Shown here: positions 1 through 64,000 of the stretch, piece by piece
How the letters are laid out: every line of letters starts with the position of its first letter
Position numbering within the stretch: position 1 is the stretch's first letter
IMG/VR virus record: IMGVR_UViG_3300046758_000611
Location: 64,001 to 128,000 of that record
DNA length: 64,000 nt
Strand: one strand, 5' to 3'
From: a virus
Notes under the pieces: generated by a model
Databases searched by the model: none
The model's input: only the letters and a program-made list of their open reading frames with translations
What the model was told of the DNA's origin: nothing
Translations under genes and position numbers: made by a program

Positions 1-40
1 TTTGCAAAAGATTAAGAAGTTTTTGTTCGGAAATACCCAC
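1..40 (-). CDS. 5' fragment of a gene running off the window (MGISEQKLLNLLQ...)
   Basis: GTG overlaps the TAG of the RuvC-like gene (TAGTG); open to the window edge; only 13 codons visible. Confidence 0.4.
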   Translation of the reverse strand, partial: MGISEQKLLNLLQ

Positions 41-567
41 TATTTTAAAGAATACCAATGATAAAGAGATGCTACTACCGCATCAAGCATATCGTAGTTT
101 TTTTTATCATAATTATTCTTATTATTATAGTGAACAAACTCGGACAAATCAAGCATTTTTTCAATATTATTTTTTACAAAAGTTTTACTATCCAATCCCT
201 TTTCTCTACTTTTACCGAATACACTTTTCCGCAAGGTTGAAACATTGACGTGTTCTATTGGTATATTATACAATGCTTCTATTACATAACTTATTACCGC
301 ATTGCATTTTGCGAGTTTTACAATTGTTTGTTGACTTGTTCTGCCACCACCAAATCCACTTAGTGAATCTTCTACTATTATTATATCAGGTGAATAATCA
401 ACTTTATCTATACACTCAGCCACATAATGTGCTTTCGATGTTACATCAGTTTGCTTTTTGATATCAACAAAACCAGCAGATACTATTTTAGTTTTAGAAC
501 TTGAAAAGCAATATCCTACTACTGTAGAACTTATATCAAGTCCCAAACATATATTTGTTTTTTGCAT
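40..567 (-). CDS. RuvC-like Holliday junction resolvase
   Basis: RNase H-fold acidic motifs LGLDISSTVVGY, IIVED, DMLDAVVA; start set at ATG 567 just after a TATAAT box. Confidence 0.8.
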   Translation of the reverse strand: MQKTNICLGLDISSTVVGYCFSSSKTKIVSAGFVDIKKQTDVTSKAHYVAECIDKVDYSPDIIIVEDSLSGFGGGRTSQQTIVKLAKCNAVISYVIEALYNIPIEHVNVSTLRKSVFGKSREKGLDSKTFVKNNIEKMLDLSEFVHYNNKNNYDKKNYDMLDAVVASLYHWYSLK

Positions 568-572
568 ATGCA

Positions 573-601
573 ATTATATGCAAATAAATCTAAAAAATCA
601 A
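573..601 (-). promoter_or_regulatory. sigma70-type promoter, leaderless
   Basis: TTGATT-17 nt-TATAAT, then 5 nt to ATG 567. Confidence 0.6.
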
Positions 602-609
602 GTAATTAA

Positions 610-1206
610 TTAATATACGTTTTGACCACTTTTTGCACGAAAATCACCAGTTTGTCCGTTTCGGTTACCACGTGAGTTATCTGTACCACGAGAATCACTA
701 AATGCAATAGTTTCTCCGTATCTACGTGTATCCATGTTTAACCGATAAAAACTTGCATCGGCCGCACTTGCTGGATTACCAGAACCGTAATCAGAGTTGT
801 CTATTCCATAACTCATTATTTTACCACACATAAAACCACGATTGTTTGGTTTCCCGGTTACACCCTCTAAACTTGCATCGGCAGCTGCAGCCGAACGTGC
901 TTGCTTTGTGAAAGCATTTCTGCCATTTCCAGAACCACGACCATATCCACCCAATGCTGAATCTTGTCCAAAGAAACTTACACCAGGACGATTATATTCT
1001 TTTAATTTATCTTCTGGTATACCAGGAGATCCTGCTAAGTTACCATATGTAGGTGCGGCCTGACGATATAGTGTACTTGCTGTGTTAAGACGTCCAAGAA
1101 GTCCTCCTGTTCCAACCCCCCCAAACTCAGAACCCATCGAGGGACGAGTTTTTCCGTTTTTAAATTCTACTGCCGGTGTTGCTTTATATTGTAGTACTGT
1201 TGCCAT
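610..1206 (-). CDS. Gly-rich hypothetical protein, probably late/virion
   Basis: 198-aa ORF; ATATTTATA motif upstream at 1236-1244. Confidence 0.6.
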   Translation of the reverse strand: MATVLQYKATPAVEFKNGKTRPSMGSEFGGVGTGGLLGRLNTASTLYRQAAPTYGNLAGSPGIPEDKLKEYNRPGVSFFGQDSALGGYGRGSGNGRNAFTKQARSAAAADASLEGVTGKPNNRGFMCGKIMSYGIDNSDYGSGNPASAADASFYRLNMDTRRYGETIAFSDSRGTDNSRGNRNGQTGDFRAKSGQNVY

Positions 1207-1256
1207 AGTATGTTTCCTTAAAGTTTAATGTTTAATATAAATATTACATAAAATTC

Positions 1257-4200
1257 CTAAGAATCGTATTTTATTAAAAAATTAATTGGATAGTTTGGTA
1301 TTATCTTGACAGGCCTTCCTAATTTTGCCACCATTGCAAGTTCCGCACCGTGATATAATCCAATTGTAGTTGCATATGGTGCTAAATAACTTCCTTTTCT
1401 ATCTTTTGCAGTATTTTCACGAAAATCAAGAAAATCTTGTTTAATTTTTCTTCCATAATTCTTTCCTGTTTTTTCATCAAGATATTTTATTATTTCAAAA
1501 GAAGTAGAACGTTTCGCATTCGAACTTTCATCAATTAAGTTTTTTGTTAAGTCGTTTCCACGTCGTCCGACAAAATATCTTGCCAATAAATGTGCGTCAA
1601 TTGAACTTACCACACCATCACCGTCAATATCCAACCCATCTGATCCTAGTTCTTTTAAACGATCAAGATTATTAATTATTTTTTGATATTCACTTTCTTT
1701 TATATCAAACTTAGAAGTAGAAGAAAATAATGAATTAATTAACAACACATCTTCAGATTCTGTCATAATTATATCATCGTTTGGATTATTAGTATTCTGC
1801 CCCTCTTGAAGTTTTATTGCACCCGGGACATCACCTCCGGATGGAATTTTTAAAACCTGACCCACATATAAACTAAGATCACTTCTTAAATTATTTTCTT
1901 TTCTTAGAACATCTGTTGTAACCCCTGTCACGAGTGCAATGTGAACCATAGATTCAACTCGTTTTACAATGTGTCTTATTTTATTTTTAATGAGAACAAG
2001 CATTCCTATTTTAAATGTTCTGTCGGTTATTACATTTCCATACGAATCTTTAATGTCAGATACATCTACCTCATACTGTCTTGCTATTGTTTGTAAAGTT
2101 TCTCGTCCTACTATATACTCATCTTCACTTGAATCCCGTTGAGTTGGATCAACAAGTGATCCCATTATATATTTGTAAATATTTGCGACATCTCGTATAT
2201 CGAATAAAGCATCTTCGTTTATATCAAATGCTATCTTTTCATAAGTTAGTGCAGTTGGATTTGTGCTAACGTTAAATTCATAAGGTTCTACTCTACACAA
2301 GATTTCGTTTTCATAAATTGTATGAGAACCTTCAAACTCTAGTTCAAATCCACGTTCACCTGTACCGGAGAATAATTCGTCAAATTGTTCAAATACATTA
2401 GATATAACGGCAATTCCATTCTTATAAAATACATTTCCCACATAAGTCTTTTTGTTATCACGAATTGCAGTTGATTCATATGCAATAACCTTTCCACCAA
2501 TATTATAGTTTAAATAGTCAAGTTGGTTTATGGAAAAGTTACCAAAACTTGTGGCAACCGTTCCAACATCACTGAATAAGTAAATTTGATCTTCTTGCAT
2601 GGTATAAAGTCCAGAGACTGGAAATTTTCCTTCTACTGGACATCCAGAAAACATGAAATCTGAACTTAGTGCAACAGAAGTACCTGCTTGCTTTCTTATA
2701 CTATAACTCTGCTTATAACTTCTAATGGAGTTTCTTACCACAGGTTTATCTTCGTCAATTGAATAATAATAAACAGACCCCTCTACTGAATTTCTCTTTC
2801 CATAATAAACAAAATCAATTTCACTTATATCACTTGTAGAGTCTACAAGTGAACTTATATTATTTTGATCGATGCTTACAAAAAAATCTATAAAAACCAA
2901 ATCGTTTTCATATACCAACTGTGTTTGATCTCTGTAAATTCCACTATTTATAAATCCAAACTCACTATTATATCCACTTACCGAGGTGTCTATAAAATTA
3001 GCATATACTTCAAAATCTTTTAAATAGTCCAACTCTGGTTTCAAATTTGTAATGTTAATTCTAAGTTTACAATCAATAGGAGTTCCACCGAGTAATTCAT
3101 ATGTAAAATTTGTTTTAAGTATATTGTTAGAAATATAAAAATCTGTTTCTGATCCGTCAGAACCCTGTGTGTAATCAGATATACTTACGTTTTGCAAATC
3201 ACTATTTATTTCAATGCTACTCGTTTCATTACACGGAGAACCAACAATAAAGTTATTTCCGAGTATAGACACAGAATTTCCAAATCTAGTGGAAAATACA
3301 AGTTCATCAGTTTCCTCTCCATATATCTTATCTACAAAAATTAGACGTCCACTTTCTACCTTAAATACATACGCAGATCCTGCGGTCAGTGATGTTGAGT
3401 CGTTTCTTTGATTAAACTGACGGTCTGTTGGATCTCCTATAATACAGAAAGACTCATTTGCATCCATACATGACATAAAAGAACTATCTATATTAAAATT
3501 ATATTCGTATATTGTTTTAACCAGTGTATCCCTTGTTTGTACACCGTATGGGGAAACTCCTGTTGATATAGATATAACCGATTCGTTTCCATATAATAAA
3601 CCAAATTTTTCAAGACCAAAGTAAATTTTATTTACACCAGGTTCTAAATCAGAAAAGGGTATTTGAATACTATAAAATTTTCCACCAAAAACTTCAACAG
3701 AGTCTACGAATGTTCCACCGTGGGTAATCACCCGTTCAATATTTTTATTTAATGGTTGATTAACTCTATATATAAATCCATCTGATATATCAGAGTCATC
3801 TAAGACTAAATTATTAAGAGTAACCGAGACAATTTCATTTTCATAATCCACATCAAATGTAGTATCAAAATAAGAAGAAACTTCGGTTGGTTCTAAGTTA
3901 TACTCAAACATACCCAAATTGCTTATTGTTTGTTCATGTGTGTATGTAAATTCGTTATTTTCATTCATGGACCAAGTAAATACCGCACACATTTTATGTT
4001 CCCGTGAACCTATAAAAATATTTGTTTGTGTAAGTTTTACCACTTCACCAAATCTTTTAAATGATTTTAACTCATCATTTTTTATTGCTATTACACCGAC
4101 TAAATCATACGTTGGATCACCAATTGCAAAATCAGGTGTTCGTTCATATTCACCTTTTGTTGATATATATTTATCATCAAAAGTTACAACATCTATTGTT

Positions 4201-5675
4201 GAGTTCTCGACATAAGAAATTGGTGTATCTCTTTCCGAAATTACATTTTCTATTTTCCACCTAGTTACATTCTTATTTATTCTATTTACTTCATCTATAT
4301 CAGTTGGATAAGTTCCAGTGTGGGTTTCACTTTCCGTATCATAGTTATACTCATCGTAAACACTTGATACTCTAATCCAAGGGTGATTTTCGGTTCTAGA
4401 TGTCTTTTTAAAAACATAAACAACACCATTATCATTATCATGTGCAGGTGAACCTACAATCAAATAATCTTGATGCAAAGAGCACGAATATCCAAATTCA
4501 GAACCAGGTTCTCCTTCTAATATATTTATAAGACCCCAGTTGTCTATTCCACCTTTATTTTTATTGTAAATAAAGACATGACCATGTGCGTGTGTTTCAT
4601 TTGTTCCTCGTATGTGTGATTGAGGTGAACCCACAACGCATTCAGTTCGTGTTATGTCAACAGACTCACCAAACATATCATTTGTTGTATAGTTATCCTG
4701 AATGAGAAGATTGCCGAGTTGATCGGTCAATATATCATTTCCGTCACTGCTTATTTCCTGCGAAATTCCATTTTGAGTAAATGGACAATACAATTCCTTT
4801 AATAAATTAAACCCACCATCGTTCAGTCCTGATGTACTGTGTAGTAGTATTTCTGCTTTTCCAGTTTTAATATCAGTTGGGGCATCTTCAGACACAGGAC
4901 AACCCACTATTAAATATTTTTGATAAGCAGACACATTCTTACCAAAACTTAAATTATTAAAATCGAACTCATTTCCATCACCCACTTCTCTTGATATTTC
5001 ACGTGAATTTGAAGATATACCAACGGAATCACTTGAACTTAATGAAGAATCACTTATTATTAAATTAGTTGCACCATCATCTATTATCTTAACTGACCCA
5101 AGTTCTGAACTTTTATCTTTTATTGTAAACGAACTAGGAGAAACTTTATCTCCCATTTTATTTTTTGAAAAATCAAGAACCCACGCAGAGTCTCCGAGTT
5201 TTCTAATCTCTTGGTTTAGGTTTTCTCGTGAATTAATTGCATCAAGGTAATTCTCCTCCGTTCCATAAACACCGGTTTCTGATCCAAATACCATCAGTGG
5301 GTTTATTGTACCAAACTCTTCTTCTTGAGTTCCATAGTTGTTGTAAAACAGATGTCGTATTGAACTATAAATAGTTCTACAATATGTACCATCCTTGTTT
5401 ACAGGTTCTGTGTTTTCATCGTAATGGGAATGCCCCCTTGGATAAAATGTCCCATCGGTTTTTTTAGCAAATCTAATTGTTACCGCACTGTCCGATTCAG
5501 ATTGCTCAAGTGATAATTTATTGTTGATATCCGAAAATAAAGGTATTTTTGTTCCACCGTCTACTTCTTGTTCAAGAATTAGTTCGTTTGTGGATTCCAA
5601 CGAAGAATACTTCCACTTTCGGTTCGCACGAAATTTTCTTACATTCTTATCAGAAAGTTTTATATTCTTTATCAT
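1257..5675 (-). CDS. baseplate/tail-associated protein with FG-GAP beta-propeller, two LysM domains and dockerin-like Ca-binding motifs
   Basis: repeats FGKNVSAYQKYLIVGCP, FGESVDI..VVGSP, FGYSCSL..LIVGSP, FGNSVSI..IVGSP; LysM-like HIVKRVESMVHIA...LYVGQVLKIP; DINEDALFDIRD and DIDGDGVVSSID; C-terminal TTIGLY..ELAMVAKL. Confidence 0.75.
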   Translation of the reverse strand: MIKNIKLSDKNVRKFRANRKWKYSSLESTNELILEQEVDGGTKIPLFSDINNKLSLEQSESDSAVTIRFAKKTDGTFYPRGHSHYDENTEPVNKDGTYCRTIYSSIRHLFYNNYGTQEEEFGTINPLMVFGSETGVYGTEENYLDAINSRENLNQEIRKLGDSAWVLDFSKNKMGDKVSPSSFTIKDKSSELGSVKIIDDGATNLIISDSSLSSSDSVGISSNSREISREVGDGNEFDFNNLSFGKNVSAYQKYLIVGCPVSEDAPTDIKTGKAEILLHSTSGLNDGGFNLLKELYCPFTQNGISQEISSDGNDILTDQLGNLLIQDNYTTNDMFGESVDITRTECVVGSPQSHIRGTNETHAHGHVFIYNKNKGGIDNWGLINILEGEPGSEFGYSCSLHQDYLIVGSPAHDNDNGVVYVFKKTSRTENHPWIRVSSVYDEYNYDTESETHTGTYPTDIDEVNRINKNVTRWKIENVISERDTPISYVENSTIDVVTFDDKYISTKGEYERTPDFAIGDPTYDLVGVIAIKNDELKSFKRFGEVVKLTQTNIFIGSREHKMCAVFTWSMNENNEFTYTHEQTISNLGMFEYNLEPTEVSSYFDTTFDVDYENEIVSVTLNNLVLDDSDISDGFIYRVNQPLNKNIERVITHGGTFVDSVEVFGGKFYSIQIPFSDLEPGVNKIYFGLEKFGLLYGNESVISISTGVSPYGVQTRDTLVKTIYEYNFNIDSSFMSCMDANESFCIIGDPTDRQFNQRNDSTSLTAGSAYVFKVESGRLIFVDKIYGEETDELVFSTRFGNSVSILGNNFIVGSPCNETSSIEINSDLQNVSISDYTQGSDGSETDFYISNNILKTNFTYELLGGTPIDCKLRINITNLKPELDYLKDFEVYANFIDTSVSGYNSEFGFINSGIYRDQTQLVYENDLVFIDFFVSIDQNNISSLVDSTSDISEIDFVYYGKRNSVEGSVYYYSIDEDKPVVRNSIRSYKQSYSIRKQAGTSVALSSDFMFSGCPVEGKFPVSGLYTMQEDQIYLFSDVGTVATSFGNFSINQLDYLNYNIGGKVIAYESTAIRDNKKTYVGNVFYKNGIAVISNVFEQFDELFSGTGERGFELEFEGSHTIYENEILCRVEPYEFNVSTNPTALTYEKIAFDINEDALFDIRDVANIYKYIMGSLVDPTQRDSSEDEYIVGRETLQTIARQYEVDVSDIKDSYGNVITDRTFKIGMLVLIKNKIRHIVKRVESMVHIALVTGVTTDVLRKENNLRSDLSLYVGQVLKIPSGGDVPGAIKLQEGQNTNNPNDDIIMTESEDVLLINSLFSSTSKFDIKESEYQKIINNLDRLKELGSDGLDIDGDGVVSSIDAHLLARYFVGRRGNDLTKNLIDESSNAKRSTSFEIIKYLDEKTGKNYGRKIKQDFLDFRENTAKDRKGSYLAPYATTIGLYHGAELAMVAKLGRPVKIIPNYPINFLIKYDS

Positions 5676-5705
5676 AAATATAAGTATATATTTACAACAA
5701 ATTAT

Positions 5706-7136
5706 TTAAAAATCTAACTTTACCTTTATAAGAGTTTCAGAGTCAAAACTTTTCAGTACAGGTGTACTTAATTTTGCAATAGCAACCAATTCATTGTTTT
5801 CCGTATACAATCCTATTGTTGTAATATACGTACGGGGATCAGATATAAAATCTTCATGTCGCACTCTTCCATACCAATAGTCCTTTGAAATTCCAGTTTC
5901 TATATTTTTTTGTTTTGCCTCGTCATTTTGATAAACATATGTCGGATTGTTGCTATAATTAAAGTCGGTATTTTTTACACGAATAAAATAATGCTTAGAC
6001 GGAATATTTTCTGTACTTCTACACTTTAGGTTTTCTCCATCTCGCAACGCATAAAATAATTTTAGAAAATTTTGATGGTTTCGTTCTGTTCCATATCTAA
6101 AATTACTATCAGAACCTTCTACATTTTCAATTCCACCGCACCAAGCAAAAAATGTACCAGCATTTTTATCATTATCTTGTGTTGAATATTCAGGTATTGC
6201 ATTTAGTTGTGATCTGAAAAAGTTTCCAGAATCGGATGCTATTGCGTATGGATTAAGTATTACGATTCCTAAGTCAGGATAAAATAATCCAAAACCCTCT
6301 CCGTCTCCAGTTAACCCACCTCCATCGGAATAATAGTCTTCGGTTTGTGGTGCTATGTCTGTGAGAGATCCTTTTATTATATTAAAAACCTTTCCTATTC
6401 GTGATCTACCTGCTTCAATTTGTGTATCAGATTGGTATCTACTATCGTCTCTAAATGTCTGCTCATACACAAACTCTTTTAGTTCATTTGTAGATGGATC
6501 AACATATTGATGTTTTAATTTTAAAGTAAACTCAAGATTTCCTTCATCCAATTTTTCTTTAATTCTACTTGAAGCAAAATTTATAATATAAATCGACTCT
6601 CGGTCCGCAACTTCGTCTCCTATTTTGGGAAATGTAAAAAAGGAATCACCAGGTCCCAAAAGTATATTTTTGTACTGATTATATATTGCCTTTGTAACAG
6701 ATGCTGATTTTTCTCCAACCCTTGAACCATAACCATTTTTATCACCATAAGAAACTGTAAATTGAACTTCCGAATTTGCTTCTGTTGTTGGTAAATTATA
6801 CACATTCGCATAATAGTCTCCACCTTTAACACTTGTCCAGTTATCTGTATGATATAAAGCAGTTTCTGACACATTAATGTTTTCAGAATAATTTTCTGTG
6901 TATGTTGGTGCGGTATTTGATGCAATGTAACTTGGTTTTTCAATATCTAGTTGTCCATCACCGTCATTATCTGCATTTGTTACCACATATGATAGTGGTG
7001 TGTCTAATTCCCCTCCGTCCGAATTGTCTATAAACATATCAGTCAATTGAAATTCATCATTAGAGAAAGCACCGGATGAAATCTTGAGAGTTCTTCCAGT
7101 AACTTTATCACTATCTTCTAGTTGTTTGTAAATCAT
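5706..7136 (-). CDS. baseplate/tail structural protein, paralogous core to 1257..5675
   Basis: shared motifs FNYSNNPT vs FNVSTNPT and YITTIGLY..ELVAIAKLSTPV vs YATTIGLY..ELAMVAKLGRPV. Confidence 0.7.
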   Translation of the reverse strand: MIYKQLEDSDKVTGRTLKISSGAFSNDEFQLTDMFIDNSDGGELDTPLSYVVTNADNDGDGQLDIEKPSYIASNTAPTYTENYSENINVSETALYHTDNWTSVKGGDYYANVYNLPTTEANSEVQFTVSYGDKNGYGSRVGEKSASVTKAIYNQYKNILLGPGDSFFTFPKIGDEVADRESIYIINFASSRIKEKLDEGNLEFTLKLKHQYVDPSTNELKEFVYEQTFRDDSRYQSDTQIEAGRSRIGKVFNIIKGSLTDIAPQTEDYYSDGGGLTGDGEGFGLFYPDLGIVILNPYAIASDSGNFFRSQLNAIPEYSTQDNDKNAGTFFAWCGGIENVEGSDSNFRYGTERNHQNFLKLFYALRDGENLKCRSTENIPSKHYFIRVKNTDFNYSNNPTYVYQNDEAKQKNIETGISKDYWYGRVRHEDFISDPRTYITTIGLYTENNELVAIAKLSTPVLKSFDSETLIKVKLDF

Positions 7137-7137
7137 A

Positions 7138-7803
7138 TTAGTAATTTATTGCGTTTATTAGTTCACTCTCTGATTGGGATTCTGTGAATACTCGTACAGG
7201 GATTGTAATTGATCCACCGGTTTCATTTCCAATTATAGTTAGTGTTGTTACTACACTTTTTGTTAAAGAAGCATTTGGACGAAATGTAAATTGCAACCCA
7301 ACAGATGTAGTTGATTGTTCACTTGAGGTGTCACCTATAAACAATGAAGTTGTTTGTGATACAGAAGCATCTACACCAGACCCCTCCAGTGTACCAGCAT
7401 CACTATTTGACAACACGGCCGTATAACCAAGTGTTGTGTTGTATACAGGATCGGTTGTTGGAGTAATTGAAACAAATCCTTGGTAATCGGTATCCAATGT
7501 GATACTTTGTTGACCCAATTTTATTTTTGGGACCATTTGTGTTCCAGCTGGAAGTGTTACTAATTTATATTTCAATGCTTGTGTTTCATCAGTAAGTGGT
7601 TCAAAAACAGGCATTGTCCGTAAAGCTGCGTCATAATATTGCGAACCTTCTGGATGATTCGTATCGTAAAGTGTATAATCTATTTCGTCATCCGCAAGAG
7701 CAAAACTTGTAATGTTAAGTCCGTTTTCCGATGCTAATAGTTCTCTTCCTCGTTTTGTGAGGACTGCTTCAACCGTAATTGTTTCGTTATTTAAGTATCC
7801 CAT
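7138..7803 (-). CDS. virion structural protein with tail-collar-like N-terminus
   Basis: MGYLNNETITVEAVLTKRGRELLA..ITSFALADDEIDY; start moved to ATG 7803, downstream of ATATTTATA at 7826-7834. Confidence 0.65.
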   Translation of the reverse strand: MGYLNNETITVEAVLTKRGRELLASENGLNITSFALADDEIDYTLYDTNHPEGSQYYDAALRTMPVFEPLTDETQALKYKLVTLPAGTQMVPKIKLGQQSITLDTDYQGFVSITPTTDPVYNTTLGYTAVLSNSDAGTLEGSGVDASVSQTTSLFIGDTSSEQSTTSVGLQFTFRPNASLTKSVVTTLTIIGNETGGSITIPVRVFTESQSESELINAINY

Positions 7804-7849
7804 GTCTAATATATATATTTTATAGTATAAATATTTATATACAATATTT

Positions 7850-8803
7850 TTATGTTGCAATAATTCTTCCTTTTATTTTTCTAAATTTTCCGTTGGCAAC
7901 TTTCCTAATTCCATCGTTACTTCCACCAGTTACCACAAATTTCTGTTCTTCTATTTTTTCAGAATTAAGCAATGCCATTGCTTGTTTTTCCGTAAAACCC
8001 ATATTCATTTTATCAATTATATTGTTTGCATAGTTATCAAATGCTTCAACATATTTGTCTGATTGCATATAATAATAATCAAGTCCTCCGTTTATTTTTA
8101 GAAAATCTTGTTTTGTGATTGGTTGTCTTTCTGATTCATCTATATATGAAGTTTGTTGTGTTGTTCTTCCTTCGTGAAAAAAATAAGAAACTTCGGATGT
8201 TGTGTGTTCATTCAGTGAAACATTTCCATAATCAAGTATATCGGAATAAAACATAACATTATCTATCATACCACAAAATCTACCAATTTCAATATTATTA
8301 AAAGTAACAAATGGTCGTGTGAATCCAGTATCATGTGATCCTACATACACATTATCCACAAACAGCCTGGTAATTCCCGAAGGATAAAAATTTACTACAA
8401 CACAATGCCATGTCTCTTTTGTGAGTTTAAAAAAGAAACTTGAATCTTCACCGGATGCAGGTGTATTCCAATTTATACCAAGTTCAAGTTCTTCTTCGTT
8501 TGCGTTTACTACAACTCCTGTTCTATTATCAGTTTCAGGTGACCTATTTAACATAATACCCGAAGATGGAGCACTTTCTTGATCAAGATAAACCCAAAAC
8601 GCCATACAGGCAGAATTTGTATACACACTACTTTGTTGAACTACTTTGATATATTCGTGTGTATTTGTTTCATCTTCACTTACGTTATTTTTTAATTTAA
8701 CTATATTTCTATACTCACGATCAGGACCACCCGTAAGTAAGTCACCTCCATATAATACCCCATAGTTTGAGGTGTTGACTGAGTTTATTATTTTAACTGC
8801 CAT
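7850..8803 (-). CDS. LamG/concanavalin A-like domain virion protein
   Basis: MAFWVY...WHCVVV...LFVDNV...[14 protein letters not shown] pattern. Confidence 0.7.
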
Positions 8804-11800
8804 TTTGAGTAACCTTTCTTAGTATATTAGATCCTATTGTGGTTTCAAGTTCTCCTTCGTAACAATCTCCATTACTTCGTATAAATCTAATTTTTAGAGG
8901 ATTTACAAAATTTCTTGATACTTCGATGGTCATACCACCTTGACTAAAATCACTAACATTAAACGGACATACATAGGAACGGGGAATCGTTGGTTCGGTT
9001 GAAGTATCATCAAAGCATATTGTTCCATCTTCTGATGATGAAACTTTAATACCCAAGTTGCCAAAATCACCAACCAAGTTTTCTATTTCTAATATAACAC
9101 CCAACTGACCACAACAATCAATTGGAGTTTGTGTTGGAGTTGGAGTTTGTGTTGGAGTTGGAGTTGGGGAAGGTGTGATAGTTTGTGTGGGTGTGGGTGT
9201 GGGGGTGAGTGTTGGGGTCTGCGTGAGTGTTGGGGTCTGCGTGGGTGTTAGGGTCTGCGTAGGGGATGGTGTGGGTGTTGGGGTTCGTTCCAATCGTGTA
9301 AATGGATAATTAACATTAAATTCGGGAGACACAGGTAAAATAGTTTCATAACAGACATTATCGTTTGTCACAAATCGTATCAATGTTTCGTTTACTAATT
9401 TTGAAGGTAAAGAAAGTGTCAACCCACCATTACTAAAATCTTCTTCAACAAATGGACAACTATAAATTATTGTAGTTGGGTTGTTCGTACTTCGTTCTAA
9501 ATTGTTGTAACATAGTGTACCTGCAATAGATGTAGTTACAACTATTGATTCAGATTCAATTGTATTTTGGCCCTCATTTAAGTTTTTTGTTTTTAATAAA
9601 CCTTGACAACACTCATATGGTGTGGGTGTCTGTGTTGGGGTTTGGGTTGGTGTGGGTGTCTGCGTTGGTGTCTGCGTTTGAGTAGGAGTTGGTGTTGGTG
9701 TTGGTGTTGATGTTTGCGTTGGTGTCTGAGTAGGAGTTGGTGTTGGAGTTTCTGCCAAAGATGTGGGTGTTTCTAAAACAAATGGTGTGGATGTGTAGGT
9801 TGGTGTTTCTGTGGGAGTTGGTGTTGGTGTTAAGTCAACATTGTCAGTTTCTTCAAACTTAAAATAAAATTCAGGTTGTTTATCAAGAGATAACATCGAT
9901 GGATATTGATCTTGTCTAAGGGTATTTGTGGTAACAACATTTTCAGTTGGTTTGTCTTCGATAAACCAAAATGAATCGTGCGATGCGTTTGTACTTATAG
10001 ACTTTGTTCTAACGACACATGGAGTGTAATTCAAATTTCCGTTAGAATCAACGGTAGTAGTTGAATTGTTAGTTGTTGACTTACTGAATATATATCTTTT
10101 CTTCCTGCTTCTAATTTTAGGTACACCACTTTCTATGAAATCACCACGATTTCCAATATCCACAAGGTTGTATCCTGAAAATTCAGTTGTTATATCGTGT
10201 AATATATTATTTCGTATAATGTGTTGATTTAGATCATAATCCAAATCAAAATTAGAAATAGAAAAATTTATATCAGTTGGTAAATTATATCTTTTAGAAT
10301 TTGTATAATTTTGAAATCGTCTTATATTAAAATTAAATTTAACATTATACTCTATTTCTTTTATATAATCTGGAACATGAACTCTTGAATTATTTGTTGA
10401 AATGACATCAGATGCTTCCCATGACTTCTGTGTATAGTTTATGTTTCTCCAATTGGCACTTTTGCTTTTATTATTAATTGTATTATTTACTGATATTGTA
10501 AGTGGTGGAACAAAAAAGTCACTTCTGTTAAAATTATCATTAAAATTAAATTCATATTTTAAAAAATCACCCAGTTCCGACGAGAATATATGTGGTGATG
10601 ATTTCATACTAATTGGACAAATGTTTGTTTTTATATTTTCATATGAATTTTTTGTGTAACCAAAATAAAAAATAGAAGTTTTGTGGATCGTGTTTGACCC
10701 GGAGTCTTTAAATTGTGGTAATAGAAAATCTTCTCCCAAAAATAAATTTTCATCAAATGACCAAAATATATCAACAGATTTTAAGTCAACATTTCTAATT
10801 AAATTTTTGATTTGAATTTCATTTTCCTCGTTTGTTTGTAAGTTTGTTAAAATTGTTTCCGTAAAATATTCACTCGTTTGATTTACAAGTGGGTGGGGTC
10901 TAAAGCTATCAAGTTCATATCCCCTCGGTTCTCCGTATATATTTTTTTTGATTTTATATGTGTAAATAGCAATCGGTAAAAGTGGTCGTTTATATGAAGT
11001 GTATGGCAATTTTTGTGTATTTGTTGTTTGTACTGTGTAAATTGGTTGTCTTTCTCCGACACACCCATCACATACATTATCAACGATATATCCAAATTTT
11101 AATTCATCGTCTTCAAATTTACGCAAACTTGCGTTTTTCCAAGCAAATGCGTTTTCTTCGTTTTCATCAAAGTTATTAATCTCTGAATTTGTATTTGAAT
11201 ACCCGACTCGTAAGTTAAGTAGTCTTTTCTCACAATTGGTAGCAGAATTTTCAAACATAACATAATAAGAACCCTCGTCCCTCGGATCATCGTTTACCAA
11301 TTTCCATGAAAGATTTAAATTATCATAAAAAATATACCAACCATTTACATTTTTATACAATGGATATTCATTTAGGAAATCACTGGTTTTCATGTAAAAT
11401 CCATCAACACCATCATACCTACCTCGTATATTTCTATTTGAAATAGTTATATATGGTAATATTTTATCTTCATTCAATTTACGATTAGTTAATATGCAAA
11501 ATGTTTTTGTTTTATCATCATGATATTCTCCATATGCAGGTAAAATTAAATTCAAAGAACGTACAGATACTGTCCATGCCAAGTTTTTGTTACTTATCGT
11601 TTGAAATGTTTTGAATAATCTTTTATTGGGAATCAAAACAAAAGAATCACCAGTTGCCACAAAATTTGTTTTTGATTCAATATTAATATCTTCGTCTGAT
11701 TTATATAAATCCTCAACGGCAATAACATCTGACTCATAAACCGACTCGTGGATTGGTGCATGAACTATTGTACCAACTTGAAAGTCAAAATTATTGTTGC

Positions 11801-14800
11801 TTTCATTTAAAGATGAATCAAACGTTGTAGTAACATTGCTCGAATTATTACGTATCCAACTTTTGTTTCTAGTCTTGTCGGCATTACTTATTACCCATTG
11901 CCACCCCTCTTTATATATAATCCACTCTCCGATGGGTTTTTGTCTATAATAAATACCAGACTGAGAACTTATTTTTTCATATTTTCCATTTACCCCTTCT
12001 CTGCTTTCTCGGAAACCAGATACCAAAACATCACCCTCCGAGTTAAAAACATTCGTATTTTTTGGAAAATAAAAATCACCCCCACCACCGTTTAGTGTGC
12101 TAAATTTAATAGGCCTACTTGATGCCTTTTCTTCATCAAATATGTAAACTAAATTTTCGTTTTTAAAATATTCTGATTCAGACTGGCCACTTCCGAGTGG
12201 GTCTATATTAGATAAAATCCACCGATCAAACAACACACTATAAAAAACATACCACCAAGTATTTTTATTATTTGTGAAAACTTCTTTTCCATTGAATGTT
12301 TCATACCCACGTATATATGTTCCATTTGCAGAATACATTACTCCGTGAAATGATGAAATTTTAAAACCAGAATATTCTCTTTCATTTAGTATCAAGAAAA
12401 AATTCTCAATTCCTCTCTGTGTGTATGTGTAACTGTCGTTGGAGAGTTCGTTTATTTCTATTTTATAGTTAGTGTACTCATCATTCATGTTCAACATAAG
12501 TTTACTGTCTAATACATCTTCTGAATATATAACTATTTTTTCACTTATCTGACTTTCGTTTTTACTAAACTCTCGTATGATACCCTGATCAAAAAACAAA
12601 GAATGCTTTGCTCTAAGAGCAAAATATACAAATGAATCATTTTTAGTTGCGGTTGATTTTAATATCTCGTTAAAATCACTATAGTCTGTTGGTTCGAAAA
12701 CTATTTTGTCAGACTCCGACTCTATGAGAGATTGTTCCCATTTACTATCACAGTTTGAAAGAAAATTTTCACTCTTTCCATCAATAGTTTCTGTTTTAAA
12801 TTCATCAAGATAGCAAACAAAATAAAATTTATTATCATACGAAACTCCCGCATCTGTGTATGTGTTTATTGTAAACTCAAAGTAACAAGTTCTAAGTCCA
12901 TCTTCGTTTAATAAGACATTGCTTTTTGCTTCCTCAAGTGCCGTTTCATTTAAAACAAGATTTTCATTTTCAGAAACCTCATTAGTTAAGTTATCTAGCA
13001 AATCTTGCTCACCTCCTCCGTATGAAATTGGTAAATTTGTTGGTAGTTTATAGTCTCCAATTGAATTTTTAGAGTTAGGAACAAACCCACTTCCATACTC
13101 TACCTTCTCAGGTGAATCACTTTTTAAAAAGGGTGTTGTAAATTTATATATACGATTTTCAGATAATGCATTTAAAAATTTATTACTATATTTTATGTTG
13201 TGTCCAGTTAGTGTTCCTTTTTTATTTAAAATAAGAGTTATATCGAGTAAATCAACATCTGGTATTTGTGTGCTAATTTCTTCAATTTGACCAATCTTCC
13301 AAATAAAAGAAACTTCATTTTTGATTTGAATTTGTTTATACTCGTTTAGTAATTGTTGTGAACAAGCTAGTAACTTTAAACTTCTAATATTATTTGTTTT
13401 AAGTTTGATTGTAGTCGCAATGTCATAATCTAACATAAAAGGTTTTTTAATGACATCGTTTACCATCACATCATACGAAGATGCATATAACCCAGAAGAA
13501 GTTCGTATTCCATTTTCATAAAAAATACTATAATCAGATTTTCGTATCCTAGCATCTATTTGTAGTTTTTCAGTTAGTTGCACGGTGTGTTTATTCTCAC
13601 TTGGAAGTGGAATAAAATCGTAATAAGAAAAATTTTTAAATCTACCGGTTGAGTTTGCATTGCTCTGTATTACTGGTACTAAATTAGAAGCACGAAATCC
13701 TAAGTTAAAATCAACTATATCATTTATACTTAACTCACCACTCGAATTTACCCCATCCGATGCTATATACGGAGAATTACAATCATAATAAGAAAATTCA
13801 TTAAAAACTTTACCAAGAACAACTAAATTAGATACATATCCGGTAAATAATCTTCCTATAAATTTACCAGACTGAACATTAATATTTTCAAACGAACCGT
13901 CAAATATTTTTTTATTATTTTCTGTATACTCGTAGAATTTACCATTATCATTTAAATCGATGTACCTACCATAAAACTCTCCATATATTCTGCAATTCAA
14001 TATCCCTCTAATATAACCCCCACCAACACGATTAATTTCAGAAGAGTGAGTATTTATTTGAAAAATTCTGTCATTTTTTATGTTTGTTGCTACGGTTGCT
14101 CCTCCATCCGAGTTTACATAGAATGTACTTATTGACGATGATACCTCCATTGATTGTAGTGGTGTTTTTACACAACCACCATCAAACTCACTACACATAT
14201 TAGAAAATAATACAGGTAAATTATCTACATTATTATTTGCAGTATCATTCTTTTTTTCTTTAATCCAATAATCCGCATCATCAAATATAGAAGGTTCTTG
14301 CAAGAACTCAGGATTTTTATTTATCAACATCCAACAATTATATGATTTACTAAAAAATATAAACCAAGTATTTGATTTGTTTTTGAATAATGGTTTGTTA
14401 TTTATATTTTTTTCAGAAGTGTATTCACCATTTGCTGAATAAAAACCAATGTACTGATCCCCTATTTTGGTATTTTTTATAAAACCTGAAATTGTTAATA
14501 CAATTGAATTATATACAAATGAATTTGTTCCTTTATTTTTATTTGAATTAAATAAATGCAAATTTTTGTTTATTTTTTCTACTTTATATTCATTTCCATC
14601 CGATGAATATATACCATTGTTTATAAATGTTCCAAAAACTCGTTCATCAAAGTCATTGTCAGGTATTATATTTCCTGTATAATTGTCGTTGTATGCATTT
14701 CCTTTGATTCTATCAATTGACATACTACTATCGATACTTAAAATATTTTTATCTCCTGGTTTAAATTTTACTTTAGAATCTTCGTTTGCGAAATTTGCAA

Positions 14801-17800
14801 TATTTTTTCTATCGTAACTTCTTGATCTTAAATTAATTTGTTTTAATTTCTCTATACTTTTGTTCGTTTTTGTTCCGTCTATAATAGTAGTTTCAATTAC
14901 ATTTTCAACTTTGGGTGATTTTATTTTATGTCGTTCTAGAATACTTGGTTCTATCAAAAGACCAGAAATTAGTCTTGTTCTTGCTGGCACCAACTTTTCT
15001 ATATTCTCAAAAAACGAAGCATCTACATAGGTTTTTAATATATTTAGAAATGCTTGCCAATCTATCTTACCAAACCCTTCTTTATAGAACACTTTTCTAA
15101 ATTGTTCAAATTTTTTGTATTCTTTATTGTATAAATCAAGTGGGTCTCCGATATATTCACCTATATCGTAGTTTCCAAAAAACCTTATTATTTCTCTGTT
15201 TAATATATCAGTTGGACTTATAGTGCATAAAACCGTATTGTTATCAATGGTTACTCTGTCAAGTTGCTTTCTTGTTACACTTTTTCTTGGATTTAAGACT
15301 CCTGTTCTTTTTTGTTTTTCATGCCTGATTTTTGCATTACTGAATGCCTGCGATCCGAAACTTGGAAGTCTTGCATACTGAACCGCTGCACTTCCTTTAA
15401 AGTCAAACGGATATTCTGTGCTTGTAAAGTTATATGCTTTTATATACTCCACCGAACTCGCAACCGCAGAGTTTTCTAGTTTTCCGTATCCACCGTCCGT
15501 GGATTGGGTGCTTATATCATGTGGTAAATCAAAGTTTAACTTTACAAACAAATTATCAACAACCAATTTAGGGTCATCCAAACTATATCCTTGGTCGTAA
15601 AATATATGGTCATTAAAATTATCAGAAGTAATTTCTTTTTTATATAATCTTAATTTATCAAGTTCTCCACAAAACAAAGAAGAAGAATAATTACCAACAT
15701 ATAAATTATTATCATCAGTTTCGTGTAAATCACTACAAAAGTTCTGATATTCATAGTCTGTTATTTTTATACTAGAAATTTCGTTCAAAGTAACTTTTCC
15801 GTCAATTTGCTTTCTAATGTATGTTTCTATAAAATATGATGATAGTTTGGTATCATCTTTTACTATTTGCAAAAGAACATGAATGTATTCATCTGTGAAA
15901 AGATATACAGGATTTTTTTGTTCGGTTGGTGTATATATTTTATCATTTAATACAAACGAAGAACCTATATTTTTATATTGAAAATAGAATCTTCCGTATT
16001 CATAATTTTTATTTGAATCAAATTCAATGCAAAATTTCCATGTATTTGTTTCTAATAGTATTATGTCACTTACACTACCAGAATTTAGTTTTTCTGCTTC
16101 TATGATGTTTTTTACTTGTAATTCATTTAATTTAAAGCACAACTCGATGGATTTTATTTGATGTGAGTTCCATTCTATCTCTAGATATTTTGACGAGTCT
16201 AGTCCACCAATGTCATTATTAAACACTAAAGAAAAACTATAAGAATCAAATTCAAACCAATTATCACCACTTGATGTTTCGGTTGAAAGTCCACCATATT
16301 CTTTTATACTTAAGAAGTGATTAGGAAGTCCATAGCACTTCATTAATGCACCGATTGACTTTTCAGTACCTATGTGTTTTATTATATAAGGTAGGTTATT
16401 TAGTATACGTCTCCATATTGTCGATCTTCTTGTAGAAATCAACGATGACGTACTATTAACCTCTGCACTTGCATCATCACCAGAGTCATCTTCACCCGTA
16501 AACGATAATCCTAATGATGACAACATATATTGTACTAATTTGTTTGGAATTCCTCTATCTGGATGGTTAGATGCGTTTCTAACTTTTCCCATGTTGTCTA
16601 TATAAGACACAAGTGTGTCAAACTGCACTCCAACTGAATTTAGAAAAAGTAAAAAGTCATTGTTGTCTTCATTTCGTGTGAGGAATTCAGGTATGCTATT
16701 TACAAGGGAAGCATCATTTTTATCATCGTAAGTTTTTGCATCTTTTGCTTGAAATAAATACCACTGATAAGTCCCTGTTGATACAAAATCCTCGATTTTC
16801 TCAGGAAGAATCTCTGGTAGTCTTTTCAAAACACCTTCGTGATTTTGAATGCTTTCGTATCTAACCGAAACAACTTCATCTTTAAATGAGTTACTACAAT
16901 TAGAACTTAGTTTAATTTCGTTACTTATATAACTCAGTGTTGAAATTTTAAACCAATCTGCGTTAGCAGTTGTTCTTTCTTTATTCGAAACTACCCAACG
17001 TTTGTGTGTTTCGTTAGTTTCTTCCTCAAATACTACTTCGTAGAAAATGTAAAAGTTGGAAATTCTATGCTTGAATTCACGTTGATTGTTAAAAAACCCA
17101 ATTTGTTCATATGTACCGTTTGCCCAACCAAGAGAACCAAATGTATCTTGGTTTTTGGCTATACCACTTACCTCTAAATTATTTGTCCGTGGCCAGGTCG
17201 TTGATACTTCTGATATATATGTGGTATATGCAATTGATGTTTGCTCTTTATTTTCATCCTCGTATGTCCATAGCAGATTTGAAATAATTGGAGTGCTACT
17301 ATCTGTAAATGCTTCATCATTTATTGAAGATAAACGCACAACTATTTTATTTGCTGTGGAAAATGAAAAGTAAGGATTTGGTGTTTCACTTTTAACAGAA
17401 CTTGACTTGTCATGTTTTTTTCGAAACCACCTTCCTATTTGATTGCTTATTTCAGATGCAAGTGCATGGGGTTGCATTCCTTCGTATATACTAATATCTC
17501 CGTAGTTTGGTGTCTTTTTGGATGTAAACTTTATTGTAATAAAGTCATTATCAGGTAGATTTATTTCAAATCCATATATCTGCGGAATAGACTGATTTCT
17601 ATTAATCGTTGTCTGTTCACTTGGTTGGTTTGTTATACTATCTAAATTATTAAATTCTATGATCGCAGTTGCATCATCACTTTTATTTTCAAAAAACAAA
17701 TATCTTTCGTATCCGTCTAGTTTTGCTAAAATTTCACTTTTTGTTTTATTTTCTTTTGAAATTTCAAGTGTTCTAAGAAGACGTATCGAGTTTTCAGAAA

Positions 17801-19328
17801 TTTTTGCTTCAATGTTACCTATACTTGTTTCGTATTGTAAATTGTATATTTCTTTTTCTATATTTTTTATCTTGTGAACTATAACTGAGAAGTTTGTCAT
17901 TTTGAACAAAAACGAGTCAATTCTAGATTTTGCAGAAGAGTATTTAACAAAATTATTAAAATCTGAATAATCTACATTCAAATTTAAGTCAGATGATGAT
18001 GATGTATTGAAGTATTTTGCTACATCATCGGTTACATTTTCAATTAAATCTTCTTGGTTATACTCTTTCGTTCCACGTGATGTACTTACTAAAGTTAAAT
18101 CTGGTTGTCTCAGTTTTTTTGTTGGGACAATTGATGTTTTATTCAGTATTGTTGTAAAATACAGATCATCTGAATAATATAATCCACTTATATACATTCT
18201 TGTATTTATTTCAATGTCTTGGTCAAGTGGTTTGGCAAGTTTAATTACAATTGGAGTATATGCAGAATCCGATACGACCTCGGTTGACTTTGCGTATTTT
18301 ACAATAGGAATTCCATTACCAAATCCAAGATTAATTATGTTATTTAAAAATCTATCAAATCTTCTTGCGTAAACTTCATTTACATAACCCACATCATAAG
18401 AATACATTATCAAATCACGATAAAACAAAACGGAAGTATCGGATGCTGGCAATAAACTTAGTGCCGGGTGTTTTGAGATTATATAGTTTACTGCAAGTGA
18501 ATATTCTTCGTAGAAATCTGACTCAGCAAACACATTGTTGTATTTTGTTAAGATTAAGTTGCGATATAGTTTTTTACACTTATCATAAAACTTATTTATA
18601 TCAATTAGTAAATCATTTTTACTTAAGTTTAATGATTTTGTAAGTTCGTTAAATTTTGTTTCAAAGTCCGCTATCTGCAACTCAAGTTCATTAAATATAT
18701 CTGAAGACGAGTAGTTTATTGTTTTTATAAACTTTTCGGTTTCATAAAAAATATGAGACACTACAATTCTTCTGTTCGCAAAGTTTTCAAATTCAAACCC
18801 CAGTGCAACATCCTCTGACTTATTTGATGCACGGGATGCTTCTGGTATTATCTTAATCTCGTTTCTACTTGGAGATATTTCTTTAATTATTAGAAAAGAA
18901 CTTGACTCAGACGAACCAACTATATCATTACGCATAGATATACCAACTTTATATGCACTTGGAGCAGTTGCTCCAAGTTTTTTCAGTTGGTCAGTAAATG
19001 ACAATATTAATTTTCCATCTTTTACGAAATATCGTGAACCAATTACATCTATACTCCCTTGTACATTATCATCGTTATAATCAAAAAAATTAAAGTTTAC
19101 TTTTTTAAAGTCATCATCACCAGGAATAGTTGACCAATACAATAAATCATTAGAAGTAGAGTATACCGAAAACTCAACTATATCCTTCGAGGATTTTCCA
19201 AAAATAAGTTTTGTTGGTTTTTCGTCTAATACAATATCAAGTAAACTTTCGTCTACTACATACCCACGTTGAAACGGTTCGTTTTCTTTAATATTGGGTT
19301 CTTTAATATGTTGTATTAACGAATTCAT
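8793..19328 (-). CDS. giant 3511-aa baseplate/tail protein with LamG-like region, dispersed repeats, Pro/Thr linkers and tandem Cys-rich terminal domains
   Basis: [30 protein letters not shown] (phage baseplate-type motif); [16 protein letters not shown]; position in the tail module. Confidence 0.75.
9125..9285 (-). repeat. Pro/Thr(Gln) linker repeat
   Basis: encodes [18 protein letters not shown]... Confidence 0.9.
9618..9830 (-). repeat. Pro/Thr(Gln) linker repeat
   Basis: encodes [11 protein letters not shown]...[12 protein letters not shown]. Confidence 0.9.
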
Positions 19329-19342
19329 GAATTATTTATATT

Positions 19343-19930
19343 TTAATTTCCCAAAAAAGGAAATTGATCTACATCTAGGTTCATACCTTCTTCAACTTGG
19401 TCTTGCGTAAGTGGTAGAAATGGAAACTTTGAACTAAAGTCATCCTTGGATTTGCCTTCTCCGTTTTGAATTCTTTGGCTTATTATTAAATCTTTAGTCG
19501 CCGTGTACATTTCAGATGCCTCTTCTTTAAATTTTACATTTCGTTCCATTTCTTTATCAAGAATAGAACTTAATTCATCAATCTGTGCCTGTAATAGTTG
19601 TTCCTCTTCTATTCTGTTTTCTTGCTCTTCTTCAATCTCCGAATATAAATCAGAAATGTCTTCTTCGGTATCCACCCCCTCAACAGAAGTAAATTCTTCA
19701 AAGTCCACGGAGAAGAATGTTTCAACTTGATCTTGTTTTTGAACTGTTTTTTCAACAGGAACACCGACTAAGTAATCTCCAATTTTGCTTTCTTCTGTAA
19801 TGTCATCAAACGAGATATTATAGTTTCCAGTGGAATCAACATTGTTTACAATGCTTCCGGTTTTCAAAAGATTATCCAATTCTTCTTTATTGAAATTTTC
19901 TTCTGAAATATATTTTGGTAAATTGTACAT
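19343..19930 (-). CDS. acidic coiled-coil hypothetical protein
   Basis: 195-aa ORF within the tail operon. Confidence 0.65.
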   Translation of the reverse strand: MYNLPKYISEENFNKEELDNLLKTGSIVNNVDSTGNYNISFDDITEESKIGDYLVGVPVEKTVQKQDQVETFFSVDFEEFTSVEGVDTEEDISDLYSEIEEEQENRIEEEQLLQAQIDELSSILDKEMERNVKFKEEASEMYTATKDLIISQRIQNGEGKSKDDFSSKFPFLPLTQDQVEEGMNLDVDQFPFLGN

Positions 19931-19931
19931 A

Positions 19932-21380
19932 TTATGATATAATTCTAAAGTTTCGTTTATCTATGTGAATTTCTACATCTTCGTCAATTTCTGTTTTTAT
20001 GTGAAATGTATAAAACCTCCCCACAGCAAGACACCCAAAGTCAAAATTAAAATAGTGGCCGTTTGAATCACACGATATTTTTGTATATTCACCGAACCCA
20101 ATAACAACCTCAGATGTCTCTGAGTCTCTAACTGAATAAAACATATTGTTGGTTACAAAATTATCAAGAGAGTAGTCTGACTTTGAAGAAAATGTTTTTA
20201 TTGGTCGTTTGCTTCTAATCCCAACTCTTATTTTTTTTCTTTCAGATTGTTTATATTCTTTTTTAATTGTTTTTATTATTGGAATAAACTCGTCAGAAAC
20301 GATCTGATTTATATTAGATTTTTTTACTAAAATTTTTTCTGTTGGTTTTCCGAAGGTACCAGTTGTGTTGTTTTCGTCTGAACATTGTTTATTCGTGAAT
20401 ATATCCGTATCTGTTATTGATGCGGATTCAAGACTCGTGGATTCAAGTGAACTAGATTCAATGGAACCCGACTCAATGGAACCAGATTCAATGGAACCCG
20501 ACTCAATGGAACCAGATTCAATAGATGATGATTCTATACTTCCTGAATTAAGTACACCAGATTCTAATGAACCAGAATCAAGTGTATCAACATTAATTGA
20601 CATATCAGTTTTTGTACCAAGTGAATCTGTATTATGACAATGTTCTGTCGTACACGATATGCTTTTTATATATACTTGTTCACATGGTTCAAACTTGTAA
20701 TCATCGTATAATATTTCTAAATAAGGGTAGTAAATCGTATTTGTATCCTTCGAGAAAAATTGTATAGATGAATGTGCGTCTATTGTTTCTTCTATAAATT
20801 TTATTAAAAATCCGTTGTTCTCGATATCACCAACCAACCATGATTTTACAATACTTGTTACATCAACCTTTACATCAGAGAATGCACCTTTAAACTTAAA
20901 TATCAGATCGGTGTCATCGGTGTTAGTTCTTTGTGGTATTTCGTTGTGTTCGTAGAACTCACCACCCCCCAAATAGTTGGTTGTGTTTGCATCTTGATTC
21001 CAAAAATTTTTACCAAAATCTGCGTATCTCCAACTTGCACCTTTGTATGAAAAAGATGATGATTTTGTGTCTTGGTATCGTCCAGTTCCTTCGTCCCAAT
21101 ACTTTTTAACAGGGTATACACCAAGAGAGTCACCCATCGATAACTCAGACGAATTTGCTACTTTTAAGTTTAAATAAAACTCCGAATTTATAAGTTTGTT
21201 TTTATTCGCCGTGAACAATTCATTATCGAACTCAATTAAAATTCTACTTAAAACAAGTCCATCGGTGTCTGTGTTAATTTTTTTAAGTTCAAGAATCTCA
21301 TCGTATCCAGAGTTGAGTTCAAGTAACCGTCTGTGTTTATACAAAGTGGTATCTTTGGTTGGATATATAAAATAAATCAT
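19932..21380 (-). CDS. DNRLRE/CBM96-like domain virion protein with (SGSIE)n insert
   Basis: DTTLY..NSGYDEILEL..SRILIEFD...VDVTSIVKSW..NNGFLIK..FFSKDT..PYLEILY pattern. Confidence 0.6.
   Translation of the reverse strand: MIYFIYPTKDTTLYKHRRLLELNSGYDEILELKKINTDTDGLVLSRILIEFDNELFTANKNKLINSEFYLNLKVANSSELSMGDSLGVYPVKKYWDEGTGRYQDTKSSSFSYKGASWRYADFGKNFWNQDANTTNYLGGGEFYEHNEIPQRTNTDDTDLIFKFKGAFSDVKVDVTSIVKSWLVGDIENNGFLIKFIEETIDAHSSIQFFSKDTNTIYYPYLEILYDDYKFEPCEQVYIKSISCTTEHCHNTDSLGTKTDMSINVDTLDSGSLESGVLNSGSIESSSIESGSIESGSIESGSIESGSIESSSLESTSLESASITDTDIFTNKQCSDENNTTGTFGKPTEKILVKKSNINQIVSDEFIPIIKTIKKEYKQSERKKIRVGIRSKRPIKTFSSKSDYSLDNFVTNNMFYSVRDSETSEVVIGFGEYTKISCDSNGHYFNFDFGCLAVGRFYTFHIKTEIDEDVEIHIDKRNFRIIS
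20420..20580 (-). repeat. 15-bp-unit tandem repeat encoding (SGSIE)-like pentapeptides
   Basis: gattcaatggaacccgactcaatggaacca occurs twice in tandem, with degenerate flanking units. Confidence 0.9.
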
Positions 21381-23341
21381 AAAACTCGTCCTGTTATGTC
21401 CCTGGTTGGGTATTTTAATTCAAAAATAGATGGGTCTTTCGATGGATAGATTGTTTTGTTCATAGTTGCAGAATTTATATCATATTCATTTTCAGAGTAA
21501 TTGCCATCGTTTATATTAAGATTTTTAATTATAAGTTTTGTAACATTTTTTACACCAGAAACCTTTGACATCTCAACTTCTAGTGTACCGGTGTCAATTG
21601 GTTGTGATATTTGCCATTTATCTATATCAAAAAAATCTGCTATTATTTCATTTAATGAAAAAAGTATTTCTTTTTTATTAAAGTTCATATAAGAGGTTAC
21701 TTCGTATTCTACTCCTATGTTAATAATAAAAGCATTTGTCATGTTTATTCCATCGGTTAGCATTCTATAGTTGGAAAGATACTTACTTAAATTTTGATAA
21801 ACAAGATCATTTGGGGTTATTAGTTTCTTGTTTTCGTCAAAACTCAATACATACAAATTTACTGCAAACGGATTGTTTATCTCTCCATACACACGATTTA
21901 GTTCTTGTGGTTGAACCTCCTGATTAATTGAATAAGAATTTTTGACTATATCCGTTTGTGAGAATGAGTCAAGAGAACCATCTTTACTTACAAATGCTTT
22001 TGCTATACTTCCAAGTCTCGGTGGCATACTATATGCTCTTATTACATAATCTTCACGGGTGACTGCTCTATTTTGCGAAGAAAAACTAGAAAGACCTTTG
22101 ATTCGTATTTCGTCAATTGACTCCTCACCACGACCACCCAACGCAGGATCTGGATTATTCACCCCAACTGTATTTTTGATTGTCTCCAATACTCCCTCTT
22201 CACCCTCTGATAAAAATGCGTTTGTTTCATTATACTTAATTTGGGTAATAGTTGTAAGTGTATTTGATTTCAAGTTAGACTCGACACCACCACCAGAATA
22301 ATACTCGATTGTAAGTGTTGTGTTTGCAGGTGCTTCTCCATATGTATCAGACTTCAAGAAATTTGCGGGATCGTAAGACGATTCAAATTTTTTTGTTGAT
22401 TTTAATGATGATCCAACAGTGTTGAGGGATGGAATTACAATCTCTTCGTCAATTTTGTCCTTTCCTGCACCAAATTCTAAGGTTGTGGTGTTATCACTAT
22501 TTACAAATGTTGAAAATCGTTTCGATGTTTTAATATATCGCAATAAATACGGTACACTTAATGATAAATTGCTTGTGTTTGGACTCGTTTTATCATTGTT
22601 TGGTTCTTCGATCAAAATTGTATCTTGTGATAGATAATCAACTTCATAGTATTTGTTTCCAGTCGAATCTATTACTGAAATTATTTCGAGTACATCCGTA
22701 TCAGGAAGTTCAACTTGAAAAAACTCACTTGCTTCTCCAACTGTTATTGTGTATGTTTTTCTGGTGCCGGCCGATGCCATTACCTTTTTGTTGAATAAGT
22801 AAAATTGAGGTTGACCAAGTTGGTCTCGTTGAAATACACTTATTTCGGTTGGTGAACTTGCTTCGTCAAGACCAAAGTTTACAGGTTCTGTTGTTCTAAA
22901 AATAGTTGCCGAACCTCCAGTTGAAATAACCTCCATACCCTCATCAATGTTTAAAGCAAATTTCATGTCGGGTTCAACTGTGCCGTCTTCTGAAATTTTC
23001 GATGGTATTAGTTGAAATATATCCAACATGGTTGTGGCTGCCACACTTGCCTTTGGTTTATATCCCAAGTAATTTGCAAGAGTAATTACATTTTTTCTTT
23101 CACTTGCATATTGTAAAAACCCTTCTTTAAATTGATAGTCTACATAGTAAGATAAAACATCACCCACATAACTTACCAAATCTACAAACATCATTCCAGT
23201 TGAGTTCTCACTGAAGTCTTTGTATGTTTTGGAATAATATGTCTTAATATAGTCGATTAAGTTAGACTTAAAACTATCAAAGTCTTTGCTTAAATAGTTT
23301 ATTTCTTTTTTTCCGTCTTGGATGGTGTTTAAATTATCCAT
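21377..23341 (-). CDS. baseplate wedge subunit, T4 gp6-like
   Basis: KDFDSFKSNLIDY...SYVGDVLSYY...LGYKPK; GGRGEESIDEIR; QNRAVTREDY. Confidence 0.85.
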   Translation of the reverse strand: MDNLNTIQDGKKEINYLSKDFDSFKSNLIDYIKTYYSKTYKDFSENSTGMMFVDLVSYVGDVLSYYVDYQFKEGFLQYASERKNVITLANYLGYKPKASVAATTMLDIFQLIPSKISEDGTVEPDMKFALNIDEGMEVISTGGSATIFRTTEPVNFGLDEASSPTEISVFQRDQLGQPQFYLFNKKVMASAGTRKTYTITVGEASEFFQVELPDTDVLEIISVIDSTGNKYYEVDYLSQDTILIEEPNNDKTSPNTSNLSLSVPYLLRYIKTSKRFSTFVNSDNTTTLEFGAGKDKIDEEIVIPSLNTVGSSLKSTKKFESSYDPANFLKSDTYGEAPANTTLTIEYYSGGGVESNLKSNTLTTITQIKYNETNAFLSEGEEGVLETIKNTVGVNNPDPALGGRGEESIDEIRIKGLSSFSSQNRAVTREDYVIRAYSMPPRLGSIAKAFVSKDGSLDSFSQTDIVKNSYSINQEVQPQELNRVYGEINNPFAVNLYVLSFDENKKLITPNDLVYQNLSKYLSNYRMLTDGINMTNAFIINIGVEYEVTSYMNFNKKEILFSLNEIIADFFDIDKWQISQPIDTGTLEVEMSKVSGVKNVTKLIIKNLNINDGNYSENEYDINSATMNKTIYPSKDPSIFELKYPTRDITGRVL

Positions 23342-23345
23342 TTAA

Positions 23346-23750
23346 TTATCCTGCATCTAATGATAAACTTAGTGTGCTTTCTGTGTCTGGGACACTTGCT
23401 ATCATATATTTAATATTTAATTCTACTTTATGTGGGTCTTTATCAAAATCAGAACTTACATCCACGGAAATAACTTCTACATCCGGCATCCAATTTGCGG
23501 TGGTATCTTTTATTTCATCTAAAAATATTTTATCTACGTGTTCTGTAATATTTGGATCGAAAAGCAGTCTACGTAAATTACTTCCATATTCTGGCATCAT
23601 AGGCCGTTCACCTTTTGCTGTCATTAAGAGCATCATTAAATTATATTTTGACCTCTCAATTACAGAGTAAGTTTGAGCAAAAAATCCATCTTTTTCACCC
23701 CGTGTATATGGAATAGAAATTCCAACTGGCACTTTAAGGTTTTCGTACAC
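23346..23750 (-). CDS. baseplate wedge subunit, gp25/GPW-like
   Basis: NLMMLLMTAKGERPMMPEYGSNLRRLLFDP. Confidence 0.85.
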   Translation of the reverse strand: MYENLKVPVGISIPYTRGEKDGFFAQTYSVIERSKYNLMMLLMTAKGERPMMPEYGSNLRRLLFDPNITEHVDKIFLDEIKDTTANWMPDVEVISVDVSSDFDKDPHKVELNIKYMIASVPDTESTLSLSLDAG

Positions 23751-23753
23751 CTA

Positions 23754-24146
23754 CTATTTTCCTTTCTTTTTACTCTCAATTGCGTTTATCAACTCAGAGT
23801 AATCACGGGTTAGTGCGTTTGATACACTTTCCGGTAAGTCTTTTATATTCAATTCGTTTCCGTTAAAGTCTGTTTGCTTGTTTGTTTCCATAGTCGATGA
23901 AACCAACTGACCTTCTTGGGGGACTCCACCAACAGTAGCACGAAGTGCTTCGTTTATTTTTTCATTGCGAGAATAAACTTTATCTGAATTCGTTGATTTG
24001 GTTTTTATTTTTGCCTCGGTTTTTTCTATTTTAACATTTGACTTTTTATTTTGTGTTTTATATTCAGACAATATTTCAGGAAGAGTCGTTTTTAACTCTT
24101 CTCTAACTGCTAATTTTATTATCGTTATTAGTTCACTTTTTTTCAT
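23754..24146 (-). CDS. hypothetical protein
   Basis: 130-aa ORF beginning MKKSELITIIKLAVREEL. Confidence 0.65.
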   Translation of the reverse strand: MKKSELITIIKLAVREELKTTLPEILSEYKTQNKKSNVKIEKTEAKIKTKSTNSDKVYSRNEKINEALRATVGGVPQEGQLVSSTMETNKQTDFNGNELNIKDLPESVSNALTRDYSELINAIESKKKGK

Positions 24147-24187
24147 AATATCGGTTTCTTATAATATATATTTATTTATTTACTTAT

Positions 24188-27100
24188 TTATCCATCTATA
24201 AATACTCTCGTACTTAATAATGTTGGCAATCTTGAACGTAAAGATGCCAAACTTCCTTGTTGAGCAGGTCTTGATGTGGTTATATAAGGGTCGTGGTGTA
24301 CATGACTAGATAGCCAGCCACACAAAGAACTTAACCAGTCAATCGTATTATTTCCTTTCAAAACTGGATGTCTTCGTGTTATATATGCTCCGAGGTGTAT
24401 TGTAGGAGAAATAACAGATGTGTGTGTTTTTGTTTCTGTGACAAATCTGTCTATGCAATTCATAGTTATTTCATCATCAGTTGCTACGAAAAATTTCTTT
24501 TTCGCATAAATTCCTGTTTCTTGTGTTTTTGAAGAAATTAAAATTCGTTCTGAGTTTATTATAATTTGATTTCCTGTTAAAGCCGGCAATTGTTTTCCGA
24601 ATATGACTTTTGCCTCAGATGCTTCTTTTAAAACTTGCTTTTCCAGTTTACTAAGGTTTGAGTTTAATTTTTTCTTTTTTGCTTGCTTTGCTGTATTAAT
24701 TGATTCATTTACCTTATCAGTATCTTTTAATGTTTCTAAGTCTTCAGGATGTAATAACGAAACGGCATTCATATCAGCATTTTGAATTGGTGTTCCTTTT
24801 AATGAATCACGTGTAATTGTTTCTCCTGTGTGAAATGATTTTACTTCATCAGGATCTTGTGGGGCTGCTTTTACATTATTAGGTTTTGTTGTTTGTGTTT
24901 TTTTGGACTTTACGCCTTCACTTACACCATCGTCCTGTTTTTCGTTAGACTTCGGTGTATCAGAACTTTTGTTGTCTGATCGAGTCTCTTCTTTTTTGTT
25001 TTCTGTTGATGTGTCGTTGGATTCGTATTTTACACCATCAGTATCCGTTTCATACGATACTCCACTTTTTTGATTTTCTTTTTTTGAATTTACAACTTCG
25101 GTTTTTTCGGACACTGTTACACTTGATGATTCTTTTAAAATTTCTTGATTTCCACTAGGACTTTCTATTTTGGTTCCGGGTGTTGCATTTATTTTAGTTC
25201 CGGCGGGAACATTCATAGAGGCAGGATTATTGTTGTTTTCAATATTTTGGTTAGTCTCTATACTTGAACCAGCTGCGAGTGTTATATTTGAACCGGCTGC
25301 TATTTGATTAGTTTGACCAGAATTTGTTTTTGTGAGTGTAGTTCCTTGAGATGCGGTAAAGTTTGTTCCTGCTTGTAGTCCAACACTTGACATACTGCTA
25401 TTTTGTGTTCTGGTTGGTTGTGGTCTCGTCCCACCCCCACTTAGTGTTCCACCAAAACTTGCACCAAGTTGACCTACCCCCTGATTATACTGAATACCTG
25501 ATGATGATTCTGCTTGGTAACTTATACCAGAAGATCCAACATTTCCAGTGGATTGTTGCATAGACATTGTAGACGATGTGCCACCAGTACCTTCTTTATT
25601 TCTATATAACCCAGTCATGGGGTCAAATGTCATAGTTGCCACTTCTTCATTTCCCTTTTGCAAAGATGCAAATCCTGACACACCACCACCACCACCTTTG
25701 AGTGAAGTACCGAGGTCACCAAAGTCATCTCCGAGAGCAGAAAATTGTTGATCAAAGTCTGGATGGTTTTTTGCATAAGGTCCGAATGTTCCATCTGCTT
25801 TCATTTGATTACCCATTTGTTGGGTAAGCATTTTGTTTAATTCTGTATCAAGTGTATCGGTCAACGAGTTTCCCCACTCTATTTGATTTACAAAATCACA
25901 CAAATCAAATAAAAAATCTTTTAATGAGAATCCAATCAAGAAACCTAAAGCAAATTTAAGATTTCTTAGTTTGTCAAAAATTGACATTAAAATTCCAAGC
26001 AATGCAATGTTTATGCCAAATGATAATAACCACCCAAGTGATTCTTCTGTTTTTGATCCATGTGTTCCTTTCTTTTTTCCCAAAAGTCCACAAATTGCCA
26101 TAATTCCCATTGATGCCAATTTAAAAATCTTAAACATCAAACTATCTTCTTTGTTTATTCCGATATCACCAAGACCAGGTATATCAATTCCAAGTGAATT
26201 TGCGGCCGATAGTGCAGGACCGGCTGGTGTTCCTGCAAGTGCATTTTGTCCAACCTTGTTTGAAGATGCAATTGAACCTACAATACCGGTTTCAAATGTT
26301 TGATTCAATTTAAAGTTACCAGAACCAATATCACCTAAAAAGTTTGCACGTTTAATCGCACCGGATGAAACCGACCCTCCTCCAGTTTTGCTTAACCCAC
26401 CACTTATTGCTATACCAGCCCCAACGGCTCCAATTTTTCCTAAAGTTCCAACTCCTCCACTTGATCCTTCTGTTGATGCGACTTTTGTTTCGACATTTAT
26501 TCCAGATGAGGCAGACCCCGAGACTATGCTAGTTCCGTTGCTTGAGTTTGGTGTTTCTATAAACTTGCTTGCAGTTTCGGTGTCCATTTTACCTATTCTG
26601 TCACCAATTACTTCTCCATCTTCTTCTCCAACTGCTTCTTTGAATCCTTCTTTCATTGCCGATCCGTGGTCACCTTTTGATGCTTTCTCGGCCATTTTTC
26701 TCTGAGTTTCGTGACTTTCGTCTGGAGTTACAATGTCACTTTGTCCATTTACTTCTTTAACATCTTCGGTTTTTTTATTACTAGGAGAACTTTTTGGTTT
26801 TATTTTTTTAGTACCAACTGAAGAGTTCGATAAACTTCCAAGAGATGCAGATATACCTGGATTCTTAACTCGTTTTGGTTGTACTAAAGCCCTACCGAGT
26901 GTGTGGGTAAACTTTGATAGTGTTTTTCCAGAGGTTATTTGAATTGAAGAACCATCACGATTTACATCCTCAAGTATGGTGTGACCATATTGTAATTCAG
27001 AACCAACAAGGGGACGTTGTCGGTTGCGAATTAGAATCATCGGATTTCCCAAGTTTCCTGCATAAGACTCTCCGTGACCAGACGAAGTACCGATATCAAA

Positions 27101-27796
27101 GTTGGGAGAGTCAACAAAGTTTCCAAATCTAATGCTACTACCAAATCTACTTTCTATTATAGTGTCACCTTCATAGTGCATAAGTGGACGAATCATGTTA
27201 TTTGCTTTAAAATATTTTCCCAAATTACTTCCTATCTGATTGCTAACCTGAGATACGTTCGATTTGTTTCTTGTTAACGAAAGATTTGCACTTTTATCTT
27301 TCGTAATGGGAGTTCCTCCACCAGTTCTTAATTCATGACGATAATCTGCGTTATTGTTTATAAAATTTTTATCATTTAATCTACGAGAGTAATATACAGT
27401 AGTCATGTATCTGGAAGCAATAACTACTTCATTGATTAATGGAAATTCTTTTACTCCTGCTTCAAGTGGTATTGCCCAACTCAATTGTTCTATTGGTAAA
27501 TTAGTTTGACTAAATAGCATTCTTATTTTTACACGACCTATCCAAGAAGCATAATCTAAAACCTGCGTATCATTGAAACCCTCGGGCCACTCTTCTTCTG
27601 TAACAAATGGTTGAGTTGATTTATTTTTAAATATCGGGTGGTTTTCATCACGTATTACATCAATAACAACGGCTGGCTCTAATTCGTAGAACATCAACGA
27701 ATCATTTGATTTATTCGCAACAGACCTACCACTTGCTAAACTCTTTTGTGAAGCCTCAGCAGTTATGGAGTTTTTTAAATAATTAGTGTATGCCAT
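24188..27796 (-). CDS. baseplate hub/central spike (gp5/VgrG-like) with large internal insertion
   Basis: GRVKIR..SWAIPL..FPLINEVV (OB-fold-like), EGDTIIESRFGSSIRFG, GNQIIINSERILISSK, terminal HVHH; lies upstream of gp25/gp6. Confidence 0.65.
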   Translation of the reverse strand: MAYTNYLKNSITAEASQKSLASGRSVANKSNDSLMFYELEPAVVIDVIRDENHPIFKNKSTQPFVTEEEWPEGFNDTQVLDYASWIGRVKIRMLFSQTNLPIEQLSWAIPLEAGVKEFPLINEVVIASRYMTTVYYSRRLNDKNFINNNADYRHELRTGGGTPITKDKSANLSLTRNKSNVSQVSNQIGSNLGKYFKANNMIRPLMHYEGDTIIESRFGSSIRFGNFVDSPNFDIGTSSGHGESYAGNLGNPMILIRNRQRPLVGSELQYGHTILEDVNRDGSSIQITSGKTLSKFTHTLGRALVQPKRVKNPGISASLGSLSNSSVGTKKIKPKSSPSNKKTEDVKEVNGQSDIVTPDESHETQRKMAEKASKGDHGSAMKEGFKEAVGEEDGEVIGDRIGKMDTETASKFIETPNSSNGTSIVSGSASSGINVETKVASTEGSSGGVGTLGKIGAVGAGIAISGGLSKTGGGSVSSGAIKRANFLGDIGSGNFKLNQTFETGIVGSIASSNKVGQNALAGTPAGPALSAANSLGIDIPGLGDIGINKEDSLMFKIFKLASMGIMAICGLLGKKKGTHGSKTEESLGWLLSFGINIALLGILMSIFDKLRNLKFALGFLIGFSLKDFLFDLCDFVNQIEWGNSLTDTLDTELNKMLTQQMGNQMKADGTFGPYAKNHPDFDQQFSALGDDFGDLGTSLKGGGGGVSGFASLQKGNEEVATMTFDPMTGLYRNKEGTGGTSSTMSMQQSTGNVGSSGISYQAESSSGIQYNQGVGQLGASFGGTLSGGGTRPQPTRTQNSSMSSVGLQAGTNFTASQGTTLTKTNSGQTNQIAAGSNITLAAGSSIETNQNIENNNNPASMNVPAGTKINATPGTKIESPSGNQEILKESSSVTVSEKTEVVNSKKENQKSGVSYETDTDGVKYESNDTSTENKKEETRSDNKSSDTPKSNEKQDDGVSEGVKSKKTQTTKPNNVKAAPQDPDEVKSFHTGETITRDSLKGTPIQNADMNAVSLLHPEDLETLKDTDKVNESINTAKQAKKKKLNSNLSKLEKQVLKEASEAKVIFGKQLPALTGNQIIINSERILISSKTQETGIYAKKKFFVATDDEITMNCIDRFVTETKTHTSVISPTIHLGAYITRRHPVLKGNNTIDWLSSLCGWLSSHVHHDPYITTSRPAQQGSLASLRSRLPTLLSTRVFIDG

Positions 27797-28214
27797 CCTC
27801 AGTTTCCTCTTCTATCGTTTCGTCTAGGTCTTCCGAGGAAATTTTTGGTATGCTTATAGCTTTTTTGCTAATTTCTTTTAATTCTTTTTCGGCAGACTGT
27901 AGTAATTGTTGCTTTTCTTCATCGGTTAGTGAGTAATCCCCGCCACCGTCAGAATCCCCACCACTACCTCCGTTTATTATTCTCTGTAACACGGCCGAAA
28001 GTTTTACTAATTGATCGTCATTTTTAACACCCACATCTATATAGTCACGGATCATTGGGGCAATAACAGTGGCACTACCTGCATCTTTTACCATTGTACG
28101 CAAGTCTTTTATTAATTGGTTAATTTGTTCTTTTTTATGACTTGAATTGAAGTATATATCTTTTACCAAAGAAGAAAAGGTCTTTCCCTCGAAAATTTCA
28201 ATGTCTTTATCCAT
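27783..28214 (-). CDS. phage hypothetical helical protein
   Basis: 143-aa ORF; ATATTTATA 4 nt upstream of the ATG. Confidence 0.65.
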   Translation of the reverse strand: MDKDIEIFEGKTFSSLVKDIYFNSSHKKEQINQLIKDLRTMVKDAGSATVIAPMIRDYIDVGVKNDDQLVKLSAVLQRIINGGSGGDSDGGGDYSLTDEEKQQLLQSAEKELKEISKKAISIPKISSEDLDETIEEETEDGIH

Positions 28215-28244
28215 TATATATAAATATAAATGTATATATTTTTT

Positions 28245-28955
28245 TTAATATTCGCCTGAAGATAATGTTCCCTTTTCTAGATACCTAGCATATAAATTTG
28301 ACTGAATATCTTTCATTTTATTTACTACCTTTGTGATATGCTGAGTTTTACAATTAGTCATTTCACGAATAAATAAATAAAGTGCTTTTTTATTAAAGTT
28401 TTCTATAACGTCTGATTTTCTGAATATTTCAAGAACTGCATATGCTATTCGTTTTTCTTGGTCTTTTTTGTATATAGTATCGATGTTATCTTCAAGGTGA
28501 TCTACCATTAGTTTTATAAACTCAGAAAGTTCCTTTTTTTTAGTCTCTGCTCTTGGGTTAAATGTAAGTTCTTTTTGCTCGTATATAATTTCATCGTCAT
28601 CAACACTTGTGTGTCTTTTAAATTTTTTGTAGTTTCCGTTATTGTATAGAATTAAAAAATTTTTTGCTATAATACTAAAATATGAAAATGCCTTTCCGTT
28701 ATTTGCTTTGTATTTGTGCATATTGCTTACAAGGTTACTAACCACTTCTCGTTGAACATCTTCATGACTGCACTGGAAATACGAAAACTTAAATGTGTTT
28801 AGAATGTTTTCTGCCAATTTCTCAAATGGATACTTTATATGTTCTTCGTATATTTTATTTCGTTCCACCATGTCATCTGAGTTATTATATAAAACTATAT
28901 TGTCCTCAGTTTCTTGTGTGAAATACATTTTCTTTTTCGATTTTGGTCTTGCCAT
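28245..28955 (-). CDS. phage late-transcription sigma factor, T4 gp55-like
   Basis: YFTQETE, KLAENILNTFKFSYF, HKYKANNGKAFSYFSIIAKN resemble the gp55 region-2 signature. Confidence 0.75.
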   Translation of the reverse strand: MARPKSKKKMYFTQETEDNIVLYNNSDDMVERNKIYEEHIKYPFEKLAENILNTFKFSYFQCSHEDVQREVVSNLVSNMHKYKANNGKAFSYFSIIAKNFLILYNNGNYKKFKRHTSVDDDEIIYEQKELTFNPRAETKKKELSEFIKLMVDHLEDNIDTIYKKDQEKRIAYAVLEIFRKSDVIENFNKKALYLFIREMTNCKTQHITKVVNKMKDIQSNLYARYLEKGTLSSGEY

Positions 28956-29207
28956 TTAGTTTAGTTCCCTTTGTTTGAAGTCTTCTATTATTTGCTTAAT
29001 TTCATCAAATGCAACACCGACTTCATCGTCTTTTTCAAAAATTTCTCGTTGATCAACATTTTTAATATTTTTATACAAATCTTCAAATTTATTTCTTATG
29101 TCAATCGTCCAATTTTCATATATTATATTTTTTCTATATAAATTGAAAGATGTATAAAGTGTTATAAGTAACAACATTGACAGAAATATAAGTAGATATA
29201 TATACAT
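28956..29207 (-). CDS. small single-pass membrane protein
   Basis: hydrophobic N-terminus YIYLLIFLSMLLLITLY; start at ATG 29207, 6 nt after TTGACA-18-TATTAT. Confidence 0.6.
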   Translation of the reverse strand: MYIYLLIFLSMLLLITLYTSFNLYRKNIIYENWTIDIRNKFEDLYKNIKNVDQREIFEKDDEVGVAFDEIKQIIEDFKQRELN

Positions 29208-29249
29208 TCCTATATAATAGTCTAACATATATTGATATGTCAATAAAAT

Positions 29250-30020
29250 TTATTTATTATCATCTTTTTTTTCTTTAAATGGAACATTTCCGAGGGTACT
29301 TCCTGGAATATACCTTTTTTTGTATACAATTTTCCCTTCGTATTTTTTATATGCATCCATGCTTGTTTTTTTCCAAGGAACATAATAAGGTCCTCGTGTG
29401 GGTGGTTCTGGTTCAACTTCCTGGGTGTCGTACATTGGGGTTGATGTTGAATTTACATCTTCTTTTATTTTATTTTTTATTATATAACTTTCAGTTTTAC
29501 TTGAAAACATAGTTGGACTTGGAGTAGGACTTGGAGTTGGAGTAGGAGTTGGTGTAGGGGTGGGACTTGGAGTTGGAGTGGGAGTTGGACTTGGGGTAGG
29601 AGTTGGAGTGGGAGTTGGTGTAGGAGTTGGTGTAGGGGTGGGACTTGGAGTTGGAGTGGGAGTTGGAGTGGGAGTTGGTGTAGGGGTGGGACTTGGAGTT
29701 GGAGTGGGAGTGGGAGTTGGTGTAGGAGTTGGACTTGGGGTAGGAGTTGGACTTGGGGTAGGAGTTGGAGTTGGAGTTGGACTTGGTGTAGGAGTTGGTG
29801 TTGGGGTGGGGGTAGGGCTTGGAGTTGGAGTGGGGGTTGGGGTAGGGCTTGGAGTTGGAGTGGGGGTTGGGGTAGGGCTTGGAGTTGGAGTGGGAGTTGG
29901 ACTTGGTGTAGGAGTTGGAGTGGGAGTTGGACTTGGGGTGGGAGTTACTTCAATTACATCTTCTATAAAATCACCTTCTTCTTGGAATTTATCAGCAAAG
30001 GGTAGATTATCTATCCAATT
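29250..30020 (-). CDS. start-less open frame (acidic segment + ~145-aa Pro/Thr/Ser tract + 86-aa tail); probable -1 frameshift extension of 30011..31105
   Basis: frame open from 30020 to the stop at 29250 ([32 protein letters not shown]...MFSSK...); no ATG/GTG/TTG before 29510. Confidence 0.65.
29511..29945 (-). repeat. hexamer-period repeat encoding (PT/PS)n
   Basis: ggagtt/ggactt/ggtgta-type units for ~435 nt. Confidence 0.95.
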
Positions 30021-31105
30021 TTTTTTTTCGGCAACTCTTCTCCTAGAGTCATTTTCCCACCTACCATAATATTATATGCCAATACAAGTGCAACTGCAAC
30101 AGGGTCAAAAACTAAAACAATTACAATAATAAACCACTTTACAACTTGGTCTACTGGCATTCCAAATGATTCTGCTATAAAACGAAAACTACCAATATCA
30201 GTTGCACGAATTCCTTCTTTTTCTTTTAATATCTCTGCTTGGTTTTCTTTTATTTTGTCGTATTTATCTTCAATAGTGGTTACATTATCCAGGTCGTTTG
30301 TTGTATCACGAAGACCATTTACTTTTTCTACAAATTTATCATATTCACTTGAAATTTGATCATCAATTTTGGCAAGAGCATCATTGTATGATTTTGTTGC
30401 AGAAGTTTCTTCGTCTGTTATTGCTGATAATGATTTTGCGATAGAATCTCGCTCAGGTTGTTGTGTTATCCTTAGTTCTTCTATTTTCTTTTTGTTATTA
30501 CTAAATAACCCACCTGGTTTTGATTCTAATTCACTTTTTGCTTTATCCAATACCGCAAGACGATCCATAAATTGTTGTCTACGAAATCCTCTTGCTTCGG
30601 TGTCTGTTTTGTTTCTATTAGCAAGTGCTTCCTGTCGTTTTCTTCCGTCTGCCACATAATCGTCATAGATTTTTTGAAAACCTACTATTGTTTCAGTTTT
30701 TTTATCTTCTACTGTTACATCCGTATTTTTAAGTGTTTCAATTTCAGTTTCAATTACTACTATTTCTTTATTTAGGGTTTCTATGTTATTTTCATGCATT
30801 TCCACCCTTGATCGTGTGTCATCGTAAGCATCACTTAGAAATCCGTAAATGCCCAACGAGGTTATTCCAATCAGAACCACAACTGCAATTGTACAATACC
30901 ATTTTAATATCCTTGGTATTCTTTCCCAATAACGGTATAAAAATGAAGTCATTGCTAATTTTCCTGCTTCAAGAACTCCCGCCATTACCATGGCTGCGAT
31001 AGCCGCACCTGCAAATAATAACCCAATACCTCGCACAGAAAAGAAAGCAGCCGTTCCTGCTACTGCCAGTGCCAACCCACCTATAATCGCAGTAAATACT
31101 TTCAT
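30011..31105 (-). CDS. membrane protein with three N-terminal TM helices, long coiled coil and C-terminal TM
   Basis: hydrophobic residues 1-90, [35 protein letters not shown]. Confidence 0.75.
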
Positions 31106-31172
31106 ATTAATACATATCTCCCAATTCTATTTTATTAAACCTTATCAATGTATATAAATATAATATAGTTAT

Positions 31173-31205
31173 AAAAAAAGAGGGTAAAATTAAATTTACC
31201 CTCTT
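31173..31205 (-). terminator. rho-independent terminator after hsp20
   Basis: AAGAGGGTAAA/TTTACCCTCTT stem ending in a T7 run on the minus strand. Confidence 0.8.
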
Positions 31206-31227
31206 ATAGTAAAATTAAATGTTATTT

Positions 31228-31725
31228 TTAAAGTATTTTAACTTTTTTGGTTTTCGTTTCTACGATTTTTCTTTTTGGAATACTGATGTTCAAGATTCCG
31301 TTATCAAACTTAGCAGAAATTTTGTCAACTTGAAGTGTTGCTTCATCTACCTTAAACGAACGACGAAACGATGATCTTTTAAGTTCCCTGTATACATACT
31401 TTACGTCTGGATCTTCTAACTCAGTTTTTTTATCACCGGATATAGTAAGCAAACTATCTTCGTATTCAACAGATACATCACTTTTGGTGAGGCCTGCAAT
31501 TTCTGCTTCTATTCTAACTTCGTTCTTATGGTCGGCAACATTTACTCTCGGGTATGAACTATTTCCGAAAAAATTTACACCAAACTCCTGCCCAAAGTTG
31601 GGGAATGCTTGATTTACCATTTTGTCAAATATTGAGTCAAACGGAGTTAAGAACTCATCTCGCATAGTTGGAACATATTTATTAAGTCCTGTTCCAGAGG
31701 ACTTATTTAATCCTAAGTTTTTCAT
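31228..31725 (-). CDS. hsp20: small heat shock protein, Hsp20 family
   Basis: YPRVNV..EIAGL..LTISG..RSSFRRSF..ISAKFDNGILNISIPK alpha-crystallin motifs. Confidence 0.92.
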   Translation of the reverse strand: MKNLGLNKSSGTGLNKYVPTMRDEFLTPFDSIFDKMVNQAFPNFGQEFGVNFFGNSSYPRVNVADHKNEVRIEAEIAGLTKSDVSVEYEDSLLTISGDKKTELEDPDVKYVYRELKRSSFRRSFKVDEATLQVDKISAKFDNGILNISIPKRKIVETKTKKVKIL

Positions 31726-31749
31726 TTTAGTTTTCCTTTTTTTTTAGTT

Positions 31750-31799
31750 ACAAACCCCGTTTTGGGCATTTGTCGAACAACCTCAAACGAGCATTGTTC
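31750..31799 (-). promoter_or_regulatory. twin bulged-G hairpins in the hsp20 5' UTR
   Basis: GAACAAU-G-CUC-GUUU-GAG-GUUGUUC and ACAAAU-G-CCC-AAAAC-GGG-GUUUGU. Confidence 0.6.
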
Positions 31800-31830
31800 T
31801 ACTTATAAATATTAATTACATAAAAAATTA

Positions 31831-32493
31831 TTAAAATTTAAAATTGTGGTCTGTGAGTGACTTTTCGACAACACATGACATATGATCTGCCCAGTGTATT
31901 ACCCGTGGAAGTTCGGTTTTAAGTCCGTTTCCAGGATTATGGGTCTTGAGGTATTGTATATTTGCTTCATCATACATACCGTCTGATAGTTTTATCGCCA
32001 GACATTCTTTTTGTGTGTATTTTATATCAAAGTGTTGTAAAAGAAACAGTGAACGATCCGTGACTCCCATCCAATGAATATCTGTATTCATCTTATATAC
32101 CTTTCCTTGGTTTTTAATATGCCACTCACTGTCGTTTGGTGTATATTGCTCACCCTCAAGAGAACCAAGTTTACCTAAGTCGTGGTTTAGTGCAGAAAAT
32201 AGCAACTCATCATCTGTGAAGTCAATTCTTGCACCCATGCTTTGAAGTAAAACCTTTTGACCTCTAGCTGCCTTACATACATTCATTACATGGTCTATAT
32301 ACCCCCCTGCATAACAATTATGATAATGGATTGTGCCACTTGCAGGCGCAATAAGTGCTCTTAGACCAAGACACCCCTCATCAGTTCCGTACATATGTAA
32401 CAGTTTTTCTTGTCGTTCACCTTCAAAGGTATCCTCAATAAACCTTAAAAATGATTTGTAGTTTTCTTCTAATTGATTTTCTGTATAGTTCAT
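31831..32493 (-). CDS. HD-domain phosphohydrolase, YhaM-like
   Basis: HYHNCYAGGYIDHV, NHDLGK, IHWADHMS. Confidence 0.8.
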   Translation of the reverse strand: MNYTENQLEENYKSFLRFIEDTFEGERQEKLLHMYGTDEGCLGLRALIAPASGTIHYHNCYAGGYIDHVMNVCKAARGQKVLLQSMGARIDFTDDELLFSALNHDLGKLGSLEGEQYTPNDSEWHIKNQGKVYKMNTDIHWMGVTDRSLFLLQHFDIKYTQKECLAIKLSDGMYDEANIQYLKTHNPGNGLKTELPRVIHWADHMSCVVEKSLTDHNFKF

Positions 32494-32527
32494 AATCCCA
32501 TTATATTATATAATTCTGGGAGTTAAG

Positions 32528-33886
32528 TCAATTAAAAATAGAATATATGTTCTGAAGAGCATTTTGTTGCTCTTCTATACCAAGTTTCTGTATGTCTTCT
32601 AGGAGGTTACTATATGCTTGTTTGGTTTGTTTTAAAATTAAGTCAGACGATATTAAAAAACACCCACTTGTGGTTGTTTGTTTATTTTTTATAAACCTAG
32701 TTTTTTCCGGAAACAACCACTCAAAATCTGCGTTGCGTTGTTCATACTTTTGTAAGTTAATGTTTTTTATTTTGTTTTTTAACAAAATTATATCTTTTTT
32801 ATTTTTAGAAAATAAATTATTAGCAAATAATAAAGTTTGATTTATTTCAAAGTTATCGTAATTTCGTACTATATACTTTATGTAATATGTTATCGCACTC
32901 TTTTTTATTTTGGTTTTTCTCATCCCACCTCGGGTGTAAACAAGTTTAGGTTCTTCTACTATTAATGCTTTTTTTATATCTGTGTTTTCGGTCTCAATTT
33001 CTTCTAAATAATCAACGCAGATAATCCCATGTTTGGGTCGTTTCCATACTAAATTTGTTTTATTTGCTTCTTTATTACCTATCTGAGGTTTATGAATTAT
33101 AGTAGGGATTGTTGTTTTTTTATTTTGTCGTGATCTGTGTTCTATTCTTATATTATTTGGTATATTTTTAACAGTGTCCACGGAAACTCTGTTTGTCGGT
33201 TTATTAAAAGTACCACCGAGGTTCTCAAACAAGGTACGATTGTATATAGCATTGGATTTACTTGCTTTGTCGTGGTATAAATGAAAAGCCTGCCGGTCTA
33301 CGAATGATTTGATGTTTTCCTCCTTTAACCGATTTTGAACAAAATCAAGATCTTGAAAACCCCACCCTCTAAAGTCCTCATTCATACCACCCACATCATT
33401 GAATGTTTCGGTTTTTACTATAAAACTGTATTTTCCGTCTTGTGAATTTGATATATATTCTTTGTTTTGAAGTTCTAGTTTATTTAGACTATATAAAGAT
33501 TCTGTTTCAAGTTTATCTAACAAAACTACATTGGAGAACGGACGAATAAAGTCAGAGTATTGATGATGTGTATTTTTTACTTGTTCAATAATGTAATTAT
33601 AGTCTGTGTAAAAATCCGCATCCATAACCCAACCATACTTGGTTGATATACTTTTAAATGCTTTATTTATTAATAATGATTTGTTGAAATAATCAATATC
33701 TAGTTTTTCACACGTATATGAAACATAATTAAATCTTTTTAAGAATTTTTCAACTACCAAACTTTGTGTAGATTCTTGTTCATAAACAAGTATTTTGGAG
33801 TTTACGTTTCTAAGTTGCTTTATCAGGAAGCAAAAGTTATTGAATCTATATCCCCTTAAATTGTAAACTGGTATTACTATCGTCAT
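32528..33886 (-). CDS. GT2/GT7-type glycosyltransferase with DUF3431-like C-terminus
   Basis: IVIPVY, FNKSLLINKA, MDAD, GGMNEDFRGWGFQDLDF, HLYH; YIKYIVRNYDNF. Confidence 0.75.
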   Translation of the reverse strand: MTIVIPVYNLRGYRFNNFCFLIKQLRNVNSKILVYEQESTQSLVVEKFLKRFNYVSYTCEKLDIDYFNKSLLINKAFKSISTKYGWVMDADFYTDYNYIIEQVKNTHHQYSDFIRPFSNVVLLDKLETESLYSLNKLELQNKEYISNSQDGKYSFIVKTETFNDVGGMNEDFRGWGFQDLDFVQNRLKEENIKSFVDRQAFHLYHDKASKSNAIYNRTLFENLGGTFNKPTNRVSVDTVKNIPNNIRIEHRSRQNKKTTIPTIIHKPQIGNKEANKTNLVWKRPKHGIICVDYLEEIETENTDIKKALIVEEPKLVYTRGGMRKTKIKKSAITYYIKYIVRNYDNFEINQTLLFANNLFSKNKKDIILLKNKIKNINLQKYEQRNADFEWLFPEKTRFIKNKQTTTSGCFLISSDLILKQTKQAYSNLLEDIQKLGIEEQQNALQNIYSIFN

Positions 33887-36324
33887 AGGTTACACAAGTT
33901 AGAGGAGTAGAAAGTATCATCCATTTGCTTAATTTCATCTAGTGTGAAATGACTTCCTCTAAGTGTACCGTTGAACTTGAAAGCAATACAACATGACGCA
34001 CGACCATCTGGTTCATTTGCATTTAGTGTTAACCTAATTGTTTTTCCTACCAATGATTCAGTTGCTCCGATTTCAATTAATGTAAATCTTGGATCATAGT
34101 CTTCCGATGTTCTATTTAAATCCGGATATGCGTGTTTTGTTGCGAGTGCACTGTTGTCGTAAATTGTCATGAATCTAGGTTCATTACCGGCCGGAAGGTT
34201 TCTTGGGTAACATAGTTGCATATTTTCTCTCATGTTTTTCCATGATACAATCATTTGACTTGTTTGGTCTATTTGTGAGAAATTATATGGTGATTTACTT
34301 GGATCAAATGTATAAAATCTTGGATCAATATTATTTCCAATTATGTCAATGTGACTTGGATCTAATATTTCAAGTATAGCAACCTCTGTTCCAGAACCCT
34401 CGGATGTAGTTGTTGATATAATGTTGTATGCGGTTTCTGGTTCACAACAAGAGGTACTATCACAGGTAACTGAAATTTCCTTTTGTGGTATTACTCTATT
34501 TGCCCAGTGGTTTGGATGAAGTTCAGAACCATCTCCGTTTACCACCTTTAGTTTAACAGGACTTGTTGTAATCCCCTCGTTTGTGTCTGTTGCAGGGAAA
34601 ATTTCAACTTCAGGTGCACCGTTCGTGAGTTTAAATGATGTAATAATTGGATTATCAAGTTCTTCACTGCTTATTTCAACAAATAGGTTTTCTGCCATTT
34701 CTATAATAGCATTACATTCGTGTGTAGAGGTTGCGTAATTAGCAATTGGTTCGTATGTATTTGTGCTTGGATTTAGTCTCAACCCATATCCTTTGTTTGC
34801 ACCTAGAATCTGATATGGACCAGACTCAAGATCAACACACGCAGATGAACTACTTCCTTCACAATCAACGCATTGATTTATAATTTCCTGCTCAGTTGGA
34901 TTAAATAAATTGTTATTGAGTCTTGTATTCTGTGTGCCAAGTTTAATGTTAAAGATAGCACCATCCGTAATATCGTTCATTTCAGATTCTGCCAAGATAA
35001 CTTCACCTGCACTTGACTCTGGTGATGTTACATATGTATTCTCAATTTCAGGTTTATCGTTTATGATTTCTTCGTTGCTTACAGTTCTACAATATTCGTC
35101 TACAACAAGATTCGGAATTCTTTCCACGGCAGGATGTTCCTCCATTATTTTTAGTCCATCGAGCAGAGTATTGTTGGGATTCATAATAGGAGTTGTTTTT
35201 ACCGCAACCCTAAGTTTTCCAACACCGTTAATTCCGTTTCTTCGTATATCCGGATTCGTACTTGCTACTCCGTATTCAGTTGATGATGCAATTATTTCTG
35301 CCTCCCAGTAGTTACAAGTTTCACTCGATGTGCCTTGTTGTGCAGCTGCTTCCTGTGCGGTACACAGTTCACCAATTGGTATATATCTTGTATAAACCTC
35401 CTGACCCTGTAGTTCGTCTCTAGGACCTACCATTCTGTCATAATCAAGTTGTATGAATAGGGGATAACGACTTGACAATGTTCCGATGTTGGTAACACGT
35501 ACTCTCCAACCACCATCAATAACTTTGGTTGTAATTGAGTATTCCTCACGCAGTTCACGACCACCGGTTGGTGATCCAGTTAGAGGACGATATGATAATA
35601 CGACTGCTTCCTTTTTTCCTGTTGCTAGGATTAGAGGTTTACTTATTGCAGGTTCAAGTGTTGTTACATTATTCGCAATTCCGTAAATACTTACTGCGTC
35701 TGGAAATGAACCATCCCATAAATAATAAACTTGCCCTGGATATAGGTCGTTTGATAATTTGTCGGAAAATGAAATCCTACCCGCCATTACAATTGTTGCA
35801 TTAAAGTTAATGGTGTCTCCGTTTTCGTCAAGTTGCTCTTGTTGCTGGGTTCCGTGACAATCTACCGAAACACTTTCAACAACACCCACAACCTCAATGA
35901 GGTGTTCCATGTCAAGTTCATTGTTAATGTCAATTGCAGCCATCGCAAGATCATATCCACCAGTTCCGTTGTTTAGTTGTGGATTCCAACGAACCGCATC
36001 ACCCACTTTGGGGCATTCGTAGTCAAGGTTCACCTTGATTGCAATTCGGTCAGACTCAAGTCCGTGTCTTTGAATTTCACGAGCAACCTCCTTGCGAATT
36101 ACTTCGTTTAGATTCTGAGGAGAACCTAAATTTGGCACTATATCTGTTGTGAGGTAGTCTTTTAGGTTTACCAACTCTTGTTGTGTGAGTTCGTTTTGCG
36201 AAACCCAGTTTACGTTTATCTGATCGGTAGATACATTTAGTCCACATGAACCACTTCCACCGGAAGCCGACCCACCGAAATTTTGACATCCTCTTAAGTT
36301 AAATGCTGATCTGTAGTTTCCCAT
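33883..36324 (-). CDS. virion decoration/fibre-like protein
   Basis: VGDAVR..YDLAMA..EVVGVV..GQVYYL..SKPLILATG module shared with 36733..38514; Cys-rich C-terminal half. Confidence 0.55.
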   Translation of the reverse strand: MGNYRSAFNLRGCQNFGGSASGGSGSCGLNVSTDQINVNWVSQNELTQQELVNLKDYLTTDIVPNLGSPQNLNEVIRKEVAREIQRHGLESDRIAIKVNLDYECPKVGDAVRWNPQLNNGTGGYDLAMAAIDINNELDMEHLIEVVGVVESVSVDCHGTQQQEQLDENGDTINFNATIVMAGRISFSDKLSNDLYPGQVYYLWDGSFPDAVSIYGIANNVTTLEPAISKPLILATGKKEAVVLSYRPLTGSPTGGRELREEYSITTKVIDGGWRVRVTNIGTLSSRYPLFIQLDYDRMVGPRDELQGQEVYTRYIPIGELCTAQEAAAQQGTSSETCNYWEAEIIASSTEYGVASTNPDIRRNGINGVGKLRVAVKTTPIMNPNNTLLDGLKIMEEHPAVERIPNLVVDEYCRTVSNEEIINDKPEIENTYVTSPESSAGEVILAESEMNDITDGAIFNIKLGTQNTRLNNNLFNPTEQEIINQCVDCEGSSSSACVDLESGPYQILGANKGYGLRLNPSTNTYEPIANYATSTHECNAIIEMAENLFVEISSEELDNPIITSFKLTNGAPEVEIFPATDTNEGITTSPVKLKVVNGDGSELHPNHWANRVIPQKEISVTCDSTSCCEPETAYNIISTTTSEGSGTEVAILEILDPSHIDIIGNNIDPRFYTFDPSKSPYNFSQIDQTSQMIVSWKNMRENMQLCYPRNLPAGNEPRFMTIYDNSALATKHAYPDLNRTSEDYDPRFTLIEIGATESLVGKTIRLTLNANEPDGRASCCIAFKFNGTLRGSHFTLDEIKQMDDTFYSSNLCNL

Positions 36325-36325
36325 C

Positions 36326-36730
36326 TTATGAATTAAAATCTAAATTAAGTGTTTTTAGTGGTTTTTGTAGTGAAAGTTGCCATATAGGTTCTGTGTTGTT
36401 GTCTTCAAACAATCGTCTATATACATATATATTTTCAACTTTAGTATTTAGTTTACCATCTACAACATTTTGAGAAATATATGTTACATACGCATGATCA
36501 CCCTCTGAACCAAAACCATAAATCCCTTGCCATGGCCATACTGCATTTAAGTAGTTTTTTATTTGTACATCGTGGTGAATTTTCTTGGCAAGATTTTCTT
36601 CAACGAGATTTCCCTCAGAATCGTATGTTTCATCACCTGTATGTATGTGACACCCTTCACCTGTTTCTGTACACCCATAAAATGTGAAGTGTTTATATCT
36701 AAAATTTCCTATATCGTACAATGAACCCAT
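36326..36730 (-). CDS. hypothetical protein
   Basis: 134-aa ORF in the same operon. Confidence 0.6.
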   Translation of the reverse strand: MGSLYDIGNFRYKHFTFYGCTETGEGCHIHTGDETYDSEGNLVEENLAKKIHHDVQIKNYLNAVWPWQGIYGFGSEGDHAYVTYISQNVVDGKLNTKVENIYVYRRLFEDNNTEPIWQLSLQKPLKTLNLDFNS

Positions 36731-36732
36731 TT

Positions 36733-38514
36733 TTAAACCTTTCTCCAGTTGCCCCCTATTGTACCCACACCACCACTAATTTTTTGATATTTATAGTTAG
36801 TAATAGTTTTGGATGTAAAATTAATTAAAACAATATTTGCCAAATCGGACTCAGTTGCATCCTCCCATAGACTATTTAGTTGTTCACTATAAACAAGTTG
36901 AGTTTCGGAATCTGCCCAATCACTTACATGAAATGTGCGTTCTTCACTTTTAACACTAAAGCAGGTTTCTGTTTGAAATACTTCTGCTAAATTACAAGTA
37001 TCTATTGTGCTTGGGTATGTGGGACGATCAAGTAATACAATTCTATCATCGTCAATAGCATGAAATACAGGTTTTGAATAAGCACCAACACTTCCGTCAC
37101 CAGTTCTTCTAAAAAAGGGATTATGCAATGTACTGTTTCTAAATGGAGTTATTTCTCCAAAAATATCCTTAAATTGATCTTCTTGTTGTGGTGTGGTTAC
37201 ACTTTCAGGGAAAGAAGCACTTTCAGTTGGACTTAAATAATTGGATATTTCGTGTGATGTATAATCATAAATAGTATTTCTAACGATCCCCGTTTTTAGA
37301 TTTGGGTTAATATTAGATTGATTATTAATTTCATAAGCATCAAGGTAGTATGTATATCCTTTCTTAAAAATTTTATCTACTCCAGTTGGTTTGTCAAATT
37401 TTATCATCCCACTTGTTTGGATTTGAAAGTAGTCTGATGTGGCCACAATAACCATACCAAGAATTTCGGAAGCATATGCATCTTCACCATCAGGTAAATT
37501 ATTTGAATCTGTTTTCTGTGCGGCTGCGTTACTTAAAACATATGGTGACTCCCCTGTGGCAGCCCCAAGGTTGTCTGGTTTTACTATTTCAGGATTCTCA
37601 TCTGAATATATAACGATTCCATCTGAGTTGATTCTTGGTTGGTGGTTTCGTTTTACTCTTACAATATCTCCAACTTTTATGTCACTACATGATGCAGTAT
37701 ACTCTATAATAAACTTTTTTGCCTCTTCTTCGTCCCCTTCACATATGAGTCCACGATAGTTCACAATTACTCCAGATTGCTTTCCGGTTGCAATGAGCAT
37801 TGGTTTTGATACATGAACTCCGGTTGTTTGTAGTGAGGTTGATGGATCAAATTCAGCAAGACATCCTTGTGTACCTAGAAAATATGTTCTTCCGTCAACT
37901 AACTCACTCTGAAGAGGGGGTTCATTACCAGACAATGTTTCGTTTTCAATAAAGACAAGTTCTTCAAAGTCAATGTGACCATTGAATACAATGTTTATAT
38001 AGTGTTCTGTTTCAGATGAGTTTTCAGATTCAACCTGTTTAATCTTACGAATAATACCAACGGCTTCTGCACTATCAACATCACCAGATGTGGCCTTTTT
38101 GTATACAACCTGTCCTGTTGAAATAACCCCACGTGTAATTACGTCACCAACTCTGTAGTTCTCTATTGGATCAAAGTTTGAAATATTTACAGAAATCTCG
38201 GCTGCTCCAGGTGCATCTGTAAACTCTAGACCACTTGCGTCATCTTTGATTTTAATATACCCCCCTTCAAATCCTGTGTATTCATTGGGGACATCGGCAA
38301 GGTTCTTTAAGTTTATACCAACATCACCCTGTTGAAGTGTTGCGAGTTCCGATGCCAGAGTTGACGCCGATATTGCTTTAGTTTCACCGGTTGAAGATGA
38401 ACCATATGATGGAACAGCATCACGATCTACTACAAGTAAGAGATCATTAGATGATAGTGGATCTGAATCTCCTCCTAATAGTTTCTTTAAATCTGTAATT
38501 TTTTGGTTTGCCAT
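36733..38514 (-). CDS. virion decoration/fibre-like protein with two copies of the shared module
   Basis: MANQKITDL..DLLLVVD..ETKAI N-terminus typical of phage fibres; VGDV..EAVGII..GRTYFL..SKPMLIATG and VGDIVR..EILGMV..GYTYYL..SKPVFHA. Confidence 0.6.
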   Translation of the reverse strand: MANQKITDLKKLLGGDSDPLSSNDLLLVVDRDAVPSYGSSSTGETKAISASTLASELATLQQGDVGINLKNLADVPNEYTGFEGGYIKIKDDASGLEFTDAPGAAEISVNISNFDPIENYRVGDVITRGVISTGQVVYKKATSGDVDSAEAVGIIRKIKQVESENSSETEHYINIVFNGHIDFEELVFIENETLSGNEPPLQSELVDGRTYFLGTQGCLAEFDPSTSLQTTGVHVSKPMLIATGKQSGVIVNYRGLICEGDEEEAKKFIIEYTASCSDIKVGDIVRVKRNHQPRINSDGIVIYSDENPEIVKPDNLGAATGESPYVLSNAAAQKTDSNNLPDGEDAYASEILGMVIVATSDYFQIQTSGMIKFDKPTGVDKIFKKGYTYYLDAYEINNQSNINPNLKTGIVRNTIYDYTSHEISNYLSPTESASFPESVTTPQQEDQFKDIFGEITPFRNSTLHNPFFRRTGDGSVGAYSKPVFHAIDDDRIVLLDRPTYPSTIDTCNLAEVFQTETCFSVKSEERTFHVSDWADSETQLVYSEQLNSLWEDATESDLANIVLINFTSKTITNYKYQKISGGVGTIGGNWRKV

Positions 38515-38571
38515 TGATTAAGTTGTATCAGTATAAATATACATATATTTTTATATTTCTATAAATATAAT

Positions 38572-39315
38572 CTATTTTAAACTTTTTATCTTCTTAACGA
38601 TAAATTTCACAAGTTCACTACGAACAATGTCATCTTCGTTGAATTCAAAGCATCTAATTCCTTGCTTTTTTGATTCATCATCTGAAAATAATTTAGTTAT
38701 TTGCGTGAATCCACTTTTGTTTCCAATATCACTCTGCATATCATCACCACATATAAAAACTTTAGTATTTGGGCCTATTCTGGTTATTGTGGTTATAATT
38801 TCTTTTTCTGTTAAATTCTGTGCTTCATCAATTAAGATAAATTTATCTTCCCAACTTGCACCTCGCAGAAATCCAACTGGTATTCCATATATTCGTTCTT
38901 CACCCTGTAGGTATCTTACATCTACCGGTGATAAAAATTCTTGTAGTTTATCTTTAAATGGTTCTAGGTACGGTGCCATTTTATCATCCTGTGCCCCTGG
39001 TAGAAAACCCAACTTAGAGTCTGAACTTTCTACAGCACTTCTTATATAAACCATTTCAGATACTAATTGCTGATTCATTAATTCCAACCCACAATAAACA
39101 CTTATATATGTCTTGGAACACCCTGCAGGACCTGGTATAAAAACAATTTTTGTTTTTGGGTCAAGTGCTACATCTATAAATTTTTTCTGCTTGTCCGTGA
39201 ACTTCTTATGAGATATATTAAGTGGTCTTGAGAGTCTGTTGTTTTCAATAGACTCAAGTAAATGACATTCGTTAATTGTGTTTTTTGCAACTGTTTTGGA
39301 TTTTTTTCTTGACAT
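38572..39315 (-). CDS. phoH: PhoH-family ATPase
   Basis: GPAGCSKT Walker A, LGFLPG, FLRGAS, IDEAQN, ICGDDMQSD, DIVRSELV. Confidence 0.92.
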   Translation of the reverse strand: MSRKKSKTVAKNTINECHLLESIENNRLSRPLNISHKKFTDKQKKFIDVALDPKTKIVFIPGPAGCSKTYISVYCGLELMNQQLVSEMVYIRSAVESSDSKLGFLPGAQDDKMAPYLEPFKDKLQEFLSPVDVRYLQGEERIYGIPVGFLRGASWEDKFILIDEAQNLTEKEIITTITRIGPNTKVFICGDDMQSDIGNKSGFTQITKLFSDDESKKQGIRCFEFNEDDIVRSELVKFIVKKIKSLK

Positions 39316-39359
39316 GGTCTTGTTTAACTTTCATTCTATTAGCTAACTATTACTACTTA

Positions 39360-39668
39360 TTAGTCTTTAATATCTATTTCTACTATTTTTATTAATTTAT
39401 TTATAATATTACATTTTTCATATTCTTCAATAGAAACATAGTAGTCTAGTAAATTTTTAAGATTGGATATGTAGTTTTTCTTTTTAATTAGGATTTCCAA
39501 ATTAGTATCAGAAAACTTAAAAAAGTATATTTTATCGCATACGTCATTTTCTTTTATATGCTCACAGAACACTTTAAAAATGTGATCCATATATTCTGGT
39601 TTTCTCTTTTTTAAATCAATATCGAGGTCAGAATTGTTATTTGGTATTGTAAATTTTTCAGAACTCAT
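39360..39668 (-). CDS. hypothetical protein
   Basis: 102-aa ORF with EEYEKC (UVR-like) tail; ATACTTATA 4 nt upstream. Confidence 0.6.
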   Translation of the reverse strand: MSSEKFTIPNNNSDLDIDLKKRKPEYMDHIFKVFCEHIKENDVCDKIYFFKFSDTNLEILIKKKNYISNLKNLLDYYVSIEEYEKCNIINKLIKIVEIDIKD

Positions 39669-39705
39669 TATATATAAGTATATTACTTAACATTAAATTT
39701 CAGAA

Positions 39706-40113
39706 ATGGGTGTTTTTAAATTCTATAAAAATAAAAAAGATGACAATGAAGGTCAACAGTCTAACGAAAAAACAGACAATAAATCTAACGAGCCGTCTAA
39801 GCAATTAGAAAATAAATCTTCACAAGAACCAAACAAAACTTACTATGAATCGGAGTCAGAAAAGTTAGGTTTCAAGAAGTTGGCAAAGAATCTTTCACAA
39901 TCTTTGATTGCGTGGAACAAAGCAGGACGACCTATTGTTAGTACTACACAATGGGATTATCGTCTGTCTATATGTAGAGGATGTGAGTTCTGGCAAGAAG
40001 TTGGAAAAACTCAAATAGCACGTTGCAAGAAATGCGGATGCAGTAGTGGTAAACTTTTACTTGCTACAAGTTCATGTCCACTCAGTCCACCTAAATGGAA
40101 AGCATATAAATAA
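39706..40113 (+). CDS. Cys-rich putative metal-binding protein
   Basis: RLSICRGCEF..RCKKCGC..SCPL..KW. Confidence 0.65.
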   Translation: MGVFKFYKNKKDDNEGQQSNEKTDNKSNEPSKQLENKSSQEPNKTYYESESEKLGFKKLAKNLSQSLIAWNKAGRPIVSTTQWDYRLSICRGCEFWQEVGKTQIARCKKCGCSSGKLLLATSSCPLSPPKWKAYK

Positions 40114-40176
40114 TATAAAAAAGACTTTTTATAATTTTTATTAAAGAAAAGTAATATTAGTAAATATTTATGTATA

Positions 40177-40374
40177 ATGAATGATGCAAACTACAAATTA
40201 ACAACGGTAAAGGTCTTATCGGAGAATTACTCAAACTTCAAAGTTGATACCCTTAATACTGAAATGACATTACAGAAACTTGTAAATCGTGCTATTCACC
40301 TATACTTAAATGACGAAAAGTTTAAAAAGCAAGTAGATGAATCGGCACCAGTAACAAATAATTCAAAGTATTGA
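40177..40374 (+). CDS. small ribbon-helix-helix-like protein
   Basis: LTTVKV..YSNFK..TLQKLVNRAIHLY strand-helix-helix pattern. Confidence 0.55.
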   Translation: MNDANYKLTTVKVLSENYSNFKVDTLNTEMTLQKLVNRAIHLYLNDEKFKKQVDESAPVTNNSKY

Positions 40375-40375
40375 G

Positions 40376-40404
40376 TTGACATTGAGGTGGTGATTGCCTA
40401 CATT
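40376..40404 (+). promoter_or_regulatory. sigma70-type promoter, leaderless
   Basis: TTGACA-17-TACATT, 6 nt before GTG 40411. Confidence 0.55.
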
Positions 40405-40410
40405 GGGTAG

Positions 40411-41673
40411 GTGCGAAAAAGAAAAGTAGTTATAGTAAGTGATGATATAAGGTATCCATCTGGAGTATCTAATATAACAAAACAAATTATATTAGGAACT
40501 CAGAGTGATTTTGATTGGGTTCAAATAGCAGCTAATAGTACGGAACGAGAAAATAACACAGTTATTGATGTATCGGAGTCTGTTAAGTCAATTACAAAAC
40601 TGAGTGATGCTTATACTCGTTTGTATTGTACGCACGGGTACGGTAACTATGCAACATTTAATAAGGTAATAACAAGTGAGAATCCCGATTTACTTTTGCA
40701 TATGTCAGATCCACATTATTTTGATTGGATTTATGAAAATGAATACGAAATAAGAAAAAAAATACCAATAGGTTATTATCATGTGTGGGACAACTTCCCA
40801 TCTCCAACCTTTAATGAATGTGTATATAAAAGTTGTGACACGATTGCAACTATAAGTAAACTTACGAACAAAGTAGTAAAAGATATAATCGGTGAAGAGG
40901 TTTTAACTCAATATATTCCACATGGTGTTGACACCGACATATATAAAAAACTTGATGATAAAAATATTATTAATTGTCGTAAAAATTTATTAGACACAGA
41001 GTGTGAGTTTGTTCTATTTTGTAACAATAGAAATTTAAAAAGAAAACAATTACTGACTTTATTAGAATCGTATAATTTATTTTGCGATAAAATAGGACAT
41101 AGCAAAGCAGATAAAACTCTTCTCTTGATTCACACAAATCCAATTGGAAAGCACACATCGAATTTATATGAAGCATCTGAGTACATAAGCACACATGGAA
41201 ATGTGAAATTTTCCGAAACGGTGGTGTCGGAGCAAACACTCTGTCAAATGTATAATGTAGCAAATGTAACCATTAATATAGCAAGCAATGAAGGTTTTGG
41301 TTTATCAACATTAGAATCTCTTGCGTGTGAAACACCGATCATAGTTAACAAAACAGGTGGTCTGTCCGAGCAAATTGATGATAACAATTCATGGGGTATA
41401 GGAATAGAACCAACACATAAAGTTCTGAACGGAAGTCCAAAAGTACCGTTCATATACGAAGATTACACCAATAAAGAATCAACATCAGATGCTATTTTGG
41501 AGATGTATAATTACAGTGAAGAAACACGAAACGAAATGGGAAATGCTGGTAGAAAATTTATAAAATCAAACAATTATACATCAAGTGACATGATCCGTGA
41601 CTTTAAGAATTACATAAACACAACTATTGATAATTTTTCCCCAAGAAAAGACTATACAGTAACCAAATTTTAG
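40411..41673 (+). CDS. GT4 (GT-B) glycosyltransferase
   Basis: YIPHGVD, NRNLKRK, EGFGLSTLESLACETPII..TGGLSEQI. Confidence 0.88.
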   Translation: MRKRKVVIVSDDIRYPSGVSNITKQIILGTQSDFDWVQIAANSTERENNTVIDVSESVKSITKLSDAYTRLYCTHGYGNYATFNKVITSENPDLLLHMSDPHYFDWIYENEYEIRKKIPIGYYHVWDNFPSPTFNECVYKSCDTIATISKLTNKVVKDIIGEEVLTQYIPHGVDTDIYKKLDDKNIINCRKNLLDTECEFVLFCNNRNLKRKQLLTLLESYNLFCDKIGHSKADKTLLLIHTNPIGKHTSNLYEASEYISTHGNVKFSETVVSEQTLCQMYNVANVTINIASNEGFGLSTLESLACETPIIVNKTGGLSEQIDDNNSWGIGIEPTHKVLNGSPKVPFIYEDYTNKESTSDAILEMYNYSEETRNEMGNAGRKFIKSNNYTSSDMIRDFKNYINTTIDNFSPRKDYTVTKF

Positions 41674-41674
41674 T

Positions 41675-42862
41675 ATGAAAATAATTTTATTTGCACCTAT
41701 ATACTCAAGAAGTGGTTACGGAGATCACTCACGTGAAGTCGTAAGTTATTTATTAAATGATGATGATATTGATTTAAACATAGCACCAGTAAGTTGGGGA
41801 AAAAACTCTGATAGTTATTATACACATGAATCCGAACTTATACAAAAAATAAACGATAAAGTTATCACCACGATAAACGACAAACAATATGATGTGTGTA
41901 TTACAATAGGAATGCCAACTGAGTTTAAGCACATCGGTGACTACAATATAGGAATTACGGCCGGAGTAGAAACCACTAGAATTTCTAAAGAATTTATATA
42001 TCATTCAAACAAAATGGATTTGTTAATTGTTCCTTCTAATTTTACAAGAAATATTTTTGAAAAAACTAAATACATAAATGACTCCCAAAACGAACTATCT
42101 CTTACCTGTGAAATTCAAGTCGTACCTGAGTATGCTTCCCCTTTATTCTACAAAAAGAAAACGGACTTAAATAAAGATATATTAAAAGATGTAAAGGAAG
42201 ATTTTTGTTTTTTATCAGTTGGTCAGTGGATAAGTTCAGACACAGATGACGGTGGACGAAAAAACTTTGCATCTCTTATTGACACATTTGTGAATGCATT
42301 CAGACAACATAAAAATAAACCTGCACTCATATTAAAAACAAATGGATGTAATTATAGTATTACAGACAAAATCAAGGTTGAGAAAAAAATAAGAACCCAT
42401 TTGGAGTTATATGAAGAACGAGGTCGACCAAATGTATACCTTTTGCACGGTGACTTGAACGAACAACAGATGTATGACCTATATAACAACACCAAAGTAA
42501 AATGTTTCGTTTCACATACCAAGGGTGAAGGGTTTGGTAGACCTATGTTAGAGGCCAGTTTATCGGAGTTGCCTATAATTTGCCCAAAGTTTAGTGGGTA
42601 CCTGGACTTCTTAAACGATGATAACTCCACGTTAATAAACGGAAAACTGCTTGATGTCGGAGTTACGAACTCTTTATTTTGTGAAAACGCAAAGTGGATT
42701 CATGTAGATGAAGAAAAATCAAAAAACGCAATGATTGATGTTTATGAAAATTACAAAGTGTATAAAGAAAAAATAAAAAACCACACACCGTCACTTTTAA
42801 ATAACTATTCTATACAAACATCGCATAAAAAGTATAACGATATTTTTACAAAGTTGAAATAA
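41675..42862 (+). CDS. GT4 (GT-B) glycosyltransferase
   Basis: SGYGDHSR, GRKN, KGEGFGRPMLEASLSELPII. Confidence 0.88.
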   Translation: MKIILFAPIYSRSGYGDHSREVVSYLLNDDDIDLNIAPVSWGKNSDSYYTHESELIQKINDKVITTINDKQYDVCITIGMPTEFKHIGDYNIGITAGVETTRISKEFIYHSNKMDLLIVPSNFTRNIFEKTKYINDSQNELSLTCEIQVVPEYASPLFYKKKTDLNKDILKDVKEDFCFLSVGQWISSDTDDGGRKNFASLIDTFVNAFRQHKNKPALILKTNGCNYSITDKIKVEKKIRTHLELYEERGRPNVYLLHGDLNEQQMYDLYNNTKVKCFVSHTKGEGFGRPMLEASLSELPIICPKFSGYLDFLNDDNSTLINGKLLDVGVTNSLFCENAKWIHVDEEKSKNAMIDVYENYKVYKEKIKNHTPSLLNNYSIQTSHKKYNDIFTKLK

Positions 42863-42898
42863 ACTTTAAGACATAAACTTTTATATACTTATAGATGA

Positions 42899-43609
42899 AT
42901 GGACTACTATAAAGTATATTTAAAAAAATTGGTAGGTGGATTTTTGTCAACTACACCGACACGATTAAAACCTGGACAGATAGTTACCTTCAAATATCGT
43001 GACGATATTCCATCGAGAAGAAAATTAAGTCGCATGATATTGGTTCTATCTAGTCGTCCAGGTAAAAACGGAAAATTGATTCATGGAATATCATTACAAT
43101 TTATACCGTGGCAATTGTTTCGGTCATTTATGCAAAAGGTTATCACATTTGATACACTTTTACTAATTCAAAGAAGACTTGAAATACAAGCACCACTAAA
43201 TGAGTTCCTAGAGAAACCTATTAGTTTTTATAGTTCATATATTAAAAGATACTTAAAAAACTATGATTGTTACAGGACATATAGTTTATCCAAAATAACA
43301 TCACCACGCATATCATGCCTTGATTACTCAACCATGTTTCCAACGGGAAAAAAAGAAGAACGTGCATTGTTAGTAAATCGTAGAGATTCACTTAGTGACA
43401 TTTTAAAAGAACGTGAAGTTATTGAAAAATTATTAAAGTCCGATGAAAAAATTTCAATTGATAACAGAAACGCAAGACGAATGATTATTAAAAGATTCGG
43501 AAGTGTAGAAAATTTCTATGACGCAGTACGCAAACTAGATTCACTGGTTGATGACAATCAGGATGTAGATGATATATACAAAAGCATAAAATCAAATATG
43601 AAAAAATGA
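42899..43609 (+). CDS. hypothetical protein, possibly T4 gp2 DNA end protector-like
   Basis: PGQIVTFKY..ILVL..HGISLQFIP..CYRTY resembles gp2-type motifs; ATACTTATA upstream. Confidence 0.45.
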   Translation: MDYYKVYLKKLVGGFLSTTPTRLKPGQIVTFKYRDDIPSRRKLSRMILVLSSRPGKNGKLIHGISLQFIPWQLFRSFMQKVITFDTLLLIQRRLEIQAPLNEFLEKPISFYSSYIKRYLKNYDCYRTYSLSKITSPRISCLDYSTMFPTGKKEERALLVNRRDSLSDILKEREVIEKLLKSDEKISIDNRNARRMIIKRFGSVENFYDAVRKLDSLVDDNQDVDDIYKSIKSNMKK

Positions 43610-44241
43610 AACCCTCAATTAGTTTTGCCATAACCACACACAATGAATTCATTCAGTTAAAAAAATCTATTGATATTATAGAGAGATTTAAAGATGATTT
43701 GGATGAGTTATTATTTTTAGATGATTTTTCTGACAACGACAAAACATTGAAACTTCTTGAAAGTAGAAACACATTTAAACGTAAATTTGAAAAAGATTAC
43801 TCGGATCATAAGAATTATTTAAATTCATTATGCAATTGTGATTATATTTTACAACTAGACGGTGACGAAATATTAAGTCAAAAACTTATCGCAAATGTTA
43901 AAAATATAATAAAAGATAATTCAGATATAGATTTATTCTATATACCCAGAGCAAACTATGTTCAGGGTATAAATAAGAGTTATCTAAAACGATGGAATTG
44001 GAAAATGGATAATAAAAAAAGAATTAATTATCCTGATTTTCAAGGCAGACTTTTCAAGAATAATGAAAAACTATATTGGCATCGTTCCGTGCATGAAAGA
44101 ATTACGGGAAATAAAAATTTTAGCAAGTTACCATTAGATAACGATCTTGATATTATTCACGAAAAGCATATTCAAAAGCAAATCGCAAACAACAACTTTT
44201 ATTCGGAAAATTACAATCGTGACTGCACAAGAAAACAATAA
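43606..44241 (+). CDS. GT2 glycosyltransferase
   Basis: ISFAITTHNE, LDDFS, LQLDGDE, YPDFQGRLF, VHE. Confidence 0.85.
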   Translation: MKPSISFAITTHNEFIQLKKSIDIIERFKDDLDELLFLDDFSDNDKTLKLLESRNTFKRKFEKDYSDHKNYLNSLCNCDYILQLDGDEILSQKLIANVKNIIKDNSDIDLFYIPRANYVQGINKSYLKRWNWKMDNKKRINYPDFQGRLFKNNEKLYWHRSVHERITGNKNFSKLPLDNDLDIIHEKHIQKQIANNNFYSENYNRDCTRKQ

Positions 44242-45892
44242 AAAAAAATTAGGCATAGTAACTTGTTATTTTAATCCACGTAACTATCTAACAAAATTTA
44301 TTAATTTTCTTGATTTCTATTACAAGTTAAGAAAATCAAAAAATGTAGATATTATTGTTGTTGAGTCTTGTATGAGTGATTCTGTTTATACATTAAAAAA
44401 CACTATACATAACAATCTTATATCATTGAATACAAATTCCGTATATTGGCAGAAAGAAGAATTGATAAATATAGGACTTAGAAAACATAAAGACACCGGT
44501 TACAAAAACTTGTGCTGGTTGGATAGTGATATTGAATTTTTAAACGATAATTGGGCAGATGTGATAATAGAAGATCTAAATGAGTATGATATAGTTCAGG
44601 TATTTGAGTATAGTCACGAAATAATTGACACTAAAGCAAACACAATAAAACATAACTCCTATATAAAAAAAATAAAAGAGGGTAACAACCATCCATTTAA
44701 AAGAATCGGTGAACTTGGTTATGGTTATGCTTACAAACGAACATCTCTTACCGATAAACTTTTATATGAAAATGCGGTAGTTGGTGGTGGTGATTTTTTA
44801 AATATATTACCATTTGTAAATATGAATACCACAATGAATATCACAGAAGATAGATATTTTAAAAACGCAAATATAGAAATGATAGATGATTACATGGATT
44901 GGTATGAAGATAAATCTAAATTAAAAACAAGTTACTCAAAAAACGAAATAAAGGTTGCGTACCACGGAGATAGAAAATTCAGAAACTATTTAAAACGAGA
45001 GCAGATTTTAAAAAACTTGAATTTTTGTCCAAAGACTGACCTTGAAAAAACAAATAATAACTCACTTAGACTTCTTAAAAATAAAAATGTAGAGAATTAT
45101 TTGAAAAAATATTTCAAGGAAAGAAATGAGGATTACTTTAATGATAATTTACAATCAAAAAGATTCTTTAAAAAAATAATCAACAGAGTGGCGTACAATT
45201 TAGATGTAGAAAATATTGAAACCGAACCTATGCTACGCACGGTTGAAAAAATAAAAAACCACGAAAATAAAGTACAAAAAAATAATAATATAGATATAAA
45301 ACTAAATAGAGTATGTGTTTGGTCTAAAAATAATATTAAAGAGATAAATGTAAGTTCCTTTGATTTTATGCAAAACATAATATACGATAAATCAGATAGA
45401 CATCAAATAAATTCTATAAAGTGCAATCGTAGTGATAGATTTCCACATACATATTTAAAATTCATTATTAGTAATTACGAAAATCTTCCAAGTGTGGTTA
45501 TATTCTGTAATGATTATATTGAACAATCGTTTATATTAAGTACGATCAGCATACTTAGAAACATACCAAACGATGAAAACTTAAAGTTTACACAAATCAT
45601 AGAGTGCAAACAACCAGTGCGATTGGATACATCTGGTCATATTTTAGGACTTTACAAAAAAACCTCTGTAAAGAAAAGTAAACATACATTCCAAGAATGG
45701 AATCGTTATCATTGTAATAAAGAAAAGGAAGGTAGCGATTTTTATGTTTATCCAATTTTTTATTTAGGAAGAAACATTATACAAAACAAAAAAATAGAAT
45801 ACTACGAAAACCTGTTAAGTAGTATATCGTCAGACTCACTTACCGAAGACGAACTTTATCTAAACCGCAGTTGGGACAACATATTTCAATGA
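44219..45892 (+). CDS. GT-A glycosyltransferase fused to DUF3431-like domain
   Basis: WQKEELINIG, WLDSD, GGGD; HTYLKFIISNYENLPSVVIF; in-frame GTG at 44219 taken as start. Confidence 0.65.
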   Translation: MTAQENNKKKLGIVTCYFNPRNYLTKFINFLDFYYKLRKSKNVDIIVVESCMSDSVYTLKNTIHNNLISLNTNSVYWQKEELINIGLRKHKDTGYKNLCWLDSDIEFLNDNWADVIIEDLNEYDIVQVFEYSHEIIDTKANTIKHNSYIKKIKEGNNHPFKRIGELGYGYAYKRTSLTDKLLYENAVVGGGDFLNILPFVNMNTTMNITEDRYFKNANIEMIDDYMDWYEDKSKLKTSYSKNEIKVAYHGDRKFRNYLKREQILKNLNFCPKTDLEKTNNNSLRLLKNKNVENYLKKYFKERNEDYFNDNLQSKRFFKKIINRVAYNLDVENIETEPMLRTVEKIKNHENKVQKNNNIDIKLNRVCVWSKNNIKEINVSSFDFMQNIIYDKSDRHQINSIKCNRSDRFPHTYLKFIISNYENLPSVVIFCNDYIEQSFILSTISILRNIPNDENLKFTQIIECKQPVRLDTSGHILGLYKKTSVKKSKHTFQEWNRYHCNKEKEGSDFYVYPIFYLGRNIIQNKKIEYYENLLSSISSDSLTEDELYLNRSWDNIFQ

Positions 45893-46746
45893 TTATTTTA
45901 TCAATACATTTATTTCCATTTGAAATGAAACGATTCCAACGAATCGTTAATTCAATAAATTTAAATTTAAAATATACGAGATGTGAAGAACTACTCGTTC
46001 ATGCTACTCTAAATAAAAATTCTAATATTCTTGAACACGAGTATGATGTTGACGAAGTCTTCATCAATCTTATGAAAACTATAAATTGCGATGTATTTTA
46101 TGAAATCAAAAACGAAGTAAATTTTTTAGGAGTAAATGAACATAGACGAAAAACCATACAACTATCAGACAAAGATGATTACATCATTTATATAGATAGT
46201 GATCTTATATTCAACGACAGAATACTAGCAAATCAAATTATTGCAATAGATTATTTAAAAAACAAAAATGACTACTTTATAGTAACCCCAAATACAATTA
46301 GATTGTGGGATAAAACATGGGATATAATTACACATGAAAAGTACCTAACTGAATCATTTGAATTCCACAGAAACGCAAACTTTTACGATATAGTAAATCA
46401 AAACTATGGAAAAATATATCTAGAGAAAATAAACAAATTTAAATGGGGTGGGGGGTGGTTTAATTGTTTTTCAGCAAATCTGCTTAAATTGATAAAAATC
46501 CCAACTTCATTTAAAGGTTATGGGCCAGATGACACATTTGTCATGGAGTGTTGTAATATATTAAAAAAAGAAGGAGAGAACGTATCACAATATATTATGA
46601 AAAACATGATTGTATGTGAGGATATAAAAATTGATTCAAAAAAATATTTCAAGAAAAAAACAAAAAATTTCAGAGAATTGTGCAATAAAAACTTTAATAA
46701 AGAGTTATCAAATTTTTATATTTCTTATAAAAAAGAAATAATTTAA
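45889..46746 (+). CDS. GT-A glycosyltransferase
   Basis: YIDSD, GGGWF, FKGYGPDDTF. Confidence 0.7.
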   Translation: MIILSIHLFPFEMKRFQRIVNSINLNLKYTRCEELLVHATLNKNSNILEHEYDVDEVFINLMKTINCDVFYEIKNEVNFLGVNEHRRKTIQLSDKDDYIIYIDSDLIFNDRILANQIIAIDYLKNKNDYFIVTPNTIRLWDKTWDIITHEKYLTESFEFHRNANFYDIVNQNYGKIYLEKINKFKWGGGWFNCFSANLLKLIKIPTSFKGYGPDDTFVMECCNILKKEGENVSQYIMKNMIVCEDIKIDSKKYFKKKTKNFRELCNKNFNKELSNFYISYKKEII

Positions 46747-46757
46747 TATATATGTGT

Positions 46758-47555
46758 ATGAAGAAACGGCAAATTTTAACATTTGTGGTGGTGAGTTTAA
46801 CTTTAACATTTACACAGGGTTGTGTAACAATTCCCTGGGGGTTGAAAGATGACAGAATTAAAATCAATTCTGACATAGAAAAAAAAGACACAGAACTTAG
46901 CCGTCATCTTAAATCTTATGTAACAGGAACTGTTGAAACACTGTCGTATGTAGATAATAAAAACAAAACACAACAAGTTGCATTAAATTTAGCACAAAAG
47001 GCACAAGAAATTGTAGGACTCCCAGACCCAGGGGACAAAATCAATGTAATTGATGTAATAAACAAAAACGGAGTTGCACTTGAGAACCTAGAAGACAGAA
47101 ATGCAGATGTAATAAGTTTATCTAGGCAAAAACAGGTCCTAGGACATGAACTAAGTGACACAGAAGATAAACTCATAGAACTGGGTGAGGCATCGAGAAC
47201 AGAAGATAATTTTTTTGCAAAAGCATGGGGTTGGTTAAAAACTACATTTGGCATATTAGGTGCAATTGCTATATTAATAATTGGAGGTCCTGCAATTTTA
47301 CCTATTTTGGGGCAAATAATTGCGTGGGTAGTTACAAAAATACCAGGACTTGTAGGTTGGATGGGTCTTACGAGTTTTTCGTTAACAAAGAATATTATCA
47401 AGGGAGTGCATGATGCAAAAGAAAAAATAAAAATGGCAGACGAAGAACGGAAGTTTTCAAAGAATGAAGTTCTTGACTTATTTAAATCAAATCTTGGCAA
47501 CTCAACAAACCACTCCGACAAGAATATAATCAGCAGAATAAAAAGAAAGTTCTAA
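46758..47555 (+). CDS. lipoprotein with internal transmembrane segments
   Basis: MKKRQ + hydrophobic stretch + TQGC lipobox; FGILGAIAILIIGGPAILPILGQIIAWVV. Confidence 0.65.
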   Translation: MKKRQILTFVVVSLTLTFTQGCVTIPWGLKDDRIKINSDIEKKDTELSRHLKSYVTGTVETLSYVDNKNKTQQVALNLAQKAQEIVGLPDPGDKINVIDVINKNGVALENLEDRNADVISLSRQKQVLGHELSDTEDKLIELGEASRTEDNFFAKAWGWLKTTFGILGAIAILIIGGPAILPILGQIIAWVVTKIPGLVGWMGLTSFSLTKNIIKGVHDAKEKIKMADEERKFSKNEVLDLFKSNLGNSTNHSDKNIISRIKRKF

Positions 47556-48181
47556 TGAAAGAAATACTTGTAGAGAATAAAAAATTTAAAGGTGATCCAG
47601 AAAAATTTAAAGGAAGTCGTGACGATAACGCACTTGGGTTCGGCTGGAGGCCTGGTCAGGAAGAAACAACAATAACTATAAATAATTGCGAAATAGATGC
47701 TAACGGAGTAGCAGAGGGTCTTAAATTAAGTTATTGTAAAAATGTAAAAGTTACCAATTGTACAATAATAGGTGGGTACGAAGATTGCGTAGATATTGTG
47801 CGTGGTTCAAATATAGTATTTCATAAATGTAAGTTTATAGCAAATAACACAAAACATCATTTCACAATAAAGTGTAATGTAGATGGTGTTAAAATAATAG
47901 ATTGTGAATTTATAAATGAATTTAATAATATATTAGATGGTGCTTGCGTTGATTTAGGAAACTGGGGAGATTATGATGTGGACATACTTCCCAAAACAAA
48001 GAACATAGAAATTGTAAATTGCAAATTAACAAATTTTAGAAAATTTAAAAAAATCATAACAAGAAGATTATATGCAGAAACACCGTGTGTAAAAAGTGAA
48101 GGGTTTGCACTTAATATTCCAAAAATCTTTGTTTCTTTGTTTTTTTCATATAAAAGGTTTGAAAGTAAACAAAAAAAATAG
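47555..48181 (+). CDS. right-handed parallel beta-helix protein
   Basis: ITINNCEI, NVKVTNCTIIGGYEDCVDI, NIVFHKCKF, GVKIIDCEF repeats. Confidence 0.7.
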   Translation: MKEILVENKKFKGDPEKFKGSRDDNALGFGWRPGQEETTITINNCEIDANGVAEGLKLSYCKNVKVTNCTIIGGYEDCVDIVRGSNIVFHKCKFIANNTKHHFTIKCNVDGVKIIDCEFINEFNNILDGACVDLGNWGDYDVDILPKTKNIEIVNCKLTNFRKFKKIITRRLYAETPCVKSEGFALNIPKIFVSLFFSYKRFESKQKK

Positions 48182-48243
48182 TTTTCTTTATTATACTTAT
48201 AAAAAAGGTTATATCGCATTATTAAACATGGAGATTGCGTTAT

Positions 48244-49119
48244 ATGAAAATAGGAGTTGTGGGAAATGGGTTTGTGGGTCATGCAATGACATTGCTGAGA
48301 CCTTATGTGGATGTACTTGTGTGGGATATAGTTCCAGATAAAAGAGATCCACAAACATTAGATATTGAAACGTTTGTAGAAGAGTCGGAAATAATTTTTG
48401 TTGCCGTTCCCACACCAATGAATTCAGACGGAAGTGCTAATTTAAATATAGTAAGAGCAGTTTGCGAAGAAATTCAAGCAATTGATGATGAAAAATATAT
48501 TGTACTTCGTTCTACTGTACCACCCGGAACAAGTGAAGAATTAGATGTAGCATTTATGCCAGAGTTTCTTACTGAAAAAAACTGGAAGGATGATTTTAAA
48601 AATTGCAATCAATGGATACTTGGTTCAACCGATCCATTCTTATATGAAAAAATGAAAAGAATGTTTGAACTTGCATATAATGATGGAAATGGTGCGATTG
48701 TAAACAAAGAATTAATTCAATGCAAACCAAGTGAAGCAGAAATGATAAAATACTTGAAAAATGTATTTTTAAGTGTAAAGGTCGGTTTCTTTAATGAACT
48801 TGAATCAATTTGCTCAGAGATGGACATTAATTATGAAAATGTTCGTTGTATTGCAACAGAAGACCCTAGAATTGGAAACGGACACACAAAAGTTCCCGGA
48901 CACGATGGTCTTCGTGGATTTGGGGGAACGTGTTTTCCAAAAGATACGAATGCACTTGCAAACTTTGCAAATGAAAATTTCGTACCAACTCCTATACTTA
49001 ATGCAGTTATTAAACGAAACGAAGAAGTAGACAGACCTGAAAAAGACTGGATGGCAGACAAAGGGAGAGCAGTTTCTGCTGAAGTAAATCCCAACGAAAA
49101 GAAGAAAAAGACAACATGA
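48244..49119 (+). CDS. UDP-glucose/GDP-mannose dehydrogenase family protein (short form)
   Basis: IGVVGNGFVG, FVAVPTP, RSTVPPGT, PEFL, GFGGTCFPKD. Confidence 0.88.
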   Translation: MKIGVVGNGFVGHAMTLLRPYVDVLVWDIVPDKRDPQTLDIETFVEESEIIFVAVPTPMNSDGSANLNIVRAVCEEIQAIDDEKYIVLRSTVPPGTSEELDVAFMPEFLTEKNWKDDFKNCNQWILGSTDPFLYEKMKRMFELAYNDGNGAIVNKELIQCKPSEAEMIKYLKNVFLSVKVGFFNELESICSEMDINYENVRCIATEDPRIGNGHTKVPGHDGLRGFGGTCFPKDTNALANFANENFVPTPILNAVIKRNEEVDRPEKDWMADKGRAVSAEVNPNEKKKKTT

Positions 49120-50072
49120 AAAACATTGACTTCTTCAATGGAGATGCAGACGGAATAATAAGTCTACATCAGTACCGATTATTCTCACCGACTGATAGTG
49201 AATTATTTACTGGTGTTAAAAGGGATGTTAAACTTTTAAGACATTGCGTTGGGGTTAAAAACTGCAACTTAACGGTATTTGATGTATCACTATTATCTAA
49301 CATAGAATATGTAAAACAAATATTAAAAAAGAAAAATAAAATAAAATGGTTTGACCATCATGAACCGGGTGAAACAAAGTTAGGAAAAAACTTTTCAATA
49401 AAAGTAGACTCCGATCCCAATTGTTGTACAAATATATTAGTTGATAAATACATAGACGGGTTACACAGACCCTGGACAATATGTGGTGCGTTTGGAGATA
49501 ATTTACACGAACAGGCAGAAAAACTAAATCCTTGTTTTGACGAGCAGACAATGAATAAGTTAAAAGAAATTGGAGAAACACTAAATTACAATGGATACGG
49601 AAACAAAGAGTCTGATTTAACTGTACACCCAAAAAACGTATACCTTGATTTAAAACAATATGAATCACCGTTTCGTTACAGAAGCAAATCAGAAATATAC
49701 AATAAAATTTATACACAAATGAAGTCTGATGAAAAAGAACTAAATTCATCCGAAATTTTACATGAAACAAAAACAGGGAAAGTCATTTTGCTTCCAGACA
49801 CAAAAGCATCCATTAGGTACTCTGGTATATACAGTAACCAACAAACAACCGATAATCCCGATAAAGCATTTGCAATTCTTACATTAACAAACAATGATAA
49901 TTACCGAATAAGCATAAGGTCACCAAAAAACAATCCATACGGAGCAAGCAAGTTGGCATTGAGTTTTCCAACAGGAGGTGGTCGTGAAAAAGCAGCCGGT
50001 ATAAACGAATTACCAAAAACAGAACTTAAAAAATTTATTGAAACATTTGAAAATATTTATGGAAATGAATAA
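49116..50072 (+). CDS. DHH/DHHA1-family phosphoesterase
   Basis: NGDADG, FDHH, GGGREKAAG. Confidence 0.8.
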   Translation: MKNIDFFNGDADGIISLHQYRLFSPTDSELFTGVKRDVKLLRHCVGVKNCNLTVFDVSLLSNIEYVKQILKKKNKIKWFDHHEPGETKLGKNFSIKVDSDPNCCTNILVDKYIDGLHRPWTICGAFGDNLHEQAEKLNPCFDEQTMNKLKEIGETLNYNGYGNKESDLTVHPKNVYLDLKQYESPFRYRSKSEIYNKIYTQMKSDEKELNSSEILHETKTGKVILLPDTKASIRYSGIYSNQQTTDNPDKAFAILTLTNNDNYRISIRSPKNNPYGASKLALSFPTGGGREKAAGINELPKTELKKFIETFENIYGNE

Positions 50073-50196
50073 ACAAAAAAAAGTATTTATTAAAACAAAA
50101 AAACCTAGTATAATATTCCTTAATAAATCAATAAATTATAAACAACCAACACAAACTGAAATATCTAAACAAGATTTAGCGGATAGGTGGGGATAG
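50065..50196 (+). CDS. small basic hypothetical protein (43 aa)
   Basis: MNKQKKVFIK...DLADRWG fills the gap between two operon genes. Confidence 0.4.
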   Translation: MNKQKKVFIKTKKPSIIFLNKSINYKQPTQTEISKQDLADRWG

Positions 50197-50199
50197 ATT

Positions 50200-50571
50200 A
50201 TGAGAAATCAAGATGAAAGTATAAGACCTTGGGGAAATTATGAAATTCTATTAGACGCAGAATACTGCAAAGTCAAACGTATCTTTGTAAAACCAGGACA
50301 AAGATTAAGTTATCAATACCACCACAAACGACAAGAAGCATGGACGGTTGTTAGTGGTGTTGCGAGAATAACTTTAGACGATGTCACAGAAGATTATAAA
50401 CCAGGAGAAACGGTTTTAATTCCTATTGGAGCAAAACACCGCATGGCAAATCCAAGTGGTACAGAAGATATGATTTTAATTGAAGTTCAAACAGGAACTT
50501 ATTTTGGTGAAGATGATATTGTCAGAGTCCAAGATGATTATGATCGTCCAGAAAAACACGAATCAAATTAA
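50200..50571 (+). CDS. mannose-6-phosphate isomerase type II C-terminal cupin
   Basis: RPWGNY, KVKRIFVKPGQRLSYQYHHKRQEAW, IEVQTGTYFGEDDIVR. Confidence 0.9.
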   Translation: MRNQDESIRPWGNYEILLDAEYCKVKRIFVKPGQRLSYQYHHKRQEAWTVVSGVARITLDDVTEDYKPGETVLIPIGAKHRMANPSGTEDMILIEVQTGTYFGEDDIVRVQDDYDRPEKHESN

Positions 50572-50575
50572 AATT

Positions 50576-50983
50576 ATGAAAACCGTAGCAGTTAGTGGAT
50601 ACTTTGACCCAATTCATGTGGGTCATTTAGAATATCTTGAGTTGGCAAAAAAACTTGGTGATCGTCTTGTTGTTATTGTAAACAACAATCATCAATGTGT
50701 TCTTAAAAAAGGCAAACCATTTATGGATGAAGCAGACCGAGTAAAAATCGTAGAAGCACTCGGAATAGTTGATGAAGTTTTTCTCAGTATCGATGGAGAC
50801 AAAAGTGTATGTGCTTCTCTTGATGCAATTAAACCCGACATCTTTGCAAATGGTGGAGATAGAAGCACAGGTGAAGTACCCGAAAGTGTTATTTGCAAAA
50901 AGCATGGCATTGAAATGGTCGATGGACTTGGTGATAAAATTAGAAGTTCAAGTGATTTGACTGGCTTAAAAGAAAAGAAGTAG
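50576..50983 (+). CDS. HIGH-family cytidylyl/nucleotidyltransferase
   Basis: SGYFDPIHVGH, FANGGDR, KIRSSS. Confidence 0.88.
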   Translation: MKTVAVSGYFDPIHVGHLEYLELAKKLGDRLVVIVNNNHQCVLKKGKPFMDEADRVKIVEALGIVDEVFLSIDGDKSVCASLDAIKPDIFANGGDRSTGEVPESVICKKHGIEMVDGLGDKIRSSSDLTGLKEKK

Positions 50984-51002
50984 TTCCTATCTATTTATTT
51001 GT

Positions 51003-51908
51003 ATGAATAAAGTCTTGATAACGGGTGGTGCTGGTTTTGTTGGAACTGCACTTATACGCAAACTTATACGAAAGTACAAGAATATTCAGATCATCAGCAT
51101 TGACAATTATAGTAGTGGATTTGAAAGCAATCATATAAAAAGTAAAAAAGTAACGTATCTTAATAAGGATACTCAAACTTTGATTCCGAAAAAATTTGAT
51201 GCAAACAATACCAAGATGGATATTGCAGATGCCTTCGAACCAGATGTTGTCTTTCACTTCGGTGAGTTCTCACGAATCGTAACGAGTTTTGATGCGTTTG
51301 ATAATTGTTGGGACTATAATATGCAAGGAACTAAAATGGTTCTTGATTATTGCGTAGCAAAAAAGGCAAAGTTAATTTATAGTGCAAGTTCAAGTAAATT
51401 TGGAAACGATGGCAAAGACGAAAATCTTTCTCCATATGCTTGGATGAAAGCAAAAATGGTTGAACTTATTAAAAACTATTCAGACTGGTTTGATTTAAAA
51501 TACGAAATAACATACTTTTACAATGCGTACGGTCCTGGACAAGTAAGAACAGGAGATTACGCAACCGTGATAGGAATATTCGAAGAGCAATATTCCAAAG
51601 GAGAACCACTTACAGTTGTAGAACCAGGTGAACAATCAAGAGACTTTACCCATGTTGATGATATCGTAAATGGAGTTGTGTTAGCAGCCGTCAAAGGTCA
51701 ACAATGTGAATATCCACTTGGAACAGGAATTCCACACAAAATAATTGATGTTGCTAAACTGTTCAATCATAAACATATTATGATACCAGAAAGACGTGGT
51801 GAGAGATTCTACGGAAAAGCAATTCCATCTCTAACCTACCAACATCTTGGTTGGAACGCAAAAATTAAACTAGAAGATTATATCAAAAAAATAGTTGACG
51901 CCAAATAA
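51003..51908 (+). CDS. NAD-dependent nucleotide-sugar epimerase/dehydratase
   Basis: TGGAGFVG, YSASSS, YAWMK (YxxxK), YNAYGP, RDFTHVDD. Confidence 0.9.
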   Translation: MNKVLITGGAGFVGTALIRKLIRKYKNIQIISIDNYSSGFESNHIKSKKVTYLNKDTQTLIPKKFDANNTKMDIADAFEPDVVFHFGEFSRIVTSFDAFDNCWDYNMQGTKMVLDYCVAKKAKLIYSASSSKFGNDGKDENLSPYAWMKAKMVELIKNYSDWFDLKYEITYFYNAYGPGQVRTGDYATVIGIFEEQYSKGEPLTVVEPGEQSRDFTHVDDIVNGVVLAAVKGQQCEYPLGTGIPHKIIDVAKLFNHKHIMIPERRGERFYGKAIPSLTYQHLGWNAKIKLEDYIKKIVDAK

Positions 51909-51923
51909 ATTTGTTTATATAAT
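51895..51923 (+). promoter_or_regulatory. near-consensus sigma70 promoter of the four-gene modification operon, leaderless
   Basis: TTGACG-17-TATAAT, 6 nt before ATG 51930. Confidence 0.75.
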
Positions 51924-51929
51924 ATATAG

Positions 51930-53216
51930 ATGAATTTTAGAAATGTTGAACTTGAATATCCTAAGCCGTTTCACAACGGAAAGAAGTGGGTCTATGCGGA
52001 TAGTCCAATTTACGACAACTTATTAAATTGCTTTTGGGAAACACAACATCCAGAAGACTCATATAAAGATTCACCTAGATTACGTGATCCGTTTAGAAAA
52101 ATAAACAATATGACGAATCAGAAACTTCTTGGTCATAAAGAAGATACATACGAAAAAGTTGATTGGGTGGAAGATGAAAATGGAATTATTCGTGCTTGTA
52201 TTTTATATTTTGATATTCCAAAAATGCACTCTAAGAAAAAGAAAATAGTAAGTTTTACAGGTCGTGAAATTACTTTAAGTGCAAATGATGCGTATATTCA
52301 AGAAGTTGCTTGCTATCCTGGTTACGAAGAATGGTTAGGTAAACTAATTAAAAAGCACGAAGCAAAAGGAAACTTCTTTGAAGAAGGAGTTACAGTCATT
52401 GAATGTGATATGCAACTCAAAAGAATTCGTGAACTTCTTGCATCTATTGGTTATACACGAAAAGATAATCTTATCAGCAGTTTCGCAGATATGTATGGAT
52501 TTTGGTTTAAAGGTGGTGAATACCCACACATAGATCCTGCACAAGAAATTGCCTTACAAAGATTAGCAATGCCGGGTGTTCCAAATCCTAAGAAAATCAT
52601 GGAACAATTAAATAAAGTAAGTTCCGAGTTTTCTAATCATTATTCAAATTACAATAAAAGTGATTCGTGGTCAGGAGTAACAGTATCTGGTTATGGAGGC
52701 GAATGGGATTTTATTATCAAACCAAGTGAAATGAACAACAAGTGGAAAAAGAATAATTCAGAGAAATTAAAATGGAAAGTAGAAGATACTCCACTTCGTG
52801 CAAAACTACCTGCCGTAGAAGAATATTTAAAACTTCTTCCTTATGAATTTGAAAGAATTAGAATTCTTAAACTTGCTGGTGGTGAGGGAGAGTTACAACG
52901 ACACACAGACCGTCAAGACAAAGAAGCAGGTATTTCGGACAACCAATGGGCAAGAGTTCATTTTCCAATTCAAACAAATCCAAAAGTACAATTCACACTT
53001 TGGAACACAGACGGAACAAAAACGGTTGACAAAATGAAAGAAGGAGAATTGTGGTATCTTGATATGAGGAAACCACATACTGCATTTAATGGTGGATCAC
53101 AGGATCGTTATCATCTGGTTGTTGATTTAAAAGCAAATCAAAACTTTAGAGATTGGTTGGTTGAAAGTAGCAAGTTGTATCCACCCACCAAAGATGCTGA
53201 CAATTATATTGAATGA
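51930..53216 (+). CDS. possible GNAT-like N-terminal domain fused to an Asp/Asn beta-hydroxylase-type 2OG-Fe(II) oxygenase
   Basis: RIRILKL..QRHTD (HxD), RVHFPIQTNP, GELWYLD..PHTAFNGG..RYHLVVD; GNAT guess from AYIQEVACYPG..LASIGY. Confidence 0.7.
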   Translation: MNFRNVELEYPKPFHNGKKWVYADSPIYDNLLNCFWETQHPEDSYKDSPRLRDPFRKINNMTNQKLLGHKEDTYEKVDWVEDENGIIRACILYFDIPKMHSKKKKIVSFTGREITLSANDAYIQEVACYPGYEEWLGKLIKKHEAKGNFFEEGVTVIECDMQLKRIRELLASIGYTRKDNLISSFADMYGFWFKGGEYPHIDPAQEIALQRLAMPGVPNPKKIMEQLNKVSSEFSNHYSNYNKSDSWSGVTVSGYGGEWDFIIKPSEMNNKWKKNNSEKLKWKVEDTPLRAKLPAVEEYLKLLPYEFERIRILKLAGGEGELQRHTDRQDKEAGISDNQWARVHFPIQTNPKVQFTLWNTDGTKTVDKMKEGELWYLDMRKPHTAFNGGSQDRYHLVVDLKANQNFRDWLVESSKLYPPTKDADNYIE

Positions 53217-53683
53217 AAATTTCAGAAGAACGACTGCAAACTATGTATGAGTTAGCAGGTTTAAATAAACAAACTCTACATGATGCTCTTCGTATCATGG
53301 GAAAAAAGCATCTTAAAACAAAGTTGATGAAAGAAGGATGGACACACGACAATCCAACTAAAAACTATTGTTATGTAATTGCAGAATTTGTTTATTATTA
53401 TTTATCACCAAGAGGGTCTAAACCATATAAGTTACCTGGCATACCAGGAGACGATGGATTGCATCGTTTTATTATGTGGCCAGATTATTCTGTTGTGGAT
53501 TTGGCAGTTGACCAATTTCCTAATTTTGAAGATGTAGATTATACAAAAGCAAAAATATGCTATTTTATGGTAAATACATTCGGAGTACCTGGACCATCAA
53601 AACGAACAAGAATTTTAGCAGAACTCATGGGATATGAGTTATCAGAAGAACGAGCAATTAAAGTAAATACAAAATCATGGTAA
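53213..53683 (+). CDS. hypothetical protein with candidate Cys-His-Asp (papain/transglutaminase-like) triad
   Basis: NYCYVIAE, LHRFI, VVDLAVDQF. Confidence 0.55.
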   Translation: MKISEERLQTMYELAGLNKQTLHDALRIMGKKHLKTKLMKEGWTHDNPTKNYCYVIAEFVYYYLSPRGSKPYKLPGIPGDDGLHRFIMWPDYSVVDLAVDQFPNFEDVDYTKAKICYFMVNTFGVPGPSKRTRILAELMGYELSEERAIKVNTKSW

Positions 53684-54504
53684 TGTTATCAAAATTTATA
53701 GAATCAGTATACGAAGACAACACAGGTAATATGTGGAGTGAAGATCAATTGTTAAATTTGGTTAAAGATTGGGAAGACCCAAATCCAAAACCTATTATTA
53801 TGAACTACGAAGGAATTGATGTGGTTAGAGATGATCTTCTAAATCACGGTAGTAAAATTCGTTTCGTAGATAAACTTATTCGTGAAACTTCTGCAAAAGA
53901 AATTGTATTTGGGTGTTGCCCTGCAACAGGTTATGCACAAATATCTTTACCAGCAGTTGCACAGAAATACAACAAAAAAGTTGTATTGTTTATGGCAAAA
54001 CGCAATCCAGAAAACTATCATGAATATCAAAAAAGAGGAATGGACTTGGGTGCTATATACGAGTGGGTAAATATGGGAATGTTATCAGTTACAAAATCAA
54101 GAGCAAAAAAATATGTAGCAGAGGACCCAGAAAATAGAATGGAATTTCCAATCGGATTAGAACACCCAACGGTTGTAGCAAGTATTATTAAAGTTGCAAG
54201 AAATGCTTTATCCGAAAATCCACCAAGTGAAATTTGGAGTGTTGGATCAAGTGGAACAATTAGTCGTGGTTTACAACTTGCTTTTCCTGAGATACCTGTT
54301 AATGTAGTATCTGTTGGACACAAAATGAACGAAAGAGAAATAGGACGAGCAAAATATTACAGATCAGAATATCAGTTTGATAAGGCAATAAAGGAAAATG
54401 AAATGCCACCATTTCCATCTGCCCCAACATATGATGCCAAAGCATGGAAGTTTGTAAAAGAACACGCAAAAGAAGGTGCTTTGTTTTGGAATGTAGGTGC
54501 ATAA
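53683..54504 (+). CDS. PLP-dependent enzyme, fold type II (Trp synthase beta/ACC deaminase-like)
   Basis: VVRDDLLNHGSKIR (PLP lysine), WSVGSSGT, PTYDAKAW, FWNVG. Confidence 0.8.
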   Translation: MLSKFIESVYEDNTGNMWSEDQLLNLVKDWEDPNPKPIIMNYEGIDVVRDDLLNHGSKIRFVDKLIRETSAKEIVFGCCPATGYAQISLPAVAQKYNKKVVLFMAKRNPENYHEYQKRGMDLGAIYEWVNMGMLSVTKSRAKKYVAEDPENRMEFPIGLEHPTVVASIIKVARNALSENPPSEIWSVGSSGTISRGLQLAFPEIPVNVVSVGHKMNEREIGRAKYYRSEYQFDKAIKENEMPPFPSAPTYDAKAWKFVKEHAKEGALFWNVGA

Positions 54505-54505
54505 T

Positions 54506-56095
54506 ATGAAAAAATACTTTTATGAAAAAAACAATCTTGCGGAATGTAGAGTCAATATAACATTCCACGAACTTCTTCAAAAGAATGGAAAAGAATTAGA
54601 AGAGTGGATTGATGAACTTAGAAACTATATTGTTGAAACTTGGGATAACGAAGGTCTTCCTCCGAGAACTGGTAAAAACGAAAAAGACATCATAGCAAAT
54701 TTAAATAAGTTATCAGGATATAATGTATATAAGTTTCAACACACAGACGAAATGGACGGAACAAATACCATCATTAAAAACTTTAATAAGTTCGCAACTG
54801 TGGTTGATCAGTTTTTTCCAACGATGCTTAAAACTAAAATAGGTTCTAGTAAGCATACATCTTGGAGTGTATATGATTGCTTTGCTAATCCAGAGAAACG
54901 AGAAAGTTTCCACACTTGTATGAGAAGAACGGTCCGACGAGATTCATTTTATGCTCACGGAAGAACAATCAAGAAAAATGATTATGATGTTCCGTGTCCA
55001 ACTGAAAACGCAGAAGAGTGGGTTCGTAATTTTGTCAAAGAGAAACATCTACATCCATATAACGACTTTTGGATTATTGAGTTGTTTACAGAAAAAAAGT
55101 TTGATTCATATGAAGCAAGCAGTTTAATGTTAACGGCAAAGCAAATCAAGAAATTATACAAAGAAGGTTTGCTTAAATTAAACAACATTAGAAATTTAGA
55201 AAGAACTGCAAACTTCGGTGACGATATAGAAAATATAAATGATGTAATTATCGAAGACGAAAAAGAAGTACAATTCAAATTCAGTATTCGTTACTACAAC
55301 AAGAACTCAAGAATCTTTCCGTCAGCAATGGAAGCATTTAAACTTGGTCTTAGTCAACCAGCAGTAAACTTTCCTCCGTTGACTGCAAAGTATATTTATC
55401 AGACGTACACAGATCACATTCAAGATAAAAGCAATCTTCATATATATGATCCAAGTGCAGGTTGGGGTGGACGTATTCTAGGTGCTATGTCAGTACACGA
55501 TAGACAAATTCATTATATAGGAACTGATCCAAACACAGACAATTATATAGATGAACTAAATCAAAGTCGTTATGAATATCTTGCCGACTTCTTTAATGAC
55601 AAAACAAACGGAGGTAATCCGTTCTTTGGTCATCGTAACACTTACGATGTTTATCAGAATGGAAGTGAAGAAATTCACAAGAATCCGAGTTTTCAAAAAT
55701 ACAAAGGTAAACTTGATTTGGTTTTTACAAGTCCACCATATTTTAATCGTGAACAATATTCAGCAGATGAATCTCAGAGTTTCAAAAAGTTTCCAGAGTA
55801 TGAAGATTGGAGAGACAACTTTCTTCGTCCTACTTTGAAGACGGCTGCCGAGTATTTGAAGAACGATAGATATCTACTTTGGAATATCGCAGACATCGCA
55901 GACGGAGACGGATTTATGCCATTAGAAAAAGATAGTCGTGATATTCTTGCGGAATATGGACTTGAGTATGTTGAAACTCTTAAAATGCTTATGACAACAA
56001 TGCGTGGTGTTAAAGCAGAAACGGTTAAGAATTGTTGCAAGATAAACGGAGAGTTGCAAAAGTATGAACCTATCTTTGTGTTTTACAAGAAGTAA
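54506..56095 (+). CDS. DNA amino-methyltransferase (N4-C/N6-A type)
   Basis: motif I YDPSAGWGGR, YIGTDPN, motif IV FTSPPYF. Confidence 0.82.
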   Translation: MKKYFYEKNNLAECRVNITFHELLQKNGKELEEWIDELRNYIVETWDNEGLPPRTGKNEKDIIANLNKLSGYNVYKFQHTDEMDGTNTIIKNFNKFATVVDQFFPTMLKTKIGSSKHTSWSVYDCFANPEKRESFHTCMRRTVRRDSFYAHGRTIKKNDYDVPCPTENAEEWVRNFVKEKHLHPYNDFWIIELFTEKKFDSYEASSLMLTAKQIKKLYKEGLLKLNNIRNLERTANFGDDIENINDVIIEDEKEVQFKFSIRYYNKNSRIFPSAMEAFKLGLSQPAVNFPPLTAKYIYQTYTDHIQDKSNLHIYDPSAGWGGRILGAMSVHDRQIHYIGTDPNTDNYIDELNQSRYEYLADFFNDKTNGGNPFFGHRNTYDVYQNGSEEIHKNPSFQKYKGKLDLVFTSPPYFNREQYSADESQSFKKFPEYEDWRDNFLRPTLKTAAEYLKNDRYLLWNIADIADGDGFMPLEKDSRDILAEYGLEYVETLKMLMTTMRGVKAETVKNCCKINGELQKYEPIFVFYKK

Positions 56096-57841
56096 TTAAA
56101 TAGAACTTGAAAAATCTACTCGGTCTACATCAACTCCGAAAAATTTCATAAGTAGTCTAATTGCTTTTTTACCTTGTGCTACTATAAAGTCAAATGCAGC
56201 GGATATAGCATCTGACACCCATTTCCATGCTTTTTTCAAAACTTCCATAGTTGAATCTTTAAGTTTCTTGAATCCACCTTTTACGTTATCGACACCCTTT
56301 TTTAATAAATCAGTTGCATCACTAAAAAAACCTTCACACATCAATAACCTAAGAGAGTTAAACAATTCCATTTCATTTAGATTTTGGAAATTTTCATTTA
56401 ATACTTTATTTCCACCATCCACTTTATTAAATGCTTCTTTCATGATTGTAGAAAACGTTGGTATATATTTTACTCCATCCTTTTCCTCGGCAAGTCGGTT
56501 CACGGCAGACTCAGCTGCTTTCTTTGCAGTATCAGCTGCTTTCATAATATTACCACGCAGAGCAATATATGGAGTTGATCCAGAACCTGTTTTAAACGAA
56601 GCATAAAAGTGACACTTTGATGTCAAATCACTTAATCCTGCTTCGATATCAAAATACTTAGTAACTTTACCAGAGGGAGGATCAAATTCTACAATCGTAT
56701 CAGCACGTGAATCAGATGCAGTACCGAACTTAACATCACCCGAAGCAGCCTCAAACACAAATGCTTCTTTTAATTTAGGATTACTACTAAACTCTTGATT
56801 CAGATTCAACGTAATTACATTTCCTGCCTGTGTTGCATCTTCAACATCTTTTATTTGGTTTTGCATATCTTCAAGTTCTTTTAAAGCTTGTGGTGATCCA
56901 TCGTCTTTTAGTTTTTTTACTTTATCTTTGAATGCATCAATCGTTCCTTTATATCCTGATTTGCTTGTATCAAGCACCCCCGTTTTCAAAGTATTAAAAA
57001 CTTTTTTTAGTTCTGAACTTTCGTTTTCCCCAAATTTTTGGAAAGCAACCTCAAGTGTAGCAAATGCTTCAATTCTTTTGGCACTCATAATTTGAGAACC
57101 ACCTTTCTTTTTCAATGAAATTCGTTGACCACGATCACCCTTAACATCAGTTTTGGGAGTTTTACTTGGTTTATCTTTTTTACCTGCATCTGTGAATATT
57201 TTTGACCACTCGGAACTAACAGGAGCACCCCCCTTTCCACCTCCAATTTGTTGTAAAGCTCCTATTCCCTCTTTAAGAAATGCGTCTGCGAGGTTATTTG
57301 CCTGATCTCTAAGACCAGCCGAACCCCAAAATCCTTTATCGTTAATGCGTTTCCATTCATCTGCATATTCACCACTTGATAAATCTGCATTTTTGTTTTT
57401 CTTAAACGCAAGAGCAACTGCAATCATTGCTTCCCAATCTTCACCAGAAGGTTTCTTTGCACCCTTTACGGTTGACAGATCATTGAATGCTTTTCCTATG
57501 TATGCAGGAACTACACCGAACAGTTGATTTATCTTTCCTTTTTTATTACCCCAATCAACCAGATCATCTTTGTTGTTTGCTTTTAAAAGTTCTGCTTTCA
57601 TTTGTTTCCACAACTTTTTATCTTTAATCTTTAACTTTTTGTTTTTGTTATCTCTAAGATCATTTGAATCTACTTTTGAAATAAACATTTTCTTGTTATC
57701 TCTATGAGAATCAATAGTAAACAGAGTTGCCAATCCACCAAGACCACCATTTTTATCAGATGCTTCGTTTAGTAACTCGGCAAAATCTGTCGGAATCTCA
57801 ACCAAAGATGAATTCTTTATATAATGCTCTATAATGTCCAC
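56096..57841 (-). CDS. hypothetical protein with PD-(D/E)xK-like motif, possibly head-packaged
   Basis: KTPKTDV..ISLKK; GTG start 3 nt after ATATTTATT. Confidence 0.6.
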   Translation of the reverse strand: MDIIEHYIKNSSLVEIPTDFAELLNEASDKNGGLGGLATLFTIDSHRDNKKMFISKVDSNDLRDNKNKKLKIKDKKLWKQMKAELLKANNKDDLVDWGNKKGKINQLFGVVPAYIGKAFNDLSTVKGAKKPSGEDWEAMIAVALAFKKNKNADLSSGEYADEWKRINDKGFWGSAGLRDQANNLADAFLKEGIGALQQIGGGKGGAPVSSEWSKIFTDAGKKDKPSKTPKTDVKGDRGQRISLKKKGGSQIMSAKRIEAFATLEVAFQKFGENESSELKKVFNTLKTGVLDTSKSGYKGTIDAFKDKVKKLKDDGSPQALKELEDMQNQIKDVEDATQAGNVITLNLNQEFSSNPKLKEAFVFEAASGDVKFGTASDSRADTIVEFDPPSGKVTKYFDIEAGLSDLTSKCHFYASFKTGSGSTPYIALRGNIMKAADTAKKAAESAVNRLAEEKDGVKYIPTFSTIMKEAFNKVDGGNKVLNENFQNLNEMELFNSLRLLMCEGFFSDATDLLKKGVDNVKGGFKKLKDSTMEVLKKAWKWVSDAISAAFDFIVAQGKKAIRLLMKFFGVDVDRVDFSSSI

Positions 57842-57867
57842 GACAATAAATATATATCAAAGTAGAT

Positions 57868-59424
57868 TTATTGTATTCTTTCGGGATAATCTGTAAATAC
57901 ACCATTTACACCCAACTCACGCAAATATCTAATAGCACGAAGTTCATTCACGGTATATACATATATTTTCATGTTATTTTCATTACAATACTCAACGATG
58001 GGTGGTGTAATATCTTCTATATACAAATTTACAGAATATATATTTTTTTCAAAGTAGTCTTTCTTAAAATTCTTTATGTCTCTCAGTATGACATTATCTT
58101 CGTGAAATAATTGGGACACATTAATATCGGAATCACTTCGTCTTATCAAATTGACGGTTGCACAACTAAACGAACTTAATACAATATCAACATTCCTCCA
58201 TTGTTTCTTTTTTTGATAATCTCTAACAATAGCAACAATATTAGTTGCAATGCTACTATCCTTAACTTCAATATTAACACCACACCTTCCATCTATGCAA
58301 TCCAATGCTTGTTGCAAAGTGGGAATTCTTTCACAATTAGCATAAATTAATTTATCAAATTCATGTGATTCCAAATCACTCATTTTTTTATCTACACCAA
58401 ACATTCTATTTGCATTGTAATCGTGAAATACACACATTTTCCTATCAATATATTGAACATCAAATTCAATCATATCACAATTATATTCAATTGCTTTTTC
58501 AAACGCAGAAAGTGTATTTTCAGTGCAAGTGCCACTTGCCCCACGATGAGCAATATTAACAAACTTATACTCTTCTATTTCCGAAAAAAATTGTTTTATT
58601 TTACAAAACACACTACATTCTAACCCCTTGTCATAAATTGTAAGATGTGTATTTAATTTTGTTGTATATAATTTTTTGTATGTTGATGCAATCTTTTTGA
58701 AAGCACGAACACCACTACTATAAAAGACAGTAGGATCATTATATTCTTGTATTTGAAACACAGGACACAGAATTCTATCTAATATAGTTTTAGAAACATT
58801 AGACATTTTACGAAGTTCATTTGTTGCGGACAAATTAATTAGTGGTTGATTTAGTTCAGGCATCTCACTATGATTCGTAATACACTCAAGCATTATTTTT
58901 TGTAGATTAAATTTCTTACAAATTTTATTGTAAATCATGACACCTGGTAAAAGTTTATTGAATACATTTTTAACCCCAAACGGGCAATTAATTAAAACCA
59001 TACCCGCAAATCTTACATCTTTTAAAGTAGACACATAAGCACCCACACAACCACCAAGTGAAAATCCTATAAAGTAAACTTTATCACACTCATTAGAAAC
59101 TTTTTCATATTTACTTTTTACGTCATCTACCCAATCATTCCAAGTCACTTTTGTAATATTATCAGAATCGTATCCGTGACCACGCAATTCAACAAGATGA
59201 GTATCCCATCCGAAATTTTCAAAAACAAAATCACTAAGAGGGACCATTTGTTCGTGCTTTGATAAAAAACCATGACACAAAATAACCCCAACTTTTTGAG
59301 TTGAGGTTTTTTTGACCTTCTTTGATGAAATGCTTTTTTGCATTTCATTTTCCATGCACATATTGTTGTGTTTGCAACTTATTGGATATTTACATTCTTT
59401 TTTTGTGCATTTTTGTGATTCCAT
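57868..59424 (-). CDS. alpha/beta-hydrolase (lipase/carboxylesterase) fused to glycerophosphodiester phosphodiesterase
   Basis: CHGF, LRGHG, GFSLGG, NDPTV, TH; IAHRGASG..ENTLSAF..IEFDV..VFHD..NIEVK..YTVN..GVFTDYP. Confidence 0.85.
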   Translation of the reverse strand: MESQKCTKKECKYPISCKHNNMCMENEMQKSISSKKVKKTSTQKVGVILCHGFLSKHEQMVPLSDFVFENFGWDTHLVELRGHGYDSDNITKVTWNDWVDDVKSKYEKVSNECDKVYFIGFSLGGCVGAYVSTLKDVRFAGMVLINCPFGVKNVFNKLLPGVMIYNKICKKFNLQKIMLECITNHSEMPELNQPLINLSATNELRKMSNVSKTILDRILCPVFQIQEYNDPTVFYSSGVRAFKKIASTYKKLYTTKLNTHLTIYDKGLECSVFCKIKQFFSEIEEYKFVNIAHRGASGTCTENTLSAFEKAIEYNCDMIEFDVQYIDRKMCVFHDYNANRMFGVDKKMSDLESHEFDKLIYANCERIPTLQQALDCIDGRCGVNIEVKDSSIATNIVAIVRDYQKKKQWRNVDIVLSSFSCATVNLIRRSDSDINVSQLFHEDNVILRDIKNFKKDYFEKNIYSVNLYIEDITPPIVEYCNENNMKIYVYTVNELRAIRYLRELGVNGVFTDYPERIQ

Positions 59425-59457
59425 CCTAATACAATATATATTGGACAGAATTCAAAA

Positions 59458-59784
59458 TCAATCCCAATTTCCTTGTGCAGGATACATATCGTAGTTGGAA
59501 TTTAGATAACTATTTTTTTGATCAAGATATTCTTCATACATTTCCTTTTGACGATACTCAGTAAGTTTATCATTCATACGTTTACCCATCCACAATGCCT
59601 CTAATGCCAATTCACGAATTGCTCCGAGATTATATGCTTCGTCTTGGGCATTTTCAAATATCAAACGAACTACATTACATACGGTTCTTTTCTCGTCCAT
59701 ATTAGACGGAACAATGTCTTTTAATGCTTGTTCTCTATCTTCCTTTGAAAAGGGTTTTCCTTTAAATTCTTTTTTATCTGCCAT
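59458..59784 (-). CDS. hypothetical protein
   Basis: start moved to ATG 59784, 3 nt after ATATTTATA. Confidence 0.6.
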   Translation of the reverse strand: MADKKEFKGKPFSKEDREQALKDIVPSNMDEKRTVCNVVRLIFENAQDEAYNLGAIRELALEALWMGKRMNDKLTEYRQKEMYEEYLDQKNSYLNSNYDMYPAQGNWD

Positions 59785-59795
59785 GTCTATAAATA

Positions 59796-60125
59796 TTATA
59801 AAAACTGACTTTTCTTCCAACTTTCTGAGCTTTCTATGTTGATACAAATATCTGCGTTTTCGTAAAAGTTAATTGTAAGTTCATCTCCACATTTAACATC
59901 ATTGATAGTAAACATATGCAAATCTTTGCCGACAATTTTATTTATACAATTATTAGTATTGCTATGATTCTGAAAATTACCAACATCGGTTGCTTCACCA
60001 ACAACAACTTTGTGGTTAATCAATCCAATTCCTATATGACTTAAACCAATATCAGTATTTGCTTTTATATTCTCGGTAGCAATTAAACCGTGTCCGTGAA
60101 TATAAGATTCACTCAGTTTAAACAT
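59796..60125 (-). CDS. minimal SET-domain protein
   Basis: IHGHGLIATENI, FQNHSNTNNC, DVKCGDELTINFY. Confidence 0.75.
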   Translation of the reverse strand: MFKLSESYIHGHGLIATENIKANTDIGLSHIGIGLINHKVVVGEATDVGNFQNHSNTNNCINKIVGKDLHMFTINDVKCGDELTINFYENADICINIESSESWKKSQFL

Positions 60126-61048
60126 TATCTTCCTGCGAAGTCATCCATCTTGAACTTCGTCTTAAACTTTTTGTTAATGTCATCGAGAAACTTCTGAGAT
60201 TCAGGAGCAGTTACTTCACCCCAATCCAAATCACCATCAAATGTTTCAAGACTTCCGTCACGATTCATAGCAACCGACATAAGATGTCCGTTATCAACCA
60301 TAAAGGCAGCCCCATACTTTTCCATAGGAATCATTTTGGCTTTCTTTGCTTCGTTCATATTCAATTTATTTTTTAAATAACCACGAACAAGTTCACGTAA
60401 TTTTGTTTCTTGTTCGGCAAATACCTTACCACTATATTTATCAGATTTCAATTTATATTTCCTTACTATACTAGATAGTGCAGGTGCATTACCTGCAAAG
60501 TGTTTATTTGTTTCTTTGAAAAATGCTAAAAGTGCTTCTTTACCTTTTAAATCCATTTTACTTTTAAGTGCAGATTTAATAGCATCTCCACCTTTGATTA
60601 CTTGCAAACTAACTGGATTAGCATTTGAACCTGTATTCTTTTTAATTTTGTCCAACATTCCTGTAACGGTGCTTCCGATTGCGACAATCAAAGTTTTCAT
60701 TTCAAGGTCTTCTAAATTAGCAGGAAGAATACGAGCATTAAATTTTGCTTCTTTCATTGTATCTTGAAATATCTGCTCTTCCATTGAATACATTTTATTT
60801 GCTTGCCAAGTTTCAAATCGTCCGGCCTCTTTTCCGTTAACCATCCCATGCATAACCCAAGTAAATCTTTTTGAATTTGATTCGGCATCAAGGTCTTTAT
60901 ATTTTTTCTGTGCATCTTTTAGGTTCTTAAACACCTCAACACCACTTCCGTTAGATGTAATTTTTCCATTTTTTACACCAACAACTTGAACAGGCATATT
61001 AGGACGATACCCTTTCCACTCCTCACAAACAATATTTTCGGACTTCAT
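60125..61048 (-). CDS. hypothetical protein, possibly head-internal
   Basis: start at ATG 61048, 4 nt after ATATTTATT; modules separated by xxE motifs, KLRELVR. Confidence 0.6.
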   Translation of the reverse strand: MKSENIVCEEWKGYRPNMPVQVVGVKNGKITSNGSGVEVFKNLKDAQKKYKDLDAESNSKRFTWVMHGMVNGKEAGRFETWQANKMYSMEEQIFQDTMKEAKFNARILPANLEDLEMKTLIVAIGSTVTGMLDKIKKNTGSNANPVSLQVIKGGDAIKSALKSKMDLKGKEALLAFFKETNKHFAGNAPALSSIVRKYKLKSDKYSGKVFAEQETKLRELVRGYLKNKLNMNEAKKAKMIPMEKYGAAFMVDNGHLMSVAMNRDGSLETFDGDLDWGEVTAPESQKFLDDINKKFKTKFKMDDFAGR

Positions 61049-61079
61049 AAATAATAAATATATATCTATAACAAAAAAG

Positions 61080-61265
61080 TTATGGTTTATAATAAACACT
61101 TGCAGTTACCATCAATTGCTTGCCTTCGTATGACTCAGTTGTAATGTTTCTTCCACTTGAACTTGCAATAATTTTTGTTTTCCCACTTGCAGAATCTTTT
61201 GGTTCTTTTTCTATCGGCAAACGAATGACTACTTCATTTGTTTCTTTGTCTATTTCTACTTTCAT
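61080..61265 (-). CDS. small hypothetical protein
   Basis: GGAG Shine-Dalgarno-like site upstream; SASGKTKIIASSSG. Confidence 0.65.
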   Translation of the reverse strand: MKVEIDKETNEVVIRLPIEKEPKDSASGKTKIIASSSGRNITTESYEGKQLMVTASVYYKP

Positions 61266-61283
61266 TTTGATGCTCCTTTGAAA

Positions 61284-61359
<76 letters not shown>

Positions 61360-61408
61360 AATTATTTATATATAATGTATATATACATATATGTGTATAT
61401 AATAAAAG

Positions 61409-61498
61409 TGGCGGAGGATGCAGGATTCGAACCTGCGGAACCCGTAAGAGTTCAATGGTTTTCAAGACCACCGCCTTAAACCACTCAGCCAATCCTCC
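61409..61498 (-). tRNA. tRNA-Ser(UGA)
   Basis: long variable arm, loop CTTGAAA, GCCA end. Confidence 0.93.
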
Positions 61499-61510
61499 AG
61501 TTTTTATTTG

Positions 61511-61601
61511 TGGCGGAGAGAACAGGATTCGAACCTGCGGAAGGATTTATTCCTTCAACGGTTTAGCAAACCGTCGCCTTAAGCCACTCAGCCATCTCTC
61601 C
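61511..61601 (-). tRNA. tRNA-Ser(GCU)
   Basis: long variable arm, loop TTGCTAA, GCCA end. Confidence 0.93.
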
Positions 61602-61611
61602 TTACTTAAAT

Positions 61612-61688
61612 TGGCCTCCTCACGGAGATTCGAACTCCGGTTGCATGGATGAAAACCATGTGTCCTAACCTGACTAGACGATAAGGAG
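61612..61688 (-). tRNA. tRNA-Glu(UUC)
   Basis: CATGG-TTTTCAT-CCATG anticodon arm, TTCGAAT T-loop, CCA. Confidence 0.9.
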
Positions 61689-61696
61689 AAAAAATA

Positions 61697-61771
61697 TGGC
61701 TGCTCGGGTTGGATTCGAACCAACGACCAAGTGATTAACAGTCACCTGCTCTGCCACTGAGCTACCGAGCA
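61697..61771 (-). tRNA. tRNA-Asn(GUU)
   Basis: loop CTGTTAA, GCCA end. Confidence 0.93.
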
Positions 61772-61796
61772 ACACTGAAGACTCTTATTAAAGTTG

Positions 61797-61873
61797 TGGT
61801 CGGGATAGCAGGATTTGAACCTGCGACCTCTTGCTCCCAAAGCAAGCGCGATACCAGGCTACGCTATATCCCG
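61797..61873 (-). tRNA. tRNA-Pro(UGG)
   Basis: loop TTTGGGA, CGGGATA acceptor, ACCA end. Confidence 0.93.
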
Positions 61874-61884
61874 ATATAAAAAAA

Positions 61885-61960
61885 TGGAGCCACCTGTCGG
61901 AATCGAACCGACGACATCCTCATTACAAGTGAGGTGCTCTACCAGCTGAGCTAAGGTGGC
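61885..61960 (-). tRNA. tRNA-Thr(UGU)
   Basis: loop CTTGTAA, CCA end. Confidence 0.93.
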
Positions 61961-61974
61961 AATAAAATTGATTA

Positions 61975-62049
61975 TGGAGCATCGGACAGGACTCGAACCT
62001 GCATGGTAGGGATTTGCAGTCCCTTGCGTCACCATTCCGCCACCGATGC
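61975..62049 (-). tRNA. tRNA-Cys(GCA)
   Basis: loop CTGCAAA, U73 discriminator, CCA. Confidence 0.92.
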
Positions 62050-62180
62050 ACAAAAAGAAACATTTGCCCCTCTCGTTTTACGGTTTGGACACCCCTTATT
62101 GGTCGTTATGCCTACATTCCCTATGTAGGAAGATTTAAATATAATCTAATATATAATTGTATAAACAAAACGTCAATAAA

Positions 62181-62789
62181 TTAAAAAGAAGAATTTTTAA
62201 ATAAATAAGGTTTCCATTCCTCTCTCATGACATTACCTACTTCATAAAATGGTTTTGGTGGACTTGCTTTTAAGATTTCCCCTTTGTAGTCATAATATGG
62301 AAATATACTACCTTTTCTTGAGTTGCACTTTACACAGGTCAATGTTAAATTAAAATAATCATTGTCACCACCCTTGCTTTTTGGTTTGATGTGTTCTATT
62401 GTCAATTTATTTTGAGGAAAGTGTTCACCACAAATTTGACAAATGCCTTCGTATTTTTTGTAGAGATATTTAATTGAAGGTTTTCTTTTTGAGTTATATG
62501 TAAAATTTGCAGTAGTGAGAAGAATTGTAGGCACTGGTATAACATGGTTAACCGACCGAACAAAAGGTTGCTGGTCGTAAAAACCATGCTTGTATTCAAG
62601 CCATTTATTCCAGTCACAGGTGGTGCCGTCACTTGCAACTGCCATTACTTTTGGTCGTGTTTTGTGGAATCTCTCGGTTGCACCCATAAGTTTCTTTAAA
62701 CCTTCTTTTACCGAAGTTACATTTAAAGGTGTCCAATAGTGAGTCAATAGCAACACTAAATTTTCCGATGTAGTAACGTATTGATACAT
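62181..62789 (-). CDS. HNH endonuclease, McrA-like
   Basis: CQICG..LTIEHIKPKSKGG..NLTLTCVKCNSRKG. Confidence 0.88.
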   Translation of the reverse strand: MYQYVTTSENLVLLLTHYWTPLNVTSVKEGLKKLMGATERFHKTRPKVMAVASDGTTCDWNKWLEYKHGFYDQQPFVRSVNHVIPVPTILLTTANFTYNSKRKPSIKYLYKKYEGICQICGEHFPQNKLTIEHIKPKSKGGDNDYFNLTLTCVKCNSRKGSIFPYYDYKGEILKASPPKPFYEVGNVMREEWKPYLFKNSSF

Positions 62790-62877
62790 TTCTTAATAAT
62801 ATTATATAAATATATATGAAAATTCAATCTTAAAATTAAAGTTGACTAATTTAAGTGTTTCTGTTTTTAATATAAAC

Positions 62878-63288
62878 ATGGAAACAAACAAATACACAGA
62901 GTTTATTCTACTTGAACTTATTGCTAAATCAAATAAATTCATTGAAGAATACTGCAAAACATTTCCTTCACAGGATATAAACGCAAGATTGTTTAAAGCA
63001 GATACATCGTGCTCATGTCGAAAGGAATTAATAGATTTTTACAACGAAACAAAAGAAAAAATTAATAAATTTTTATCTGACTTTATTTCTAACAATCCGA
63101 GTGAAATCAATCTTAAAGAGTTTATTACTAAAATGGAAAGTAAGTATATAGGTGGAACAACACATCGTGTAAATTGTTCTGATAAAGACTTTTATGACTT
63201 TGTAAATAAAATAAATTCAGAAGGATCGTTATACAGGTCGGTGTGTAGTTTCAAAGAAAAAGACTCTATCGTTTTTATGTTTTTTTAA
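62878..63288 (+). CDS. hypothetical protein
   Basis: ATG 62878 lies 6 nt after TTGACT-18-TTTAAT; CSC motif. Confidence 0.6.
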   Translation: METNKYTEFILLELIAKSNKFIEEYCKTFPSQDINARLFKADTSCSCRKELIDFYNETKEKINKFLSDFISNNPSEINLKEFITKMESKYIGGTTHRVNCSDKDFYDFVNKINSEGSLYRSVCSFKEKDSIVFMFF

Positions 63289-63365
63289 TTTTTACTTGCC
63301 AAATAATTCAAATCAATATAATATAATATCTATAAACTTTAATAAACACATTAACCCTAAAAATT

Positions 63366-63551
63366 ATGAATACAACAAAAGAACTATATGAACAAATTCG
63401 CAATTTATTTGAGGAATTTGAAGAAAATCATAACAAAAACGTAGAAACCGGTGTTAAGGCTGCAGGTACCCGTGCAAGAAAAGCAATAGGGGAAATTAAA
63501 AAACTTGCTACCGTATATCGTAAGCAATCTATCGAAGACTCAAAAAAGTAA
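63366..63551 (+). CDS. histone H1-like (Hc1-type) small DNA-binding protein
   Basis: GVKAAGTRARKAIGEIKKLATVYRKQS. Confidence 0.7.
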   Translation: MNTTKELYEQIRNLFEEFEENHNKNVETGVKAAGTRARKAIGEIKKLATVYRKQSIEDSKK

Positions 63552-63569
63552 TCTCAATATTATAAAATT

Positions 63570-63818
63570 ATGACAGATAACAATAAATCAAATATCACAG
63601 TAGAAACAACTGTAAATAAAACAAGAAAGAAACTGGTAGTTAACTGGCCAACCGGTAAATTTACAATTTCTGATCTAGAAAAAAATCATCCAAGTGCCGT
63701 TCCAATCACACTTAGGTTTCGTGTAAAAAAAGCACTTGAGTCTGGTATCATTAAACCGGCCGGGAAAATTGAAGGAGAACTCGGTCGTCCTGCAATGTTG
63801 TTTGAAACAACACAATAA
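63570..63818 (+). CDS. small winged-helix DNA-binding protein
   Basis: FTISDL..ITLRFRVKKALESGII..GRPAMLF. Confidence 0.6.
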   Translation: MTDNNKSNITVETTVNKTRKKLVVNWPTGKFTISDLEKNHPSAVPITLRFRVKKALESGIIKPAGKIEGELGRPAMLFETTQ

Positions 63819-63897
63819 AGTAATCTAGTACAAATTTCAAAAAAAAATATAATAAAATCAATTACATATATATTTATATAAATATTCAAATAAGATT

Positions 63898-64000
63898 ATG
63901 TTCGAAGACTTAGACAACAACTTTAAAAAAAATGCAGCCAAACCAATTCAGACTGACGTCAAGAAGATGGATACTGCTGAAACCTCGTATAACGATGAAC
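63898..64000 (+). CDS. 5' fragment of a gene truncated by the window end
   Basis: ATG 63898 open to the end; ATATTTATA at 63870-63878. Confidence 0.5.
   Translation, partial: MFEDLDNNFKKNAAKPIQTDVKKMDTAETSYNDE

Follow-up and report, generated by a model that had tools for sequence, protein, structure and literature searches.

The described systems closest to the locus analyzed here are the thymidine hypermodification pathways of phages M6 and ViI, in which a phage gene cluster decorates a DNA base after replication, giving 5-NedU and 5-NeOmdU, respectively (PMC8989533). Purified M6 gp52 and ViI gp226, PLP enzymes of fold type II, decarboxylate amino-acid:nucleobase conjugates in DNA (Lee et al. 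2021, PMC8989533). Pathways of this type also have tailoring enzymes, such as acetyltransferases; gp48 of PaMx11 is listed as the acetyltransferase of the thymidine hypermodification pathway in that phage (PMC8989533). Here we describe a four-gene module from a marine, T4-like phage that resembles these pathways as a phage gene cluster with a probable role in decorating a DNA base, and whose fold-II PLP enzyme belongs to the family of M6 gp52. In contrast to the 5-hmdU-based pathways with which it was compared (M6, ViI, PaMx11, SP10 and PhiW-14), its PLP enzyme comes with an amino-methyltransferase-fold partner, an AspH-type 2OG oxygenase and a putative YunG-type thiol enzyme, whereas the kinase, the aGPT-Pplase and the hydroxymethylase of the thymidine route were not detected. 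The module probably decorates a DNA base with an amino-acid-derived group of an undescribed kind, and it recurs in hundreds of uncultured viruses.

The window, that is, the whole analyzed stretch of 64,000 nucleotides (positions 64,001 to 128,000 of IMG/VR record IMGVR_UViG_3300046758_000611), contains the module as four co-directional overlapping open reading frames, all on the plus strand, with a promoter-like site in front of them:

51895..51923, + strand: sigma70-type promoter-like site TTGACG-17-TATAAT, predicted, upstream of P0001
51930..53216, + strand: P0001, 428 aa, GNAT-fold domain and AspH/proline-hydroxylase-type 2OG-Fe(II) oxygenase, as predicted from sequence and model
53213..53683, + strand: P0002, 156 aa, small protein of the YunG family (PF24585) with conserved Cys-His-Asp
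53677..54504, + strand: P0003, 275 aa, predicted fold-II PLP enzyme, PHROG 7093
54497..56095, + strand: P0004, 532 aa from GTG or 529 aa from the ATG at 54506, predicted amino-methyltransferase with TSPPY

The tight coupling of these genes, noted in the original prediction, is present at every junction. P0001 and P0002 overlap by ATGA at 53213; two ATG codons are candidate starts of the PLP gene, at 53677 and at 53683, the latter within TAATG; and the ATG of the methylase gene at 54506 lies one base past the stop codon of the PLP gene, with the GTG at 54497 as an alternative start. The putative promoter noted earlier is present. The site is the best one in the region, being the sole 11/12 match to the consensus within 47000-58500 (11.5 kb); both hexamers are retained in five relatives (L004-L008) despite spacer divergence, and in a locus of another lineage (L016) the module is preceded by a perfect TTGACA-17-TATAAT. 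On the other hand, the overall number of promoter-like sites in these 11.5 kb is at chance level (53 found versus 48 +/- 7 expected), the TTGACG hexamer falls within the 3' end of the upstream coding sequence, and only 6 nt separate the end of the -10 hexamer from the ATG of the first gene, so that the transcript would be leaderless. Elsewhere the phage carries a tRNA array.

The strongest tie to the described pathways is the PLP enzyme P0003, whose resemblance to the M6 and ViI enzymes had been put forward as an analogy and turns out to be homology. P0003 matches phrog_7093 with E 6.7e-40 (residues 42-275 on profile positions 13-279), and M6 gp52 belongs to the same PHROG (E 2e-159). The P0003 family profile aligns with gp52 over 220 columns in hhalign (probability 98.8, E 4e-17) and detects it in hmmsearch with E 1.9e-18, whereas in a PDB search at the same database size the best solved fold-II enzymes, OASS and serine dehydratase, reach only E 3e-6. 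The predicted Schiff-base lysine K60, within GSKIR, aligns with K36 of gp52, within FSKIR, which was proposed as the aldimine lysine by Lee et al. 2021 (PMC8989533). K60, R62, G85, G193, R197 and N272 are invariant across 40 sequences, with G193 located in the phosphate loop SSGT, and the family-specific C-terminal tail PPFPS..YDAKAW..LFWNV is within the alignment to gp52. By sequence, the assignment of P0003 to the fold-II PLP enzymes is firm, and the full-length alignment identifies it and M6 gp52 as true homologues rather than mere analogues.

P0004 combines an N-terminal region of about 270 aa, in which no family was recognised, with a C-terminal amino-methyltransferase domain, where motif I (DPSAGWGGR) precedes motif IV (TSPPY). 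Compared with Pfam N6_N4_Mtase (PF01555; cut-off 26.7 bits), the protein alone scores 23.6 bits (E 5.5e-5), and the genome scan gives 26.4 bits, or 27 with neighbouring in-frame matches; it also matches phrog_12517 and phrog_498, 'DNA methyltransferase'. The SAM-binding motifs I and II are invariant in the family, and the invariant positions of alignment A3 (in its own numbering) are D49, G53, W54, R57, D75, P76, S143, P144 and P145. In the PDB, the family profile finds the DNA methylases 2zie and M.BseCI and N4C methyltransferases with E 1e-5 to 7e-4, and M.BseCI aligns collinearly from motif I to motif IV; matches to the non-DNA enzymes HemK (E 0.015) and RsmC (E 0.17) are weak. The assignment of P0004 to the SPPY amino-methyltransferases is good, its nearest solved relatives being DNA N6A/N4C methylases.

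The first gene encodes a fusion, in agreement with the suspected union of a GNAT with a 2OG-Fe(II) hydroxylase. In the model of P0001 (pLDDT 84), residues 1-197 have a GNAT fold and residues ~201-420 form the AspH/proline-hydroxylase-type oxygenase. The oxygenase half matches Pfam PF05118 with E 1.1e-9 (38.8 bits, cut-off 22.6) and PDB entry 4p7w by sequence, and its facial triad H325-x-D327...H383 is invariant in alignment A5. Foldseek places the model on 4p7w with E 6e-11, and VIA gives Z 15.2 to 4p7x (rmsd 3.3, 185 aligned), Z 15.1 to AspH and Z ~15 to 7v4p. The substrates of the closest oxygenase structures are free amino acids or a nucleoside-antibiotic intermediate. The GNAT assignment comes from the modelled fold only, at Z ~11: VIA gives Z 10-11.3 to many GNATs (rmsd 2.9-3.6, 135-159 aligned), and Foldseek finds SpeG with E 6e-5. 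No acyl-CoA pyrophosphate loop (Q/R-x-x-G-x-G/A) is evident after strand 121-128, a stretch that is unconserved or gapped in the fused homologues.

P0002 matches the Pfam YunG family PF24585 with E 0.014 (16 bits, under the cut-off of 27), and many of its relatives carry this domain. In alignment A1, H84 and D96 do not vary and C53 occurs in at least 90% of sequences; in the model (pLDDT 88.5), C53 starts a helix, at its N-terminus, and H84 starts a strand. With a threshold of E 0.001, Foldseek found no match to this model. VIA ranks SseI first, with Z 4.0 (rmsd 3.1, 87 aligned), and the VIA list (Z <=4.0) consists mostly of deamidases, transglutaminases and arylamine N-acetyltransferases. Thus, of the papain/transglutaminase-like triad protein claimed earlier, the Cys-His-Asp conservation stands, while the fold match is weak and suggestive only; P0002 is probably a minimal thiol enzyme resembling transglutaminases or arylamine N-acetyltransferases. 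Overall, the four domain assignments of the original prediction all hold, with different strength: the oxygenase (by sequence and model) and the PLP enzyme are firm, the amino-methyltransferase is good, the GNAT is a matter of fold, and the Cys-His-Asp fold is suggested. Each of the four proteins retains its catalytic residues.

The 5hmU kinase and the aGPT transferase of the thymidine route had been reported as not visible in the window, and a search of the full 170 kb record did not detect them either. Neither the 5-hmdU DNA kinase (5-HMUDK, with M6 gp54 as the query) nor the aGPT-Pplase amino-acid:DNA transferase (M6 gp51) gave a match at E up to 1 in this record, which is 84% complete and in which distant homologues could escape. 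Likewise, no match was found in the record to PF00303, the thymidylate synthase family of the dUMP hydroxymethylase; in a control search, PF00303 was found in 10 of 14 named genomes. Since the 5-hmdU genes are undetected and a methylase-fold partner is present instead, the module probably acts on the exocyclic amine of a C or an A rather than on thymine C5.

The four genes are functionally linked: the claim that they form one operon is supported by a gene-neighbourhood survey, which finds conserved co-occurrence. In what follows, M stands for methylase, P for PLP, O for oxygenase and Y for YunG protein. All four genes occur together in 12 of the 12 close loci, arranged as O-Y-P-M or as M-O-Y-P, with unrelated flanking genes; the genes move as a unit, while their order varies and the flanks differ. 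Among 87 viral loci, M and P are both present in 69, O also in 39 and Y also in 20. The same domains are found within single polypeptides: M+O+P in P0007 and P0021; O+Y+P in P0008, immediately downstream of an overlapping methylase gene; M+P in P0009, P0016 and P0022; and Y+P in P0011, P0015, P0023 and others. Moreover, some ParB-methylases, for instance those of the Erythrobacter phages ZS04 and R6L (vB_EliS-R6L), have the PLP domain nested within them, between motifs I and IV, and the smallest systems are composed of methylase and PLP domains alone. Together with these two phages, Microcystis phage Mae-JY30 is among the cultured carriers. More distant methylase members have a ParB domain and adjoin terminase genes.

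The PLP enzyme is encoded at no fewer than 573 IMG/VR loci, for the most part surrounded by T4-type replication genes. The module of most T4-like loci is flanked by gp46/47, UvsW and UvsY at one end and by gp45/44/62 and RegA at the opposite end; other carriers are mobile elements, with the module beside mercury-resistance or recombinase genes. One standalone homologue lies among ordinary bacterial genes (GatCAB, RuvX), away from any methylase gene.

We propose that the four genes may constitute one early-expressed module of DNA base hypermodification. P0004 would flip out cytosine, for the N4 position of which TSPPY is a signature, or adenine, and alkylate the exocyclic amine using SAM. The group moved would be amino-acid-bearing and not, or not only, methyl, the simplest candidate being the 3-amino-3-carboxypropyl arm of SAM. 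P0003 would decarboxylate the tethered amino acid to a cationic aminoalkyl (aminopropyl) side chain; in an alternative order with the same product, SAM would be decarboxylated first and the aminopropyl then transferred. The oxygenase half of P0001 would hydroxylate the side chain, its GNAT-fold half and P0002 would add or remove an acyl or amide group, and the final product would shield the phage DNA from host nucleases.

Different parts of this scheme deserve different confidence. We consider it somewhat probable that the module makes a DNA modification larger than methyl, for which both the methylase-fold and the PLP enzymes are required. Points against this reading are the standalone homologue away from any methylase gene, the pairing of the PLP family with more than one methylase subfamily, the GNAT-fold domain with no evident CoA loop, the weak fold match of P0002, and the 84% completeness of the record, in which 5-hmdU genes could have gone unseen. 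The particular chemistry, in which the 3-amino-3-carboxypropyl arm of SAM is put on cytosine N4 or adenine N6, decarboxylated by the PLP enzyme to aminopropyl, and then hydroxylated or acylated by the AspH-type oxygenase, the GNAT-fold domain and the thiol enzyme, is offered only as a tentative possibility. We infer DNA as the substrate, as well as the transferred group, the target base, the sequence of reactions and the role in phage biology; the choice of DNA is suggested by the DNA-methylase relatives of P0004, the ParB and terminase context, and the replication-recombination neighbourhood in T4-like phages. A start by the methylase-fold enzyme is favored by two facts, namely that no other route of amino-acid attachment is detectable in the record and that the minimal systems contain only methylase and PLP domains. 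Thus the earlier idea that the methyltransferase-fold protein starts the modification and the others elaborate it has gained from the gene linkage, the homology of the PLP enzymes and the undetected 5hmU route, while the chemistry itself is still conjectural.

A rather unlikely alternative is that P0004 is an ordinary m4C/m6A DNA methyltransferase placing only methyl on DNA, and that the PLP, oxygenase and thiol enzymes are cofactor helpers; for example, the PLP enzyme could destroy the inhibitor SAH, or decarboxylate or eliminate SAM or SAH. Homologues of the P0004 domain without a PLP partner (Mammaliicoccus, Bacteroides, Vibrio phages) share the same G(W/F)GxR and SPPYF core, and compared with them the P0004 sequence bears no mark of a non-methyl transferase, so plain methylation by P0004 is conceivable. 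In addition, the PLP family partners at least two different methylase subfamilies whose only commonality is the cofactor, for which the invariant motifs I and II are retained, and SAM and SAH, like the substrates of gp52, are alpha-amino acids with a side chain ending in a nucleoside. However, cofactor maintenance leaves unexplained the amino-acid hydroxylase, the GNAT-fold domain and the Cys-His-Asp enzyme in the same polypeptides; the PLP-family enzymes that have been assayed work on amino acids tethered to DNA (PMC8989533); and four or five further N6/N4 methylase-like genes besides P0004 are already available in the genome for plain methylation.

Less likely still is a target other than genomic DNA, such as RNA (phage tRNAs, mRNA), a free nucleotide or a small metabolite, with P0004 transferring an aminoalkyl or methyl group to RNA or to a small molecule. 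The (D/N/S)PPY motifs are also found in RNA and protein amino-methyltransferases, and the HemK and RsmC matches, the tRNAs of the phage, the substrates of the related oxygenases and the unassigned N-terminal region of P0004 can all be read in this way. However, the characterised PLP relatives act on DNA (PMC8989533). Further, DNA methylases, with M.BseCI collinear, are the best profile matches of P0004, its ParB-fused relatives adjoin terminase genes, and most T4-like carriers hold the module within a block of DNA replication and recombination genes.

Finally, in the window the module directly follows, on the same strand, a nucleotide-sugar and glycosyltransferase cluster at 40411-51908 (epimerase, cytidylyltransferase, cupin isomerase, UDP-glucose dehydrogenase and several glycosyltransferases), and PF05118 also includes lipid A hydroxylases. 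Membership of the module in this cluster, with tailoring of a polysaccharide, lipid A or a virion glycan in the fashion of LpxO-type hydroxylases, is nevertheless highly improbable and is contradicted by the neighbourhood survey, since the adjacency is not conserved in relatives, where the usual site of the module is between gp46/47 and gp45, or else in a mobile element, and the oxygenase is fused to the methylase and PLP enzyme and not to sugar enzymes.

If the SAM-arm chemistry is true, its product would be the first aminoalkyl base of DNA to derive from the SAM arm, and the module making it would be present in hundreds of marine T4-like phages, in other phages and in mobile elements.

The separate steps of this scheme have counterparts in other known systems. 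TYW2 and spermidine synthase, both of methyltransferase fold, transfer an aminocarboxypropyl or aminopropyl arm, the latter enzyme using decarboxylated SAM, and TYW5 is a 2OG oxygenase (JmjC hydroxylase) that hydroxylates the wybutosine side chain in tRNA. The logic is that of the proposed module, with the arm of SAM moved to a base nitrogen or carbon, or to an amine, followed by 2OG-dependent hydroxylation of the side chain; however, the substrates of these pathways are tRNA or polyamines, a PLP step is absent, and the likeness is one of folds only. Mom of phage Mu is a GNAT-fold enzyme making N6-carbamoylmethyladenine, and its product, like the one proposed here, is an anti-restriction mark that a phage puts on an exocyclic amine and that exceeds methyl in size; a GNAT fold is involved in both. 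The comparison is again by fold and not by sequence: Mom acts alone, having no methylase-fold, PLP or oxygenase partner, whereas the GNAT-fold domain described here is fused to an oxygenase and has no evident CoA loop. Orphan N4C/N6A DNA methyltransferases of phages, including the ParB-methylases encoded beside terminase, share motif I and TSPPY with P0004. Unlike these enzymes, P0004 is obligatorily coupled or fused to an enzyme of the PLP decarboxylase family, often together with the hydroxylase and the putative thiol enzyme, and in some proteins of the module the PLP domain is nested within the methylase itself, between motifs I and IV.

The four co-directional genes considered here constitute one functional unit, laid out in the window as follows.
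51930-53216, P0001, GNAT-fold domain joined to a 2OG-Fe(II) oxygenase
53213-53683, P0002, YunG-family protein
53677-54504, P0003, fold-II PLP enzyme
54497-56095, P0004, methylase-fold enzyme
The tight coupling claimed in the original prediction is borne out by the junctions, including the ATGA overlap at 53213; the TAATG junction at 53683 holds if the PLP gene starts at its third codon, and, should the GTG at 54497 not be the start of P0004, its ATG lies at 54506, one base past the stop of the PLP gene. The TTGACG-17-TATAAT promoter proposed for the operon is likewise present as a site at 51895-51923. It is the single best match (11/12) in 11.5 kb of AT-rich DNA, where the total count of promoter-like sites is at the chance level; both hexamers are conserved in five relatives despite a diverged spacer, and a perfect TTGACA-17-TATAAT precedes the module copy in a different lineage (locus L016). 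Since only 6 nt separate the end of the -10 hexamer from the ATG in the window (51917-51932), and 9 nt in L016 (3560-3590), the module mRNA would be essentially leaderless, with no Shine-Dalgarno sequence, if these sites are used.

The reading of the module turns on its PLP enzyme. Across 40 diverse sequences, the Schiff-base lysine K60 (GSKIR), the phosphate loop SSGT and the tail PPFPS..YDAKAW..LFWNV of P0003 show little or no variation. A single-sequence PDB search with P0003 gave nothing useful and profiles were needed; the best matches of the family profile to solved structures were cysteine synthase, serine dehydratase and TrpB, at no better than E 3e-6 and along part of the length. In 50,697 phage genomes searched at a lax threshold, the next-best matches after three methylase-linked genes belonged to M6-like phages, and the matching gene of Pseudomonas phage M6 is YP_001294560, encoding gp52. 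An hhalign comparison of the P0003 family profile with gp52 spans 220 columns (probability 98.8, E 4e-17) and covers both the lysine and the C-terminal tail, and hmmsearch with the family gave gp52 an E of 1.9e-18, scaled to the PDB search size. Moreover, phrog_7093, which P0003 matches at E 6.7e-40, counts gp52 among its core members (E 2e-159). Purified gp52 and ViI gp226 decarboxylate amino-acid:nucleobase conjugates in DNA (Lee et al. 2021, PMC8989533). A standalone member of 234 aa on a bacterial metagenome contig (L021:6001-6705; phrog_7093 E 1e-34) lies in an ordinary bacterial neighbourhood of GatCAB, RuvX and MFS transporter genes with no methylase nearby; thus the PLP family has cellular members.

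All four genes are present in 12 of 12 related viral loci, seven of which have the order methylase, oxygenase, YunG protein, PLP enzyme instead of that in the window; the flanking genes differ. With P0003 as query, an exhaustive search of 1.84 billion representative proteins returned 1072 matches (E 0.001 or better), of which many are long. When the domains of these long proteins were mapped, methylase-oxygenase-PLP (1081 and 1138 aa), oxygenase-YunG-PLP (794 aa), methylase-PLP (among them P0009, 537 aa) and YunG-PLP fusions emerged, as well as PLP domains nested within ParB-methylases. The oxygenase-YunG-PLP gene overlaps a methylase gene in front of it, making a two-gene module (L117:381-4216); this adjoins MerR, MerT and heavy-metal-binding genes, which hints that a mobile element other than a phage carries it. 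One methylase-oxygenase-PLP fusion is part of an island that also carries serine recombinases. Searched as DNA against the phage collection, the 4.2 kb module gave no match.

The core methylase-PLP pair is carried by three cultured phages, Erythrobacter R6L and ZS04 and Microcystis Mae-JY30. In both Erythrobacter phages a ParB-methylase of 812-830 aa, encoded next to terminase genes, carries the PLP domain between its motif I and its CPPY motif; the ZS04 protein (L001:2326-4764) has a complete gp52-family PLP domain and a ParB-like N-terminus. The deposited annotation of these proteins is CcrM-like DNA methylase, and the 2017 paper on vB_EliS-R6L describes the 830-aa ORF1 as a CcrM-like methylase, the PLP domain being unmentioned. 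A PAPS-reductase-like gene lies upstream. In Mae-JY30 a ParB-methylase gene is followed by a PLP gene; near the genes of ZS04 and Mae-JY30 the search for a YunG homologue was negative. In IMG/VR, pattern scanning identified at least 573 loci encoding a P0003 relative. Among 87 examined, a methylase lies within 7 kb in 69, an oxygenase in 39 and a YunG protein in 20, many of the PLP-only loci being cut by contig ends. By neighbour-gene clustering, most loci are flanked by gp46/gp47, UvsW and UvsY at one end and by gp45, gp44/62 and RegA at the other. In prokaryotes, represented by one genome each of 185,579 species, only nine loci were found, all in MAGs.

The window covers bases 64001-128000 of its source record. 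This 170 kb IMG/VR record (84% complete by CheckV; GC ~33%) encodes a gp6-type baseplate wedge, PhoH, an array of eight tRNA genes and a long minus-strand run of structural genes, and the source virus is a T4-like marine myovirus. Its relatives, both close and distant, come from marine metagenomes. The following features surround the module in the window.
8793-19328, minus strand, single ORF of 3511 aa inside the structural gene block
40411-51908, plus strand, sugar-gene run directly upstream of the module: glycosyltransferases (GT1 twice, GT2), beta-helix protein, UDP-glucose dehydrogenase, DHH-like protein, mannose-6-P isomerase-type cupin, cytidylyltransferase, NAD epimerase
56096-57841, 581-aa gene without family, between the module and the next feature; 30-99% identity among close relatives
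57868-59424, minus strand, alpha/beta-hydrolase (lipase/esterase)-glycerophosphodiester phosphodiesterase fusion of 518 aa, convergent with the module

In P0004, SAM motif I (DPSAGWGGR) lies ahead of motif IV (TSPPY), the latter being the classical N4-cytosine signature. A single-sequence PDB search again gave nothing useful. With profiles, the nearest solved proteins are DNA methylases, including N4-cytosine methylases, and M.BseCI aligns collinearly with the family from motif I to motif IV. The first ~270 residues had no match in Pfam and no usable named match in a feature search of the protein atlas, and a search of NCBIfam with all four module proteins gave nothing above noise. Several other N6/N4 methylase-like genes are present in the record. 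One of them, past the window end, encodes a 409-aa paralogue of the P0004 methyltransferase domain (G000:C1:128628-129854, plus strand, corresponding to window coordinates 64628-65854); it matches the family profile at E 2.7e-54 and lies 8.5 kb downstream of the module. In other lineages a second methyltransferase copy is found in or beside the module (L016, 431 aa; L006-L008, L025 and L028).

The two remaining proteins differ in how closely they can be placed. Residues 232-401 of P0001 score above the Pfam cut-off for Asp/Asn beta-hydroxylase, its sequence matches include L-proline cis-4-hydroxylase and a beta-hydroxylase of a nucleoside-antibiotic pathway, and the iron triad H325-x-D327...H383 is invariant in an alignment of homologues down to 28% identity. 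The AlphaFold model (pLDDT 84) has two domains: residues 201-420 resemble proline hydroxylases and AspH (Z about 15; Foldseek E 6e-11), and residues 1-197 resemble many GNAT acetyltransferases with Z 10-11, so that the possible GNAT of the original prediction was right as to fold. No canonical CoA-pyrophosphate loop was seen in this domain, where the corresponding stretch is poorly conserved, and a feature search of the protein atlas with the N-terminal half gave no usable named match. P0002 matches Pfam YunG weakly, its relatives being recorded as PF24585; H84 and D96 do not vary, and C53 hardly does. In its model (pLDDT 88.5) C53 is placed at a helix start and H84 at a strand start. Neither Foldseek against the PDB (E 0.001 or better) nor a single-sequence PDB search gave a useful match for P0002, and an exhaustive structural scan reached Z 4.0 or less. 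The scan list is nevertheless full of Cys-His-Asp enzymes (the deamidases SseI and OspI, protein glutaminase, LapG, pseudomurein isopeptidases, transglutaminases and arylamine N-acetyltransferases), which is suggestive of a Cys-His-Asp enzyme fold in the model, short of proof. Literature searches on YunG found only surname matches.

The minimal conserved pair is a SAM-binding enzyme of the amino-methyltransferase fold and a PLP enzyme of the family that decarboxylates base-tethered amino acids. The 170 kb record has no match to the amino-acid:DNA transferase gp51 or the 5-hmdU DNA kinase gp54 of M6, and none to the thymidylate-synthase family in a search whose control worked. No other enzyme that could attach the amino acid is evident in this record, which is 84% complete. 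In the mechanism that we infer, the simplest chemistry would have P0004 place the 3-amino-3-carboxypropyl arm of SAM on an exocyclic amine of a flipped-out base, after which P0003 would strip the carboxylate, leaving a cationic aminopropyl group. Spermidine synthase transfers the aminopropyl group of decarboxylated SAM, and a similar alternative order, with SAM decarboxylated first and the aminopropyl group transferred afterwards, would yield the same product; speD (PF02675) is absent from the record, so the only phage-encoded source of decarboxylated SAM would possibly be P0003 itself. The oxygenase may hydroxylate the side chain, as TYW5 does in wybutosine, and the GNAT-fold domain and the thiol enzyme may acylate or deacylate the amine. 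An acetyltransferase, gp48, is listed in the thymidine hypermodification pathway of PaMx11 (PMC8989533). On balance we favour a DNA mark larger than a methyl group that needs both the methylase-fold and PLP enzymes; its specific derivation from the SAM arm is offered tentatively.

Plain methylation, with the PLP enzyme as a cofactor-directed helper, appears unlikely to us. It would fit the core motifs shared by unpartnered P0004 homologues and the pairing of the PLP family with two methylase subfamilies that have the cofactor in common; inspection of the methylase family by eye revealed no residues co-varying with PLP partnership. The standalone bacterial homologue, with no methylase among its neighbours, counts against a mark made jointly by the two enzymes. 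A target other than DNA is, in our judgement, quite improbable. A tie to the adjacent sugar cluster was rejected as highly implausible, since relatives do not share this arrangement.

By hypermodifying their DNA, phages overcome restriction and CRISPR nucleases, and such modifications are also a source of new DNA-labelling chemistry. With at least 573 IMG/VR loci and 1072 representative clusters the module is abundant, and uncultured T4-like phages of the ocean carry it in their replication block; therefore, their DNA may hold a base with consequences for sequencing, for restriction-based methods and for the ecology of host defence. Literature searches found nothing relevant on methylase-PLP pairing, on aminocarboxypropyl DNA modification, or on the Pfam pair PALP/N6_N4_Mtase. 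Overall, the class to which the module would belong is a known one, namely hypermodification of phage DNA that includes a gp52-type PLP step. To our knowledge, all enzymatically understood amino-acid-derived hypermodifications of phage DNA start from 5-hydroxymethyl-pyrimidines. The PLP trimming enzyme is common to the M6/ViI-type pathways and the module, whereas the front end of the latter is a methylase-fold enzyme; this entry point, together with the oxygenase and thiol-enzyme partners, is not known from that class. Since the PLP enzyme is kept and the front end replaced, the module points to a second, undescribed entry route to hypermodified DNA, probably through an exocyclic amine.
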